IMG/VR virus record: IMGVR_UViG_3300045012_000235
Coordinates: 60,601-124,600 of that record
Source of the DNA: a virus
DNA: 64,000 bases
Strand: one strand, 5' to 3'
Every line of letters starts with the position of its first letter. The stretch's first letter is position 1. Below the pieces are notes generated by a model. It was not told the DNA's origin. It saw only the letters and a list, made by a program, of their open reading frames with translations, and searched no databases. The translations under genes and the position numbers were made by a program. Shown here piece after piece: positions 1 to 64,000 of the stretch.

Positions 1-2
1 GG

Positions 3-488
3 CCCGCCGACCTCCAGCATCCCGAGGTCAAGGGGATCGCCATCGGTGGTTGCCGCGTCTCCGGCAAACGGCTCGGCGGTCGCCTGCACGCGCACGCGCA
101 CATCCGCGGCGAGTCGCGCGGCTGGATCTGCTTTCGCAGTCCCGCGACGTTCGAGGAGAAAACCACGCGCCTGCACGAACTCGCGCACGTCGTCACCCGC
201 GAAGGACACACGAAGCGCTGGCGCGAGTTCCTGCTCCAGATCGGCGGGACGCTCGACGCCGTCGCCGGCTGCCGCGACCACCATCCGCGCAAGCGCCCGC
301 GCGTTGTGTCCACTGTCGTCAAGCCGGACGGCAGCGTCTTCGTCACCTACGACAGCGGCAGCGTGACCGGCTACCCGCCGGGGAGCCCCGGAGCCCTCAA
401 GCGAGGCGCCCCATCGGTGGGTCCTCCCACGACCGCCGAGTTCTTGGCGTGGAATGATCGTCTCAACAAGGCAGGTGGTTCCCAATGA
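3..488 (+). CDS. 5'-truncated zinc metallopeptidase-like (SprT-like HExxH) protein
   Basis: The frame is open from nt 3 into track ORF 306..488 and translates to ...KTTRLHELAHVVTREGHTKRW..., an HExxH motif plus a downstream His. Confidence 0.6.
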   Translation, partial: PADLQHPEVKGIAIGGCRVSGKRLGGRLHAHAHIRGESRGWICFRSPATFEEKTTRLHELAHVVTREGHTKRWREFLLQIGGTLDAVAGCRDHHPRKRPRVVSTVVKPDGSVFVTYDSGSVTGYPPGSPGALKRGAPSVGPPTTAEFLAWNDRLNKAGGSQ

Positions 489-1193
489 AAACTTCAAAGT
501 GCGCGGTGTTCACGGACAAAAACAAAAACGGCGTCTGCATCTGCGTCGTCAATTTCGAAGATCAAAAAGAGGTCAGCCAAGGATCCATCGTCCTCACGCC
601 GGCGATTGCGCGGCAGATCGCACACGACATCCTCGTCGAGGCCGACAAGATCGACGCGCTCGGCGGTCCGACGGAAGCACTCAAAAACATCTGCGTCCCC
701 GAGAACCGAAACGCGAGTGCGTCGTGATGCCGAACACCCTCCTCACCAAAACCCAGCTCCGGGCGCTCGTCGCGCTCGCCGACGGGAAAGAGCGATCGAT
801 GCGCGCGTGCGGCGCCGTGAGCACGATGGAATCGCTGCGCGCTCGTGGGCTCATTGACTGCCGGCCCAATGAGAGTCTTGGTGACTCGCTCGCCGTGAAG
901 ATCAACGACGCGGGGCGGGCGTACCTGCCTACGGCTCGCCCCATTACCGAGGTCGACCGGATGCTCGCCCACGGCGACCGCATCGCGGGCAAGCCGTCCG
1001 CTCGCCGCCGCACGCACCTTCGGTTCGGCAAGCTCGAGATCGTCCTCGTCGAGGAGACGGCCGAACCGACCCTCGTCTACTTGACCAACGGCGAGGGCGT
1101 CATCGTCGAGGCGACAGCGGGCGAAATGATTCGAGCAGCGTCTGCCGTTCAGGAGCTGCTGGCAAACCCACCTCCCATGAAAAGGAACCCTCG

Positions 1194-1583
1194 ATGAAAA
1201 CTACACTGCCTCTTCTCGCCGCCTTCGCGGCCGTCTTCTTCGCGCACCACGTGCAAGCCGACACGCCGGAGCTCCCGACGTACTCCTACGCCATCCAGAG
1301 CAAGGGTTACAAGGACGCGGGCCTGTTCATGTCGGCCATTCACCTCCGCGTGCCGTCCACGCTCTGGATCTGCGACGTCACCTACTCGGGCCGCGCCGGC
1401 ATGATGGTTCGGTGCTCGACCCCGCGACTGCCCGGCGGCGAGCTCCCCGAGGTCATCACGCACGTCAACTGCACGTCCGCCGACACGGACGCGGAAACCA
1501 TCCACTTGTCCACGCTGGATCAGGGGGTCTACGCTTCCATCTCGGTCATGTGCAAGCGCAACCTCTACGACGACGGGTTCTAG
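1194..1583 (+). CDS. Secreted hypothetical protein
   Basis: Signal-peptide-like N-terminus MKTTLPLLAAFAAVFFAHHVQA; four Cys in the mature part. Confidence 0.55.
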   Translation: MKTTLPLLAAFAAVFFAHHVQADTPELPTYSYAIQSKGYKDAGLFMSAIHLRVPSTLWICDVTYSGRAGMMVRCSTPRLPGGELPEVITHVNCTSADTDAETIHLSTLDQGVYASISVMCKRNLYDDGF

Positions 1584-2116
1584 GCAAAATGAAAACCCTC
1601 CTCGCCTACGCGCTGCCTTTCGCGCTCTTCATGGCCTGGGTCTGGTACGGCACCCACGGCGGACAGTAAACCCACTCAATCTAGGGGAATTGAAAATGAC
1701 AGTCGAACACCTTCAAATCATGGCCAGGCGCCTGCACGCGCGCGACATCCGGATCAGCTTTCGGCGCAACTGGTCCGTCGCTGTCGTGACCGAGGATGCC
1801 AACATCATCATTGGTCATTCGTCCGACGAGCTCGAGACCGCCGTTCGCAACACCCTTCAAGAGCTCGAAAGGATCTCTTGAGCACGGACCTCATAGCGGT
1901 ATGCGACGAGTGCCGAGAGGAGATCCACCTGGGGCAGAGGATGGGCTGTGAATTTTCATTCGGGTATGGGCGAAACGACGCCGTGGGACAGTCGCAGGTC
2001 GCAGAGTGGTGCCATGACCATTCAACCCACGGAAACGGCGTACGCGTCTTGATGGCCCAGAGCGAGCTGCACCAAAAGCTCGACGCAGAGAACTACACAA
2101 GACCCGCGTGGGACGA

Positions 2117-2680
2117 ATGAACCCCCACATCCGCTCTGCCTACCGCGAATTTGACGTCGCCGTCGCGCGCCTCGTCCGGAAGGCACGCACCGAGGTCAGC
2201 GTCCCGTGCGCGCCCGGCTGCAGCCACTGCTGCTCCGATGTCGCCTGGGCGATCCAGCCCGAGGTCGACGAGCTGGCCGAGCGCGTCCGCAGCATGCCGA
2301 CCGCGAAGCGCAACCGAGTCCTCGCGCGCACACGCGCCTGGCTCACTGGCATGCGCACGGCAGGCCTGGACCCGGACCACGTCTTCCCGGATCTCCGCAC
2401 CTACCACCGCGCCCGCCTCGCCTGCCCGCTGCTCGAAGACGGTCAGTGCACGGCCTACGACCTGCGGCCGCTCTCATGCCGGGCGCACTACGTCGTCGCA
2501 CCGGACGCGCGAGGCTGCGCAAACCGCGCGGAGGAGCCGACCATCACGACGCTGGAGATGCCGGACCTGATTGCCGGGACGGTTGTGCGAATGCTCGACG
2601 GTAAGCCCACTGAGCTTCGGGATCACCTCTTGCCCAGGCTGCTCGGGGCTGTACTTGATGTCGAACCGCTACCGGACTGA
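2117..2680 (+). CDS. YkgJ-family cysteine-cluster (zinc/iron-chelating) protein
   Basis: CAPGCSHCC and CPLLEDGQCTAYDLRPLSCR motifs. Confidence 0.8.
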   Translation: MNPHIRSAYREFDVAVARLVRKARTEVSVPCAPGCSHCCSDVAWAIQPEVDELAERVRSMPTAKRNRVLARTRAWLTGMRTAGLDPDHVFPDLRTYHRARLACPLLEDGQCTAYDLRPLSCRAHYVVAPDARGCANRAEEPTITTLEMPDLIAGTVVRMLDGKPTELRDHLLPRLLGAVLDVEPLPD

Positions 2681-2728
2681 TGCGAATCAGGAGCCGCGCC
2701 TAGCACTCGGTCGGGTTACACTTTCCGC

Positions 2729-2956
2729 ATGGACCAAGTCGTCTGGCTGTTCATCTCCATCCTGGTCGCGTGCCTCGTCTTCGCGATCCTGTTTTGGCTG
2801 GCAGGACTTACCGCGTCACTGTTCCCTCCAGCTCTTCAGCCAAAGGTCCGGACGTTCCTCTACATCCTGCTCGGCCTATTCGCGATCCTCTTCTTGCTCG
2901 GCGACATCGGGGTGTGGGGCACGTGGGGGTGGGGCGGTCATCACTACCACCGATAG
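2729..2956 (+). CDS. Small two-TM membrane protein
   Basis: Two long hydrophobic stretches in 75 aa. Confidence 0.6.
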   Translation: MDQVVWLFISILVACLVFAILFWLAGLTASLFPPALQPKVRTFLYILLGLFAILFLLGDIGVWGTWGWGGHHYHR

Positions 2957-3327
2957 CTAGCCCACCCGGATCGCGAACCCGATCGCGATCCCGCACCCGA
3001 CGGCCAACACCACAAAGAGCGCGATCCACTTCTGCCGGCTGGCCCGGCGGATGAGGCTCGGCGGCTCGCTCGCGAACCGTGAGGCTTCACGGAGCAGCTT
3101 GCGCCGATCGTCCGGGCCGAGTCGCTCGGTCCGCCTGGATTCTTCGCGGATGAAGATCTCCGCCACCGTTTCTGTGACCTGGCCCGACCCGCGGCAGAGA
3201 TCGCAGCCGCCTTTGCATTTTGGGCACGCCCTCACAGAGACCTATCGTACCGTCAATTCTTGACTCCGCTACGTGGTCGTGGTCTCTAGGGGAGCGAGTC
3301 TGCACGGCGTAGCAACCGGGTAAACTC

Positions 3328-3428
3328 CGCCACCCTGCGAGGGGTCGCGCGATGGTGCTCGTCGGGCGGGACCTCCCACCCGCGATTGCTACCGCGCGGG
3401 CCTGCGCGCGGTCTCTCGCAGGGTGGCG
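3328..3428 (+). other. Long imperfect inverted repeat (structured RNA or origin candidate) upstream of the primase gene
   Basis: cgccaccctgcgaggggtcgcgcg (3328-3351) pairs with cgcgcggtctctcgcagggtggcg (3405-3428): 24 bp including three G-U pairs. Confidence 0.55.
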
Positions 3429-3507
3429 TCAGCCAAGAAAGGGAGATTCCAGTGGCGACCGATCATCCGGCCGTAGAGAGCTTTCGCGTTAGTTTCTACG
3501 GTAAACG

Positions 3508-6201
3508 ATGATGTCGGACCCGCAGCCCGTTGGGCTTGTTCTACCGGACTCGCTTTGCATCGTTGAGTCGGTCGAACAAGCCATCGAGGTCTGCTGCACC
3601 GCGGGACTCCGTCCCATCCTCATCCACGCCCCCGTCGAGGGAGGCGGTTGCACTTGCGGTCAGACCCACAAGGCCGCCGGCAAACACCCCATCGCGAAAA
3701 ACTGGCATGCACACGTTTACAGCCGCGATGAGCTCCTCGACGCAAGAGCGCGGCTCAAGTTTGTGCCGAACATTGGCATCGTACTCGGCGAGCAGCCGGG
3801 CGGCGAGTACCTCATCGCAGTCGATGTCGATGACGCCAACCGTTTCACGGTGCTCGAACTGCAGCTCGGCGCCTTGCCGGCGACACCGCGTTGCGATTCG
3901 GGGCGCGGCTATCGGCTCATCTTTGAGGCGCCGCCCGAGGTCGACGTCAAACAGCTCGTCAATGTCACTGGGGTCGGCGGCGAGTCGGGCGTGGACGTCA
4001 AAATCAAGGGCGGCCAGATTGTCGTCGCGCCCAGCGTGCACGCGAGCGGTCGGCGGTACGTCTGGACGAAAGTCGGCCCGATCGCCCGACTGCCCATTGC
4101 GTGGGCGTTGGAGCTCGTCAAGACGACCCCGCCACCGTGGGTGAAGAGCTTCACCCCACAAACGATGCAGGCCGACACGCGCGCCAAAAAGCGGGCGCAT
4201 CGGTACCTGGAAGTTGCCGTCATGCGTGACGCCGCCGCGCTTGCGGGATGCGGCGAAGGGATGCGCAACGACACGCTCTACAAGCGCGCGTTTGCGCTTT
4301 TCTCGCTCTGCGCGGGGCTCTACCTCTCCCACGAGTGGGCGTACGTCCACGAACAGCTCTTTCAAGCCGGGCGATCGGCGGGTCTACCCGAGCCCGAGGT
4401 TCGTCGGACGCTCTCCAGCGCCGAGAAGGGCGTGCGGGAGAGCGGCGCCGTACGGATGCCCGTCATGCTCGCCGAGCCAGAGCCGAGCCGGCCACCGTCA
4501 CCGCCAGGGACTTCGCGACCTCCTCCCTTCCAGGAAGAACCCGAGTTTAGACCGCAACATCCCTCGCGACCCGTCATCCGTGTGTCGACGGAGTTGTTAG
4601 AAAATGTAAATGCGGCCATCGCCGCACTCCGGACCGACAACAACATCTATCAGCGCGACGGTCTCTTGGTGCACACAACCCGCGTCACGCGCGAAGAGAG
4701 CGATGTCTCTCCGCACGTCGAGACCGACGACGGACGGCTCCACAAGCAGCTCGTCGAGGGCAGTCCGCAGATCCGAGAGACTCGGCTGTCCACCGTTCGT
4801 GAACGACTCTCGGCCGTCGCTGTCTTTCAGAAGTACGTCGAGAGCGCGGATCGGTGGAAGCCCATTCTACCGACCGACGCCATCGTGTCTGCGGTCCACG
4901 ACCGGGGGCAGTGGTCCGGTATTCCTCCCATCGTCGGTGTGGTGGAAACGCCGATGTTCTGTCCTGGTGGGGTGATCGTACAAACCACGGGCTACGACAA
5001 GCGAACTGGCTACCTTTACATGCCGAGCGAGCCGTTCCCGGTGGTCAGCGACGAGAACGCGACACAGGAATACGCCCGCTGGGCCTTCGACTTCTTGAGG
5101 GACGTTTTCATCGACTTCCCATACGTGTCGCCCGCTCATCAATCAGTGGCCATTTCCGCCATCATGACGTTGGTCGCCAGGCCCGCGATTCAGGGTTCGA
5201 TCCCAGCGCATCTCTTCGACGCCTCGACTCGTGGCAGCGGTAAGACGCTCCAGACCGACGCCATCGCGACCGCAGTCACCGGGCGTGGTGCCCCACGCAT
5301 GAACTACACCTCCGATGAAGTGGAGTTGGAAAAGATCCTCGGCGGCTACGCGCTCAAGGGATCGTCATTCATCTGCCTGGACAACGTGCCGACAATGCGG
5401 CCGTTCGGTGGCGGTCCGCTCGATCGGGTACTTACGGCGCGCGATAAGGTGGACCTCCGGGTGCTCGGCCGAACTGAGGTACTCACACTCACCTGGCGGG
5501 CGCTCATCATGGCGACGGGCAACAACATCACGCTTTTTGGCGAGACCGCTCGGCGAGTTCTCATGGCTCGACTGGAACCGATCGAGGAAAACCCAGAACG
5601 GCGGACGAAATTCACGCACAACGATCTACTTGAGTACGTGCGGGCGCAGCGGCCGCGCCTCGTGTCGGCAGCGCTACTCATCCTGCGCGCGTATCATCGG
5701 GCGGGATGCCCCAACATGGGATGCGCGCGGTGGGGCTCGTTCGAGGAGTGGTCACGACTCATCCCGCACGCGATCGTGTTCGCGGGTGGCGCAGACCCCA
5801 TGCTCGCGCGGCCGGAGCAGGATGAGGATGTCGACGTCGAGACGCAGGCGCTGGCGTGTATGCTCGATCAGTTACCGGTGCTGCACGAGAAGCTCCATAC
5901 CCTGGCTCCCGAAAGCGTGAACGGTGTCGGGATTGCGGCGCGCACCATTGTGTCGGCGCTCTACGAGCAGAACCCCGAGTGGCCTGAGTTTGAGCCACTC
6001 CGAGATGCCGTCGAGATCCTATGTAAGCCAAAGTACGGAAAGGCTCCTAGCAAACCGGATGCCGCAACGCTTGGCTACAAGCTCCGGTCGATGCGATCGA
6101 GGGTCCTGGGCGGTAGGAAGCTCATCGGTAAGCCTGGTGAGGCCCACGTCACGATGTGGCGGGTCGAGAAGACCGACACGAAAATTGACGTAAGTAATTG
6201 A
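3508..6201 (+). CDS. Bifunctional primase-polymerase (Prim-Pol) fused to a P-loop helicase domain
   Basis: N-terminal GKHP, NIGIVLG, AVDVD and GVDVKIKGGQIVVAPSVH (Prim-Pol); GEGMRNDTLY (PriCT-like); C-terminal Walker A STRGSGKT and Walker B ICLDN. Confidence 0.85.
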   Translation: MMSDPQPVGLVLPDSLCIVESVEQAIEVCCTAGLRPILIHAPVEGGGCTCGQTHKAAGKHPIAKNWHAHVYSRDELLDARARLKFVPNIGIVLGEQPGGEYLIAVDVDDANRFTVLELQLGALPATPRCDSGRGYRLIFEAPPEVDVKQLVNVTGVGGESGVDVKIKGGQIVVAPSVHASGRRYVWTKVGPIARLPIAWALELVKTTPPPWVKSFTPQTMQADTRAKKRAHRYLEVAVMRDAAALAGCGEGMRNDTLYKRAFALFSLCAGLYLSHEWAYVHEQLFQAGRSAGLPEPEVRRTLSSAEKGVRESGAVRMPVMLAEPEPSRPPSPPGTSRPPPFQEEPEFRPQHPSRPVIRVSTELLENVNAAIAALRTDNNIYQRDGLLVHTTRVTREESDVSPHVETDDGRLHKQLVEGSPQIRETRLSTVRERLSAVAVFQKYVESADRWKPILPTDAIVSAVHDRGQWSGIPPIVGVVETPMFCPGGVIVQTTGYDKRTGYLYMPSEPFPVVSDENATQEYARWAFDFLRDVFIDFPYVSPAHQSVAISAIMTLVARPAIQGSIPAHLFDASTRGSGKTLQTDAIATAVTGRGAPRMNYTSDEVELEKILGGYALKGSSFICLDNVPTMRPFGGGPLDRVLTARDKVDLRVLGRTEVLTLTWRALIMATGNNITLFGETARRVLMARLEPIEENPERRTKFTHNDLLEYVRAQRPRLVSAALLILRAYHRAGCPNMGCARWGSFEEWSRLIPHAIVFAGGADPMLARPEQDEDVDVETQALACMLDQLPVLHEKLHTLAPESVNGVGIAARTIVSALYEQNPEWPEFEPLRDAVEILCKPKYGKAPSKPDAATLGYKLRSMRSRVLGGRKLIGKPGEAHVTMWRVEKTDTKIDVSN

Positions 6202-6363
6202 TCTCTCGTTCAACTTTTAGGGAGATGAGGCGATGAGGGGGATAGTACAAGCGCATTTTTCAAAATCATGAACTTGGGCACTGCGTGTGCTACAACAGCT
6301 CGCTCCATACTGCATTTTTCGACAGTCACAAGTGCAGCATCCCCCTGATCTCCCTATCTCCCT

Positions 6364-6960
6364 GTGATGGACCTGTTCTTCTGCCCTGTCTGTGGACGCC
6401 GGCATTGTAAAGCGATCGGGACAGTATGCTCCGATTGTCGCATCCAATCGATAGCGCAACGATCGAACCGTTCCGGCGACTTGATACCTGGAAGATGCTT
6501 CTACTGTGATCGGGAAACTTTCGTCGGTAACGAGCATGTTGTCCCGCTCGCTCGAGGTGGGCCACATGAGTCGTGGAACATTGAGAAAGCCTGTCTTCTC
6601 TGCAACGGAGATAAGAGCGATCAGCTTCCGAGCGAGTGGTGCCCAACCCATGAAGAGGCGCTCACCATCGAACGGCGGGTGCCGACCATTTTTCCACGGA
6701 TGCGGCACGGACGAATTATTGGCGATCACGCTGATGGGTACGCTCGTATCCGTTCGTTGTGTGCCAACTTTATCTACACACTCCATACTGAAATAAGAGG
6801 GTTACCGAAGAGGAAATTGAACCAGGCGGTCACCGCGTGGCGTGCTGTTGAAAAGCTCCAGAGACACGTCAATGACGTGATTGTGAACGCGGAAGCTAAA
6901 GGAGAGAATGTGGAGAGGAAAGTAGAGTTCCGCCACCAAGTGGTCAGCAATCCGCCTTGA
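6364..6960 (+). CDS. HNH endonuclease
   Basis: CFYC...EHVVPLARGG...NIEKACLLCNGDK; lower GC than the flanks. Confidence 0.85.
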   Translation: MMDLFFCPVCGRRHCKAIGTVCSDCRIQSIAQRSNRSGDLIPGRCFYCDRETFVGNEHVVPLARGGPHESWNIEKACLLCNGDKSDQLPSEWCPTHEEALTIERRVPTIFPRMRHGRIIGDHADGYARIRSLCANFIYTLHTEIRGLPKRKLNQAVTAWRAVEKLQRHVNDVIVNAEAKGENVERKVEFRHQVVSNPP

Positions 6961-7303
6961 CCATTGCCGCCAGCTCCGCACACCACCTCGCAACCGTCTG
7001 CTCCACCGACTCCCCGGCGAGTGGCCAAAGCACTACGTGAGGCACGCCCCAGGAGCGGCAGAACTCGGCCCAAACCCTCTGCTCGGCGGAGAGTCGACCG
7101 CTTCTAGACTTCAATTCGATTTCGACAACACGCCCACCACGAACGTACCCAACGAGGTCGCACTGCCCCTTGATGCCGTACCGAACGACCTGGCCCCCAT
7201 GCAGCGCGCGAGCGGCGCCGACGTTGCGGCGGAAAAGACGTATCTCAGGACAGAGACGAGGGGCGGCGAGAAGGAGCGCGTCTTGGGTGGTTAGCTCGCC
7301 CAT
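6944..7303 (-). CDS. VRR-NUC domain nuclease (Holliday-junction resolvase-like)
   Basis: LFRRNVG...GQCDLVG...EIELKSRSGRLSAEQRVW; start set at ATG 7303. Confidence 0.8.
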   Translation of the reverse strand: MGELTTQDALLLAAPRLCPEIRLFRRNVGAARALHGGQVVRYGIKGQCDLVGYVRGGRVVEIELKSRSGRLSAEQRVWAEFCRSWGVPHVVLWPLAGESVEQTVARWCAELAAMVKADC

Positions 7304-7537
7304 CGGAACATCATAGGAGCCGACCACTACTGTCGATGATGCAGTAGCCGTTCTCCATGCAGACAGCTCGCATACGCTCCTTCGATCGAAACGGATTCTC
7401 TCTCGATCCATCACCCGTCTCGTCGGACCCGTTCTCTAGGTCGACGTAGAAAGAGAAGATATTTCGAGCGCATAAGCTTGAAGGGGCCTGAATCAATCTC
7501 GGGAGCGCCTCGATGAGGTCTCGCACACTCTGACGAC

Positions 7538-8353
7538 TCACCATATGAGGAGCTCCCCCACCGCACCGCGTTTTCCGCCATTGCTGTTGATGTTCCTTCG
7601 AGCTTGTACCGCGCGCATCTCGAACCCCCTGTAGAGCTCCCGCACAGCGGGGAGGTCTGCGTTCGAAAGTAGAACGTGAACGCCCGACGCCTTGAGTCGT
7701 CCGGCGAAATCGACCAAGCGTTCTTGATCGGCGATCCCGAATCCGGCCGCCGTGAAGCTAGTGAAATCACTGGTCCCACCCACCGGAACGTAGGGCGGGT
7801 CGAAGTACACGAAGTCGCCCGACCGGGCCGGCTCCGCCACAAAGGTGAAATCGGCCTGGACTAAATCCACCCCCTGAAGCGCTCGCGCGCAGGCGCGCAG
7901 ATTTGCCTCGTCGCAGACGGTGGGGTTCTTGTAGCTGCCGATCGGGACATTGAAACCGCCGGAACGGTTGACGCGGTAGAGGCCATTGAAGCCAGTCTTG
8001 TTGAGGTAGATCATCCGCGCAGCAAGAGCGGGGCCGGTCAAATCACTCCCCAGCCCGCGCACGTGATAGTAGTGCTTTGCAGAGTGCAGCCGAGCGTGGG
8101 CGTGTAGCGTTTTGATGACCTCCTCGACGTCGTCTCGAACAGCTCTGTAGGTGCCTACCAACTCGCCGTTGGCGTCGCCGAGTCGCGTACCGCCAACCGG
8201 AGAGAGGTCGAAGAAGACGGCTCCACCACCGAGGAACGGTTCGACGTAGCGGCCAAACTTCTCGGGCACATGCTTTCGGATCTCGGGTAGGAGCTGCCGC
8301 TTGCCGCCGACCCATTTCAGAAATGGTGTTGCCGGAGACGGTAGTGCGGTCAT
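7538..8353 (-). CDS. dam: DNA adenine methyltransferase (Dam/D12 class)
   Basis: FLKWVGGK, YVEPFLGGGAV, FNGLYRVN and catalytic DPPY; start set at ATG 8353. Confidence 0.9.
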   Translation of the reverse strand: MTALPSPATPFLKWVGGKRQLLPEIRKHVPEKFGRYVEPFLGGGAVFFDLSPVGGTRLGDANGELVGTYRAVRDDVEEVIKTLHAHARLHSAKHYYHVRGLGSDLTGPALAARMIYLNKTGFNGLYRVNRSGGFNVPIGSYKNPTVCDEANLRACARALQGVDLVQADFTFVAEPARSGDFVYFDPPYVPVGGTSDFTSFTAAGFGIADQERLVDFAGRLKASGVHVLLSNADLPAVRELYRGFEMRAVQARRNINSNGGKRGAVGELLIW

Positions 8354-8522
8354 CGGGTCTCCTTGCATCCGGTTTCGTTGCCGTTCGGCTTGTAGAATTT
8401 GCACTCACCACCCTCTGTCGGGATGACGCCGCACGTGTGGCAGTACGGACCTTCGGCGTCGGGGCCGTGGTCACAGTCGTCGACACCAACCTCCGCACCG
8501 CACGCGACGCAGTACAGCGCGC

Positions 8523-10229
8523 TCACTCGATTCCTTGTTCGCGCAGCCAATCGCCGAAGGGCGATTCACCCTCTTCTTGCTGTATCGTTGGGTCGTCTTC
8601 CCTCACCATCTGTTCCTCGAACACGACAGCCTCTTCGGTCGCCGTTTTCTTCTCCGCCTGCTCCTTCTTCTCCTTGCGGGTTAGGTTTCGTTCGTACGCC
8701 GCTTGCCAGTCCGAGTCGCTGGCGAACGACGCCTTGATGGCCTCACTCCATGCCCAGGGAGGCCAGGCGCCGTAGTGGTCCTTGTACTTGGCTGACGCGA
8801 AGCCTGGTTTGTAGCCCTTCCTGCGGGCGACCTGCACCATGTCGTCGAAGAACGATCGCCGCATCACCTCGGGTGTGGAGTTGCGTCGCACGAGCTGCTC
8901 GTGGGTCTCCTCGGGCGTCTTCGGTTGATCTTCCGGTCGGAACTCGTAGCCGCAGTAGGGGCAGAGTACACGACCAATCGGAACGTACGCGTAGCAACGC
9001 TTGCAGAGTTTGATTGGCTCCCGGTGCGCCATCCGGAACGCGCGATCTTTCAGCGACCAGTGCAAGTCCTCGTGCGGGAATCCATGCCGGGCGATGTTGT
9101 TGGCATGGTCAATGAGAAGCGGCGAAACGCTCGGGTGCTTTACGCAACCGCGCGGACAGCCTGGGTGCCAAGGTCGCAGGATTCGACCCACGGACTGGCG
9201 GTAGAGAACAAGCGACTGGGTCGGGCGGGCATGCACGACACACTTGGCGCTCGGAACGTCAATCCCTTCGAGCAGGACGTTGACGTTGGACACCGCCTCG
9301 AGCTCTCCGTCTCCGAGCGCCTTGACGATTCGTCGTCGTTCAGTCTCGGGCGTTGTACCGTCCAGGTGCGCGATTCGAACGCCTGAAGTCTGAAACCTCA
9401 GGCAGATGTCGAGAGAGTGCGCAATGCTGCTGGCGAAGATGAACGTTCGTCGGCGCGGCCCCTCGACGAAGCCAATGCCGCCGTCCGGCCTCGGATACAG
9501 GTGAGCGAGCTTCAGCCAGTGATCGAGCAGGTTACCAACGAGCGTTTGCTTGCGCATGATTTCGCTAAGCGCACCCTCGTCGTAGTCGCCCCCAATGATG
9601 CGGACGTTCGAGAGATCCGGCTGCTCGGGCGCCGTGTAGCAGTCGGGGGCTACAATGAAGTTGTCGTGGATGAGTTCTTCGTAGGTGCAGACGACCTCCA
9701 AACTCTCGAAGAGGCTGCCGAGTGGTCGGCCGTCGTAGCGGGTGGGAGTCGCGGTGAAGCCGAGGATGATCGATTGCCGGTACTCGTCGGCGTCGAAAAT
9801 GTTGTCGATCATCGAATCGCTGACCGCGCGATGCGCCTCGTCGATGAGCACGATGCCCGCCGGCGGCTTCTTTCGACGAGCGAGCGTTTGAATGGAGGCA
9901 ACCTGCACCGAGCAAGACGCGTCGGTGCGCTCGTCGTCGCCACGAATGACGCCGACGTTTGTGATCCCGAGCAGCGCGAGCTGGTCCACGCACTGATCGA
10001 TCAACTCCATCCGGTGTGCGACGAAAAGTACCGGAACGGTCGACGTGCGAATGATGCTCGCGATAAGGACCATCTTGCCGGCTGCCGTGGGGGCTACGAG
10101 CAAGATCTTTCGCTTGCCGTCGCGGATGCGGTCACGAAGCGTCTGGAGCGCGCGCGCCTGGTAGGGACGCAACTCGGGCGGCTTGACGTCGATGAGTGTG
10201 GGGCGGTCGAAGAGGGGAAGGGTGTTCAC
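8523..10229 (-). CDS. SF2 DEAH-box helicase with a C-terminal zinc finger
   Basis: LRPYQ, APTAAGK, IDEAH, TATP, EGIDVP, QSVGRILR, CKRC...CPYCG. Confidence 0.9.
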   Translation of the reverse strand: MNTLPLFDRPTLIDVKPPELRPYQARALQTLRDRIRDGKRKILLVAPTAAGKMVLIASIIRTSTVPVLFVAHRMELIDQCVDQLALLGITNVGVIRGDDERTDASCSVQVASIQTLARRKKPPAGIVLIDEAHRAVSDSMIDNIFDADEYRQSIILGFTATPTRYDGRPLGSLFESLEVVCTYEELIHDNFIVAPDCYTAPEQPDLSNVRIIGGDYDEGALSEIMRKQTLVGNLLDHWLKLAHLYPRPDGGIGFVEGPRRRTFIFASSIAHSLDICLRFQTSGVRIAHLDGTTPETERRRIVKALGDGELEAVSNVNVLLEGIDVPSAKCVVHARPTQSLVLYRQSVGRILRPWHPGCPRGCVKHPSVSPLLIDHANNIARHGFPHEDLHWSLKDRAFRMAHREPIKLCKRCYAYVPIGRVLCPYCGYEFRPEDQPKTPEETHEQLVRRNSTPEVMRRSFFDDMVQVARRKGYKPGFASAKYKDHYGAWPPWAWSEAIKASFASDSDWQAAYERNLTRKEKKEQAEKKTATEEAVVFEEQMVREDDPTIQQEEGESPFGDWLREQGIE

Positions 10230-10386
10230 GATTCTTTTTCCACATCCAAAGGACCACCAGGAATGACACCACCAGGACCGTAGAGCTTACGGAGGCACTG
10301 AGGATTGACGCATTCGCCGCGCGCACATGCGGCAGAACAGGCGGTGCGCCGTGCTTGTCCACGTCGTCTGCGGAGGCGCTTTTTCT

Positions 10387-10641
10387 TCACGTGAAGAGTC
10401 CTCGCTGCCCCTTCGGCCAGAGCAGCTTGCAGACCTTGTCGAGCACACGCTGGCAAGTCTCTGGCTTGCTGCGGAGTTGACGAACACGCGCGAGCGTGTC
10501 GGGAAGTTCGTCGAGCTTACGAGCCACCTCTCCCCAAGAGAGTGATCCCTTGCCACCGCAGAGGTGGCAGCGGTCGGCCAGAACCAAAGGAGCGCGCGGA
10601 TTCGCAAGCCAACCGCGACCCAGGCAGATTTCGCAGACCAT
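10387..10641 (-). CDS. Small zinc-finger plus HTH-like protein
   Basis: CEICLGRG and CHLCGGKG (DnaJ-type CxxCxGxG) followed by LSWGEVARKLDELPDTLAR. Confidence 0.55.
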   Translation of the reverse strand: MVCEICLGRGWLANPRAPLVLADRCHLCGGKGSLSWGEVARKLDELPDTLARVRQLRSKPETCQRVLDKVCKLLWPKGQRGLFT

Positions 10642-10805
10642 CAGCGTTTACCGAGGCCGCGCTCCAGGAGGAGCCGAATCACATCGCTGATGCTCGGTTC
10701 GATGCCGGTCAGCTTCTTGGCCTCTTTCTGCCGTTGGACGATGCGCTCGTAGAGCGGTTTGCTCACGCGCGCAGCGATCTGGATGTCGTGACCGTTCATC
10801 CACAT
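10641..10805 (-). CDS. Ribbon-helix-helix transcription regulator, paralog 1 (54 aa, not in ORF track)
   Basis: Manual translation: MWMNGHDIQIAARVSKPLYERIVQRQKEAKKLTGIEPSISDVIRLLLERGLGKR; clearly similar to 21921..22100. Confidence 0.75.
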   Translation of the reverse strand: MWMNGHDIQIAARVSKPLYERIVQRQKEAKKLTGIEPSISDVIRLLLERGLGKR

Positions 10806-10829
10806 CGTTTTAGCAGGACGGTTTCACCA

Positions 10830-10858
10830 TTGACAACGAAAACACGAGGCCGTAGGGT
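10830..10858 (+). promoter_or_regulatory. Sigma70-type promoter for the exonuclease/recombination operon
   Basis: TTGACA-17 bp-TAGGGT in a divergent intergenic gap. Confidence 0.65.
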
Positions 10859-10895
10859 CCGCGATAGAGAGAGTTAGAGAGGTAGGAGGTGCAGG

Positions 10896-11597
10896 ATGAC
10901 GGTGAGCGAAATCGCTCGAACCGAGATTCGGCAGATTGCCATTCTCGACACAGAAACCACATCGTTGGAGCCACCCCCGGTCGGCAAGATCATCGAGGTG
11001 GCGGTCATGCTCTACGATGTGAAGTTCGCGCAGCCTGTCGCTAGCTTCGCTAGCCTGATTCAGGCCGACTCGAACGAGGCGGAGCCCATCAACGGCATCC
11101 CGGCGGGAATGCTCGGTGCTGCGCGCACGGCAGACTTCGTGTGGCGCGCGGTCCAGTGGCTCATCGAGCCGGCGACCGTCATCATCGCGCATCGCGCTGA
11201 GTTCGATCGGCAGTTTTGTCCAGACCTCGGGAAGCCTTGGATCTGTTCCAAAACCGATATTCGTTGGGGTGATCGGGTACGTGGCGACCATCTTGTTCAG
11301 CTCGCGCTAGGGCTTGGACTCGGGGTCGCGAGCGCACACCGCGCGATGGCCGACGTCGACACGCTCGCGCGTATCCTGACGCGCGTCGCCGAGAAGGGTG
11401 GCGATCTTGAAGCGATGATCGTGCGCGCGATGCGACCAAAGAAGCTCTTCTACGCGCAGGTTTCGTACGAGAGACGACAGATTGCTAAGGATCACGGGTT
11501 TCTTTGGGATGAGGCCAAGCACGGCAAGAACTGGTACCGGTACATGCCGCCCGAGGACACGGGGGAGTTGCCGTTTCCGGTGAGGTTGGTGTCGTGA
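10896..11597 (+). CDS. DEDDh 3'-5' exonuclease (DnaQ-like)
   Basis: ILDTETT, AHRAEFD, AHRAMADV; AGGAGG RBS upstream. Confidence 0.88.
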   Translation: MTVSEIARTEIRQIAILDTETTSLEPPPVGKIIEVAVMLYDVKFAQPVASFASLIQADSNEAEPINGIPAGMLGAARTADFVWRAVQWLIEPATVIIAHRAEFDRQFCPDLGKPWICSKTDIRWGDRVRGDHLVQLALGLGLGVASAHRAMADVDTLARILTRVAEKGGDLEAMIVRAMRPKKLFYAQVSYERRQIAKDHGFLWDEAKHGKNWYRYMPPEDTGELPFPVRLVS

Positions 11598-11968
11598 GCA
11601 ACGACCCTGACTTGATGAGACACGGCGGTAATCCAGAATCGATTGAGGCTCACGAATCAATCAAGGATTACAAGCAAAGGGTCAGGCTAGCCATCTATGC
11701 CGTCGCCAGAAGACGGGGGAGTACTGGAATCACTGCGGATGAAGTATCGGCTGAATGGGGATCGAGTCACAATCATGTAGCTCCAAGGATGACGGAGCTG
11801 AAAGCAGCCGGGTTGTTGGTTCCGACTCAAATTCGCAGGAAAACAAGAGCTGGTCGCTGGGCTCGTGTGTTGGTTATCAAGGGCGTGGAGACTTCGGAAG
11901 CCGGTCAGCCGGAGGACGATGGTGATGTACAGCGACTCGTCGCAGAGCATGTGAGTAACCATCGATGA
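11594..11968 (+). CDS. Winged-helix DNA-binding protein
   Basis: GITADEVSAEWGSSHNHVAPRMTELKAAGLLV pattern; lower GC. Confidence 0.6.
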   Translation: MSNDPDLMRHGGNPESIEAHESIKDYKQRVRLAIYAVARRRGSTGITADEVSAEWGSSHNHVAPRMTELKAAGLLVPTQIRRKTRAGRWARVLVIKGVETSEAGQPEDDGDVQRLVAEHVSNHR

Positions 11969-13011
11969 AGGTCTTCGTCTGGGAAACCAAGACAACGAGC
12001 GAAGACATTGGTCCCGGCTCCACCTTCTGGAAGCGAACCACGCTCGATCCGCAGCTCTCGCTCTACATCCCTGCGATTCGAGCGATGGGGTACGACCCCC
12101 ACGGCTGCATTTACGATGCGCTCCGTAAGCCGGCGCAGTCTCCCGGGACCGTTCCGGTGCTCGACGACGACAGGCTCAAGATTGTGGTCGACGCAGCCGG
12201 TCAGCGTGTGCGTACCAAGGACGGCAAGAAATGGCGACAGACCGGCGACACCGAGGCCGGCTACGTACTTCAAACGCGACCCGAAACTCCAGAGGAGTAC
12301 GGCCAGCGCTGCCTAGAAGCCATCGCCGAGAACCCGGACAGGTACTACGCGCGGGGAGTGGTCGTGCGGCTGGAGGCCGACGAGCGAGAGGCGGCGGCCG
12401 ACAACTGGAACACGGCGGGGCAGATGCGGGAAGCGAAGCGACTCAACATCTACCCCAGGAATCCGGATTCGTGTATCTCGTGGTCGCGCGAGTGCGACTA
12501 CTTGAACGTGTGCGCCGGCATGGCGGCGATCGATGATCCTGTACTGTTCCAACACGAGGCGGCGCACGTCGAGCTGGATAACCTGTCGGACGACCTGAGT
12601 CTGCTCACGCAGTCCTCGATGCGGTCGTACCGATCCTGTCCGCGCAAGTTCTACTACCGGTACGTGCTGCGTCAGCGGCCGCTCAAGAAGGCCGAGACAC
12701 TGTCGACCGGCACAAGCATTCACAAAGCGCTCGACGTGTTCCGTCAAACAGGGGGCGATCTCGAGGCCGCCAAGAAAGCGCTCGTGACCGAGGATCTGTT
12801 CGTGCGCGCCAAGGAAGTAGCAATACTGACCGGCTACGCCGCGCGATGGAGCAAACCCACCGGGGTCGTCGCGATCGAGCATCAGTTCGATATCCCGCTC
12901 ATCAACCCCGAGACGGGGGCCGCCAGCCGAACATACAAGCTAGGCGGTAAGGTGGACGCGATCGTGGCCGCAGAGTCGGCTCAGGAACTGTTGAACCCAG
13001 CGACAGGATGA
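11965..13011 (+). CDS. PD-(D/E)XK Cas4/RecB-like exonuclease, apparently circularly permuted
   Basis: Motif order: WETKT, QLSLY, C-x6-C-x5-C, LTQSSMRSYRSCPRKFYY, GTSIH, EHQF, GKVDAIV. Confidence 0.8.
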   Translation: MKVFVWETKTTSEDIGPGSTFWKRTTLDPQLSLYIPAIRAMGYDPHGCIYDALRKPAQSPGTVPVLDDDRLKIVVDAAGQRVRTKDGKKWRQTGDTEAGYVLQTRPETPEEYGQRCLEAIAENPDRYYARGVVVRLEADEREAAADNWNTAGQMREAKRLNIYPRNPDSCISWSRECDYLNVCAGMAAIDDPVLFQHEAAHVELDNLSDDLSLLTQSSMRSYRSCPRKFYYRYVLRQRPLKKAETLSTGTSIHKALDVFRQTGGDLEAAKKALVTEDLFVRAKEVAILTGYAARWSKPTGVVAIEHQFDIPLINPETGAASRTYKLGGKVDAIVAAESAQELLNPATG

Positions 13012-13937
13012 AAACAATGACCATTGATCTGAAACGAATCACCGAAGGCAAGGTTGCGCGCGAGCCGCGTGTTCTCATCTACTCGGCGGACGGCGTAGGC
13101 AAGACCCGGTTCGCTGCCGGCGCTCCAGACCCGTTCTTCATCGACGTCAACCGTGGCAGCCTCCAGTACGACGTGAAGCGGGTCATTCCGGAGACCTGGA
13201 GCGAAGTGATCGAATGGGTGGGTGCCGTAGAGCAGGGTCTCGTCAAATGCAAGACGCTGGTTATCGACTCCATCACCGATCTCGAGTACATGGGAAACGC
13301 TGAGTTCTTCCCCAACACGACCATCGACAAATGGGACGGGGGTTACGGGCGCGGAGAGGGTTACGCGCTCACGCGTTGGCGAGAGCTGCTCGCAGCGCTG
13401 GAGCGCACATGGGCCGCAGGCAAAGCGATCGTTCTTGTCGGGCACATGACCGTGAAACGGTTCGAGGACCCGACGGGCCCAGGGTTCGAGCGCTACGAAG
13501 TTGCCGCCAAACAGAAGCTCGCCGGATCGCTCAGGCAGTGGGTGGACTATGTGCTCTTCGCCAACATCGAGACGGTGCAGCAGAAGGTCGCCGGGGGAGA
13601 CGTCAAGATGGTCACCAACGGCGTGCGCTGGCTGCACACGCAACGCTCTCCCGCGTTCGACGCCAAGAGTCGAGGGACAACGCTCTTTCCCGAGAGGGTG
13701 CTCCTCTCGTGGGAGGAGTTCGCCAAGGCGAGGGCTGCCGATACAGCCAGACTCGCGGAGCTGCAGACCGAGATCGACGCCATGCTCAAGGAGATCGGTG
13801 ACGACAAGCTTGTGGCCGGCGTCAAGGAGTACATGCGTTCGTACCCCAACATGATCGTCGAGGCCCGCAACCGGGTGTCGGCGAGGCTTGAAGAGTTCCG
13901 GGCGACGGCGAAGCCGCCCGTGCAGAAGAGTGCGTAA
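13008..13937 (+). CDS. AAA_24/Sak4-like phage recombination ATPase
   Basis: LIYSADGVGKT, TLVIDSIT, GGYGRG, VLVGH, FDAKSR. Confidence 0.85.
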   Translation: MKTMTIDLKRITEGKVAREPRVLIYSADGVGKTRFAAGAPDPFFIDVNRGSLQYDVKRVIPETWSEVIEWVGAVEQGLVKCKTLVIDSITDLEYMGNAEFFPNTTIDKWDGGYGRGEGYALTRWRELLAALERTWAAGKAIVLVGHMTVKRFEDPTGPGFERYEVAAKQKLAGSLRQWVDYVLFANIETVQQKVAGGDVKMVTNGVRWLHTQRSPAFDAKSRGTTLFPERVLLSWEEFAKARAADTARLAELQTEIDAMLKEIGDDKLVAGVKEYMRSYPNMIVEARNRVSARLEEFRATAKPPVQKSA

Positions 13938-13961
13938 AAAAGGAAAAAGGAGAAAGAGAAG

Positions 13962-14441
13962 ATGGTTACCCCCGGAAATTACAAGGCACGCGGCATCAAG
14001 AGCAGCGTGCAGCTCGGCGAGACCGAGCGCGGCAACCTCCAGATCGGAATCGATCTGGACATCAAGAACGGATCGGAGTCGCTCGGGCAGATGACGACGT
14101 TCCTCTACTTCACGCCCGAGGCGGCACCCTACAGCTACGAGCGGCTGCGCGCGCTCGGTTGGAAGGGTCAGGGGCCCGACGACATCGACAACATGGACGG
14201 TATCGACGCCAACGAGGTCGATGTTCGTGTCACGGTGCCAGAGCAGTACAAGGACTCGAGCGGTGCGATCAAGATGGGTCAGAGCAAGGTCGAGATTCAG
14301 ACCGGTGGGGTAGGGAAGGTCACCCTCGCCAAGACGGTTGATGGGGCCACCTTCAAGGCGCGACTCAAGGCGATTGGTGGTGCTAGCGGCGGTGGTGCTC
14401 CGGCGGGTGGTGGTGGTTCTGGGCCGAAGCCGCCCTTCTGA
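13962..14441 (+). CDS. Single-stranded DNA-binding protein (putative)
   Basis: Follows the Sak4-like gene; PGNYKAR start and a Gly-rich tail ending KPPF. Confidence 0.65.
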   Translation: MVTPGNYKARGIKSSVQLGETERGNLQIGIDLDIKNGSESLGQMTTFLYFTPEAAPYSYERLRALGWKGQGPDDIDNMDGIDANEVDVRVTVPEQYKDSSGAIKMGQSKVEIQTGGVGKVTLAKTVDGATFKARLKAIGGASGGGAPAGGGGSGPKPPF

Positions 14442-15781
14442 TGAAGATCGATCTGTCGTCCGACCAGCGCGAGGTCTACACCGCGATCTCGCGCTGGTCG
14501 CTGGGCAAGAGCGGGGGCGGCGTACTTGGGTCGACGCTGACGTGTGGGGGCCTCGCGGGATCTGGCAAGAGCACGCTCATTGGCGTGTTCGCCGCAGAGA
14601 CGAAATTGCTCGTCGCGTACGTCTGCTTTACCGGTCGCGCCGCTTCAAACTTGCGTCGCAAGCTCGAGGCGGCTGACGTTGAGACGACGCGCAAGATGCT
14701 GACCGACGACGAGCGGTCATTGACGGGTCGCTGGGCCCATCTCTTCTACGGTCGGCACGATCCAGAGGAGACGATGCCGTTCTGCGACACGATTCATCGC
14801 CTGCTTTATCGGCCCATCATCGACAGTCGGACCGAGGAGCTTCGTGGCTGGGAACGACGTAGCCAGCTTGATCGCTCGTACGACCTCATCGTGGTGGACG
14901 AGGCGTCCATGATTAGCGACACGGTCCTCGAAGATCTTCGCGCGCACGGCGTGCGGGTTCTTGCGGTCGGCGACCACGGTCAGCTTCCGCCCGTTCGGGG
15001 CAGTAGTTCGCTGATGGTCGCCCCCGATCTGCGGCTCGAGAAGATTCATCGGCAGGCCGAGTCGAGTCCCATCATCCGGATGGCGCATGCGCTGCGCACA
15101 ACGGGTCGGTTCGATCCGGCGCTTGCCGATGGTAACGCGGTGCAGGTGCTGTCGAAGTACGAGTACACGAGGGTGCTGAAAGAGTCGGTGGCTACGGCCT
15201 CGAGCGAGGAGTCGTTGAACGCGCACGGACCGACTGCGCCACTCGACGTCGCGGTCGTCTGTTGGAAGCACGTCACCCGCGTCTCGATCAACCGCACCGT
15301 CCGCGAGATGCTTGGCCACCAGGGCAAGCTGCCGCAGGTAGGGGAGCCGGTCATGGCGCTCCGAAACTACCCGCCGGTCTACAACGGGATGCGAGGCTTG
15401 CTTCAGCGAGACGCGGAACAGTTCTCGGACTCCTGGTGGTTGCTCAACGTGGACATCGACTTCCCAGACGAAGGGGTCAACGTCGAGAATCGAAACGTCT
15501 GCCGCGATCAATTTCATCGGCTGCCGCGCCGGCGCGGTGAGCAGTCGACGTTCGGTTCGGTCGACGAGTTGAAGGAGGCTGGCATCAAGGTTGATTCGAT
15601 GGGTGAGGCGGGCCACCTCTACGACTTCGGCTATGCGATGACCGTCCACAAGTCGCAGGGATCGCAATTCGAGCACGTCGTCGTGTGCGTGGATTGGAAC
15701 GAGGGCGATACCGACGACGCGCGGCGGCTTGCGTACACGGCGGTCACGCGCGCCAGCGGTCGGTTGACGGTGCTGCGTTGA
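14441..15781 (+). CDS. RecD/Dda-like SF1B helicase
   Basis: GLAGSGKS, FTGRAA, TIHRLLY, VVDEASM, VGDHGQLPPV, YAMTVHKSQGSQF, YTAVTRA. Confidence 0.9.
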   Translation: MKIDLSSDQREVYTAISRWSLGKSGGGVLGSTLTCGGLAGSGKSTLIGVFAAETKLLVAYVCFTGRAASNLRRKLEAADVETTRKMLTDDERSLTGRWAHLFYGRHDPEETMPFCDTIHRLLYRPIIDSRTEELRGWERRSQLDRSYDLIVVDEASMISDTVLEDLRAHGVRVLAVGDHGQLPPVRGSSSLMVAPDLRLEKIHRQAESSPIIRMAHALRTTGRFDPALADGNAVQVLSKYEYTRVLKESVATASSEESLNAHGPTAPLDVAVVCWKHVTRVSINRTVREMLGHQGKLPQVGEPVMALRNYPPVYNGMRGLLQRDAEQFSDSWWLLNVDIDFPDEGVNVENRNVCRDQFHRLPRRRGEQSTFGSVDELKEAGIKVDSMGEAGHLYDFGYAMTVHKSQGSQFEHVVVCVDWNEGDTDDARRLAYTAVTRASGRLTVLR

Positions 15782-17912
15782 CGTTCGTTCTCCGGCTGGG
15801 CAGTTACTGGCTGCAGGGAGAGAATGGGTGGGGCGAACGAGGCTGCGCTCGCGAGTTCACGGCCTCTGAGCTCAAACGGTTCCTGCAGGCGTTCAATCGG
15901 ATTGCCGAGCCGCCCCCGGCAAGGCCGGACAGTGTCGTGATCGAGGAGACAGATGGCCTGCAACGCGAAACATAAAGGCCGGCTCCTGCAGCGGGTGGAG
16001 AAGTCGGCTCTGCGAGGCAAGCCGCTGACGGTGAAGCCTGTCAGGGAGTAGACGTGCAGAACACATCGTCAGCCGCACACCCGCAAGCGCATGCCAACGG
16101 GTCTCCGTCGGGCGATGGTCCACACGGCTTGACGTGCGGGAAATCCTTACGGCAAGGTACGTCGCGGCCGGGCGTGGTCATCTCATTTTGAGCCGACACG
16201 AACCGATAGACAGGCGGCACGTAGTAGTCGTCTTCCCAGGCACCGCCGCCCTGCATGTGGCCTTCGCGTACCAACTCATAGCGACCTTCACCACGAGCCT
16301 CCCTCGGGTGCGTTAGGTCGCCATCATCCGTCTGGACGTGAGTGCTTCGAGGCTCGTGGCATATTCCGCACACCGGATTACGATCTTCGTTCACCCTGTC
16401 CTCCTCAGCGCGTACATTACGCGCCTAAGATACTCTTTCGTATCCACTCTGTCTCACGTGTCCACCGTCCGCCGGACGCGTCATACACGGCCTCGCGACG
16501 TCGAAACTGGTCGCCATAGACCTGTCCCACGAGACCCTCGCCCTGCTCCCCACCGATGACTCTGCGGATGACGTCTGTCACCGTGCGTACGGTCGGGACA
16601 GGAGAGAGGAGCTGCGCCAGTAGTTCAGGTCTCATGCGGTCTCCGGTTCATTGCGCGCAGGATTATCTCGGGGAGGCGGTCGCCTTCTCCGCACCTTTCG
16701 GCATGCTCCAAGGTCCGCGCAGTGTGCCTCGAGCTGCCATCATCAGACCTTCGAATAGCTGTTCGTCACTTGGCCAGCCGGCAGGCATCGGAGTCATCTC
16801 CCAAGCCCAATGATTGGAAGCCTGGACCCCGCACGACTTGCTAATCAGGTGGATGACCATGCGAGTGGCGATGCGCCTCTGGTCGAGCGTGAGGCCGTTG
16901 GCCTCATCTGGCTTCTTTTTCACCGCTTCGTCCTCCTTCGCGCGCAGGATGGCGCGACGGTTGCTGACTACCTATCATTCCATCCGACGCCTAGCGCGCC
17001 ATCCGACCCCACAACGACCCTACGACCGTTCGCGAAGATGACCTCGTGTGGAGCTTCCGCCGTATCGGCTACGTAGTTGCCCGACTGCGCCTTGGCTGCG
17101 GCCCAAGACATCTCCATCATGTCTTTCAGCTTGTCGACCAACGCTACCCCAGGATCGGTGTCCATGTAACGGCCACGGCGAATCCACCACTCATCGAAGT
17201 CCATCACCTTCGCCTCCTGGCCGCGCGCTTCCCTAGCCATCGCCTTGTATTGCTCGGTCGTGAAAGGACCGAAGCTGCTCGCATCATCCGTCCCGCTGCC
17301 CATCTCGTCCTCCTTCGCGCGCATCACGTCGTCTTCCGAGTGGGACCGGTGCGGACCTGAAACCCGCCAATCCGTACGACCCATCCCCACTGCGCAAGCT
17401 CTGCAATCGCTGCCTCTCTCGTGGACCATCGTGCGGCGCTGGATGGACGAGTGTTCCCATCAACAGGTCGCAAGATAGGAGCGCCCTTGCCGATAGGATG
17501 CGCCACCCACTCGTTCACTTGCTGTTGCAGTGTGCATTCGGGATAGTCCATCCTCGCCTCCTGTTGCTCCACGCGCAGGATGGCGCGCCGATCTTGTTTA
17601 CCGTTCAGCACGGCGGCCTACGGTGCGGCGAGCCCCACTTGGGTCTCCGGTAGAAGCCGCCATATCCGTCAGGCACCGACTCGGGATGCTCGCCTCGCAT
17701 GATGGCTCTCGTCTCGTCGGTGTGCGAAGCCTCCGACCACCCGCATGTCGAGCAGACGTTGCCGTACTTCGGATCGGGGACACACACGAGGTAGCGGTTA
17801 CCGCTGTCAGCAAAGGTCTCGCAAGGGCACTTCATCTTCACGTCTCCTTCGTCTTCAGTTGCTTTGCGCGCATTAGATTGAATCCGTTGGCGGTTCAAAA
17901 CGCCTTGCACGT

Positions 17913-18656
17913 TCAACGCTCATACAATTTCGCGAACATCTCCCGGTAGAACTCCCGGAACGGTGACTCGGCCAAAAACTCCTCGCGCGTCATCCACCTC
18001 ACCGGGCAGCCTGCCTCGGTTTCGCGCGGCTCCCCGGAGGTCACGACGCTGAAGACGGTGACGTGTCGGCCGCGGTCAGCCGCACTCATTGCGGTGGGGG
18101 CGCTGTAGATGACCGACGCACCGATCGTGGTGAGGCCCGTCTCTTCTTCAAGCTCACGCGCTTGCGCTGCAAAGATCGTCTCCCCGTCCTCGACTTTGCC
18201 GCCGGGCATGGACCATCCGTTGTAGCGGCGGTTCCAGACGGCGAGCAGGCGACCGTCGGATCGTTCGACGTAAGACACAGCGGCGCGGGCGGTGCCGACT
18301 TCGTCCGGCTCCAGCAGCTTCATGTCGTCGGCGACCGACTGCAGCGTTTCGAGGGCGGCCACATTCCCCGCCGCAACCTTCTCCACCCACTGCGCGCGTG
18401 AATCGAAGAGTTGGTTGGCTGCTCGCCGGATGACGCGCAAGAGTTTGTCGCGCTCCTTCCGGAGGTAGTCCTCGTTCGAGGCATGCTGCGCGGCCGCGAT
18501 GATCCAGGCGCGAGCGAACCACTTGCCTTCCTCGATCGAGGTGATGTGCTGTCCGGCCACGATTTCGGACGCCATCGCTTCACGGTCGGTGCCAATCCGA
18601 CGTTGCTCGGCGGAGAGTCGCTCGACGAGTTGATCCACGTCCTCGTTCGTGTTCAT
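17913..18656 (-). CDS. Nudix hydrolase with an N-terminal coiled extension
   Basis: Nudix box GGKVEDGETIFAAQARELEEETG. Confidence 0.85.
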   Translation of the reverse strand: MNTNEDVDQLVERLSAEQRRIGTDREAMASEIVAGQHITSIEEGKWFARAWIIAAAQHASNEDYLRKERDKLLRVIRRAANQLFDSRAQWVEKVAAGNVAALETLQSVADDMKLLEPDEVGTARAAVSYVERSDGRLLAVWNRRYNGWSMPGGKVEDGETIFAAQARELEEETGLTTIGASVIYSAPTAMSAADRGRHVTVFSVVTSGEPRETEAGCPVRWMTREEFLAESPFREFYREMFAKLYER

Positions 18657-19562
18657 CAGAATCCGCCTTTCTTTACGCGTTCGGTTTCTTGCTCGGCGAG
18701 CATCCATTCCACGATCTCGATGAGCTCCTGGATCGCTTTCGCCAGCGATTCGTTGCTCGGTGGGTTGTAGAACCCTGTCGCGCCGGGTGTGTCTGCGGGT
18801 ACGGAGCCATCGTCCGTATGAATCCGACCCACGAGCTTTGGTTTGATCACGTCCAGCAAGGACTTGGCTTCACGCGGCGTCATGAATTACCACCTTCTTT
18901 GCCACCATTTCTCCGTACCGGAACCACTCCAGGTCGTCGTACATGCGTCCGTGATCGTCGAACCCGTGGACGAATGAATCGAGCTCGTCGCCCGTGAGTC
19001 CGAGCACACGCAGGATCGTCGCACGCGGCGAGGTTTCGTGCGGTTCGGCGACGGCTCCCCTGATGACGAGCAGCGCGCCGAGGGCGCAGCAGCAGTCTCC
19101 TGTGAGTATCCACTTGCGTTTCGGGCCGATGCCGACGCCCCAGCATCCACGCACAATGCGTGCGGAGAACACCATCGACTGAGCGGCATGCAGGATGTCG
19201 GCGACGGCCGGCGGGACGCCGGATGGGACTTCGGTGGAGAAGGAGAGCGGGGTGGAGAAGGAGAGTTGTTTCATGGTTTGCTCCCGCGCACTTCCATGCA
19301 CTTCTCGTAGGAGATGTTGAACGTGTCGATAAATTTCTCGTCGCTGGGGTTTGGGCTGATGAGTGTGTAGGCCGTCCGCGAGAGCTCGCGGCACTCCTTC
19401 TCGTCTTTGCTCTGCTTGCGCGCCTTCTCGCCGTCCACGGCGCGTTGTTCACATGCTTGGGTCATCTCCGTCTGAAGAAGATCACTGTCGCGATACGCGT
19501 GGATGACCACGACGAGGATGGCTAGGATGATTGGCGAGACAATCGCCCATGACACCAACGCA

Positions 19563-20084
19563 TCATTCGCTCGCATGCGCCTTCTCCCCCAGGTACGCGA
19601 ATCGCCGTACCCGTTTGCCTTCCCACTCCACCCAGTCGGCCCACCCGTCCGGGTCGCCGAGCACGGGGTTGAGCGGGCGGAACTTGACCTTGCCCGTCGT
19701 GTGGCTGACGTAGAGCACGTACGGCAGGTGCGTCTCGTGGTGTTCTACGATGCCTAGCGCTGTGTACGAGGGGCCTTTGTAGTGCTGATAGAGACCCGGG
19801 CGAAAGGTCGGTTCCTCGGTTTTGTTTGGTCCACGCCATGTTTCGTCAGTCACGTGCTGCCTCCATTCTTCCCATGTCCGTTGCTCGCCACCCGAACTCC
19901 TCGCGTGACGGCGCCGACCTTTCGCGCGTAGCCGGTTGAGGACGTTACCCGCCGGTCGCGCGAACGCCCACGTGGGTCGTCGGGTCTCCGGCCAGAGGCA
20001 GGACCCGAAGTAGCCAGGCCCCACCAGGCGATTCTTGGTCTGCTCCACGAGCAGCTTCAAGGCGCGGAGCTCGAAGTCGGTCAC
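19563..20084 (-). CDS. Hypothetical protein with a C-terminal DUF1653-like domain
   Basis: FRPGLYQHYKGPSY...HHET..YVLY; the N-terminal half looks winged-helix-like. Confidence 0.55.
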   Translation of the reverse strand: MTDFELRALKLLVEQTKNRLVGPGYFGSCLWPETRRPTWAFARPAGNVLNRLRAKGRRRHARSSGGEQRTWEEWRQHVTDETWRGPNKTEEPTFRPGLYQHYKGPSYTALGIVEHHETHLPYVLYVSHTTGKVKFRPLNPVLGDPDGWADWVEWEGKRVRRFAYLGEKAHASE

Positions 20085-21920
20085 GACGGCTTCTCGTATT
20101 CGAACGGTTCATCCTCGTCTTGCCAGACGTGGTCGCACCCGATGGGCACATCGGCCGTGAGACGACCGTCGTGTTCCATAAACACGGTGTTGCATGGATC
20201 ACACAGCACGATCCATTTCGCCGAGCCGTGCGTGCCGTCGGGACGCCGGAACGGCAATCCATTTGGGTTCGGAACGAGAAAGATGTGCGCGCTGTAGAGA
20301 TTCGGCTTGTGCACGCAGCCGAGCAGCACGTCGCCAGGCTTGGGGCTCGGTCGATCGCTCACGAGAGGTGCCTGTTCATTGTGGGCACACGGATGCCTTT
20401 GTTTTGGATCGCCAGCAGGGCGGTGCGCATCACAGGGTGGATCTCGTCGTAGGTCATGATCGTGATCTCACGAACTGGTTCAACCGATCGATCGCGCGGT
20501 AAAGCACGCGGTCGATCGCGTACTGCAGTGCGGACCGGATCGGGTTGGCGACGCGCGCCCGCCAGGTCGGCGCATAGGCGTGCTTCCACGGCAGTAGCCG
20601 ACCACACTCCGTGCACCAGATCGGGTCGTTCTCTGTCGAGATCGTCACGCGGTCTCCTTGATCTGACACGCCGTGCACCACTTGAATCCGTACACGCCGG
20701 GCGGCACGCAGCTTCCTTCGCCGAAACCACCAGGCAGTTCGACGGTGCACGGTTTGTCCGGCACGCAGCCGCACGCGTTGCAGCGGCGACCGTCCGGCCA
20801 TGCCGAGCTCGGGACTTCGGCCGGCACATCTTTCCAGGTGACGTGCAGGCGGTCCTTCGGCTTGTGCGCCACTGCCCATGCGCAGCGGGCGGCGAGATCG
20901 ACGGCAGCCAAGTGGGCACGCAATCGGTAGAGGTGCACGAGTCGCCCCTCCTTACCGCGCCGGTGTCGGCCGTGCAGCGTCGTGTACTCGAGCTCGCGGG
21001 TGCCGCGTTCGGTGCCAAGAGAGGCAAGCGCGGTGGGCGTAAGCTGTGCGGCAGCCTTCTGCCAGGAGCCCCAGACGGCGACGCAGTCGGCTGGACTGAG
21101 TTGGCCGGCGACGGGCGGGTGCGCCTCGTGAGCCTCGTAGACCATCGCCAGGAGGGCGATCTGGATGGGGGTGAGGTTCAGCATTCAGGCACGATTCCGA
21201 GAGAGGGACGATGCCGATGCGAGACTGAGGCACCGGTCGCACGGTGTGAAGCCAGCCTCTTGTTTTTCCATGTCCGCGATGGACACCCAGGCACCGCAGC
21301 CGGCCATGAAGCCGCAGAGCGCGCGACCCTCGAAGAGGACGTGCACCGTGGGAGGGTCCGTGGAAGTCAGCCGTCCATGATGCAGTGAACAAACGTGGTA
21401 CGCGGCGATCGGCACACGTCCCGCCTTGCGCGCAGCGACGGGGCATTCGACGTGCCCAACCGGTTCTCCAGCGACGCCGCACTGGGTGCATTCCGCGAGC
21501 TCCGCACCGCATTCGCATCGAACCGACATGGGCCTCTTCAACCACTCCAAGATTGCCTCCAGGCACGAAACGCAGACGTGGTGTTTCACGACGAGGTCCC
21601 CTTCGAGACCGTTGAAGAGGATCGTCTCGGGAGAGCTGCGAACAGGGTCCGTCAGCAGGACTCCGCCTTTCTTGTTCAGCTCGTGGCCGCAACGGCAGCA
21701 CGTGGCGGCGATCACGGCTTCTCCGGCGGCAGCGTGGGCGCGAGCTGCCCTTTGATAAACGCGCGGGCGCGTTCACGTTCCTCGCGGGTGTAAAATCCTC
21801 GTTCGGAGAGCGCGAGATCCATCGCGCATTCGATCTGGTGCGTGCCGGCGTTGCCGCAGACGGGGCACGCGCTGGGCGGGCAGGCCCACTCGGCGAGCAG
21901 GAGAGATTTGTCGGTGTAGG

Positions 21921-22100
21921 TCATCGGCGTTTGCCGTTTGTTTGCAGACCGCGCTCCAGGAGCATCCGCACGACCTCGTTGATGCTCGGTTTGATGCCGT
22001 TGCTTTTGGCAATGCGCTGCTGTTCGGCGAGAATCTTGGCGTGGAGTCGCTTGGAAACTCGCCCGCTTATGACGACGTCTTGTGTTTCCGTTCGTTCCAT
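21921..22100 (-). CDS. Ribbon-helix-helix transcription regulator, paralog 2
   Basis: MERTETQDVVISGRVSKRLHAKILAEQQRIAKSNGIKPSINEVVRMLLERGL; first gene of a leftward operon. Confidence 0.75.
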   Translation of the reverse strand: MERTETQDVVISGRVSKRLHAKILAEQQRIAKSNGIKPSINEVVRMLLERGLQTNGKRR

Positions 22101-22124
22101 CGGTGACAACCGTAGTAAATGTCG

Positions 22125-22153
22125 TTGACGTCTGCAAGAGCTAGTTGTAGGGT
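22125..22153 (+). promoter_or_regulatory. Sigma70-type promoter for the second rightward operon
   Basis: TTGACG-17 bp-TAGGGT; shares TAGGGTCC with the promoter at 10830. Confidence 0.65.
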
Positions 22154-22163
22154 CCTCCGCACG

Positions 22164-22514
22164 ATGAGCGTACGGATCTGGTCCGACATCCTGCGCGAGC
22201 GTTTCCGAGTGGAGCAGCAAGTTCGGGAGGGCGAGCACGCGTTCTCGTGCGCCGACTCGGATATCTCCTACGCGGACAAACTCGCGGTCCTGACCGAGGA
22301 GCTAGGCGAAGTCGCGCGCGAAGTGAACGAGCATACGGACTCGACTCTGCAGTATGCGCGGGATCCTAAACTCCTGCGGATGCCGCTGCATTGTGAGCGG
22401 TACTTCCGGCAGCGATTGCGTGCGGAGCTCGTCCAGGTGGCGCAGGTCGCTGTCGCTTGGATCGAGGCGATTGATACGGTCGAAGAATCGGTGGAGGTGC
22501 TCCGTGCCGGATGA
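22164..22514 (+). CDS. MazG-like NTP pyrophosphohydrolase
   Basis: LAVLTEELGEVARE...LRAELVQVAQVAVAWIEAID. Confidence 0.75.
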   Translation: MSVRIWSDILRERFRVEQQVREGEHAFSCADSDISYADKLAVLTEELGEVAREVNEHTDSTLQYARDPKLLRMPLHCERYFRQRLRAELVQVAQVAVAWIEAIDTVEESVEVLRAG

Positions 22515-23262
22515 TTTATCCGTCGGCTGCCCTCGTCATCCTGGCGGCAATCGCGAGTGCCAGGACTTCCGCTGCATGCGGACCTGGGAGCCGTCCGGGG
22601 CAGCGACGCCTGAAGAGCAGCTCCGTTGGTGGGCAATGGGCAACTCCGTGTGCCCGAACACCCGGCACGAGTGCTGCCCGGACTTCTCGTGTTGCAAGCC
22701 GCACCTCGCGTGGCCGCTCAAAAAGAGGGCCGAGTTCGTCGCTGCCGATCAGGGGACGCGCGAGAAGATGCTTCTGGGCTCGCTCAACGTACTGGTCGCG
22801 GAGACCATCGACGGCAACGTCACGCGCGGGGAGCCTACGGACCATGAGTAGCGACGCCATGATGCGCGCTGTCCTGCGGGCGATGGGGAAACTCATCGAG
22901 AGCGAGATCGGACCCGGTGTCGCGTTCGCGCTCTTTGTGGACTGGCGTGACGGGCGGCCGATTTCGTACCTGTCCAACGGCACCCGGATCGACATCGTTG
23001 CGGCTCTTGACGAGTGGTTGGGGAGGATCGGACGGACGCCCGCGGTTGAACGGGATGAGGCTCCAGCGCTCGAAGTGAAGTGCGTCGAACTAGGCAGCTC
23101 GATGGTCGAGGAAGATATCGACGTGGTCCTCTTCCTCTTCACGAACGGAGAAGAAGGAGAGACGGCATGGTTCTCGTCGCTCGCGAACGGACCGGAGGTT
23201 GTCGCATCGTGGGTTGCTACCGAGAGAGGGTTGTCGTGAAGTTCAAGATATGGAGGAGATAA

Positions 23263-24192
23263 ATGCCGAAAGCATCGCGAGACGCCCTGAACGCAAAGGG
23301 CAAGACGGACGTCTACTACTTCGACCCGGCCGACGTCGTCCTGGTCACCAGCAAGGAGTCGGTGCTCTACGACGAGCGGGTGGACAACGACTACAAGGAG
23401 TCGCTCGTCCTCAACATGATGTACGCCCCGGATCCGGACGGTCCGCCGCAGGGCGTGCTCAAGGTGCTGCTCGGCCGGCGCAACCCCGAGACCGGCAAGG
23501 TCGAGATCATCGACGGCCGGCAGCGCACCAAGGCGGCGCGCGAAGCGAACAAGCGGCTGAAGAAGCAGGGGGGCGAGCCGATCCGGCTCCCGGTGCTGCT
23601 CCGGCGAGCGTCCAGCGATCAGCGCGTGATGGCGATGCTCATCAGCTCGAACGAGCACGCCACCGAGGACTCGCCGCTCGCCAAGGCGAGAAAGGCCCAG
23701 CGCTACATCGACCTCGGGCGCGACGAGAAGGAAGTGGCTGCCCTCTTCGGCATCAGCCCGGCGACCGTGAAGAACCTTCTCGCCCTGCTCGAGGCGCCCG
23801 CGGCGGTCCGGAATGCGGTGGAGAGCGGGAAGATTTCGGTCAGCGACGGCTACCGACTCGCGCGGCTCGAACCGGCGGAGGCCAAGGGGAAGGTCGCGGA
23901 GCTCGTCGAGAAGGCCCCACGGGCGGCGGGCAAGAAGCGGAGCCCAAATGCCAAGAAGGCCCGGGAGATCGTTCAGGGAGCCGACAACACCGCTCGGGCA
24001 AGGGCGGTGATAGAGGCGACAGCCAACATTCTCGACCGATCGGAGAAGACCGAGAACTTGGTGGCGTACGCTATCGCCGATTGGATCGAACGCAACTGGA
24101 ACGAGGTGAACTGGGGCGGGGACCCCAAAACCATTCCGGATCGGATTCGAGCAGGCGATTGGCGTGAGAAGGAGAAGGGAGACGCGGCGTGA
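23263..24192 (+). CDS. ParB/Srx-like protein with HTH
   Basis: EIIDGRQR, ISSNE, KEVAALFGISPATVKNLLALL, GKISVS; GGAGG RBS. Confidence 0.8.
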   Translation: MPKASRDALNAKGKTDVYYFDPADVVLVTSKESVLYDERVDNDYKESLVLNMMYAPDPDGPPQGVLKVLLGRRNPETGKVEIIDGRQRTKAAREANKRLKKQGGEPIRLPVLLRRASSDQRVMAMLISSNEHATEDSPLAKARKAQRYIDLGRDEKEVAALFGISPATVKNLLALLEAPAAVRNAVESGKISVSDGYRLARLEPAEAKGKVAELVEKAPRAAGKKRSPNAKKAREIVQGADNTARARAVIEATANILDRSEKTENLVAYAIADWIERNWNEVNWGGDPKTIPDRIRAGDWREKEKGDAA

Positions 24193-24431
24193 AGACGAAA
24201 GGGAAGAGGGGATTCGCCTCGATGGATTCGAACAAGCAGCGAGAGATCGCCAGCAAGGGCGGCAAGGCCGCTCACGCGCAGGGACGCGCGCACGAGTTCG
24301 ACTCGTCCAACGCGAAGGAGGCCGGCCGCAAGGGTGGTCTCATCCTGAGCGCGGATCGCGAGCACATGGCCGTGATCGGACGGGCCGGGGGTCGCAAGCG
24401 CGCGGAGAACATGCGGAAGAAGGCGAAGTGA
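24189..24431 (+). CDS. KGG-repeat stress-induced (YciG/GsiB-like) protein
   Basis: RGFASMDSNKQREIASKGG, EAGRKGG, IGRAGG repeats. Confidence 0.85.
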   Translation: MKTKGKRGFASMDSNKQREIASKGGKAAHAQGRAHEFDSSNAKEAGRKGGLILSADREHMAVIGRAGGRKRAENMRKKAK

Positions 24432-24449
24432 TCGCAATGGGGCACGGCG

Positions 24450-24959
24450 ATGAAGGCTGGGCAGTTTGTTTCGCGAAAATCACTAGAGGAACGTTTTTGG
24501 GAGAAGGTGAACAAAAACGGACCAACGCCGCGACCAGACCTTGGTCCATGCTGGGTATGGACAGCGGCAACCAATCAGCGAGGTTACGGACAGTTCGTCA
24601 TTGCGAAAGGCCACCAAGAGGCCGCATCGCGTGTCGCTCTCTTCCTTGTCGACGGCGTATGGCCGATGTGTGCGCTACATCGCTGCGACAATCCGCCATG
24701 CGTCAAGAACGTGGACGATACGCTTGGGCCATCGCACCTGTTTGGCGGAACGACACTGGACAATTCTAACGACAAGGTTGCGAAGAATCGACAGGCAAAG
24801 GGGGTGAACCACGGGCTAGCCAAACTGACGCCTGAGTTGGCAGAAGCGATCAAACTAGATAGGTCGAACGGCATGGGTCAGGTGGCGCTTTCTATAAAGT
24901 ACGGCGTGAGCCGAACATCAGTCAGAAACGTTCTATCCGGGAAAACGTGGAGATCATGA
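24450..24959 (+). CDS. HNH homing-type endonuclease with a C-terminal HTH
   Basis: RFWEKVNK, CWVWT, LHRCDNPPCV, HLFGGTTLDN; lower GC. Confidence 0.85.
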   Translation: MKAGQFVSRKSLEERFWEKVNKNGPTPRPDLGPCWVWTAATNQRGYGQFVIAKGHQEAASRVALFLVDGVWPMCALHRCDNPPCVKNVDDTLGPSHLFGGTTLDNSNDKVAKNRQAKGVNHGLAKLTPELAEAIKLDRSNGMGQVALSIKYGVSRTSVRNVLSGKTWRS

Positions 24960-25552
24960 ACGATCGACAATTCGTGCTGGCGCACCTCAAGGCGTACTCG
25001 ATGAAAGTCGCAGCCCCCGGCGAGTGGTTCAAGCTCGCGTCTGGCGGCAAGTCGAAGCTTTACGTGGACGCGAAACGAACGGTTCTTAGCCGTCAGATTC
25101 ATCAGCCGCTCGCGGCACTTCTGTACGAGGAGATTCGCGCATTCGGGCACGTGGATGCTGTGGCCGGTGTCGTGCTCGGGGGCTGCCATCTGGCGAGCGT
25201 CGTCGCCACCTACGCCGCCGCGCGCAACGGCGAGCTCTCCTACAACGTCATCTTCGTGAGGAAGACCCCGAAGGATCACGGGACCGGGCACGTGGTCGAG
25301 CAAGCGTGGGCTCGGTACGGGGAGTGGGTCGTTCTCCTGGAGGACGTCCTTTCGACCGGCGCGACCGCAAAGCACGCGGTGGGCGCTCTTCGGGAGGCGG
25401 GGTTCGATGTTCGAGGGATCGTCGCGCTGCTCGATCGGCGCCCGCCGGACGCGCGCACGGATCATCTGGAGGGTGTGACACTTCGATCGGTGTACCGGCT
25501 CGAAGATCTTGAGCTGTCGAAGGACGACCTCGCGCAAGTTCAGGAGAGCTGA
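24947..25552 (+). CDS. pyrE: Orotate phosphoribosyltransferase
   Basis: FKLASGGKSKLYVD, FVRKTPKDHGT, PRPP-binding loop VVLLEDVLSTGAT, ALLDR. Confidence 0.88.
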   Translation: MEIMNDRQFVLAHLKAYSMKVAAPGEWFKLASGGKSKLYVDAKRTVLSRQIHQPLAALLYEEIRAFGHVDAVAGVVLGGCHLASVVATYAAARNGELSYNVIFVRKTPKDHGTGHVVEQAWARYGEWVVLLEDVLSTGATAKHAVGALREAGFDVRGIVALLDRRPPDARTDHLEGVTLRSVYRLEDLELSKDDLAQVQES

Positions 25553-26369
25553 ATGGACGATCACAAATGCGCCGTGTGTGGCAAGGGGATTCCCCGGCGT
25601 CCCTATCAGTCCAAGTCCGTGCGCGCCTGTTCGCCCGGCTGCGCCAAGTTGCTTGCCGTGAGCGAGCACCCCGACATCGAGACACGTTCCTCGCACTGGA
25701 AACACAAACTCACCGATGGAGGCAATCATGAAGAATGAACCGATCCCGTACGCCGTCACCGACTTGCCCGTCCCGTACCGCGTGCGCGTTCTGACCGCGA
25801 GCGCCGAACTGCGTGCGTACGTCGTACCCAGGTCCAGTGTTGCCACCGCTGAGGAGCCGAAGTCGGAGACGCGGCTGAAGGTCGCGTGACCGAGGTCACC
25901 AACGCAGAAATCGCTCGCACGATCGCAGAGGCTGCCCGCTGCGACGTGCGGACGGCGCACAAGGCGCTGGAGCATGGGTACATGACGATCCGAAAGACCG
26001 AAGTGCGCGACCGGGTGGCGTTCGCGATTCGCAGACACCAAGGTCTCGTGGCCAAGTACAGCAAGGAGCATTATCCATGAGCATCAAGCCAGGGAACCTC
26101 GTCTTCAAGTCTGGGGCCGGCGGGACGCCGAAAGGAGCCTCCATACCCGACGCAGCCGGAGACATCATCTTCATGCACGCCGACAAGGAGTGGATGCGGA
26201 TCAAGGAGAACGGTTCGGTGATTATCCGCGACGCGGTCTTGTTCAATGATGCCGATGCGTACAAGCGTTTCAAGGCATGGCTCCTGGAGGCTACCGTTTG
26301 CTTCGAGGAGAAGACGGAAAATAAGGCGATTGACGCGGTCATCAGCGCGCAGGCGGGAAAGAATTTGTC

Positions 26370-28142
26370 GTGAAGCTGCGACTTTCTCCCGACGTCACGC
26401 TCCCGACGGATGCCGTCACGCAAACGTTCGCCGTGCTCGGCAAGCGTGGCTCGGGCAAAACGAACACCGCCAGCGTGCTCGCCGAGCAGCTCATCGAGGC
26501 AGGGCTCCCCGTCGTGTACGTGGATCCCATCGGAGTGACGTGGGGGCTCCGGCACTCGCGCGACGGCAAGTCGCCGGGGCTGCCTGTCATCATCCTTGGT
26601 GGTGAGCACGCAGACGTACCGCTCGAGGAGACGGGCGGCGCGGTCATCGCCGACTTTGTGATTGAGCACCGGCAACCGGTGGTGCTCGACCTCGGTCTCT
26701 TCTCGAAGGGCGCGCAGCGGCGGTTCATGGTGGATTTCGCAGAGCGGCTCTACTTGAAGAACCGCGATGCGCTGCACGTCATGCTCGACGAATGCGACAC
26801 TTTTGTGCCCCAGCGCATCGACCACGGTGGAGAGCGACTCGTGGGCGCCATCAACGATCTCGTGAGAAAGGGTCGCGCGCGTGGGCTCGGCGTCACGCTC
26901 ATTAGTCAGCGGCCGGCACTCGTCTCGAAGGATGTTCTCACGCAGGTTGAGACACTCATTGCACATCGGATGACCGGACCGCAGGATCGCGACGCCATCG
27001 AGCGGTGGATCGAGCACAACGCCGATCGAGACGGTACCGATGTGTTGGCATCGCTTCAGACGCTTGGTGACGGGGACGCGTGGGTCTGGAGCCCGAGCTG
27101 GCTCAAGAAGATGGTCCGCACGCACATCAACCTGCGAGAGACGTTCGACTCGTCGGCGACGCCGAAGGCGGGTGCTCGAGTGACCGCGCCAAAGCACGCG
27201 GCCGAGGTGGACCTGGGCGAGCTCCGTGACAAGCTCGCGGCGACCATCGAGAAGGCGAAGGCCGACGATCCGAGGGTGCTACGGGGACGTGTTCAGGAAT
27301 TGGAGAAGCAGTTGAAGCGCGCGTTCGCCGCTAGCGAGGCGCCAGCCTTCTCCAAGACCGTGGAGGTCCCGATACTGTCGAAAGAGCAGGTGAGGCTGCT
27401 AGAAGACCTGCGCGGTGAAGTGGTAGGAATCCGCGCAGGTGCCATCGTCAAGCTCGACGATCGAGTCAGCGAGATGGTTCGGTTCTACGGAGACCTCAAG
27501 ACCGGTATGCTGGAGATGGCCGATCGGGTGGAAAAGCTGGTCGCGAAGCTCAGCGTCGAGGGGCACGTCGTCAACGCCTACGACCTCCGGTGGAGCAAGA
27601 AGAATCGGAAGGATCTCAAACCGCCACCGGCAGTAACTAACGGTGCAGCACATCGCCCGGTTGCCGCCGGGTCCGGCGAGCCGATGTCCGGAGGTCGCCG
27701 CCGCATTCTGCTCGCGCTTGCGCGCCACGGGGCATGCAGCAAGGGCAAGCTCGCCGTCCTGACGCGCTACGCCTCCAATGGCGGAGGGTTCAACAACAAC
27801 CTGAGTGCGCTCCGGACGGCGGGTCATATCGCTGGCAACGACCCGCTCGAGATCACCGACGACGGTTTCCGTGTGCTCGGTCGCTTTGATCCGTTGCCCG
27901 AGGATGCCGACGCTCTTTTCACGGAATGGATGCAGCACCCCGAACTGAATAGGTCGCACCGTGAAATCATGCGGACGCTCAAGGGATCGCTTGCGCCCAT
28001 GACAAAGGAAGAAATCGCCAGGCTCTGCGATCCGCCGTACGAGCCGGGAGGCGGCGGTTTCAACAACGCGCTCTCGCGCCTCCGCACGCTCGGCGTCATC
28101 GAGGGCAAGGGCGACATTCGGCTTGCGGAGCAGCTCCGATGA
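26370..28142 (+). CDS. HerA/DUF87-family ATPase with tandem C-terminal winged-helix-like repeats
   Basis: GKRGSGKT, MLDECDTFVPQ, RKGRARGLGVTLISQRP; duplicated GGGFNN.LS.LRT.G near the C-terminus. Confidence 0.85.
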   Translation: MKLRLSPDVTLPTDAVTQTFAVLGKRGSGKTNTASVLAEQLIEAGLPVVYVDPIGVTWGLRHSRDGKSPGLPVIILGGEHADVPLEETGGAVIADFVIEHRQPVVLDLGLFSKGAQRRFMVDFAERLYLKNRDALHVMLDECDTFVPQRIDHGGERLVGAINDLVRKGRARGLGVTLISQRPALVSKDVLTQVETLIAHRMTGPQDRDAIERWIEHNADRDGTDVLASLQTLGDGDAWVWSPSWLKKMVRTHINLRETFDSSATPKAGARVTAPKHAAEVDLGELRDKLAATIEKAKADDPRVLRGRVQELEKQLKRAFAASEAPAFSKTVEVPILSKEQVRLLEDLRGEVVGIRAGAIVKLDDRVSEMVRFYGDLKTGMLEMADRVEKLVAKLSVEGHVVNAYDLRWSKKNRKDLKPPPAVTNGAAHRPVAAGSGEPMSGGRRRILLALARHGACSKGKLAVLTRYASNGGGFNNNLSALRTAGHIAGNDPLEITDDGFRVLGRFDPLPEDADALFTEWMQHPELNRSHREIMRTLKGSLAPMTKEEIARLCDPPYEPGGGGFNNALSRLRTLGVIEGKGDIRLAEQLR

Positions 28143-29244
28143 CAGCGGAGAAGATCTGTTCTCGGTGTGGACGCGCCTGGACTCTGCATCGTGAGGACGA
28201 GGTTGTGGTGTCTTGCCAGCTCGCTCGGCTCCGGGCCGATCTCCTGGCTGCCACCCAGTTTCAGTTCTTCGGAGCTGGAGGTCGTCGCGGAGACTACGTC
28301 CTCGTCTGCTTCAACGACGAAGAGGAGGATCGCCCCTGGGAGATCCAGGTCTTCACGTGCGAGAAGTCGAGCCCGTTCGGGAGCGATTTGAAGACTTTCA
28401 GGACTCAGAGCGAGGCGACCAACGAAGCGTTGCTGTTGGCCGCGAGGCTGACGAAGCCTCGCGACGGGGGCCGGCGATGACGGAGAACATTTTCAATATC
28501 GGGATGATCGAAGTCGTTCGTCCGGAGGGACTCTTCGGGGGTGAGCGATGGGTTCAGCTTCGGTGCCACTACGCCGGTGATGGTAGTCCGCTTCTTGTGC
28601 AGATGCCGGAGAGGGCGTGGATGGGGGTGCTTGAGGCAGAACCGAGGACCCACTGCACGCTCGAAAACTGCGGACACATGCGGCAGCTCGACGCGATCGT
28701 CGACCTGCTCGGGATACACCGAGGCGGGATCTCGGTGCTCGATGAGCTCCGCAAGCGGTTGGAGTTTTGGGAGAAGCTCGAGACTGAGTGGACCGACGTC
28801 GGAGATGAATGGACCTACGCCATCAGGGAGGCGTTCCCGACACGCAGCGAATCGCACGACGAGTACGGTGTCGCGATGCAGATGGTGGGTCACAGGCACT
28901 CGAAGGGTAAGCTGGTCGCGCTCGTGAACTGGCTGCTCGTGCGGCTCAAGGACGAGGCGAGTCTTCGCGTTCAGGTGGACGAGCTGACGGCGCAGCGGGA
29001 TGCGTTCGGGCAGAAGGCACACCAGCTTCAGGAACGCGCGAAGGAACTGGAGGCGGTTGTCGGACCCGCGCAAGGGATTGCACGTAACGCGGCCGGTTCG
29101 GTGGTCTTATCGGCCACGGTGTACGCGCGCCTCCTGCGCCGGTTCAAGGGGGAGTGGAGCTACGACGAAAAAGAAACGCTGGACAGTCTGGCGGACAATG
29201 GGTGGTGCGCAGAGCGTGAGAGAGAACAGCTGGAGGAGGACTAA

Positions 29245-30132
29245 ATGGCGTACGAAGCGAAGATCATCCTGGACAGCGTGGGGCCGAACGGTGCACGGCT
29301 GACGACGTTCGAGCTCGAGTACCCACGCATCGTACATTCCGAGTTACTCACGCACCGAATGTTTTCGCGCAATAGCGCCTCCTCCCGCGCGATCCCGACC
29401 GAGAAGCTCCTCGGCCGGATCGAAGAGGATCCGATGCTGCCGGTTTGGTGGGGGAAAAATCAGGCAGGGATGGCTGCTCGCGAAAGCTTGGAAGGAGATG
29501 CGCTCGACAAAGCGAAGCGGCTCTGGCTCGAGGCCACCATGAGCGGCGTTCGATACGCGCGCGAGCTGGGTGCGGTCGGGCTGCACAAGCAGGTCGCCAA
29601 CCGACCTGCCGAACTCGGCATGTTCATCACCGTCGTTTGCACCGCGACAGAATGGGGCAATTTCTTTGGGCTTCGTGACCACGCGGCCGCGCAGCCGGAG
29701 CTGGCTTACGTCGCTCATCAAGCGCATCGTCTCTATCGGGAGAGCCAACCAAGAGAGCTCAAATCGAGACAGTGGCACTTGCCGTACGTGACCGGATTCG
29801 ACGAAGAAGCTCTGCTCGCGTCGGATCACGGCGAGGACGCAATGTGCTGCATCAGCATCGGTCGATGTGCTGCCGTCAGCTACCTGAACCAGGACAAGCG
29901 TGATCCGCCGGCGGACCTGGCGCGTGCCGACAAGCTCGCGGCGGCAGGCCACATGAGCCCCTTCGAGCACGTGGCGCAGGCGATTACCGAAGAGGAGTGG
30001 GTGCTTTACGGCACCGAACTCGGCGCACGTTGGGTGGATTGCGCAGTCCCGGTGGGCAACCTGTGGGGCTGGCGCCAATACCGCAAAGAGCTCAAGAACG
30101 AGCACAACTTCTCGAAGATTGGAGCCGCGTAA
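29245..30132 (+). CDS. thyX: Flavin-dependent thymidylate synthase
   Basis: ELLTHRMFSRNSASSRAIP, HKQVANR, FFGLR, HMSPFEH. Confidence 0.88.
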   Translation: MAYEAKIILDSVGPNGARLTTFELEYPRIVHSELLTHRMFSRNSASSRAIPTEKLLGRIEEDPMLPVWWGKNQAGMAARESLEGDALDKAKRLWLEATMSGVRYARELGAVGLHKQVANRPAELGMFITVVCTATEWGNFFGLRDHAAAQPELAYVAHQAHRLYRESQPRELKSRQWHLPYVTGFDEEALLASDHGEDAMCCISIGRCAAVSYLNQDKRDPPADLARADKLAAAGHMSPFEHVAQAITEEEWVLYGTELGARWVDCAVPVGNLWGWRQYRKELKNEHNFSKIGAA

Positions 30133-30714
30133 TGGGCGCTCATCTCATCGACGACATGTTCCAGTCCGACAAGTACCCGACGACCCCGCGGGGGAAGGTA
30201 CCGCTCAGCACCGAGGATCCGATGGCGCAGGACTTGTTGTGGGAATACGCGCAGCGTCGGCGAATGGTCGACGCGGAGTTCTCGGACGATCTGGAGGCTG
30301 CGTTGGTCGCGTCCGGATTCCCTCGTAAAGAAACCGTGTGCTTCGACTGCCAACCGAAAGCTATTGGTGCATTCCAAGCCGTCGTTGAAACCGTGCCGCT
30401 CTGCGCACGATGCCGTAAGCCGTGCATTCGTGGGCACTGGGTACAGGACGGCTCAACGTGATCGATACCGGATGCGAGCATCCCTTCTCCGAGATCGTCG
30501 TCATCGGCGCGGACCTGACGCTCGTGCACTGGTGCACGCTCTGCGGGTCCATCCGTGACAACAACGGCGACCACGGGGCCCCGGCCGGCACATGGCGCGC
30601 ACCGGGTGGAGTCGTGCTACCGGGGTGGACGTGCTCGGCGTGCGGAGGAATGAACGGCTCTGCAAAGGAACTTTTGAAAGAGTGTCGAGGATGTGACGCT
30701 CCAAGGAGTCGATA

Positions 30715-31308
30715 ATGCCGCCGCCATGTGAGATTGTATGTCAACTATGCGGAGTAAAATTTGTAGACTACCTCAGCAATAATCGAAAATTCTGTTCGCG
30801 TCGTTGTCAGTGGAAATCTCAACCCCAGAAACACGGGCACGCAACGAGAGATGCGACGTCTTCCGAGTATTCTTCATGGGAAAACATGATTGCTCGCTGC
30901 TTTCAGAAGAATAGTCCGTGGTACGCGTACTACGGTGAGCAAGGCATCACGGTGTGCGAGAGATGGCTGTCTGCCGAAAACTTCCTCGCGGATATGGGAC
31001 CAAAGCCGACTCCAAAGCACACACTTGATCGTTTTCCGAATCGTCACGGAAATTACGAACCGGGCAACGTTCGGTGGGCGACGCGAGCTGAGCAGGCCGA
31101 GAACAGAGACGAGACGCGCATGTTTACGCATAACGGGATCACCGACACGTTACACGGGTGGGCCAAACGCCTTAGCCTCAAGCCAAGCGCTCTCGATGCG
31201 CGCATCCGCAGAGGTTGGTCTATGGAACGTGCGTTTACATCTGCAAGTGTACCCAGTGAGACACACCCGTTGACAGGTGGTAGTGTATGTGAAAAGAAAT
31301 CTCTCTGA
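30715..31308 (+). CDS. HNH endonuclease (phage homing type)
   Basis: MIARC, GITVCERW, FLADMG, HTLDR..NRHGNYEPGNVRWAT..EQA.NR; lower GC. Confidence 0.85.
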   Translation: MPPPCEIVCQLCGVKFVDYLSNNRKFCSRRCQWKSQPQKHGHATRDATSSEYSSWENMIARCFQKNSPWYAYYGEQGITVCERWLSAENFLADMGPKPTPKHTLDRFPNRHGNYEPGNVRWATRAEQAENRDETRMFTHNGITDTLHGWAKRLSLKPSALDARIRRGWSMERAFTSASVPSETHPLTGGSVCEKKSL

Positions 31309-34300
31309 GGAGGATCCATGAACGAGAAAGAGATGTGGCTGAATCTCGTGTGTGCGGGCGCGGCCGGCTACGAGGTGCCCGCCGACTTCGACGGCGACTA
31401 CGACGACCTCATCAACGACATTGCCGACGTCGCCGAGGGGTTCGCCGACGAGATGCTTGATCGGTTCGAGGAGAAGTTCGGTCCCATCCAGGCAAACGGT
31501 GAACGCGAGCGCCCCAAGCGCGAGCGCAGCAGAGGCAAAGGGCGACGAGCAAAGCCGACGGCGGAGGACTGATGAGCACGCGACTCACCGATGCTGAGCT
31601 CGCGGCGTTTGTCTCGAGCGTTCGCGTCGCCAGCGACTACCCTCACCAGGACTTTGGAGATGTGGGATTTGTCTTCGAGGACCTTGAGGAACACCTCGTT
31701 CTCGAAGAGCTGATTTCCGCGCGCAAGGTCATCTCAGTGGCGCGACGCCATCGCGATCTTCCTTCCATAGGGGATGCCTTGCGCGGGTACGATGCGCTGT
31801 TTTCGGGATCGGCCGATGAGTAACCCCGTTCCAGACTGGCTTGTGGTCGGGGCTCTTGTCACGCTGCCCGATCTCGACAATCGCACGTCCAAGCACGGGA
31901 ACCGCTACCGCGTCGTCCACGTCAAGCCGTCGGAGCTCGTGGCGACCGGCATCGAGGTAGGTGTGCAGCCGGTCGACGCGCCGGAGTACAAGCAGCCCAA
32001 GTGCGTCAGCATGAACCATTGCGAGCGGTTGGAATCAGTCAGCGCTTCCGATCGGCCTCTTCCGAGGTTCTTGGCATGAGTGAGGAGATCGTCGCCCAAG
32101 GCAAGGCGTTCCTGGTGGGTGTGCAGTTCGTCAAACGCGATCCGTCGTCCGCTAACATCGCGCAGGCGTATCTCAAGCTCCAGGACGACGCGGACGGCCA
32201 TCCGTTCAAGGTGGCTGTGTCCGCCGAGGACGCGCACAAGTTCTCAAAGTACCTAGAACGGTTCGAGGGTGAGGACTACGCGGACGTCGAGATCACATTC
32301 ACGATCCGGAAGGATGAGACATGAGTATTCAGTTTGAGTGTCCAACGTGCGGCGCCAGGCACGCACGCGGTTTTGTCAACGGAGTGGATGTTTTCCGGTG
32401 TCTTCGGTGTGGCTACTCTGGTTACGGCCACCACACCGACCCAGAGATTGATGCTGCCGTGCAGGCGGAGCATGTCGAGATCAATGCGCTTCATCGAGCA
32501 CTTGGCATTCCCGAAGTTCCTCAAGGCGTCGACCCGCTCAACGGGCCAGGGTAAGAGGATCGATCATGGACGTAGTTCAAAAAGTGAAAGACCTGTCGAA
32601 CCTCGCGTACGACGAGAACACGTCGAAGCACGAGCGGCTTCAGGCTGCCATCGCGGCGCTTCGGCTCGTCGATCGGTTCGTGCTCGGCAAAAGCAAAAAG
32701 AAGATCGACGTGGCGACCGACATCGTCAACACCGTCGTCGGCAAGATCATGAACCCCGACTTCATGGAGGGGGTCGCGAGCGGTGTCGACAAGTTCGCGG
32801 ACAGCGTCGATCGGATCTTCGGAAGCGCAAAGAGAGTGTCCGATCGCCTCTCGCAGGGCGGTCGAAAGAGCAGCAAGCGGAAGTACAAATGACCATCTGG
32901 GACGACGCCCGGGTCGAGCTCGCGCAGAAGACGCGCGCCCAGATCGAGGAGGAGACCGCGACCAAGTGGGCTGCGCGGGCGGCCGCCGCGCACGAGCGCT
33001 ATCAGCAGACCGGCAACGTGCAGTGGCTCCGCGATTTCGAGGACTACCTCCACGAGGCGATCGAGCATGCTGCGTTCGCCGACGATACGGGAGCGGTGCT
33101 GCAGTCCTTGCGGGCGTGGGCGCGTAATTCATACGGCTAGTCGGCTTCTCCGTCTTCTCCAGACGCACCGCCAAAGAAGTGGTTGGATCGCTCCAGCTCG
33201 GCTAGCGCGGTTAGCTCGGCCAGCGCTGCATCTAGGCGTTTCACCAGATCGACGATGCGCGTCTCGAGCACAGAGCGGCTGATGCCGTGGAAGTCGAGGT
33301 ACTCGGTACGTTCGGCGGGAGTCATTCTCGGTGCTCCTTCCTCCACGCTTCCATCGCGTCGGCGATGCCGCGCGCCTCGGCGGCCTTCTCAGGCTTCTCG
33401 CCCCCGTGCTTCGCGGCCCACGCGCGAACGAACGCCGGGGCGGTCGGGTCACGCGCGAGGAGCGTGAACATCGGTTCGTCGGCTTCGGCTTTGTCGTAGC
33501 AGGAGAACTGGCTCGGGTTGTTCTTGGTACCCACGGCCCACGGCCGGTCAATAGGCTCGAAGCCGACGATGCCGGTGCCGGTTGTTGACTGGGCCTTCTG
33601 GTCCATGAGCCGCGCGCAATCGGCGCACGCGGGGGTCCGGGTCCGGTCCGGCCAGACGATCCGGCCAGTGGCGGTGGCGCCGCACGCCTCGCCCGTGGCC
33701 GGTATGATGATACGGCACGCAACGGCTCCCGCCGGCGCCTGGGGGTGGACGGTGGGTGCAGCCGTAGTTTCCTGCGTCTGCTCGGCGTTCGTGAGTCCGA
33801 CGGGGTTCATTGCACGGTTCCTTTTTTGCTGTTGCAGTCGGCGCAGAGTTCGTGCTCGTGCACGTAGGTGTCGAGCAAGTCCGCTACAGCCAGGAGCACG
33901 TTGGCTTCGACGCGAGCCGCTTCCTCTTCGTCGACCGGCGGTTTGCTCAGATCCAACCGGGTGTTGATGTGGAAGTCGCCGCCCCCGGAGAGCACCACGG
34001 TGACGACGGCCTCGACGGATTTTCCGCCAGTCGTGAGCTTCTTCATCAGATCTTCGGCGGACGCATTCATGATCGCGTTCTCTTCGTCGGGTGTCATTTC
34101 GTCTCCGTGGGGATGGCGCGAACAAGTTCAGTAACGAGATGCGGCTGTGCCCACGGCAAGCTCCGCGTGCGCATCGCCCCGCAGTGTGGGCAGCGTTTCA
34201 CACCCTCGGCGTACGCGATGGCGGAATTGTGGAAGCAGTCGCGGAGCGCGGTGGCGGCTTTCTCGAGCGCGAGCATCACTGCGACCCCTCGATGGCAACC

Positions 34301-34816
34301 GACTCGATGTCGCCGGCATCGTTGAACCCGACACTCTCGATGCGGAGCGCGGCGTCGAAGACGGGGTTGTGGAGCCCCTGATCCTTATCGAGCGGGCGCT
34401 CGCCGTTGAGTTGTTCGATGAAGCTCTGGAGTTGCGCGCACTCGGTGGTGTTCTCGCCGGTGAGGTTGAGAAAGACGAAGCCGTCTACGTTTCGGATCTC
34501 GATCTTCATCACATCCTCGGAGGTGGGAAACCAAACGATACGAGTTCGATCGATTCGATGAGTTTGAGTGTCTTGCCCTCGACGCGCGCCACGTACCCGA
34601 TCGCGGCGTCGGCGGCGCGGTGCCACTCTTTGCTGGGGTGCTTGTCGTCGCACTGCCCTGGGCGGTACGCGGTCCACACGGCGCGCTGGATGATGCGTGG
34701 GACGAGTCTCCAGTGGCGAAGGCACATCAAGAGCTCCGGTTTGACGGGTTTGCCGCAGTCGCGCGCGTGGCATGTGTGCGGCAGCGGCTCGTCGAAGAGC
34801 TTGGTCTGCTTCGCGG

Positions 34817-35314
34817 TCATTGCTTGCTCTTGGGCGCCTTGGTGCGTATCAGCTTCTTCACGGTCGCCTTGGCCGCGCGCGAGACAGGTCGCGCCCGTTT
34901 TGGTATCGTCGACCTCGGCACCGGCTGGCTTCGAGCCTTCACGACGAGCGTCCCGAGTTCACGCCACTCCCCCTTGCTTAGTGATTTGCTGCACCCTCTG
35001 CAGGCGTGCATGCGGTCGAAGGCGGCTGACAACTCCAGATCGAGCGCGTCGGCAATCTTCCTTGGATCCTTCCAGTTCCCAAGCCACTCACGATCCATTC
35101 GCATCCGGGCGAGAGCTCGGATCACTGGAGCGAGTCCGGGGCCGCCCAGGATGTCGGTGCCGTGCGCGGCGAGGACGAACCGCGCGTGGGCACGAGCCTC
35201 GTAGTAGAGGCTATCGTCTCCCTTGTTGGCGACCGCCTGGATGCTCTTCATCATCTTGGCGACCATGTCGCCGGCATCGTCGTTGTCGAACGGCCCGGTT
35301 CCCCATACGCCCAT
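34817..35314 (-). CDS. DUF4259-like protein
   Basis: N-terminus MGVWGTGPFDNDDAGD. Confidence 0.65.
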   Translation of the reverse strand: MGVWGTGPFDNDDAGDMVAKMMKSIQAVANKGDDSLYYEARAHARFVLAAHGTDILGGPGLAPVIRALARMRMDREWLGNWKDPRKIADALDLELSAAFDRMHACRGCSKSLSKGEWRELGTLVVKARSQPVPRSTIPKRARPVSRAAKATVKKLIRTKAPKSKQ

Positions 35315-36620
35315 TAGCTCTCCTTCTTGTTGTTCATGCTCGGCATTCACCGTCCCCTACATCCATCGGTTTGATGTTGACCTCCACGACGCATAGCGAT
35401 CCATCCACGTTCGCAAGGCATCGGTACGTTCCGTCCGGCTGCCTCGTCGCTTTGCCCCAATACTGGATGCCAGGGTATCGACGGTCGCGTTCACCATCGA
35501 CGAGAACTTCGTTCGGTAACATCTACGCCTCGATTCTTCGGATTCGTCTCCCGGCGCCGGACGATGTCGTAACCGTCGAGAGTCCGAGACGTGTACGCAC
35601 CCGATTGAACGCGCTCAAGGGGGTGTTTCCGTAGGCGCGAGTGACGGTGCGCCCGCAGGTCGCTTGCGCCATGAACCGCGCACCGGTTCGCGTCTTGCGG
35701 ACGAGGATGTCCGTCGTCGTCCGACCGGACGGGCTGTGCCAGTGTGAACGAAACTCTTTCATGCTCCCTCCTCGATCTCGATTTCGTTTCGGGTCCGTCC
35801 GCACCCAAAGCAGCGTTTCGACCCCTTCAGCTTCCCGTGCCGATGCGGAGTGCACGGGTCGACGTCCTCGGTCCGGGCAGGGAGGAGTTGATCGTCGTTG
35901 TTGGTGTACGCGGGCAACGGGTCGGAGCGGCTCATCGAACGCGCCTTGTGCTGCGCCACGCTCGCCACACCTTGGGGAGGCTCGACGGATGACGAAGCAG
36001 TTCGCGCCAATTCACGCGAAACCGCTTCCCGTCGAACGCGGCCACCCAGAGAGTCGATGACGGTGTGGCATTTGTACGGTAGAGCGCTTCCATGCCGTTC
36101 ACCGGTCCTTCAGCGGAAGTCGATTGAACGGTACGCGATTGGCGGCGTGACCTGAGTGCTTCAGACAGAATCGGCCGGGCAGGATCGCATACTCGGCGTA
36201 TTTGCCGAAGGTCAGTTGCCGGATCCGATAGCCCGCCGAGTCGGGGCATCGGCGGTCGCCTTCCTTGTGGTCGCAGCGTGGGTTCGATTTCACGGTTCAC
36301 CTCTCATGAGCGCAGCGGCAAGGATGCCGAGGACCGCTGCCAAAAGCACGACGCCGAGAACGTTCATCGGTCGGACTCCGGCGTGCTCGACAACTGAATC
36401 AAGTCCACCGAGATCTCGACAGGGCTCTCGATGCTCAACTGCGAGAACGAGAGGCACGGGCGCTCGCGGCTTCCGCATCCAGCCAAGGGGCTTCCTCCGT
36501 GTGTGCCGTCTGGATCGATGTAGAACACTTGCACTCCCGGCGTCTCGCGTTTCGGTTTACCCCGACATCCGGTGACCGACGCGAACAGCGTGACGGCAAC
36601 GAGGAAGACGTTCCGCCGAT

Positions 36621-36788
36621 TCACAGCCCCACCGCCTTCAGAGCCCGGTCGAGCAGCGCGCGAACGGTTTCCGAGAAGTTGGCCTCCATCCCTGTGTCCT
36701 TGTGCAGCTTGTCCTGGTACTTGCGGATGCGCGCCTTGAGGTCGTCGGTCATGCGGATCTGGTTCTGTTTTGTCTGCGCCCGCTTCAT
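36621..36788 (-). CDS. Ribbon-helix-helix transcription regulator, paralog 3
   Basis: MKRAQTKQNQIRMTDDLKARIRKYQDKLHKDTGMEANFSETVRALLDRAL; first gene of the third leftward operon. Confidence 0.7.
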   Translation of the reverse strand: MKRAQTKQNQIRMTDDLKARIRKYQDKLHKDTGMEANFSETVRALLDRALKAVGL

Positions 36789-36819
36789 TGCTTCGTACGG
36801 TAGCACCACCGTACACCGA

Positions 36820-36847
36820 TTGACAATGAGTGACGCGAGGGTATCCT
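36820..36847 (+). promoter_or_regulatory. Sigma70-type promoter for the third rightward operon
   Basis: TTGACA-16 bp-TATCCT in a divergent gap. Confidence 0.55.
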
Positions 36848-37262
36848 CTCCGTGATGGAAAAGATCCGGTACCGCTTCAAGGTGACGACGGCGGACGTGC
36901 CGCCGAGGATCCTCTTCGTCTACGGTCGCGATCCGGCGGACGCGCGCAGCAAGGTGACGGACCTCATCACGAGCATCGAGTCCGCGGGCACCGTCGAGAA
37001 GGGTGTCGTTCACTTCCCGCCCGAGGAGCTCCGCGAGGTGATGGCGACGATGCAGGACGGACGCCGAGCGCCGGGGGCGTGAGCCAAAGGAGGAAGTAAT
37101 GAGATTCGTTGTTCTGCTTTTACTACTCGTCGCGTGTGACCCGCCGGATCCCAATCTCGTCATGAATTGCCAGAAGGTGCTCTCCAGCGATGGTTCGGTC
37201 GTGGACATGGGACGGCTATCATCATAGTGCGACGTGCGAATGCGACCGAGAACCGAAATAAC

Positions 37263-38686
37263 AAACATGCGCGCGACTCTGGAGGGACGATGACTTGGGG
37301 AATTTGGTGCGTCGAACCGAACTGCTGGCTACGTGATGCGCTAGGTCAGTCAAGACGTTTCACCGATAAGCTCGACGCCATTGTGGCAAAGAATCAGATG
37401 CGACGAATGTGGAGAACGGCGCGAGAGCGTGATCCAAAGTACGATTATCACGTCGCACCCTTCGTCGAGAGTTGAAGTAATCAAAATGCGCGCGACCACT
37501 AAACAGACTTCGGACTCGTCCGGTACTACGGCGGACGTGCAACCGTCGCCCCCTGCCGGCGCGTCCGAAGAGCAGGGGGCCCTTCGGGGCCGAGGTAAGA
37601 GGCCAAAACGTGAGTCAGATCCGAATGCGAAACCGTGGCTGGTGTACGACTTGAAGCGCGGTTACGTATGGGGTCCGGGGCATGAGAGGTGGCCAGGTCG
37701 AGTAGCGACGTGGTCTGGACCAGGCAATCAAGGCGCGGCGGGAGACTAGCGAAAATGCGCGCGCACCCAGACATCGACGTGTCGGTTCGAGTGGCTGCCG
37801 CCGCCTGGGCCGGCATCCCGGCTCTCGTAAAAGAGGTAGACGCTTTCGTGAACGAGACGAATCTGCCGACGGCTATCGTGCTTTTCGTGACGACCATCAT
37901 CGCCATTTGTGTTGCAAACTAGGGTATCGAAAATGCGCGCACGCTCGGAGGACCGATGAGACGCATCCGAAAAGGAGTGACAGAACTGGACGTCATACGA
38001 GAGATGCTCAACGGGTGGCAACTCTCCCGACACTCGGTAGCGAATATGGGAGTTTCCCTACCAACGGCTGACCGTTGGCTCGAGGCCATACGACTCCGCA
38101 TCCCCGGAGCGCGCAAGTTCAAGGATGGCAAAACGACTTGGTACGAGTGGGAGCCGACGAGACTCATGCTCAAGAAGCATCGAGAAGGGCGTTAGCGAAA
38201 ATGCGCGCTTCGCGACAAGGAACGAAGGAGACGCGATCGTCCGCTGGCTCGTCATCCAAAGCTCAGACTACTTACCGTTGTGCAACGCCATACGGAATGG
38301 TGAGCACCTGAAGTGAACAACCAGCGCGCCATCCTGCGCGCAAAGCGCCTGGGACTCAACGAAACGAAAGGAGACGGATGATGGCCAAGTACAGGAAGCG
38401 ACCCGTGGTGATCGAGGCGGTGCAGTTCGACCCTGCCGTACATCCGTGGCCGGACGGGGTGCATGCGATGGTAGGTCCGTGGGCGTCCACCGAGTGCTTC
38501 GCTCGGGAGCTTGGTGCGAGCCCCGCCGACTGCGGGTGGGTGCCTACGCTGGAAGGCGGCCACGTCGCTCAGAAGGGCGACTGGATCATTACCGGGGTCA
38601 AGGGCGAGAAGTATCCGTGCAAGTCAGACATCTTCGAGGCGACATACGAGGCCGTGTAAGGACGATCGGCGCTCACCAATGCGCGC
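37263..38686 (+). repeat. Dispersed AAAATGCGCGC motif at boundaries of small ORFs
   Basis: Exact copies at 37483, 37752, 37930 and 38198 (two within TAGCGAAAATGCGCGC); variants at 37263 and 38676. Confidence 0.65.
38378..38659 (+). CDS. Conserved phage hypothetical protein (PGDYG-like family)
   Basis: KYRKRPVVIEAVQF...TLEG...GDWIITGVKGEKYPCKSDIFEATYE. Confidence 0.75.
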   Translation: MMAKYRKRPVVIEAVQFDPAVHPWPDGVHAMVGPWASTECFARELGASPADCGWVPTLEGGHVAQKGDWIITGVKGEKYPCKSDIFEATYEAV

Positions 38687-39275
38687 TTTTACTCAGCAAT
38701 CAAAGGAGACGTGAAGTGATGGGAGTTGATGGCAGGCTGCTGGTATCGATGAGCGACAGGGAAAGGGCGCGAAAGTTCTTGGAACCCATCCTGACCTTCC
38801 GTAGAAGCCGAGTCTGGCATGATGCGGAGCTCGTGAAATGCCTCGCTGACCAATTCGCAGAGGTGCGACGGCAGGCGCTGAGCCGGCATCCTCAGTGCAC
38901 GTGCGCGGCCATCCAGAACGAGGACGACAGCCGGCACTTCCGCGAGTGCCCACTTCGCAAGGAACACGGTGGGCCTGATGGCGCCTGGGCCTCAGGTGGT
39001 GGGTCCAGGTAAAACTGCGCAAGGAGGCTTGAATGGTAACGGCGTGGCTCATCGTATTCGGTCTCTGCCTCTTGCTCGACATGCGCACGAACGATGGCTG
39101 CCTCTGCGGTGCGACCGCGTGGTGCCCGGTGCACAACCAGCCGTGAACGAAGTCCCAGGGGAGCCTCCCACGTCCCTACCTCGACAGGTGGCAGCAGAGG
39201 GCCGCGCTGGTCCGGCGACAACGGCCAGCCCAATACCTTGACGGTCGTTGACCGATCCGGATAGCATCTTCCTCC

Positions 39276-39683
39276 ATGCGGCGAACGATTCTTGCAGCGC
39301 TCTCTGTCGTCTTCGTTATGGGATGCGGTCCCTCGGTTTGGCAGCAGCTCGTTACCACCATCGAGACCGGGCTCGAGAACGGCACCACCCTCGCTCAGCT
39401 CGAGGCGATCGTCGTGCAGTTCTTCCCGCAGTTCGCGAACGACGCCGCGATCGTCGACTCGATCTTGCAGGCCGTCATTTCGCTCCTGCAGACGACCAAC
39501 GTGTTGCCTCCCACGGCCCAGGCGAATGCCAACGCTCTGCAGTCGCAGATTGGCGTGAAGCTCGCCGCCGCGAAGAAGACGGGGTGGGTGCTGCCGCCGG
39601 ATGCCGCGGACGTCATCGCAGGGATCGCGCAAGGTCACTCTCCGAGGCTCGTTGCGGCGATTCAGGGGGCGGTGACGCGATGA
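39276..39683 (+). CDS. Lipoprotein
   Basis: Signal peptide with lipobox, MRRTILAALSVVFVMG-C. Confidence 0.7.
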   Translation: MRRTILAALSVVFVMGCGPSVWQQLVTTIETGLENGTTLAQLEAIVVQFFPQFANDAAIVDSILQAVISLLQTTNVLPPTAQANANALQSQIGVKLAAAKKTGWVLPPDAADVIAGIAQGHSPRLVAAIQGAVTR

Positions 39684-40915
39684 CCCTCCGCTGCAGGCCG
39701 TACTACAAGCTCTCGAAGCGTTCGATCCACGAGCACATCAAGGCCCGCGCCGCCGGAAGCGGCCCCTGGACCGTTCCTGCGCTTTGCGCGTACTACGGCC
39801 TGCAGGCGGGCTCCCTTCCAGGTGGCGGAACCATCGGCATCCTCGAGCTCGGCGGCGGCTGGGTTGCGTCGGACATGACGACGTTCTTCGGCAACATCAA
39901 TCAGCCTGTGCCGTCCATTACGGACGTGTCGGTGGACGGCACGCAAAACGCGGGCGCGGCGGGCGGGGACGCGAGCGTCGAGGTTGCGCTCGACATTCAG
40001 GTGGCGGCTGCTGTCTACCAGTACCTGACGGGCAAGAAGGCGGTCGTGCGGATGTATTGGTCCCAAGGGATCGATACGGCGGCCATTGCGTCCAGCAAGG
40101 ACGGCTGCGCGGTGTGCTCGTGCTCCTGGGGCGACGACGAGCCGGCGTGGGGCGCGTCGGGGCTCGCTGAAATGCAGGCGGCGCTCGTGACCTGCACGGG
40201 GGCAGGCACCACGTTCTTCGCGGCCAGCGGGGACAACGACGGGGACGACAGCGACGGGACGGGCAAGCCGTCGGTCGATGCGCCCGCGAGCTGCACGAAC
40301 GCTGTCGCGTGCGGCGGAACCTCGACGCCGCAGTCCGGTCCGAGCGTCATCTGGAACAACAACCCGGGGAATGCGAACGGAGAGGGCACGGGCGGAGGCT
40401 ACAGCGGCACCTTCCCGTTCGCCGCATGGTGCACTGGTCCGACCGGAACAGGACGCATGGTGTCGGACGTGGCTTCGAACGCCGACCCCGACACAGGCTT
40501 CGAGATCGTTCAGGGTGGCCAGTCGCAAGTCGTCGGCGGCACTTCGGCAGCGGCGCCGTTCTGGGCGGGCGTCTTCGCCGCGCTTGGCGCGAAGGGGCAG
40601 GGCTTCGTCAACGCGAAGCTCTGGGGAGCCAAGAGCGACTTCACGGCGGTCACGAGCGGCACCAACGGGAGCTACCCGGCGGACGTGTGCTGTGGACTCG
40701 GGGTCCCGACTCAGGCCCTCTTGACCGCGTTGGCCGGTGCGGCAGCGCCCCCGGCGCCCCCGGCCCCGCCGAGCGGTTTGCTCAGCGCCGCCCAAGTCAT
40801 CGGCGTCCAGGCGGCCATCGACTCGGTGATCGATCCGGCGGATGCGCTCATCGAGAAGGTCGTCGTCGCGCCGGAGCTTCAGGCGGCCATTACGGCGCTC
40901 GGTCCGACATCGTGA
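39680..40915 (+). CDS. S53 (sedolisin/kumamolisin) family serine protease, catalytic domain
   Basis: IGILELGGG, EVALD (catalytic E/D), SWG, AASGDN (oxyanion D), GGTSAAAP (catalytic S); ATG overlaps the upstream stop. Confidence 0.88.
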   Translation: MTLRCRPYYKLSKRSIHEHIKARAAGSGPWTVPALCAYYGLQAGSLPGGGTIGILELGGGWVASDMTTFFGNINQPVPSITDVSVDGTQNAGAAGGDASVEVALDIQVAAAVYQYLTGKKAVVRMYWSQGIDTAAIASSKDGCAVCSCSWGDDEPAWGASGLAEMQAALVTCTGAGTTFFAASGDNDGDDSDGTGKPSVDAPASCTNAVACGGTSTPQSGPSVIWNNNPGNANGEGTGGGYSGTFPFAAWCTGPTGTGRMVSDVASNADPDTGFEIVQGGQSQVVGGTSAAAPFWAGVFAALGAKGQGFVNAKLWGAKSDFTAVTSGTNGSYPADVCCGLGVPTQALLTALAGAAAPPAPPAPPSGLLSAAQVIGVQAAIDSVIDPADALIEKVVVAPELQAAITALGPTS

Positions 40916-41211
40916 GTCGCGCCCTCGAGATCGTCATGGGCACGTCAATCGCGTGCGCTCTGCTTGCGTCGGTCGTGTACTTTTCGGACTGCAAACCATC
41001 TCCGGCTTCCCCGACCCCCGCCACGATCGCGAGTAGCCTCGTCGAGGCCGGCTGCGCGGCCGCCTCACCAACCCTCGTGCAGTCGGTCCAATCCGAGCTC
41101 GAGGCCGGGAGTGTGCCGGCGTGGATGTCCTGCCTCGCGGCCGGTGGAACCGTGGCCTCGTGTGCGGTACCCTGTGATGCCGCGACCACCGTCACAGTGA
41201 CGCCTCCGTAA
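40912..41211 (+). CDS. Small Cys-rich exported/membrane protein
   Basis: GTG start overlaps the protease stop; hydrophobic N-terminus and several Cys. Confidence 0.55.
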   Translation: MSRALEIVMGTSIACALLASVVYFSDCKPSPASPTPATIASSLVEAGCAAASPTLVQSVQSELEAGSVPAWMSCLAAGGTVASCAVPCDAATTVTVTPP

Positions 41212-41285
41212 CTTCTTGGTGTTTTGCAAATCAAAGGTCGTGGTAACCTGTAGCGTGTGGTCGTCCTAGAGAGAAGGATCACTTC

Positions 41286-41843
41286 ATGCCGCCCATCCGG
41301 GACGACGACCCGCCCGAACTTCGTCAACGCTTGTTCGGGAGCCCCGCTTTGGTAGCCGAGAACGCCATGCGGCTCGCATGGGAGGCTCGGCAGGACGTAA
41401 ACCTACTGAGCGGGGAAGTCAAAAATACCTCCGCACGGCTCCTGGATTTGGAGGGTCGGATCATCTCGAGTCTGGGGCGCATCGAACAACGCCTCGGTAT
41501 CGTTGAGCGGAAACCGATCAAATCCGAGAGCCGGCCCGAGCACGCTGCCGTCGTCATCACGTCGAGTCAGCGGCCCATCAGTTATCACGAACTGCCGGAT
41601 GCCATCGCCAAGGTGATGCCGGAGATCGAGCGTCGGCAGGCGGTGGCGTGGTGGATGGGGGTTATCGACGGGTTCAAGAACGCGTTTCGTGAGGGACTCC
41701 GCAAGGGCGCAGCGGGAGCGGTTGCGGCGCTCGTGCTCGCGGGGCTCCTCCTCGCGGCCGGGTACTTTTTACGCGACTGCGCGCACTCGATCGTCAAGAC
41801 GGGCAATTCAAGCGCGGTGCCGAAGATTCACGGGGTCGAGTAA
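41286..41843 (+). CDS. Coiled-coil protein with a C-terminal TM helix
   Basis: Heptad-like segment followed by AAGAVAALVLAGLLLAAGYFL. Confidence 0.6.
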   Translation: MPPIRDDDPPELRQRLFGSPALVAENAMRLAWEARQDVNLLSGEVKNTSARLLDLEGRIISSLGRIEQRLGIVERKPIKSESRPEHAAVVITSSQRPISYHELPDAIAKVMPEIERRQAVAWWMGVIDGFKNAFREGLRKGAAGAVAALVLAGLLLAAGYFLRDCAHSIVKTGNSSAVPKIHGVE

Positions 41844-42142
41844 GACGGCGTCCACTGTTTGCCGCGAACCTTCATCGGTTGCGGACCTGCGTCGGGGGAT
41901 GCGGCACTGAAGCGCATGTCGTCTGTCCCGATGTAGCAGCACGAGTCGGCCGGGCAGCCGACCGACGGGAAGCTCCCGCCGCACGTGTCTCCTTGGCCGC
42001 AGCACGTGAGCGGAGTCGTTGAGTAAATGACGCCCGATGGAGTGCACGGGTAGTCCGCCGTGGGCGTCTGCGCGGGATCGTGTTTGCTAACCCACGTGCA
42101 GCTCGTGAGCGCTACGGCGAGTGCGAGGACGACGCGAATCAT
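41828..42142 (-). CDS. Cys-rich lipoprotein
   Basis: MIRVVLALAVALTS-C lipobox; multiple Cys including CC pairs. Confidence 0.65.
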   Translation of the reverse strand: MIRVVLALAVALTSCTWVSKHDPAQTPTADYPCTPSGVIYSTTPLTCCGQGDTCGGSFPSVGCPADSCCYIGTDDMRFSAASPDAGPQPMKVRGKQWTPSYSTP

Positions 42143-42399
42143 GCGAGCGTGACCTCGACTGGAACGGGTTCGACTTCGATGTACTCGGCGATCTGTGAGC
42201 CCCCGAACGCAAACGTGCCGCGCGCGTACCGGAAGAAGCGGCCTTGCCAGGACAAGATCGGGGCGAACTGGGCCTCGTCGTCCGGGAACCGTTCGTCGGG
42301 GAGATCTTCGAGTTCGGCTGTTCCGATGAGCGTTCCCGAGGTGGGGTCTGAAGGGTCTGTTTGGCACGCAAGTTCACGGTTTCGGTCATGGGAACCATT

Positions 42400-42678
42400 C
42401 TACAGCAGTTTCAGTGCGTCGATCGCCGTCGCAGCGCCCGCAACACCGGCGACGACTCCGGCGATGGTTCCGATGACTCCAAGCACCGCGAGCACCTTGC
42501 CGAACGTGTCCGGCGACTTGACCCAGTCGGTGTTGCGGTAGCTCTCGGCGATGGCGATTTGCTCTTCGGGGGTGCACGTCAGGAAATCCTGAATCTCGTC
42601 GGGCGACAGGCTGGTTAGCGTGACGAGTTCGGCAACGTACTTCGTGAACGCTTCTTCTTCCGGCGTCAGGGCTGGCAA
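42400..42678 (-). CDS. Small protein with a C-terminal hydrophobic helix
   Basis: GGAGG RBS before TTG 42678; ends GKVLAVLGVIGTIAGVVAGVAGAATAIDALKLL. Confidence 0.55.
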   Translation of the reverse strand: MPALTPEEEAFTKYVAELVTLTSLSPDEIQDFLTCTPEEQIAIAESYRNTDWVKSPDTFGKVLAVLGVIGTIAGVVAGVAGAATAIDALKLL

Positions 42679-42926
42679 GAGATACCTCCGCCATCGAGGT
42701 CCACCGGCTTGCCGTGGCGGAGGAGCATGCTTTCGTTGTTGCAAAGCGCGGCCCTCTCGAGGGCCCGTACTTGCGACGGCGTGCAGGCGCCGGCATCCGG
42801 TGCGCAGATCGCTTCGATGAGAAGCTCGTCCTTGACCGCGCTCGTGGCGCTCTTCGTGTCCGCTTCTGCCCAACCGCCACCGCACCCGCACGAGGCGATG
42901 AGACCCAACCACCAAAGCCGGATCAC
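42666..42926 (-). CDS. Putative lipoprotein
   Basis: MIRLWWLGLIASCGC N-terminus; Cys-rich. Confidence 0.5.
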   Translation of the reverse strand: MIRLWWLGLIASCGCGGGWAEADTKSATSAVKDELLIEAICAPDAGACTPSQVRALERAALCNNESMLLRHGKPVDLDGGGISCQP

Positions 42927-43140
42927 GAGGCCCTTGAGGTATCCACGATGAACGCCGAGACGTCCGCCATCGAGCGGCAGGCCCGGCTTGGGTGCAGGCC
43001 TTCCGCGCTGGTGTCCACCTGCGTCGAGTAGCCGACCGCGTACGCTGCCTGCTTGATCGAGCCGCTGTACGAGTTCCAGACCGAGTCGTCCACCACGGCC
43101 GTCGCCAGGATTCCGTCGCTGTTGCAGAGCGACAGAAACA

Positions 43141-43617
43141 TCACGCAGCCTTGGGCGGATCGGCCTTGACCCCGTTGTCGTTTGCCGCCGACTGCCGCGT
43201 GATCTTGGGCGCGGAGATGTGCTGGTGCGCCGTGATGCCGCTCACCGCTCCGGTGAGGGCCATGAAGCCCGCCAGAAAGGCGTTGAACCATGCGGCTTCG
43301 TTGTCGGTCGTCGCCGCTGTGATCGACATCACGAAAGCCGTCAGGAAGGTGCCGAACAGGGTCACGTACGGGATCCAGGCCGGGGGGAGCGGGATGACCC
43401 CGAGGAACGTTCCGGTGCTGATGGCTTGCGATACGAAACCGACCAGAACGCTCAGGAGGGCGACGATGACGGTCGTGGCTGTGACCTTCGCTACGATAAC
43501 GGGGGCCGCACCGGCGCCCGCCGTCTGCGCCAGCGCGGTTGAGGCTCCAAAAAGAAACAAGCACGTTGCGAGCATCAGGGCCATCATCCATGCCAGTTTT
43601 CGGGTTCGTTCGCGCAT
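43141..43617 (-). CDS. Multi-pass membrane protein (holin-like candidate)
   Basis: Signal-like helix plus three TM segments and a charged tail. Confidence 0.55.
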   Translation of the reverse strand: MRERTRKLAWMMALMLATCLFLFGASTALAQTAGAGAAPVIVAKVTATTVIVALLSVLVGFVSQAISTGTFLGVIPLPPAWIPYVTLFGTFLTAFVMSITAATTDNEAAWFNAFLAGFMALTGAVSGITAHQHISAPKITRQSAANDNGVKADPPKAA

Positions 43618-43878
43618 GACGCGATTGTACCCGGCATAGCCTGTGTGCGGCAAACTTTTACAGGTGGTCGAGGTTCTGCGCGGGTTCGAGCCGCGCTCGA
43701 ATACCCTTTTCGAGGGAGATGACTTCGTCCAGAAGGGCATCGATCCGAGCGCGGAGCTTCTGATCTCCGGCGGTGGACGCACGCGCCACAGCGAATCGAA
43801 GATGCGCGCTCGAGTCCCGAAGAGCGTTGGCAGCGAGGTGGACGTGGTGACGCGATTCGATGCTCATGCGAGATCTCC

Positions 43879-45807
43879 TTACAGCAGCGTGATCGGTTGC
43901 GAGACGACCGGTGCTCCCAGGATGAGTGACAACGTTCGCGCATAGAGACCGCTCAGCCTGGTAGGAAGCGGGTTCGACGCCAGCGTGCGCGGATTGACCA
44001 CCGTGGCGGTCGCATGAGACGTCGCTCCGGTGACGGTTTCGCTCCGCACGAAGCCGCTCTTGACCGATCCTGGATTGAAAGCAAGGGTCCCCGACTCGTC
44101 CATGCCGGGGTTGTCGTAGAGCACGGTGCCCGTGCCGCCGCTCTTCTGTCCGTTCACGGTCTCGCCCGGCGTGAACGGCCCGCCCGTCACGTCCACGTAC
44201 GTCAGCGCGGGGGCGGTTTGCTGCGGCAACGTGAACTCCGCGAGCAACGTCATGAGGTGCGCGTCATCCGGTGGCGCCGCCTGCGAGGGGGACACGAGAA
44301 ATGCCGAACTCACGACGGCGTCAGCTTCCTCGCTCACCGATCGTGCGGGACGGATGTTCGCGAAATCGTGGTGAGTCTCTGCTCCAGGGGCGATCTCCGG
44401 ATTCGATAGGCCCGTGTACGCCGTCGTCAGCTTGACGAACGTCGCGCTCACGGATGCGACCGAGTATTGCACGCCCGGTTGCGCGTCGAACTCGATCGTC
44501 GCTGAACCTGTCGCGGTCGTTGCTGCGGCCGACGTGCCACTGTATGGGGTCGTGAGGATGCCGATTGTGCCTGCGTCGATCGCGACGGCGAGCACGTACG
44601 TGACAGTGGGCTGCTCGGCGAAGACGATGCCGGTGCCCGCGGGGAGTGTTTGCGCGACGGAGAACACGATCTCTTCGTCGCCGTGAGTTACATCGACGGT
44701 GCCCGAGAGCGCCTCTCCTACGATGACGCCGATCTGGCTGACCGTCGTCAGCACGGTCGGCGACCCCTGATTGACCCAGAAGTCGCCGGCGAGCTGGGGC
44801 GCGCTGTTTTGCTGCTGCGCGAGCGCGAAGTAGCTCGGCGGCAGGTAGATGAGCGGCCGGGTGATCGTGAGCTGAGCGGCGTCGGTGAGATCCGGGAAGT
44901 CTGCGGGTGTCGCTTCGGAGGGAAGAGGTGGTAGGAGAGCCTCGAGCGCGGCGAGCGTGATTTGTCCAACGCTGTTCTCGAAAGCTCCGGTCTGGAAGAC
45001 GAAGCACTCGGTGATTTCGGCAACGTCTATGCTGCCCCCGGCGAGCGTGACCACGGCCGGGAATTTTCCCATCAACTTCGTGTGGACCGTGAATGGGCCC
45101 GCCCCGGTCGAGTCGAGGTAGGTGAGCGCCATGATCTGCGCGCCGCTGCCGGCCGGGATCGCGGGCGTTGTGTCGACGCCATCGGTGTCGAGGGTGCTTG
45201 TCGAGTAGAACGCGACGACCGCCGCGGGCGCGGGGAGGGTCACGGGCCGCAGCGTGTACCGGTTGATGGTCGTTTGCTCCAGCGTGTACGGGAGCGTCGG
45301 CGACGCAACCGGAGGTGCATGCTCAGGACCGGTCGGCCGGCATGGGAATGGCGGCGGAGCGGGTGGGGAGTCGACGCTCGTCATGTTGAGCGTCAGGGTG
45401 CGGGTCGCGACGGGCGCGGTCACTGTTCCGCCGCCCGTATACGCGCCGTTGCCCGTGCTACCGACGAGCGCGAAGCTGTCGCCGGTGAGGTCCGCGATTT
45501 CGAACGATCCGTTGGCGGCGGTGTTGCCGGTCGCGTCGGCGAGGGTTACGACCATGCCGTTCGCGAGCCCTACGGTGGATGCGACTCCTACGACGATCGG
45601 GCTTGCGTTCGTGGCGGTCAGGACCGCCTGCGAGTACGCCGCGGAGGCGTCGCTCGCGACGGTGAGTCCAAACGCTTGCCCGAGAACCGGGTCGGTCGTG
45701 TCGTCTGTGTACAAGGGGACCGCGGAGAGCTTCGCGGCGGCCTGCGTGGGCGTGTAGATCGAGCCGGACGTCGCGATGCTAAAAGCCAGGGCGAGCTGGT
45801 TTGCCAT
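43879..45807 (-). CDS. Large beta-rich virion surface protein (spike/receptor-binding candidate)
   Basis: 642 aa, Thr/Ala/Pro-rich, few basic residues; ATNASPIVV...GLANGMVV...GNTAANG...GNGAYTGGG resembles the E1-FCCH-like modules of phage structural proteins. Confidence 0.6.
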   Translation of the reverse strand: MANQLALAFSIATSGSIYTPTQAAAKLSAVPLYTDDTTDPVLGQAFGLTVASDASAAYSQAVLTATNASPIVVGVASTVGLANGMVVTLADATGNTAANGSFEIADLTGDSFALVGSTGNGAYTGGGTVTAPVATRTLTLNMTSVDSPPAPPPFPCRPTGPEHAPPVASPTLPYTLEQTTINRYTLRPVTLPAPAAVVAFYSTSTLDTDGVDTTPAIPAGSGAQIMALTYLDSTGAGPFTVHTKLMGKFPAVVTLAGGSIDVAEITECFVFQTGAFENSVGQITLAALEALLPPLPSEATPADFPDLTDAAQLTITRPLIYLPPSYFALAQQQNSAPQLAGDFWVNQGSPTVLTTVSQIGVIVGEALSGTVDVTHGDEEIVFSVAQTLPAGTGIVFAEQPTVTYVLAVAIDAGTIGILTTPYSGTSAAATTATGSATIEFDAQPGVQYSVASVSATFVKLTTAYTGLSNPEIAPGAETHHDFANIRPARSVSEEADAVVSSAFLVSPSQAAPPDDAHLMTLLAEFTLPQQTAPALTYVDVTGGPFTPGETVNGQKSGGTGTVLYDNPGMDESGTLAFNPGSVKSGFVRSETVTGATSHATATVVNPRTLASNPLPTRLSGLYARTLSLILGAPVVSQPITLL

Positions 45808-45945
45808 GTTCAGGGGAGGCTACCACGATCATGCGCGTCTTTCGTGGCGTAGAAGCCCGCCCGGCGACCCGCAAAGGATTTGCATCCAACAGGCATCACG
45901 TGGTAGACATTGATTGACAGCGAGCCACAAAGTGGGAGAAAGATC

Positions 45946-47739
45946 ATGTCCATTCGCGTCTTCAAGTACGGTCTGCTTGCGCCCACCACGAACGCCACCC
46001 TCGTGCGAGATCAACTCCGGCTCATGGGTCGGTACCGCAATGTTCTCACGGAGATCGAGTGCGCCCGGCGAGCTGCTCTGCGCCCAGTGCTTCGGGCGCA
46101 CGGGGACATTGCACAACTCGAGGCTGACGTGGGGCGGGCTCAAGCCGAATTGGACGCTGGACTCTTGGCGGTGCGCTCGGCCCGCGCGCAGACCCGCAGT
46201 CGGTCGGAAACTCAGGAGATGCGGGCGCGGGTCACGGCGGCTCGCGAAGTCCGGCGGCTCGCGAAGGGCGTGCTCGCTCAGGCCAGGCAAGCTCAGAAGA
46301 GCGATCCCGGTATCCTCGCCGCCAAGGATCGCATTCACGCCCGCGCTCTCGAGCTCACGAAATCCGCTCGGGAGCACTGCGGGGTCTACTGGGGCAGTTA
46401 CCTTCTTGTCGAGGACGCTGCAGGGAGTTCCTTCGAGAGCACTCCAATGTTCGACGGGACCGAGCCGTCCGATCCTCGGTTCGTGCGCTTTGATGGTCAG
46501 GGATCCGTCGGCGTGCAGATCCAGGGCGGCCGACCCGCGATTCAGCTCTTCGAGGAGAATACACTCTGCCGCATCGAACTGATCGAGGGGCGCCGCAATC
46601 CGGTCCTCCACCTGCGGGTGGGGTCGAAAGAGGACGGATCGCCGGTATGGGCAATTTTTCCGATGAAGATGCACCGGCCGTTTCCGCTGGGGAGCGTTGT
46701 CAAGAGAGTGACGGTTTCCATCCGGCGAATTGGCCCGCGCGAGCGATGGACCGTGCAATTCACGCTCGTCATTCCCGACGAGATCCGCGCTGCCATCAAC
46801 GATCGTAGGGTGGCGATTGACGTAGGATGGCGCCAGATGAGCGACGGCTCGGTTCGCGTGGCCTACCTCCGCGGGACGGACGGCTACGAGCACGACATGC
46901 GGCTACCGGCCCGGCTCGTCGAAGCCTTCGGACGGTCGGACGGTCTGCGCCGGGTTCGTGACAAGAACTTCAACGCCATTCGCCCGCAACTCGTTGCGTT
47001 CCTCGCGGCGAATCAGGTTCCGGCATGGCTGGTCAAGGCTACCGAGACGTTGCCGTACTGGCGGTCGGCCGGCCGGCTGGCTGCCCTCACTCGCAAGTGG
47101 GCTCAGAATCGCTTTCAGGGCGACGAGGCGGCCTACGACGCAATGGAGGCGTGGCGATACCACGATCACCACTTGTGGAGCTACGAATGTGATGAGCGAG
47201 CCAAGCATCTTGGGCATCGCAAGGACATCTACCGGGTCATGGCTCGGCAGCTCGCCAACAGGTACGAGCGACTCGTTCTGGAGGACTTTGATCTCCGGGA
47301 GGTTGCTGAGGTCCCGGCGCCCGACTCCGAGGAGCAGAACATTGCGGCGGCTCGCGCCAAACGTCAACGCATCGCAATCTCGGAGCTCCGCCTGTGCCTT
47401 GTGAATGCGTTCACGAAGATGCGCACGGACCACGTGTCTGCCGTGGACTCGACGCACATCTGCCACGTCTGCGGCTCGGTTGAAGAGTTTGATGCGGCCG
47501 TCAAGGTGAGCCACACGTGCTCTGGTTGTATGACGACGTGGGACCAGGATGACAACGCTTGCTATGTTCTCTTGGCTCGAAGCGAGCCGACGGGCGATGA
47601 CGAAACACCCGGGGGCGCTCGCGGGGAGGAAACTCCAACGATTATCGAGACTCGGTGGAGGCGGGCGGCTCGGTTGGCGGCTGAGAGGACGGCCAGAAAT
47701 GAGATCGCTCGCAAACCGGAGGGCAATGCTGCAGAATGA
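45946..47739 (+). CDS. cas12m: Type V CRISPR effector, Cas12m (V-M/V-U1)-like, ~597 aa
   Basis: GGGAG RBS before ATG 45946; long REC coiled coil; YWGSY, RFDGQGSVGVQIQ, MHRP, RuvC-I AIDVGWR, LGHRKDIYR, RuvC-II LVLED, zinc finger CHVC...CSGC, RuvC-III WDQDDNA; CRISPR array starts 21 bp after the stop. Subtype assigned from remembered motifs. Confidence 0.82.
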   Translation: MSIRVFKYGLLAPTTNATLVRDQLRLMGRYRNVLTEIECARRAALRPVLRAHGDIAQLEADVGRAQAELDAGLLAVRSARAQTRSRSETQEMRARVTAAREVRRLAKGVLAQARQAQKSDPGILAAKDRIHARALELTKSAREHCGVYWGSYLLVEDAAGSSFESTPMFDGTEPSDPRFVRFDGQGSVGVQIQGGRPAIQLFEENTLCRIELIEGRRNPVLHLRVGSKEDGSPVWAIFPMKMHRPFPLGSVVKRVTVSIRRIGPRERWTVQFTLVIPDEIRAAINDRRVAIDVGWRQMSDGSVRVAYLRGTDGYEHDMRLPARLVEAFGRSDGLRRVRDKNFNAIRPQLVAFLAANQVPAWLVKATETLPYWRSAGRLAALTRKWAQNRFQGDEAAYDAMEAWRYHDHHLWSYECDERAKHLGHRKDIYRVMARQLANRYERLVLEDFDLREVAEVPAPDSEEQNIAAARAKRQRIAISELRLCLVNAFTKMRTDHVSAVDSTHICHVCGSVEEFDAAVKVSHTCSGCMTTWDQDDNACYVLLARSEPTGDDETPGGARGEETPTIIETRWRRAARLAAERTARNEIARKPEGNAAE

Positions 47740-47760
47740 AAAGGAGTGTTTGGGTGACCT
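47582..47760 (+). promoter_or_regulatory. CRISPR leader overlapping the 3' end of the effector ORF
   Basis: GCGAGC (47582)/GCTCGC (47617) inverted pair, a second CGCTCGC at 47706, and an A-rich tract before repeat 1; the degenerate repeat is at the far end of the array. Confidence 0.55.
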
Positions 47761-49159
47761 GTGGCAGAGGGAACGCGACCCCTTCAAGCTCGCGACGGAT
47801 CGGCCCAGGCCGTATGATTCGCGAAGTCCACGTGGCAGAGGGAACGCGACCCCTTCAAGCTCGCGACGTCGATCGTCGCGAGCTTGCCCGCCAGCTCGAC
47901 GTCGTGGCAGAGGGAACGCGACCCCTTCAAGCTCGCGACTGGTGGTGGGCCGTCGCTACTCGGTTGGCTGGGCGCACGTGGCAGAGGGAACGCGACCCCT
48001 TCAAGCTCGCGACCGAGCAAAGGACGCTCTCTGCATCATCGACGACTTGTGGCAGAGGGAACGCGACTCCTTCAAGCTCGCGACTCATGGTGAGACGGGC
48101 GGTCTGCGCCAGCCAAGCGCAGCGTGGCAGAGGGAACGCGACTCCTTCAAGCTCGCGACCAGGCTTCGGTCGCACGGGCTCGATTGCGTCGCAGAGGTGG
48201 CAGAGGGAACGCGACCCCTTCAAGCTCGCGACCGGGGTACTGTGACAGACGACAAGGACGTTGACGAACCGGTGGCAGAGGGAACGCGACCCCTTCAAGC
48301 TCGCGACGAGAGCCTCACGTAGATGGCGACGCGGGTCGGAAGCGCGGCAGAGGGAACGCGACTCCTTGCAAGCTCGCGACTTGAACGTGAGGACGCCCCA
48401 CTGCTGGCTGCCGCCCGGTGGCAGAGGGAACGCGACTCCTTCAAGCTCGCGACACCGTCGCCGTCGTTGCGCCGCCTAGCATGGCGTCCGGTGGCAGAGG
48501 GAACGCGACTCCTTCAAGCTCGCGACATCGCTGTAAGAATCTCGACCCGTCGCAGGCGCCCGGGTGGCAGAGGGAACGCGACTCCTTCAAGCTCGCGACG
48601 GGGAAACCGCTGGCGGGACGCTTTTGCCCCGTCTCGTGGCAGAGGGAACGCGACTCCTTCAAGCTCGCGACCGCATCAATCACGACGTGCCGCCGCCGCT
48701 CTCGCGCGTGGCAGAGGGAACGCGACTCCTTCAAGCTCGCGACATGGCGGTCGACGTGGAAAAGTCGCGCGTTACCCTGTGGCAGAGGGAACGCGACCCC
48801 TTCAAGCTCGCGACGTGCCGTAGGCAGATAGGTAGTTGCAGGCACCAGTTGTGGCAGAGGGAACGCGACTCCTTCAAGCTCGCGACTTCCGGCACGCCTT
48901 ACAGCTGCCCTGGGCGCGCTCGTGGCAGAGGGAACGCGACCCCTTCAAGCTCGCGACAGTCAACGGCGTGGCCGAACGAAGTGGCTGCGTTGCTCGTGGC
49001 AGAGGGAACGCGACTCCTTCAAGCTCGCGACGCCGTTACGCGCACCCACCCCTCACGCGCGTAGTTCGTGGCAGAGGGAACGCGACTCCTTCAAGCTCGC
49101 GACGACGAGAACATGAATGGTTCGTGGCAGGGGGAACGCGACTCCTTCAAGCTCGCGTA
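47761..49159 (+). CRISPR. CRISPR array: 20 repeats (36 nt, GTGGCAGAGGGAACGCGACYCCTTCAAGCTCGCGAC), 19 spacers
   Basis: Repeats start at 47761, 47832, 47904, 47978, 48049, 48124, 48197, 48272, 48344 (variant, 37 nt), 48418, 48491, 48564, 48636, 48708, 48779, 48851, 48922, 48996, 49068 and 49124 (degenerate). Spacers are 35-39 nt except the last (20 nt). Confidence 0.98.
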
Positions 49160-49206
49160 GAGGGAATGTTCTTCTGCAGGACAATGATGCGCTATCCTCC
49201 CAGGGC

Positions 49207-49611
49207 ATGGCATCCTCCATCGCTGAAGCTTTCAAACAAGCCATCCTCACGAAGCGACCTGTCCGTCAAGATCCAAACCTTGCGCTTGTCGCGCACTGCA
49301 TCGCGCAAGCGTTGGCGCTGACGCCCACCGAGCTCGCCAAGGTGACCGCCGGCGTGCGCTCCGGGATCGCGAGCGGCGCCCTCAAGGTGACGATCCCGCA
49401 CGACGGGACCGGGCGAATCGATGAGACCAAGCTGCCGCCGCTGCCCAAGCTGCCGAAGGCGACGATTCATCCTCAGCGACCCGGGGCAGCTGTCAGCGAG
49501 CGCCTGGTCTCCCGGCTCGTGTCGACGTGCGCGACCTTGACCGCGAAGGAGCTCACGCTCGTGACGCAGGGCGTGCGGGCGGGGTTGCTCGCTAGGGGCG
49601 CGAAGCCCTAG
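49207..49611 (+). CDS. Hypothetical protein with an internal duplication, directly after the array
   Basis: LTPTELAKVTAGVRSGIASGA and LTAKELTLVTQGVRAGLLARGA. Confidence 0.6.
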   Translation: MASSIAEAFKQAILTKRPVRQDPNLALVAHCIAQALALTPTELAKVTAGVRSGIASGALKVTIPHDGTGRIDETKLPPLPKLPKATIHPQRPGAAVSERLVSRLVSTCATLTAKELTLVTQGVRAGLLARGAKP

Positions 49612-49855
49612 GTCGAGATCTCGGGCGGTAGAGGTGGCGATTCACGATGAGAGGAGCCGCCGCTCGAGGTTGCCGGCTCTCCATGTATTTCACTTCAGTG
49701 ACGGGGCCTGCAGGAGCAGCAGCGGCCGGGGCGACCTGGGTGACGTGAGGCAACTCGGCGGCCTGGGGCGCTTCGTGGTCCGGTGTAAGCCGCTTCTTGA
49801 GCGCGGAGAGCGTATCGTGGATACTTGTTTGAATGGACATGCGTGATGACTTTGC

Positions 49856-50683
49856 ATGCCGTGTGCCGCCATGTATGAGGTGAAACAGGCCGCCATAGCG
49901 CGCGCCATAGACGTTCTTCGAGGGGGACCGCTGACGGCTGCAGCGTTCGCGGTGAAGATGTGGCCGGACCGGGTCACGGGTCGGACTCCCGGTCAGCACT
50001 CGAAGATGGGGCACTCGTTTCTTCGTCGTCTCGGCGAATTGAACTACATCTCGCGCATCGGCGACCTGTGGACGGTAAGCGTTTTTGACGGCCGTACGGC
50101 CGGTGGACAGGCTGTGCACGGTGAGACAAACGGCTATCCATCAGCCAACGGATACCCTGTTGGACCACCGCCTGACGGCCATTCAACGGCGAATGGGTAC
50201 CCCGTGCAACATTCCACCGGGCAGGCAACGGGTCAGGCCATCGGACATGTGACCGAACAAGCAGAGAGACAACGGCTTCATCGGCTGGTCCAGCAGGCGG
50301 GTGAACTGCTACCGACGGTGACGCACGACGCGGTGTTCGGTGACCTCCGGATTCGATCGATCGCGGTCGACGCCGCGCTCGTCGAGGCGTGCGCGATCGT
50401 CGTGCTTTCCGGTCACCAAGCGAACGTCTATCCGCCCTGTTCGGCGCCCTCCATGCTCGTCGGTCTCTCGCCGGCGGAAGCGGCGCGAGTCCTTCTTTTG
50501 CGCTGGAATCAGTCGGGGCAGGCCCCCGAGCTGCCGCGAGCCGGCGCGTGGATCCGCGTCCCCGACGGGATCATCGCTTGCCCCGGCTTCTGGCGTCCCG
50601 CAGGCGCGTCCGTGGGTTGGATCGACCCAGAAGACGTCAGGGCGCGGGTCCAGCGCCAGAGGGCCGCTGCGGGGCTCGCGTAG
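49856..50683 (+). CDS. Hypothetical protein with a winged-helix-like N-terminus and NGYP-repeat linker
   Basis: GPLTAAAFAVKMWP...FLRRLGELNYISR; three NGYP repeats. Confidence 0.5.
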   Translation: MPCAAMYEVKQAAIARAIDVLRGGPLTAAAFAVKMWPDRVTGRTPGQHSKMGHSFLRRLGELNYISRIGDLWTVSVFDGRTAGGQAVHGETNGYPSANGYPVGPPPDGHSTANGYPVQHSTGQATGQAIGHVTEQAERQRLHRLVQQAGELLPTVTHDAVFGDLRIRSIAVDAALVEACAIVVLSGHQANVYPPCSAPSMLVGLSPAEAARVLLLRWNQSGQAPELPRAGAWIRVPDGIIACPGFWRPAGASVGWIDPEDVRARVQRQRAAAGLA

Positions 50684-50774
50684 GGGTCTGGAGTGGCGGC
50701 GGGGAAGGGTCTAAACGAGCGGATTTGACTCCCAACCTTATCAGTCGAAGGTGCGCGGCCGTTTCGGCGTTGCG

Positions 50775-50802
50775 GAGCACGAAAAGGGGCATTATCGTGG
50801 GC
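50775..50802. promoter_or_regulatory. Candidate tyrosine-recombinase core site (11-6-11)
   Basis: gagcacgaaaa-ggggca-ttatcgtgggc; arms match at 8/11 positions as an inverted repeat; ends 10 bp before the recombinase ATG. Confidence 0.45.
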
Positions 50803-50812
50803 AAACCACAGC

Positions 50813-51916
50813 ATGACTCGACCACTTTTGCCTACACGGGAGACGTATGCGGCGGTCGTCCTGCCCGGGATCCCGCTCCCTGCTATTGCGGTCCCGCATA
50901 GTGATGAGCCGCCCGCGGAGCGAATCTTCAAGCACTGGCTGGACGGTCGCGACCCAGCGACGATCGCTGGCTACCGGGGGGACCTAGCCGATTTGGGCGC
51001 CTTCATGCGGGACTCGAGCGGGAAGCCTCTCGTCCACCCGTCCGCTCGTCGGAGCCCTAAGGAGTCTGCGGCCGCCGCTAGGACGGCGATCGAGGCTCTC
51101 GTGTCGCTGGGCAATACGCAGGGGCCCACGATGGCGAATGCTTTCGTGCTGGCGTACCGAGCGCACCTTATCGGCGAGAAGGTTGCCCCCAGGACCGTCA
51201 ACCGTCGGCTGGCCGCGATTCGGTCGATGCTCAAGATGGCGCGATCGATCGGTTTCATCACCTGGACGGTCGAGATCGAGAGCATGAAGGTGGAGAGCGT
51301 CAAGGACACCCGTGGGCCCGGCCGGGACGCGGTTGCGATCATGATGGGAGCCCTGGTCAAGCGAGCGCATGGCGGCGACCGACACGCGTTCAGGGACCTC
51401 GCCATCTTGCGTCTCCTCTACGATCTGGGGCTCCGGCGGGGGGAGGTTGCCTCGCTCGATCTTGAGCATTGGGAGCCGACACGTCGGCGGCTCATGGTGT
51501 GGGGGAAGAAGCGTGCGGAGCGTGAACCCATCGACGATGTCCCGACCGAGACCGCGCGTGCCCTCGATGTGTGGATCAAGGTCCGGGGTGAAGAACCAGG
51601 GGCGCTCTTCATGTCGTTCGACCGGCGCATGAAAGGTCATCGACTGACCGGCTGGAGTATCTGGAGCACGATCACTGAGCTGGCCACCAGCCTCGGTTTG
51701 AACGCTCGGCCACACGGAGTCCGGCACACGGCCATCACCGAGGTGCTCAACGAGAGTCGGGGCGACGTCCGGGCCGCGCAACGGTTTTCCAGGCACAAGC
51801 GGCTCGAGACCTTGCAGGTGTACGACGACAACCGAGAGAACCTCGGAGGGCAGCTCGCTGCGAAGATCGCAGCGGACATGCCGGGACTCGACGAGAAGGA
51901 GGAGATTTCACGATGA
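50813..51916 (+). CDS. Tyrosine recombinase (XerC/D-like integrase/resolvase)
   Basis: SAM-like N-domain (TVNRRLAAIRS); catalytic R (LGLRRGE), K (GKK), HxxR (PHGVRH), H (SRH) and Y (LQVYD). Confidence 0.92.
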   Translation: MTRPLLPTRETYAAVVLPGIPLPAIAVPHSDEPPAERIFKHWLDGRDPATIAGYRGDLADLGAFMRDSSGKPLVHPSARRSPKESAAAARTAIEALVSLGNTQGPTMANAFVLAYRAHLIGEKVAPRTVNRRLAAIRSMLKMARSIGFITWTVEIESMKVESVKDTRGPGRDAVAIMMGALVKRAHGGDRHAFRDLAILRLLYDLGLRRGEVASLDLEHWEPTRRRLMVWGKKRAEREPIDDVPTETARALDVWIKVRGEEPGALFMSFDRRMKGHRLTGWSIWSTITELATSLGLNARPHGVRHTAITEVLNESRGDVRAAQRFSRHKRLETLQVYDDNRENLGGQLAAKIAADMPGLDEKEEISR

Positions 51917-52392
51917 CCGTGAAGATGAGTCAACTGAGAATTACCAGGGACATGCTCGCAGCGTGGGCAGCCGAATGCGGGCTGGATCTCGTACCGAAGC
52001 CGCCGTACGTGCTCGAAGATCCGAGTCAAGGGATGGTTGACGAAGCCATGAGATCAGCGCAGGAAGACGATCGAATGAGAATGGTCGATGGGATCGCCAA
52101 AGTCTACTTCCTTCAGGAAAACGGAACTGGAGCCATCAAGATCGGGACGTCGAAGCATCTGAAGAAGCGTATCGACGAGCTGACTCGAGAACTCCCTTCG
52201 GAGTCCACTCTCCTAGCGACCACGGACGGATGGCGCGAGACGGAGTGGGTACTACAGCGCCGCTTCGTCCACGCTCGCATCCGCGGCGAGTGGTTCCGCC
52301 CGGTGCCCGAGTTGCTCGAGTACATCGCAGGCTTGAAGGCGGCAGAGTCGAGTTCCGCGCAGCCCAAGTTGGCGCAGGTGTCCAATGGCTAA
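51913..52392 (+). CDS. GIY-YIG/T5orf172-domain protein
   Basis: VYFLQENGTGAIKIGTS...RIDEL...E..LQRRF...RIRGEWF. Confidence 0.8.
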   Translation: MTVKMSQLRITRDMLAAWAAECGLDLVPKPPYVLEDPSQGMVDEAMRSAQEDDRMRMVDGIAKVYFLQENGTGAIKIGTSKHLKKRIDELTRELPSESTLLATTDGWRETEWVLQRRFVHARIRGEWFRPVPELLEYIAGLKAAESSSAQPKLAQVSNG

Positions 52393-52591
52393 ACTCTTCC
52401 GCCTCTTCGAGGAAATTCCAGCCCGAAGCCGTTCTTGTGAAGTACCCCACGCCCCCAATGCAAAAACAATTGTCGCGATGCGTGAGGCGAGACGCGGAGG
52501 GCTTCCGCGTTTCAAGGATGTGCACGTGCTCTTGGCCGACCTAAATGCGGACGATTGAGCGGACCACCGCGTTTTCTCTTCCCGTCGATAA

Positions 52592-54265
52592 CTAGAGCAC
52601 GGCCGCCGGCGCAGCTCCCGAGCTCGGCGAGAGCGCCGCCAGCGCGGCATTGAGCGCCGCCGCAGTCTCCTGCGTATATTTCCCATCGGTCGAAATTTGC
52701 GAGTCGGCGCTCGCCGCATTCCACGCCCGCGCGAAGTTCATCACCGACCGGGTCGCGTACTGCGGCGCGCCGGTGCGGCGGAGGGAGCCGAGAAGATCGA
52801 GCGCCATCGCCTTGAGCACGTCGTCGTCCACGCTGCCGACGCCGGCCATTCCGACGCACGGCCGCACGGACTCGAGGGACAAGAGGTAGAGACCCCCGTC
52901 GGCGCCGCGAACCGGCACCGAACCGCCGCCCGACCCGCGGAGCGTATTGCGCACGGAGGCAAAGATCTCCGGCGGGAGGCGAATCGGATCGCCCCAGCTC
53001 GCGCACGAGACTTCGCCCGGTGCCACGATGACGTAAGGCCACCACGGGCCGCCGCCCCATCCCCAGCCACCACCCCAGCCCCCGTAGCCGCGACCGCGGA
53101 AGACGCGACGACCGCCGCCCCCGCCGTGCCAACCGCCCCCGCCACCGTGCCCACCACCGCCACCATGACCGCCGCCCCCGCCCCCGCGGCCGACGCCTGC
53201 AGTCGTTCCGCCCGCGTCCGGGTAGGGGCCGTACGCGCCTCCTCCTGCAGCGGGTGGTGCTGACGCGGGGGGAGGACCTGCAGGCGCCGCCGAAGGTCCT
53301 GCGGGCGATGCCGAGGGTCCTTTTGCAGGCCCTGACGGGGCGCCCGGGTGCGGGGCGGCGCTCTGCAGGTTGTGTCCGACGGCCATCGCCATCCCGGTCT
53401 TCAGCGAGTTCTTGACGTCAGCAGGGATCTTCGCGTTCTCGAGCGTTTGGTCGGCGAGCGCGTGCTGCCCGGCCGAGGTTCCGATCCCGCCCGCGGAGTT
53501 GACGGCCGCCTGTGCGCTCGCGGGCAGCGACGCCATTGCGGCACGGAGCGTTGCCGGATCGGGCACCTTGCCCTGCGAGAGGGACTGCGAAATTTTCAAG
53601 CCGTTGCCGATCATCGTCTTGGCGGACGCATCGAGCCCTGGGATCGCGGACAGCGCGCCCATCGGGTCCTTGCCGTCCATTGCCGCGAACCCAACCGCGT
53701 AGAGCGCCTTGCCGGTTGGGCCGCCGGCGACGCTGTCGGCGACTCCGGCAATGAGTGCCGGGTCGATAGCTTGTCCGCTCGCGAGCGCTTGCCCGGCTGC
53801 GACGGCGCCCGAAGCACCATCCCCGATCGCAGCCGTGTTGCCTTGCACGATCGACGCGTAGGACGCTGCCGTTCGGTACACCTTGATCTCGTGCGAGAGC
53901 TGGTCTTTGGCGGCCTGAACGATGTTCTGGCCGTGCGCTATTTTCGACGCGTACTCGAGCGGAATCCGAACGCCTGCCGTCACCGTCTCGTAGGTCTCTT
54001 GGAGAGCTTTGCCGACGTACGGGATTTTCCCGAAGTCGATGTGGATCTTGGGGAGGCCGATGTGGAAGCCTTCGACACCGACTGGCTTCCACTCGCGTGG
54101 CCAGCACGCGAGCCCGGTGCCGACCGAACCGTCGCCGGTACCGAGCCTGTCTGCGATGGAAACGTTCGGGCCCTCATCCGGTCCCCACGGTCGGGGCGGG
54201 CAGTTGTACGGGAGCGTCGGGCAGAAGTTCTCGCCGAGGCCAATGCCGTTTCGGTAGAGGGTCAT
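52592..54265 (-). CDS. Gly/Ala-rich virion protein with a C-terminal peptidoglycan-binding-like domain
   Basis: AGGAG RBS before ATG 54265 (MTLYRNGIGLGE); poly-Gly tract; VMNFARAWN...ISTDGKYTQETAAAL. Confidence 0.6.
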   Translation of the reverse strand: MTLYRNGIGLGENFCPTLPYNCPPRPWGPDEGPNVSIADRLGTGDGSVGTGLACWPREWKPVGVEGFHIGLPKIHIDFGKIPYVGKALQETYETVTAGVRIPLEYASKIAHGQNIVQAAKDQLSHEIKVYRTAASYASIVQGNTAAIGDGASGAVAAGQALASGQAIDPALIAGVADSVAGGPTGKALYAVGFAAMDGKDPMGALSAIPGLDASAKTMIGNGLKISQSLSQGKVPDPATLRAAMASLPASAQAAVNSAGGIGTSAGQHALADQTLENAKIPADVKNSLKTGMAMAVGHNLQSAAPHPGAPSGPAKGPSASPAGPSAAPAGPPPASAPPAAGGGAYGPYPDAGGTTAGVGRGGGGGGHGGGGGHGGGGGWHGGGGGRRVFRGRGYGGWGGGWGWGGGPWWPYVIVAPGEVSCASWGDPIRLPPEIFASVRNTLRGSGGGSVPVRGADGGLYLLSLESVRPCVGMAGVGSVDDDVLKAMALDLLGSLRRTGAPQYATRSVMNFARAWNAASADSQISTDGKYTQETAAALNAALAALSPSSGAAPAAVL

Positions 54266-54275
54266 GGTGCTGCTC

Positions 54276-55427
54276 CTATTTCTTGCCGCTCGCCTTGATG
54301 ATCGCGATCGTGCCGCCCACGGCCGCCACGACGCCGACGCCAATGCCGACCTTCGCGAGGGTGGACATGCCCGGCTTGGCGTCGCCGGCAGGCTGCACAG
54401 CGGCCGAGGGGTCCGCCCCTGCATCCGGTGCAGCGGAGGCTGCCGCGGTATCCGACGACGCTGAGGGGTCGCTCGACGGCGCAGCCTTGCCGTTTGACGC
54501 CGCGGGCGCATCGCCACCGCCGGCGTCGTCCTGCTCCGGCGGAGCGACTTGCAATACGTTGATGTGTGCTGTCCACCACGCGGGCTGAGCGCCCCACTGG
54601 CGGTTCCACTGGCGAGCACCGAACCATGCCGGTCGCCGGCCCCACGCGGGCAGCCATCGTGTGGCGCCAAATCCCGCGGGGCGAGTGCCCCACTCGGGTC
54701 GCCACGCGTGCGCGATGACCTTTTCGCGAGCGGCGAGGCGGATTGCGGAGCTGACCGCGGGGTGCCGGATGGCGATTGCACCATGCCCGCGCTGCACGGC
54801 GTTTGTGGCTTCGCGCACAGCCAGCGCGTGGACTTGAGCCAAAGGCGTCCCAGGGCGGATGGGCGCGTTCACAGCTGCGCGGATCGCGCCTGGCACAGCG
54901 GGATGTTCCTCGACGATGGCGAACCGCGCACCGACGCCGAACCCAGAAACGGGACTACCGTTTAGGAAGACAGTGTCCGTGCTCATTGGATGCTTCTTGG
55001 GGGGTGGCGCAGATTCGTCGGGAAGGTCGGTGCAGAGGGGATCTCCCGGCGCGCATGTGGCTACTGAATCCATGAGGGCTCCTGATACTGTTGATGGTTC
55101 CTCGCCCCACCCGTCGGGTGGATCGGCGATGGGGACTTTCTTGCCGGCCGAGTTGACTGTTGTCGGAACGTACACGCTCGTTCCCTTGTGAGGTGTCGAG
55201 GGCCAGTCCGGATGCGCGCCAAACCATGTGTGCGTCTGGATCTGCGCGATGACAGGGTGCCCGTCGACCACGTCTGTGATGATGGTCCCGAGCGGGTACT
55301 TCAACATGTCGACGGACCACTTCGTGAGCGCGGCCGATCCGGGCCACGGCCACGAAGCGACAGTGCCCGGGATAGGGGGCAGCGCGTCGCCAAACTTGTA
55401 CGTCTTTTGCGGCTGATTGGCGAACAT
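54276..55427 (-). CDS. Virion membrane protein with a C-terminal TM anchor
   Basis: Ends KVGIGVGVVAAVGGTIAIIKASGKK; Ala/Asp linker and W/R-rich repeats. Confidence 0.6.
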   Translation of the reverse strand: MFANQPQKTYKFGDALPPIPGTVASWPWPGSAALTKWSVDMLKYPLGTIITDVVDGHPVIAQIQTHTWFGAHPDWPSTPHKGTSVYVPTTVNSAGKKVPIADPPDGWGEEPSTVSGALMDSVATCAPGDPLCTDLPDESAPPPKKHPMSTDTVFLNGSPVSGFGVGARFAIVEEHPAVPGAIRAAVNAPIRPGTPLAQVHALAVREATNAVQRGHGAIAIRHPAVSSAIRLAAREKVIAHAWRPEWGTRPAGFGATRWLPAWGRRPAWFGARQWNRQWGAQPAWWTAHINVLQVAPPEQDDAGGGDAPAASNGKAAPSSDPSASSDTAAASAAPDAGADPSAAVQPAGDAKPGMSTLAKVGIGVGVVAAVGGTIAIIKASGKK

Positions 55428-55429
55428 GG

Positions 55430-55765
55430 CTACGCTCCCATCCTACCACTGGTCTTGAGCTTCCAGGCGGCCCACGCGAGCACAAACGTTTCGATGGCGA
55501 GCGAGCCGGCGATGGCGTTGCGGACCACGTGCGTACGCTCGCCGGCGACCAGGAGCCCTGCCCCGACGAGCACCGAACGAAGAAGAGTGTGTCCGATGGC
55601 GATGGGCAGCGCACCCGGGTCGCCGTTCAAGAGCGCGACGGCGCTCGATCCGGACGGAAGCGCCGGACACATGGCGGGCGGTTCGCCGAGACCGAATCCC
55701 GACGTTTGGCGACCGCCGCGTGAGATGGACTCTCCGATCATGAAGAAATCCTCGGGTTCATCCAA
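55430..55765 (-). CDS. Small membrane protein
   Basis: Two hydrophobic helices after TSGFGLGE. Confidence 0.55.
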   Translation of the reverse strand: MDEPEDFFMIGESISRGGRQTSGFGLGEPPAMCPALPSGSSAVALLNGDPGALPIAIGHTLLRSVLVGAGLLVAGERTHVVRNAIAGSLAIETFVLAWAAWKLKTSGRMGA

Positions 55766-56040
55766 CCTTCCACGGTGGCTCGCGACAGTGGCTCAAGTCC
55801 GTGTGCTGCGTCGTTCTTTGAGTTCCATCGGTATGCGCACGATCGGTAGCCACCGCCGGGTGCTGGAATGTAACCGTGGCACATGCGCGTCAAGGTCCCT
55901 TCAAACTTGGTGGATCGGCCACCCGAGTCGAGTCCTATGGCGTTCGGATTGATCGGCGTGTCACCCGGTCCGTCGAAGTTGTAGGAGGATCCCCACTCCG
56001 TGCAGCCGCACGCCGGGCATTTGAAGCCAGATCGTTTCAT
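55738..56040 (-). CDS. Small zinc-ribbon-like protein
   Basis: MKRSGFKCPACG...CHG...CAYRW; ATG overlaps the lysozyme stop. Confidence 0.5.
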   Translation of the reverse strand: MKRSGFKCPACGCTEWGSSYNFDGPGDTPINPNAIGLDSGGRSTKFEGTLTRMCHGYIPAPGGGYRSCAYRWNSKNDAAHGLEPLSRATVEGWMNPRISS

Positions 56041-56912
56041 GCTGCCCTCGCCGGCAGTCGCCGTGGTGCGGGTCTCGAGGCGCCCAAGTAGATTCCAACT
56101 CCGATCGCGGCAACCCCAGCGACAATCGCTACGGCAACGGCCGGGCTCTTGAGTTTGGCGACAACGTGCCCGGCCACGGTCGTCGGCGCGGTCCCCGGGT
56201 ACCAGAGCGTGTCGGGATCGAGCTTGTTCGCGGCGACCGTTGCCGCGTTGTCGAACATCAGGTCTTGTCCGGCCTTGCGTTGCGGCGCCGCGCCACGAAA
56301 GTTGCTGTTCGCCTTGGCCGCTGCCCAGTCGCCGCGGTTGAAGGCGTCGGCAAACACATGGAAGCCGTCCTTGGGGATGAAAGCACCACCCATCGCCCAG
56401 GCCATGCCGTGCACGGCCATCTGAGCGTCGGCGGGGGCGTCGGCGAAGTGAGGGAGTGATTTGACGAGTTCTTTCTCGTTGTCGGCCATCCGCGACGCCG
56501 TAAGGTCTTGGATGACCGTGGGCGAAATCTTGAGCTGCGTGATCTTCCGGTCGGTCGGCGCGTCGTAGGAGCCGCTTGCCTTGTGCGCGTTCTTGACCGT
56601 CTGCCAGTCCTGGATGATCTCGGCCTGCGTCGCCGGTTGCCCGTCGGACTTGTGCACCCAGGGGATGACGAGCGCGGGGCCGTAGCCGTTGATTCCGCTC
56701 TTGTCGTCGATCAGATAGCCGATCGCTGTGGTCACGAGACCGAGGCTGTCTGTGTACATCTCGGGCTCGACGCCCTCCCACTGCGACTGCGTTTTGACGA
56801 AGGCGTCCATGACGCTGTTGCGTGTCGCGCGGCCGCCGCTCGAAGCTCCGAGACCGTGCGACGCAACACGCCTCCTCGGCGGCGACACGTCCTGCCACGA
56901 GCTGATGTGCAC
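56037..56912 (-). CDS. Lysozyme (GH24/T4-like) with a C-terminal membrane anchor
   Basis: WEGVEPEMYTDSLGLVTTAIG matches the E-x8-D-x5-T catalytic pattern; ends VAVAIVAGVAAIGVGIYL. Confidence 0.72.
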   Translation of the reverse strand: MHISSWQDVSPPRRRVASHGLGASSGGRATRNSVMDAFVKTQSQWEGVEPEMYTDSLGLVTTAIGYLIDDKSGINGYGPALVIPWVHKSDGQPATQAEIIQDWQTVKNAHKASGSYDAPTDRKITQLKISPTVIQDLTASRMADNEKELVKSLPHFADAPADAQMAVHGMAWAMGGAFIPKDGFHVFADAFNRGDWAAAKANSNFRGAAPQRKAGQDLMFDNAATVAANKLDPDTLWYPGTAPTTVAGHVVAKLKSPAVAVAIVAGVAAIGVGIYLGASRPAPRRLPARAA

Positions 56913-56924
56913 CGGACGACCCCC

Positions 56925-57758
56925 TTAGCCCGGGCTCGAAGGCTTCTTCTTGTGCGTGAGGGCCGCAACCGTTCCGCCGACCACCAGCGCCGCCGCAGCA
57001 CCGATGCCGATCTTCATGGGCAAAGACAACGTCGACAGGCAAAGGGCGGTGCCGGGGTACGGCGTCGGGAAGTCGGCCGCATGCTGCTTGGTGACCGCGA
57101 TGAGCGCACACAGGGTTGCGCGGTCGAGTGTGCCGTCGGTTGGAAGTGATCCGCCCGCATTCGCGTTGTACCAGCCCTGGAAGCACGCGACCGCTGCGGG
57201 CGGCGCCTTGGTCGGATCCGCGGGCCAGCTCGCGCAGGGCTTGTTGCCGCTCTTGAGGATGAGCGCGTTGAGCTGCGTCAGGGTGGCCAGGATCCACTGC
57301 AACTCGACGTCAGCGAGCTTGGACCAGATCCCGGGTGCGTTCTTGGCCGCCAGCGCGGCGTATCCCGCTTTGGAGATGCCTGGATGGTTCGGGTCTTCTT
57401 CGTCCGCTCCGATTGTGCCGCCCCGACCGACGCCCCCGATGCCCGAGCTCATCATCCGGTTGCCGATGCAGAGCGAGTTCTGCGTCCACTGCGGCACGAT
57501 GCGTCCGGCGCTGTCGGTGGCTTTGTCGAGAACGTTGTCCTTCCACCAGCAACCGGCCGTACGGATGTCGCGGTCGGTCGGTCCCTGGATCGGCACGTCC
57601 TCGACCCAGTCACCGTAGGTGCCTTCGTCGTGCATGACCTGAGCGGCCTGCCGGGGAGTCAGCGATCCCGGTTCGATCACGCATGGTTTGGGGACCAGGA
57701 TACGCGGGAAGCTGCTGCATCCGCCTCCGCACCCGCCGACTCCAGCTTGCTTGGTCAT
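56925..57758 (-). CDS. Peptidoglycan-binding-like protein with a C-terminal TM anchor
   Basis: GGAGAGG RBS before ATG 57758; FQGWYN...LPTDGTLDRATLCAL; KIGIGAAAALVVGGTVAAL-KKK. Confidence 0.6.
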   Translation of the reverse strand: MTKQAGVGGCGGGCSSFPRILVPKPCVIEPGSLTPRQAAQVMHDEGTYGDWVEDVPIQGPTDRDIRTAGCWWKDNVLDKATDSAGRIVPQWTQNSLCIGNRMMSSGIGGVGRGGTIGADEEDPNHPGISKAGYAALAAKNAPGIWSKLADVELQWILATLTQLNALILKSGNKPCASWPADPTKAPPAAVACFQGWYNANAGGSLPTDGTLDRATLCALIAVTKQHAADFPTPYPGTALCLSTLSLPMKIGIGAAAALVVGGTVAALTHKKKPSSPG

Positions 57759-58750
57759 GGCACATCCTCTCCGAGGTTCTCGTCGAACACGAGCGACCCC
57801 GCAATGCGGCCGTACTGCGCGGACCCGCAAAACGAGACCAGGAACTGATCCTCCGGGCTGAGCGCCGCGAGCTGGCAGGCGGTCAAGCCTATCGAAGCGC
57901 ACGGGTTGGTCAGCGGGTCGTTTTGCCGAACGCTGGCGAAGAGGGCGACATCGCACGGCAGTGGGATGGGGATGTCGAGCGTTTGCTCGAGTTGGGATTG
58001 CCGCCAGCGGTATCGGAGGTCGTGCATGTTGCCGAGGCTGACGCCACCGACGGGTTTGCCCCAGGGGCGGCCGCCGTTGGGCGGCTTGTACGCGGTCGGC
58101 GCGAACTGCGGGCCCGCGATGGTCTCGTAGAGCATGCACGGCCCGTAGCTGTCGCGGAACACGAGGCTGTCCGCGTTCTGGACGTTGCGCGTCACCATGA
58201 ACGTCTTCGGAATCAGCATGACATGCCAACTGATGCTGCCGTCGGGCGGATGCCAGAGAGGGCTCGTGATCTCTTTGCGGAAGATGGTGTTCGGAGCGCC
58301 ATCCACACCGGCGACTGTCGCGATGAGCTCCGCGTATTGCCGGATGCCCGTGAGCCGCACCCCTTGTTCGCCGGAGTTGAATTGCTCGCGGGCGAGCAGG
58401 AAAAGGTAGCGAAACTGCGACGGCGATTGCCCGGCCGTGACGAGTGATCCAGTCGGTGTCGCGGGAACGAGAACGCCGGTGCCTACCGGTTGACCGTACG
58501 GGTCGCTCCCGATGAGCGAGACGGACGGGTCGAGCGTGGCGGGGACGATCTCGTGGCGACCGGACAAGAGGCGCGTGCGGATTCCGTAGCCGACTCCGTT
58601 GGGGTCGCGTTGCAGATCGATCAGCCTTCGCTCGAGGTCACCGCGTCGTCCCCTCGTCGGCGGCGTCGCGGCAAAGGAATCCGTTCCCCCGGGCGTTCCG
58701 ACGCCGGCGGTCGGCAGCTCGATCAGCTTCGCTGTCTGGTCGCCGGGCAC
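57755..58750 (-). CDS. Putative single-jelly-roll capsid/vertex protein
   Basis: Alternating beta-strand pattern RYLFLLAREQF, VRLTGIRQY, ISWHVMLI, LDIPIPLPCDVALFASV, RIAGSL; same order of elements as the two neighbours. Confidence 0.45.
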   Translation of the reverse strand: MPGDQTAKLIELPTAGVGTPGGTDSFAATPPTRGRRGDLERRLIDLQRDPNGVGYGIRTRLLSGRHEIVPATLDPSVSLIGSDPYGQPVGTGVLVPATPTGSLVTAGQSPSQFRYLFLLAREQFNSGEQGVRLTGIRQYAELIATVAGVDGAPNTIFRKEITSPLWHPPDGSISWHVMLIPKTFMVTRNVQNADSLVFRDSYGPCMLYETIAGPQFAPTAYKPPNGGRPWGKPVGGVSLGNMHDLRYRWRQSQLEQTLDIPIPLPCDVALFASVRQNDPLTNPCASIGLTACQLAALSPEDQFLVSFCGSAQYGRIAGSLVFDENLGEDVP

Positions 58751-58759
58751 GTGGTTCCT

Positions 58760-59356
58760 TTATGGCTGGAGCAGGACAGCGAGATCCGGACTCTCGATTC
58801 CGAGCTTGCGCAGACGGCAGCGCGCATCGCTATCGCTCATGTCGTCCATGACTTTGTCCAAAAATTGCCACCCCTGGAAAAGGATGTGCACGTCGAACGG
58901 CACGCTCACCGGCGTTTGGAAAAGGATTGCGGCGACCTTGACGTTGCTCTGCTTGTAGAGCGGCCACCCGTTCGGCCACATCATCGACATCACGTCGAAC
59001 AGGTTCGCGAGGTCGATCGGAGGATCGCTGATGGCGTACTTTGGTCCGCCGTAGACATCCACCTTCACACCGACGCCGGTCTGGCTCTTGAGCTGCGAGA
59101 AGTACAGACTCTGGAACGGCGACCCAGGGAACGAGTTCTGCTGGAACAGCGTGAACGACACCTTCTCGATGATGGTGTCCGAGACGAGGTTGTTGTCGAA
59201 GCTCGCGACGATGGCGGGAGCATCAACCGCACTCGACGTGAACTGGATCGGGATGTCCGCGACGAACGGAACCCGGGGGACGCCTGCAACCATCCCATAC
59301 GCGATCCGTGGAGCGTACAAAGCCAAGTTGCGGATGTCGTGGTCTCGCGGTTGCAT
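58760..59356 (-). CDS. Putative small single-jelly-roll capsid protein
   Basis: DTIIEKVSF, VGVKVDV, ISDPPIDLANLF, WPLYKQSNVKV, FDVHILFQGWQF. Confidence 0.55.
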   Translation of the reverse strand: MQPRDHDIRNLALYAPRIAYGMVAGVPRVPFVADIPIQFTSSAVDAPAIVASFDNNLVSDTIIEKVSFTLFQQNSFPGSPFQSLYFSQLKSQTGVGVKVDVYGGPKYAISDPPIDLANLFDVMSMMWPNGWPLYKQSNVKVAAILFQTPVSVPFDVHILFQGWQFLDKVMDDMSDSDARCRLRKLGIESPDLAVLLQP

Positions 59357-59384
59357 GAGCTTTCTCCGGGGATCAGCGTACCTC

Positions 59385-59425
59385 AAAAAGAAAACGGGCG
59401 ACGCGACATCTCGTCACGCCGCCCG
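59385..59425 (-). terminator. Intrinsic terminator after the putative major capsid gene
   Basis: Minus strand CGGGCGGCGTGAC-GAGAT-GTCGCGTCGCCCG (13-bp stem with two G-U) followed by TTTTCTTTTT. Confidence 0.8.
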
Positions 59426-59449
59426 GTCTACTTCACGCGCCCTTGCGAC

Positions 59450-60733
59450 TTAGGCCGCGTGGCTCTTCATCATGCTCGGGTACCTTTCCGAGCAGTACGC
59501 CTTCCAGCCGCCGGGCATCTCCCAGCCCTTGATCTTGATGCCGAGCTTGAAGATGCCGCCCTTGAAGATCTGGCGGTTGACGTTGACCGACTGCGAGACG
59601 AGCGCCGGAGCCGAATCGAGCGTCTGCTCCAGCATGACCGACGGTGCGAGGGCGACCGTGGTGGTGACGTCGCTGACGTTGACGTCCGGCACGACGTTCG
59701 TTCCGAACGGCTCGTTGTCGATCGTCATCGCCTCGATCATCTGCGCCTGGTGCACGGCGTCCTGCGCGATGAAGATCATCCCGATGGGGATGCCGCGCTC
59801 GAGGAAGCAGGGCGACTCGACGGGGCGGTACATCTGGCCCCGGCAACCGTACCCCTGCCACCGGAGACCGCCCCAGGTGACCGGCGCGAGGTCGAAGTCG
59901 CGCGTCGCGTGGAAGACGCCGTAGTTGTCACCGGTGACGAGCGGGAACGCTCCCGTCACGCTGCCGACCCGCCGGAAGTTGACGGGCAGGAAGATCGTCG
60001 CGGAGTCCTTCGCGCGGTACTGCGCGTTGACCAGGGCGACGAACTCGACGATGGGCAGCTCGGACGTGCCGCTCGCTTCGGCGTCCGCGAAGGAACCGAA
60101 GTACGAGATGTCGGCCGCGAGCTCGTTGAGCACGAGTTCGCGCTGGCTCGTCTTCCACTGGAACTGGTACGCGTTGATGAAGTTCCAGCCTGCGCGCCAG
60201 GTCGCCGCACCCCATTCGAAGACGGCGGGAGTGATGACCTGATCGGCCGCTGCGGGCACGACATCGGTACCCATCGCGCCGTTGTTGAGGTCATTGGTCG
60301 TGTACACGTCGGGCGACGGCGGGGGCGCAACGGTGTTCGCCGGCGCCGTCCAGGCGTTGCCGATCGTGGAGAACGACGACGGCTCGCAGAAGACGTGCAC
60401 GCCGATGCCCTGCGCGAGGATGTCCGTCTGCAGGATGCCGTTGATGAGGAACGTGCTGTCGATGCTCGCGACGCCGGGGACCGCGGACGAACCCGAGAGC
60501 GGGTTGACCGTGTCGCCGAACGTTGTCTGCGCTTCCTCCGCCGACAGGGGGAGCGGAACCGTCCAGACCACTTCCTCGACCACGGGGACGTTTCCGAACC
60601 CGCAGCGCAGGCACTTCTCCGCGGCCTTCTCGTCGCCGGGCGGAGCGCCCAGGCCGAAGGGTACGCGCATCACCTTCTCGCGCGACTCGCCGCCGTACCG
60701 GATGGACTTCTTGTTCAGGAGATTCTTGGCCAT
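59450..60733 (-). CDS. Putative major capsid protein (jelly-roll type with insertions)
   Basis: 427 aa, highly biased codons, AAAGGG RBS, followed by a terminator; DILAQGIGVHV, YQFQWKT, YRPVESPCFLERGIPIGMIF and FKLGIKIKGWEM parallel the 198-aa neighbour. Confidence 0.55.
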   Translation of the reverse strand: MAKNLLNKKSIRYGGESREKVMRVPFGLGAPPGDEKAAEKCLRCGFGNVPVVEEVVWTVPLPLSAEEAQTTFGDTVNPLSGSSAVPGVASIDSTFLINGILQTDILAQGIGVHVFCEPSSFSTIGNAWTAPANTVAPPPSPDVYTTNDLNNGAMGTDVVPAAADQVITPAVFEWGAATWRAGWNFINAYQFQWKTSQRELVLNELAADISYFGSFADAEASGTSELPIVEFVALVNAQYRAKDSATIFLPVNFRRVGSVTGAFPLVTGDNYGVFHATRDFDLAPVTWGGLRWQGYGCRGQMYRPVESPCFLERGIPIGMIFIAQDAVHQAQMIEAMTIDNEPFGTNVVPDVNVSDVTTTVALAPSVMLEQTLDSAPALVSQSVNVNRQIFKGGIFKLGIKIKGWEMPGGWKAYCSERYPSMMKSHAA

Positions 60734-60810
60734 TTTCGTTTCCCTTTCGAGCCCGCCGGTTCTTGGTCCGCTGCGGGAATTTGCAATCGTTTCGGTGGAG
60801 TTTTCGCGTG

Positions 60811-64000: not shown

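Follow-up and report, generated by a model that had tools for sequence, protein, structure and literature searches.

A cas12m gene followed by a CRISPR array

We analysed a window of 64,000 nt (positions 60,601 to 124,600 of IMG/VR record IMGVR_UViG_3300045012_000235) from a 124.6-kb soil element with a circular assembly that IMG/VR files as a virus. The window contains a cas12m gene with a CRISPR array directly behind it, set between two ORFs that have counterparts in a sibling virus (Table 1). The cas12m frame is open from a TTG (45910..47739, + strand, 609 aa); it encodes 597 aa if the ATG at 45946 is taken as the start, in agreement with the consensus of homologue N-termini. A preliminary description of this DNA had reported an ORF of ~597 aa followed 21 bp later by a 20-repeat array, and both features were recovered, with 20 repeat copies counted from 47761.

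Table 1. Features of the Cas12m locus and its borders, in window coordinates.
Feature	Position	Strand	Basis or remark
Left border of the cassette slot; 642-aa gene, no known family	43885..45811	-	blastn 74-77% to L050:1285-2995 (G044)
Shine-Dalgarno-like GGGAGA	45934..45939	+	Six nt upstream of the ATG; seen directly in the sequence
cas12m, type V-M / V-U1 effector	45946..47739	+	597 aa plus stop
Helical REC insertion (model helices H17-50, H55-83, H90-117, H121-144)	45994..46377	+	AF2 secondary structure
RuvC-I Asp292 (AIDVGW)	46819..46821	+	Alignment column; D in 96/120 homologues
RuvC-II Glu446 (LVLEDF)	47281..47283	+	E in 103/120 homologues; invariant in alignment A1
Zinc finger / TNB CxxC...CxxC (C506, C509, C525, C528)	47461..47529	+	Pfam PF07282, alignment A1
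RuvC-III Asp535 (WDQDDNA)	47548..47550	+	Alignment column; D in 115/120 homologues
Stop-to-first-repeat gap, 21 bp	47740..47760	+	Too small for a separate leader
CRISPR array, 20 repeats of 36 nt, 19 spacers	47761..49159	+	Direct repeat counts, TRF, covariance model
Aberrant 37-nt repeat	48344..48380	+	1-nt insertion, first T to C; covariance model 17.4 bits vs ~30 in the others
20-nt last spacer and degenerate terminal repeat (49124-49159, 3 mismatches)	49104..49159	+	
Right border of the slot, part of a 164-aa ORF	49277..49587	+	blastn 76.7% to L050:9758-10068 (G044)

The protein matches the PADLOC Cas12u1 profile with an E value of 3e-96 (residues 1-546 over profile positions 1-530 of 533), and its sequence matches in the PDB are 23vw_A (5.9e-60), MmCas12m2 (8hio/8hhl, 1.2e-26), 23vu (6.8e-21) and 8pm4 (4.3e-20). 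Foldseek aligned an AF2 model of the 597-aa protein (pLDDT 87.3, pTM 0.75) to MmCas12m2 (8hhl_A) and GoCas12m (8pm4_A) with a TM score of 0.74 over ~600 columns and 21-23% identity; the next-best families, Cas12f and TnpB, reached at most 0.44. Besides the REC insertion the model shows a helical insertion within RuvC as well as a zinc finger, giving the bilobed fold of Cas12m. Judging from the whole-chain Foldseek match, the REC insertion is probably the counterpart of the Arg-rich coiled coil of solved Cas12m ('Roof', REC2 insertion; accessible text of PMC11013384 and PMC10442227). Pfam PF07282 covers residues 494-540 at a score under its cut-off (E 0.004), and in alignment A1 the cysteines at 509 and 525 never vary and those at 506 and 528 hardly do. 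Within the Cas12m tree the query forms a clade of four members (query and P0002-P0004), whose carriers are large elements from soil that are listed as viral. We assign the protein to Cas12m (type V-M, once termed V-U1), of which it has the full length. Sequence, fold, the structure of the repeat and the arrangement of the locus all uphold the proposal of a Cas12m-like minimal CRISPR system.

Repeats, adaptation genes and spacer targets

Eighteen of the 20 repeats are exact or differ only by C or T at position 20, where the copies read CCCCTTCCTTTTTTCTCTTT. The spacers comprise 18 of 35-39 nt and the short last one, and TRF scores over the array range from 232 to 568. A covariance model run over the genome recovered the array as 18 strong and 2 weak copies and scored nothing above chance in the rest of the genome; no further repeat copies were found outside the array in either strand of the window with up to 9 substitutions allowed. 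The short last spacer and the degenerate repeat mark the array's old end, which is distal to cas12m, and degenerate distal repeats are normal in live arrays. The tight junction between gene and array is typical for Cas12m: in 46 related loci the median gap is 31 bp, and 25 of them have gaps of no more than 40 bp. The layout of cas12m plus array was found again in 42 of 58 viral loci.

The preliminary description had noted two interleaved stems of pseudoknot type, which pair repeat columns 7-11 with 20-24 and 14-18 with 30-34. These stems covary. Across 36 related repeats the pseudoknot pairing holds in 85.3% of cells, as compared to 33-45% for slid partners; helix 2 is paired in 95.6%, with all 5 of its pairs changing on both sides, and for the two stems together 9 of 10 pairs do so. 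The variable C/T at position 20 is pairing-neutral. The repeat ends in GAC, and its register corresponds to the crRNA pairs (-28..-26)/(-15..-17) and (-23..-20)/(-3..-6) of PmCas12m.

The reported lack of cas1, cas2 and cas4 near the gene extends to the whole 124,600-bp record, in which Pfam Cas1 (PF01867), Cas2 (PF09827) and Cas4 (PF01930) gave no match (0/1 each); Cas1 was likewise found in 0 of 50 other Cas12m-bearing IMG/VR records. Nor did in silico searches turn up a tracrRNA-like anti-repeat, in line with the earlier observation: beyond the array, the best repeat or anti-repeat match spans 12 nt, Rfam has no match between 44000 and 51000, and the covariance model is null in the genome outside the array. 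A protospacer search with the array spacers returned no target for any of them.

The carrier element

The IMG/VR record has direct terminal repeats and a CheckV completeness of 100. The element encodes a phage-type set of PHROG replication and recombination proteins (PrimPol, Sak4-like, Dda-like helicase and exonuclease) and a HerA/FtsK-type ATPase that matches the PHROG 'terminase large subunit' at 5e-18. It is probable that the Cas12m system is virus-encoded, an assignment that rests mainly on the IMG/VR label. The carrier might instead be a non-viral mobile element, such as a large plasmid, that IMG/VR has misfiled, in which case the V-M system would be of the usual plasmid-borne kind that serves inter-plasmid competition. 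V-M systems are strongly enriched on plasmids, are also present in some prophages and have been interpreted as a means of inter-element competition (accessible text of PMC11656645). ParB and the circular assembly would fit a plasmid, as would the lack of an HK97 capsid match (PF05065) in the record and of any Pfam or PHROG match for the presumed virion genes. Pfam Phage_capsid or TerL_ATPase was found in 0 of 50 other Cas12m-bearing IMG/VR records, although a search with two families has little power for novel soil viruses; completeness is at least 90% in 18 of the 50 such records checked. VirB4, however, has no match on the element either. The best capsid candidate (427 aa) has weak structural matches to jelly-roll proteins, capsids among them (Z ≤5.8), and the best-expressed-looking structural gene (GC3 0.93) is modelled as a beta-sandwich that weakly resembles the capsid proteins of SPV1, PRD1 P3, HHIV-2, HCIV-1, FLiP and P23-77, at Z ≤5.8 and no better than sugar-binding modules. 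No hallmark gene was found to confirm the virus label. We consider a misfiled plasmid unlikely, though worth keeping in view, and continue with a virus as the probable carrier.

The RuvC triad

The preliminary description reported acidic residues at all three RuvC positions, and D292, E446 and D535 do align with the RuvC I, II and III columns. Its further suggestion of a nuclease-competent or intermediate lineage is not supported, given that D-E-D is the commonest triad (91 of 120 homologues, 34 of 58 viral loci) and a published clade type. According to the accessible text of PMC10442227, known triad states by clade are HEK/HQK, HDD, DED/NED and DED/DND/NED, with D-E-D belonging to clades 3 and 4 as defined by Wu et al. 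2022. The properties that the preliminary description gave for MmCas12m (~600 aa, tracr-independent, an H-D-D RuvC, silencing via DNA binding) are in line with the same text.

An intact D-E-D triad could nevertheless be taken to mean that the lineage cleaves DNA under RNA guidance (by cutting, nicking or collateral activity), or stands half-way between a TnpB-like and a binding-only state. The triad and the CxxC...CxxC zinc finger are present and conserved, and the accessible text of PMC10442227 raises possible DNA hydrolysis by the D-E-D clades. In the tree, D-E-D is probably the older state because H-D-D, N-D-D and N-E-D forms are nested within D-E-D groups. The assayed Cas12m include none from the query's four-sequence clade, and the D-E-D orthologues tested are distant from the query, the best solved one scoring 207 bits. 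Against this, Bigelyte et al. 2024 (PMC11013384) report, in the accessible text, that dsDNA cleavage was absent in all eight Cas12m assayed, four of them D-E-D; six of the eight showed PAM-dependent DNA binding and two showed no binding in the same assay. Purified D-E-D MsCas12m showed no cleavage of DNA, ssDNA or RNA and no collateral activity (same source), and reverting MmCas12m2 from H-D-D to D-E-D did not restore cutting (accessible text of PMC10442227). In 23vw_A, the closest relative with a solved structure, the corresponding columns also read D, E and D, and its deposited name is 'CRISPR-associated DNA-binding protein Cas12m'. The long REC coiled coil and helical RuvC insertion of the AF2 model are features that papers, in their accessible text, tie to tight binding. 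A nuclease or half-way form is therefore improbable. The narrower proposal that the query's four-member clade kept a working D-E-D RuvC and cuts or nicks its targets, unlike every Cas12m assayed, we find slightly harder still to credit; if true, it would provide a 597-aa, tracrRNA-free, self-processing nuclease and make the loss of cutting clade-specific and not family-wide. At the level of sequence, the strong D/E/D conservation shows that the site is needed for some role. Binding without cutting remains the favoured reading.

Maintenance of the module

Decay of the module into a relic, with its array out of use and its gene kept by chance, would account for the repeat with an insertion, the degenerate last repeat and spacer, the lack of spacer targets and the absence of adaptation genes, as well as for a public contig whose array has 3 repeats only, which assembly collapse may explain. 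However, the 597-codon frame is intact with all family-invariant residues retained, 18 of 20 repeats are perfect except for the pairing-neutral C/T, the terminal degeneracy is that of live arrays in general, and the layout recurs in viral loci. A strain from another study differs in cas12m at 17 positions, of which 12 are listed, with 8 synonymous and 4 non-synonymous changes; by its sequence the gene looks maintained. Contigs from one RNA library span parts of the gene, and DNA carry-over could account for them. We regard a relic as very improbable. The idea that the protein is an IS200/IS605 transposon-associated TnpB instead of a CRISPR effector is rejected with next to no reservation: the TnpB-side matches fall far below cut-offs (NCBIfam TnpB E 0.018 and 0.11; NF040570 14.3 bits vs 100, NF038281 11.7 vs 425; Pfam Cas12f1-like TNB E 0.004), whereas Cas12u1 is matched at full length, the TM score is 0.74 to Cas12m vs 0.31-0.42 (by query length) to TnpB 8h1j, 8iaz and 8exa, the long REC insertion is absent from TnpB, and the repeat array begins 21 bp past the stop.

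A shared slot with a different cassette

The query element and sibling virus G044 have the 427-aa protein in common (87% identical), and the two border genes of the cassette, neither with a Pfam or PHROG match, are conserved between them (Table 1; L050 is the G044 locus). Between the same borders G044 carries a 685-aa N-E-D Cas12m that is 27% identical to the query and belongs to another clade. This different N-E-D cassette in the same conserved slot of a sibling virus is the new point. Unrelated D-E-D and N-E-D cassettes between the same genes point to whole-cassette exchange, which would be a way to renew a CRISPR module unable to acquire spacers alone.

Proposed mode of action

We conclude, with a probability of roughly 0.78, that the locus is a complete and probably working type V-M (Cas12m) module, on a circularly assembled virus-filed soil element, that binds its targets without cutting them. 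The steps that follow are modelled on characterised Cas12m relatives. The gene and array would be read as a single transcript, since the gap between them is only 21 bp. Cas12m itself would then cut the pre-crRNA within the repeats without a tracrRNA; processing in the family is independent of RuvC and uses no tracrRNA (accessible text of PMC11013384). The crRNA would consist of ~33 nt of repeat, folded as a stem plus pseudoknot, and the first 17-20 nt of the spacer. The complex would locate a PAM-flanked dsDNA target, form an R-loop and remain bound, blocking transcription or replication of the target with no cutting, and the role of the D-E-D residues is most likely to retain the displaced strand via Mg2+ without hydrolysis. 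Because the element lacks adaptation genes, spacers would come from host Cas1-Cas2 in trans, recombination between arrays or whole-cassette exchange. The least supported part is the likely use, which would be to interfere with rival mobile elements that share the host; the use against competing elements put forward in the preliminary description is plausible and matches the published interpretation of V-M on mobile elements (accessible text of PMC11656645).

Comparison with known systems

The locus is one more Cas12m in a family already characterised, solved and used for base and epigenome editing. It most resembles the D-E-D proteins MsCas12m of Meiothermus silvanus (PMC11013384) and the 577-aa 23vw, with which it shares a length of ~600 aa, the D-E-D triad, the CxxC...CxxC motif, the REC coiled coil, the lack of tracrRNA and adaptation genes, a 36-nt GAC-ended stem-plus-pseudoknot repeat and an array directly behind the gene; it differs in its distance (207 bits to 23vw_A), its own four-member clade and its 124.6-kb virus-filed carrier. 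MmCas12m2 (8HHL, 8HIO) and GoCas12m (8PM4) have the same overall fold, crRNA architecture and locus layout, but are H-D-D proteins of 21-23% identity encoded in Actinomycetota; the mode of action proposed above follows their silencing by binding. TnpB and Cas12f share the RuvC and zinc-finger core with the query, yet are without the REC coiled coil, need long guide RNAs, and stand at TM 0.31-0.44 to it with profiles far under cut-offs.

A review from 2024 and the 2026 MV-1 preprint already describe Cas12m borne by viruses or prophages. MvCas12m of myxophage MV-1 (bioRxiv 10.64898/2026.09.14.751636) is, like the query, virus-borne and D-E-D with an adjacent array, no cas1, cas2, cas4 or tracrRNA, and no protospacer found. 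MV-1 is GCA_020854145_1-476 in the preprint and fits locus L066 (JADZFZ010000476.1; 610 aa, D305/E463/D555, 9 repeats). The two proteins are ~40% identical and lie on neighbouring branches, not in the same clade, and the MV-1 array has 8 spacers vs 19. Its carrier is a 40.7-kb contig, a temperate phage by the preprint's prediction, vs 124.6 kb, and the two carriers showed no virion gene in common. Nuclease activity is suggested in the preprint from the triad alone; the published assays argue against this, and the 'intact triad' argument is unsafe for Cas12m.

Among 50,697 phage records searched, the sole match was virus Rctr197k (KX853510.1, Caudoviricetes, 197 kb), whose Cas12m homologue (33% identical across 92% of the query length) is labelled only 'similar to transposase' and is followed after 34 bp by an annotated 1.5-kb CRISPR region. 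The two papers carrying the name of this record appear to concern other subjects. Cas12m with an array and without adaptation genes thus recurs on virus-filed public records, at 59 loci in IMG/VR and unrecognised in the 197-kb GenBank virus, and a claim to the 'first phage Cas12m' therefore understates the picture.

Identity and layout of the Cas12m locus

The ATG at position 45946 gives a protein of 597 aa, and this start aligns with the N-termini of homologues. The preliminary description of a 597-aa ORF followed 21 bp later by a 20-repeat array was confirmed in every detail, and its designation of the protein as Cas12m-like was borne out; the identity as a Cas12m is secure. Pfam and NCBIfam returned only sub-threshold TNB and TnpB matches, while the Cas12u1 profile of PADLOC matched end to end (E 3e-96), which places the protein with Cas12m with respect to TnpB. 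The matching solved structures are also Cas12m: 23vw_A (5.9e-60), MmCas12m2 (8hio/8hhl, 1.2e-26), 'UnCas12m4a' (23vu, 6.8e-21) and GoCas12m (8pm4, 4.3e-20). An AlphaFold2 model built from 43 homologues (pLDDT 87.3) has the Cas12m fold, superposing over the whole chain on 8hhl_A and 8pm4_A with a TM of 0.74, as compared to 0.44 or less for Cas12f, TnpB and other Cas12 proteins. It contains four long N-terminal helices, the probable counterpart of the Arg-rich REC coiled coil in Cas12m, and a helical insertion of ~150 residues between RuvC-I and RuvC-II; sections of PMC11013384 and PMC10442227 describe both the coiled coil and the insertion for GoCas12m and MmCas12m. The other members of its four-member clade (P0002, P0003 and P0004) are 77%, 67% and 60% identical to it, and a metagenome scan with P0001 for close relatives found only relatives of ~40% identity, at 6 loci.

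The repeat reads GTGGCAGAGGGAACGCGAC[C/T]CCTTCAAGCTCGCGAC, and its C and T variants are interleaved along the array with no blocks (CCCCTTCCTTTTTTCTCTTT). All 19 spacers are unique; 18 are 35-39 nt long and the final one is 20 nt. Judging from the degenerate distal repeat and the 21-bp junction, the cas-proximal end of the array is probably the young end, and cas12m and the array are probably read together. A simple scan gave no promoter or terminator sites, and Rfam gave no matches in 44000-51000.

Features of the window and of the sibling element's cas12m slot
Feature	Position	Strand	Remarks
HerA/FtsK-type ATPase	26370-28142	+	PHROG 'terminase large subunit' match, E 5e-18
cas12m ORF	45910..47739	+	only long ORF of the + strand there
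GGGAGA	6 bases upstream of ATG 45946	+	direct reading
CRISPR array	47761-49159		20 repeats x 36 nt; first repeat 21 bases past cas12m stop
Aberrant repeat copy	48344-48380		37 nt, one base inserted
Terminal repeat	49124-49159		3 mismatches
Tyrosine integrase	50813-51916
427-aa protein gene	59450-60733	-	neighbours 58760-59386 and 57755-58750
cas12m slot of G044 (locus L050)	between homologues of window 43879-45807 and 49117-49611

The lack of cas1, cas2 and cas4 near the array extends to the whole 124,600-bp record, in which Pfam models found none of the three. A PD-(D/E)XK nuclease at 11965-13011 is no Cas4 match; it matches PF12705 and phage exonuclease PHROGs. A comparison of the repeat with its own genome likewise upheld the reported lack of a tracrRNA-like anti-repeat, with a longest match of 12 nt, and the array is the only match of the repeat covariance model in the genome, which thus lacks dispersed solo handles.

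A strain from another study differs at 17 positions in 1.98 kb over cas12m, and 8 of the 12 differences listed are synonymous; divergence is higher in the right flank of that strain, with 23 differences over 326 bp. One rhizosphere RNA library yielded contigs over parts of cas12m at 95-99% identity, a weak hint that the gene is transcribed. In one public contig 47760 is directly followed by 48272, and 48417 by 49068; both junctions lie at repeat borders, and the contig may be an assembly collapse. Gaps in contig coverage of the array in X6, X7 and X9 carry no information.

The intact RuvC triad

The three RuvC positions first noted as acidic are indeed so, and D292, E446 and D535 form the triad. 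The nuclease-competent or intermediate lineage that the preliminary description drew from this triad is unsupported. Among the 120 homologues listed, including the protein studied here, the residues at RuvC I/II/III are D-E-D in 91, N-E-D in 7, H-D-D in 7, N-D-D in 3 and other combinations in 12. D-E-D occurs in 34/58 IMG/VR loci and 18/24 genome-assembly loci, and in a FastTree phylogeny the H-D-D, N-E-D and N-D-D forms are nested inside D-E-D groups. Judged from these sequences, D-E-D is the normal state for Cas12m.

Published assays bear on what this state entails. A passage of PMC10442227 quotes four Cas12m clades, two of which are D-E-D/N-E-D types, and another reports that reversion of H-D-D to D-E-D did not restore cutting. 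In the part of PMC11013384 that covers eight assayed Cas12m (four D-E-D, two H-D-D and two N-D-D), dsDNA cleavage is reported for none and PAM-dependent dsDNA binding for six. The same part describes purified D-E-D MsCas12m as having no DNA cutting, no RNA cutting and no collateral activity, and its D274A mutant as retaining pre-crRNA processing. Because D-E-D is the majority form and assayed D-E-D orthologues do not cleave, an intact triad is no evidence for a nuclease in Cas12m. Nuclease activity of the present protein thus appears improbable; a slim chance is kept because the assayed orthologues lie outside its clade.

Spacer targets

In the searches described here no spacer led to a target. 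The longest blastn-short match of the 19 spacers to their own array-masked genome is 15 nt. Against the sibling element G044 the best match is 14 nt, and the spacers of G044 reach 16 nt against the present record, so that neither array targets the other element. Among 93 fetched loci there was a single match: spacer 2 (47868-47903) agrees at 28/30 bases with L082:11491-11520, which is coding sequence within a small ORF; the Tessaracoccus MAG contig with this ORF has its own distant Cas12m and array. This match may reflect a conserved gene motif and no protospacer; we set it aside as a target, as it is too isolated and an exact search of IMG/VR with the first 24 nt of the spacer found nothing. 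Exact 24-mers from spacers 1-4 of 19 gave 0 matches each in IMG/VR. INPHARED phages gave 10 weak record matches (best E 0.03), some of which straddle a repeat-spacer border, PLSDB plasmids gave no spacer match, and the 50 IMG/VR genomes with a Cas12m gave per-genome E values of 0.015 at best, with spacer matches of 16-39 nt. Since no spacer target was found, we infer the purpose of the module for its element from what is published on the family and on CRISPR systems borne by mobile genetic elements.

The carrier element

The Cas12m had been described as virus-encoded, and this part of the claim stands as probable. The record is one contig whose first 127 bases are repeated at its end, and in IMG/VR it is classed as a virus that has direct terminal repeats, with a CheckV completeness of 100. 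It carries a phage-like replication and recombination set of PrimPol, two helicases, a Sak4-like protein, an exonuclease and ParB. On the other side, the HK97 capsid model (PF05065) has no match in the record and the genes presumed to encode the virion (52.6-63.8 kb) have no Pfam or PHROG matches. We put the probability that the carrier is a virus at about 0.75. A plasmid-like element is considerably less likely; VirB4 (PF03135) has no match in the record. A summary in PMC11656645 reports strong plasmid enrichment for subtype V-M and notes that some prophages encode it.

The 427-aa protein has a GC3 of 0.93. Its homologues fall into 176 clusters (50% identity), and its copy in G044 is 87% identical. 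It is modeled confidently as a beta-sandwich (pLDDT 85.7). In Foldseek searches no PDB or BFVD entry reached E <=0.001, and the ESM Atlas gave nothing usable. With VIA-align the model reaches Z <=5.8, and jelly-roll capsids (SPV1, PRD1 P3, HHIV-2, HCIV-1, FLiP and P23-77) score level with sugar-binding modules. Vertical jelly-roll capsids of tailless membrane-containing viruses are among these weak matches.

The HerA/FtsK-type ATPase has homologues in 2/50 Cas12m-bearing records, G044 (86%, over residues 3-95 of the search query only) and G032 (39%). Directly behind the tyrosine integrase gene lies a gene for a 159-aa protein with a T5orf172 / MUG113 (GIY-YIG-like) domain (51913-52392, + strand). 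A search of the 124.6-kb record with ARAGORN turned up neither tRNA nor tmRNA. The phages matched in a helicase search have hosts spread over many phyla, and the public runs containing the locus are mostly soil metagenomes; in 5 runs at least 0.65 of the sampled words of the locus are present.

Proposed cassette exchange with a sibling element

One of the 50 other IMG/VR records with Cas12m, G044 (117,319 bp, completeness 100), and the present element are siblings: ~30% of the present record is alignable to G044, with a mean identity of 69%. On either side of the cas12m slot of G044 the genes are conserved, matching window positions 43885-45811 and 49277-49587 at 74-77% nucleotide identity. 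Inside the slot G044 carries a 693-aa PHROG-1735 gene (missing from the window), a small ORF, a 685-aa Cas12m and an array with a different repeat. This Cas12m is of the N-E-D type, belongs to a distant clade and is 27% identical to the one studied here. As the flanks are far more similar than the cassettes, the simplest reading would be that the cassette was replaced as a whole within a fixed slot. This presumed swap between sibling elements is new here, as a modest point. The G044 array is on the reverse strand of its record, at about 39008-40428 when counted along that strand. Several of its repeats are degenerate, spacers 4 and 12 are nearly identical, and the array contains long inserts, the first 92 nt of one of which recur exactly elsewhere in G044.

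Occurrence of Cas12m in records listed as viral

When IMG/VR was scanned with a degenerate pattern, Cas12m relatives turned up at 59 loci. Our own detector placed an array just downstream in 42/58 loci, with a median gap between gene and array of 31 bp (<=40 bp in 25/46). Cas1 is present in none of 50 Cas12m-bearing records, 18 of which are at least 90% complete. Phage_capsid (PF05065) and TerL_ATPase (PF03354) matched 0/50 as well. These records are viral by their IMG/VR label; either they are unusual viruses or some are non-viral.

The 50,697 GenBank phages contain one match, Virus Rctr197k (KX853510.1, Caudoviricetes, 197 kb). Its Cas12m homologue, in locus L103 (KX853510.1 108480-118171), is annotated as 'similar to transposase', with an annotated 1.5-kb CRISPR region directly after it; the two papers that turn up under the name of this virus seem to concern other subjects. 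Virus-borne Cas12m, the probable setting of the present protein, has already been described. MvCas12m of myxophage MV-1 (610 aa, D305/E463/D555, 8 spacers) comes with no adaptation genes and targets that were not found, and was called the first phage Cas12m (bioRxiv 10.64898/2026.09.14.751636). Locus L066 (JADZFZ010000476.1) fits the MV-1 description exactly and is ~40% identical to our protein. Table S1 of PMC11013384 comprises 134 variants drawn from searches of IMG/VR among other sources, and relatives of the present protein may already be among them.

A conserved pseudoknot in the repeat

The two interleaved stems seen in the repeat are real and common to the whole family. A gap-free alignment was made of both window variants and a single repeat per locus for 34 related loci, and the structure scored was
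......(((((..[[[[[.))))).....]]]]]..
In these 36 repeats 85.3% of cells are paired, as compared to 33-45% after a shift of the 3' partners by 1-3 columns, and changes on both sides of a pair occur in 73 cells, with 25 ± 5 expected from shuffles. In the pseudoknot helix pairing reaches 95.6% and 5/5 pairs covary, and the C/T difference in the window turns a G-C pair into G-U. The MFE fold of a single repeat is a different nested hairpin (z -0.94), a result that says nothing about a pseudoknot. Counted from the 3' end, (-28..-26) pair with (-15..-17) and (-23..-19) with (-3..-7). This register is the one given for the PmCas12m crRNA in the portion of the literature that describes it, and it agrees, with a small shift, with that of the MmCas12m2 crRNA as presented in part of PMC10442227.
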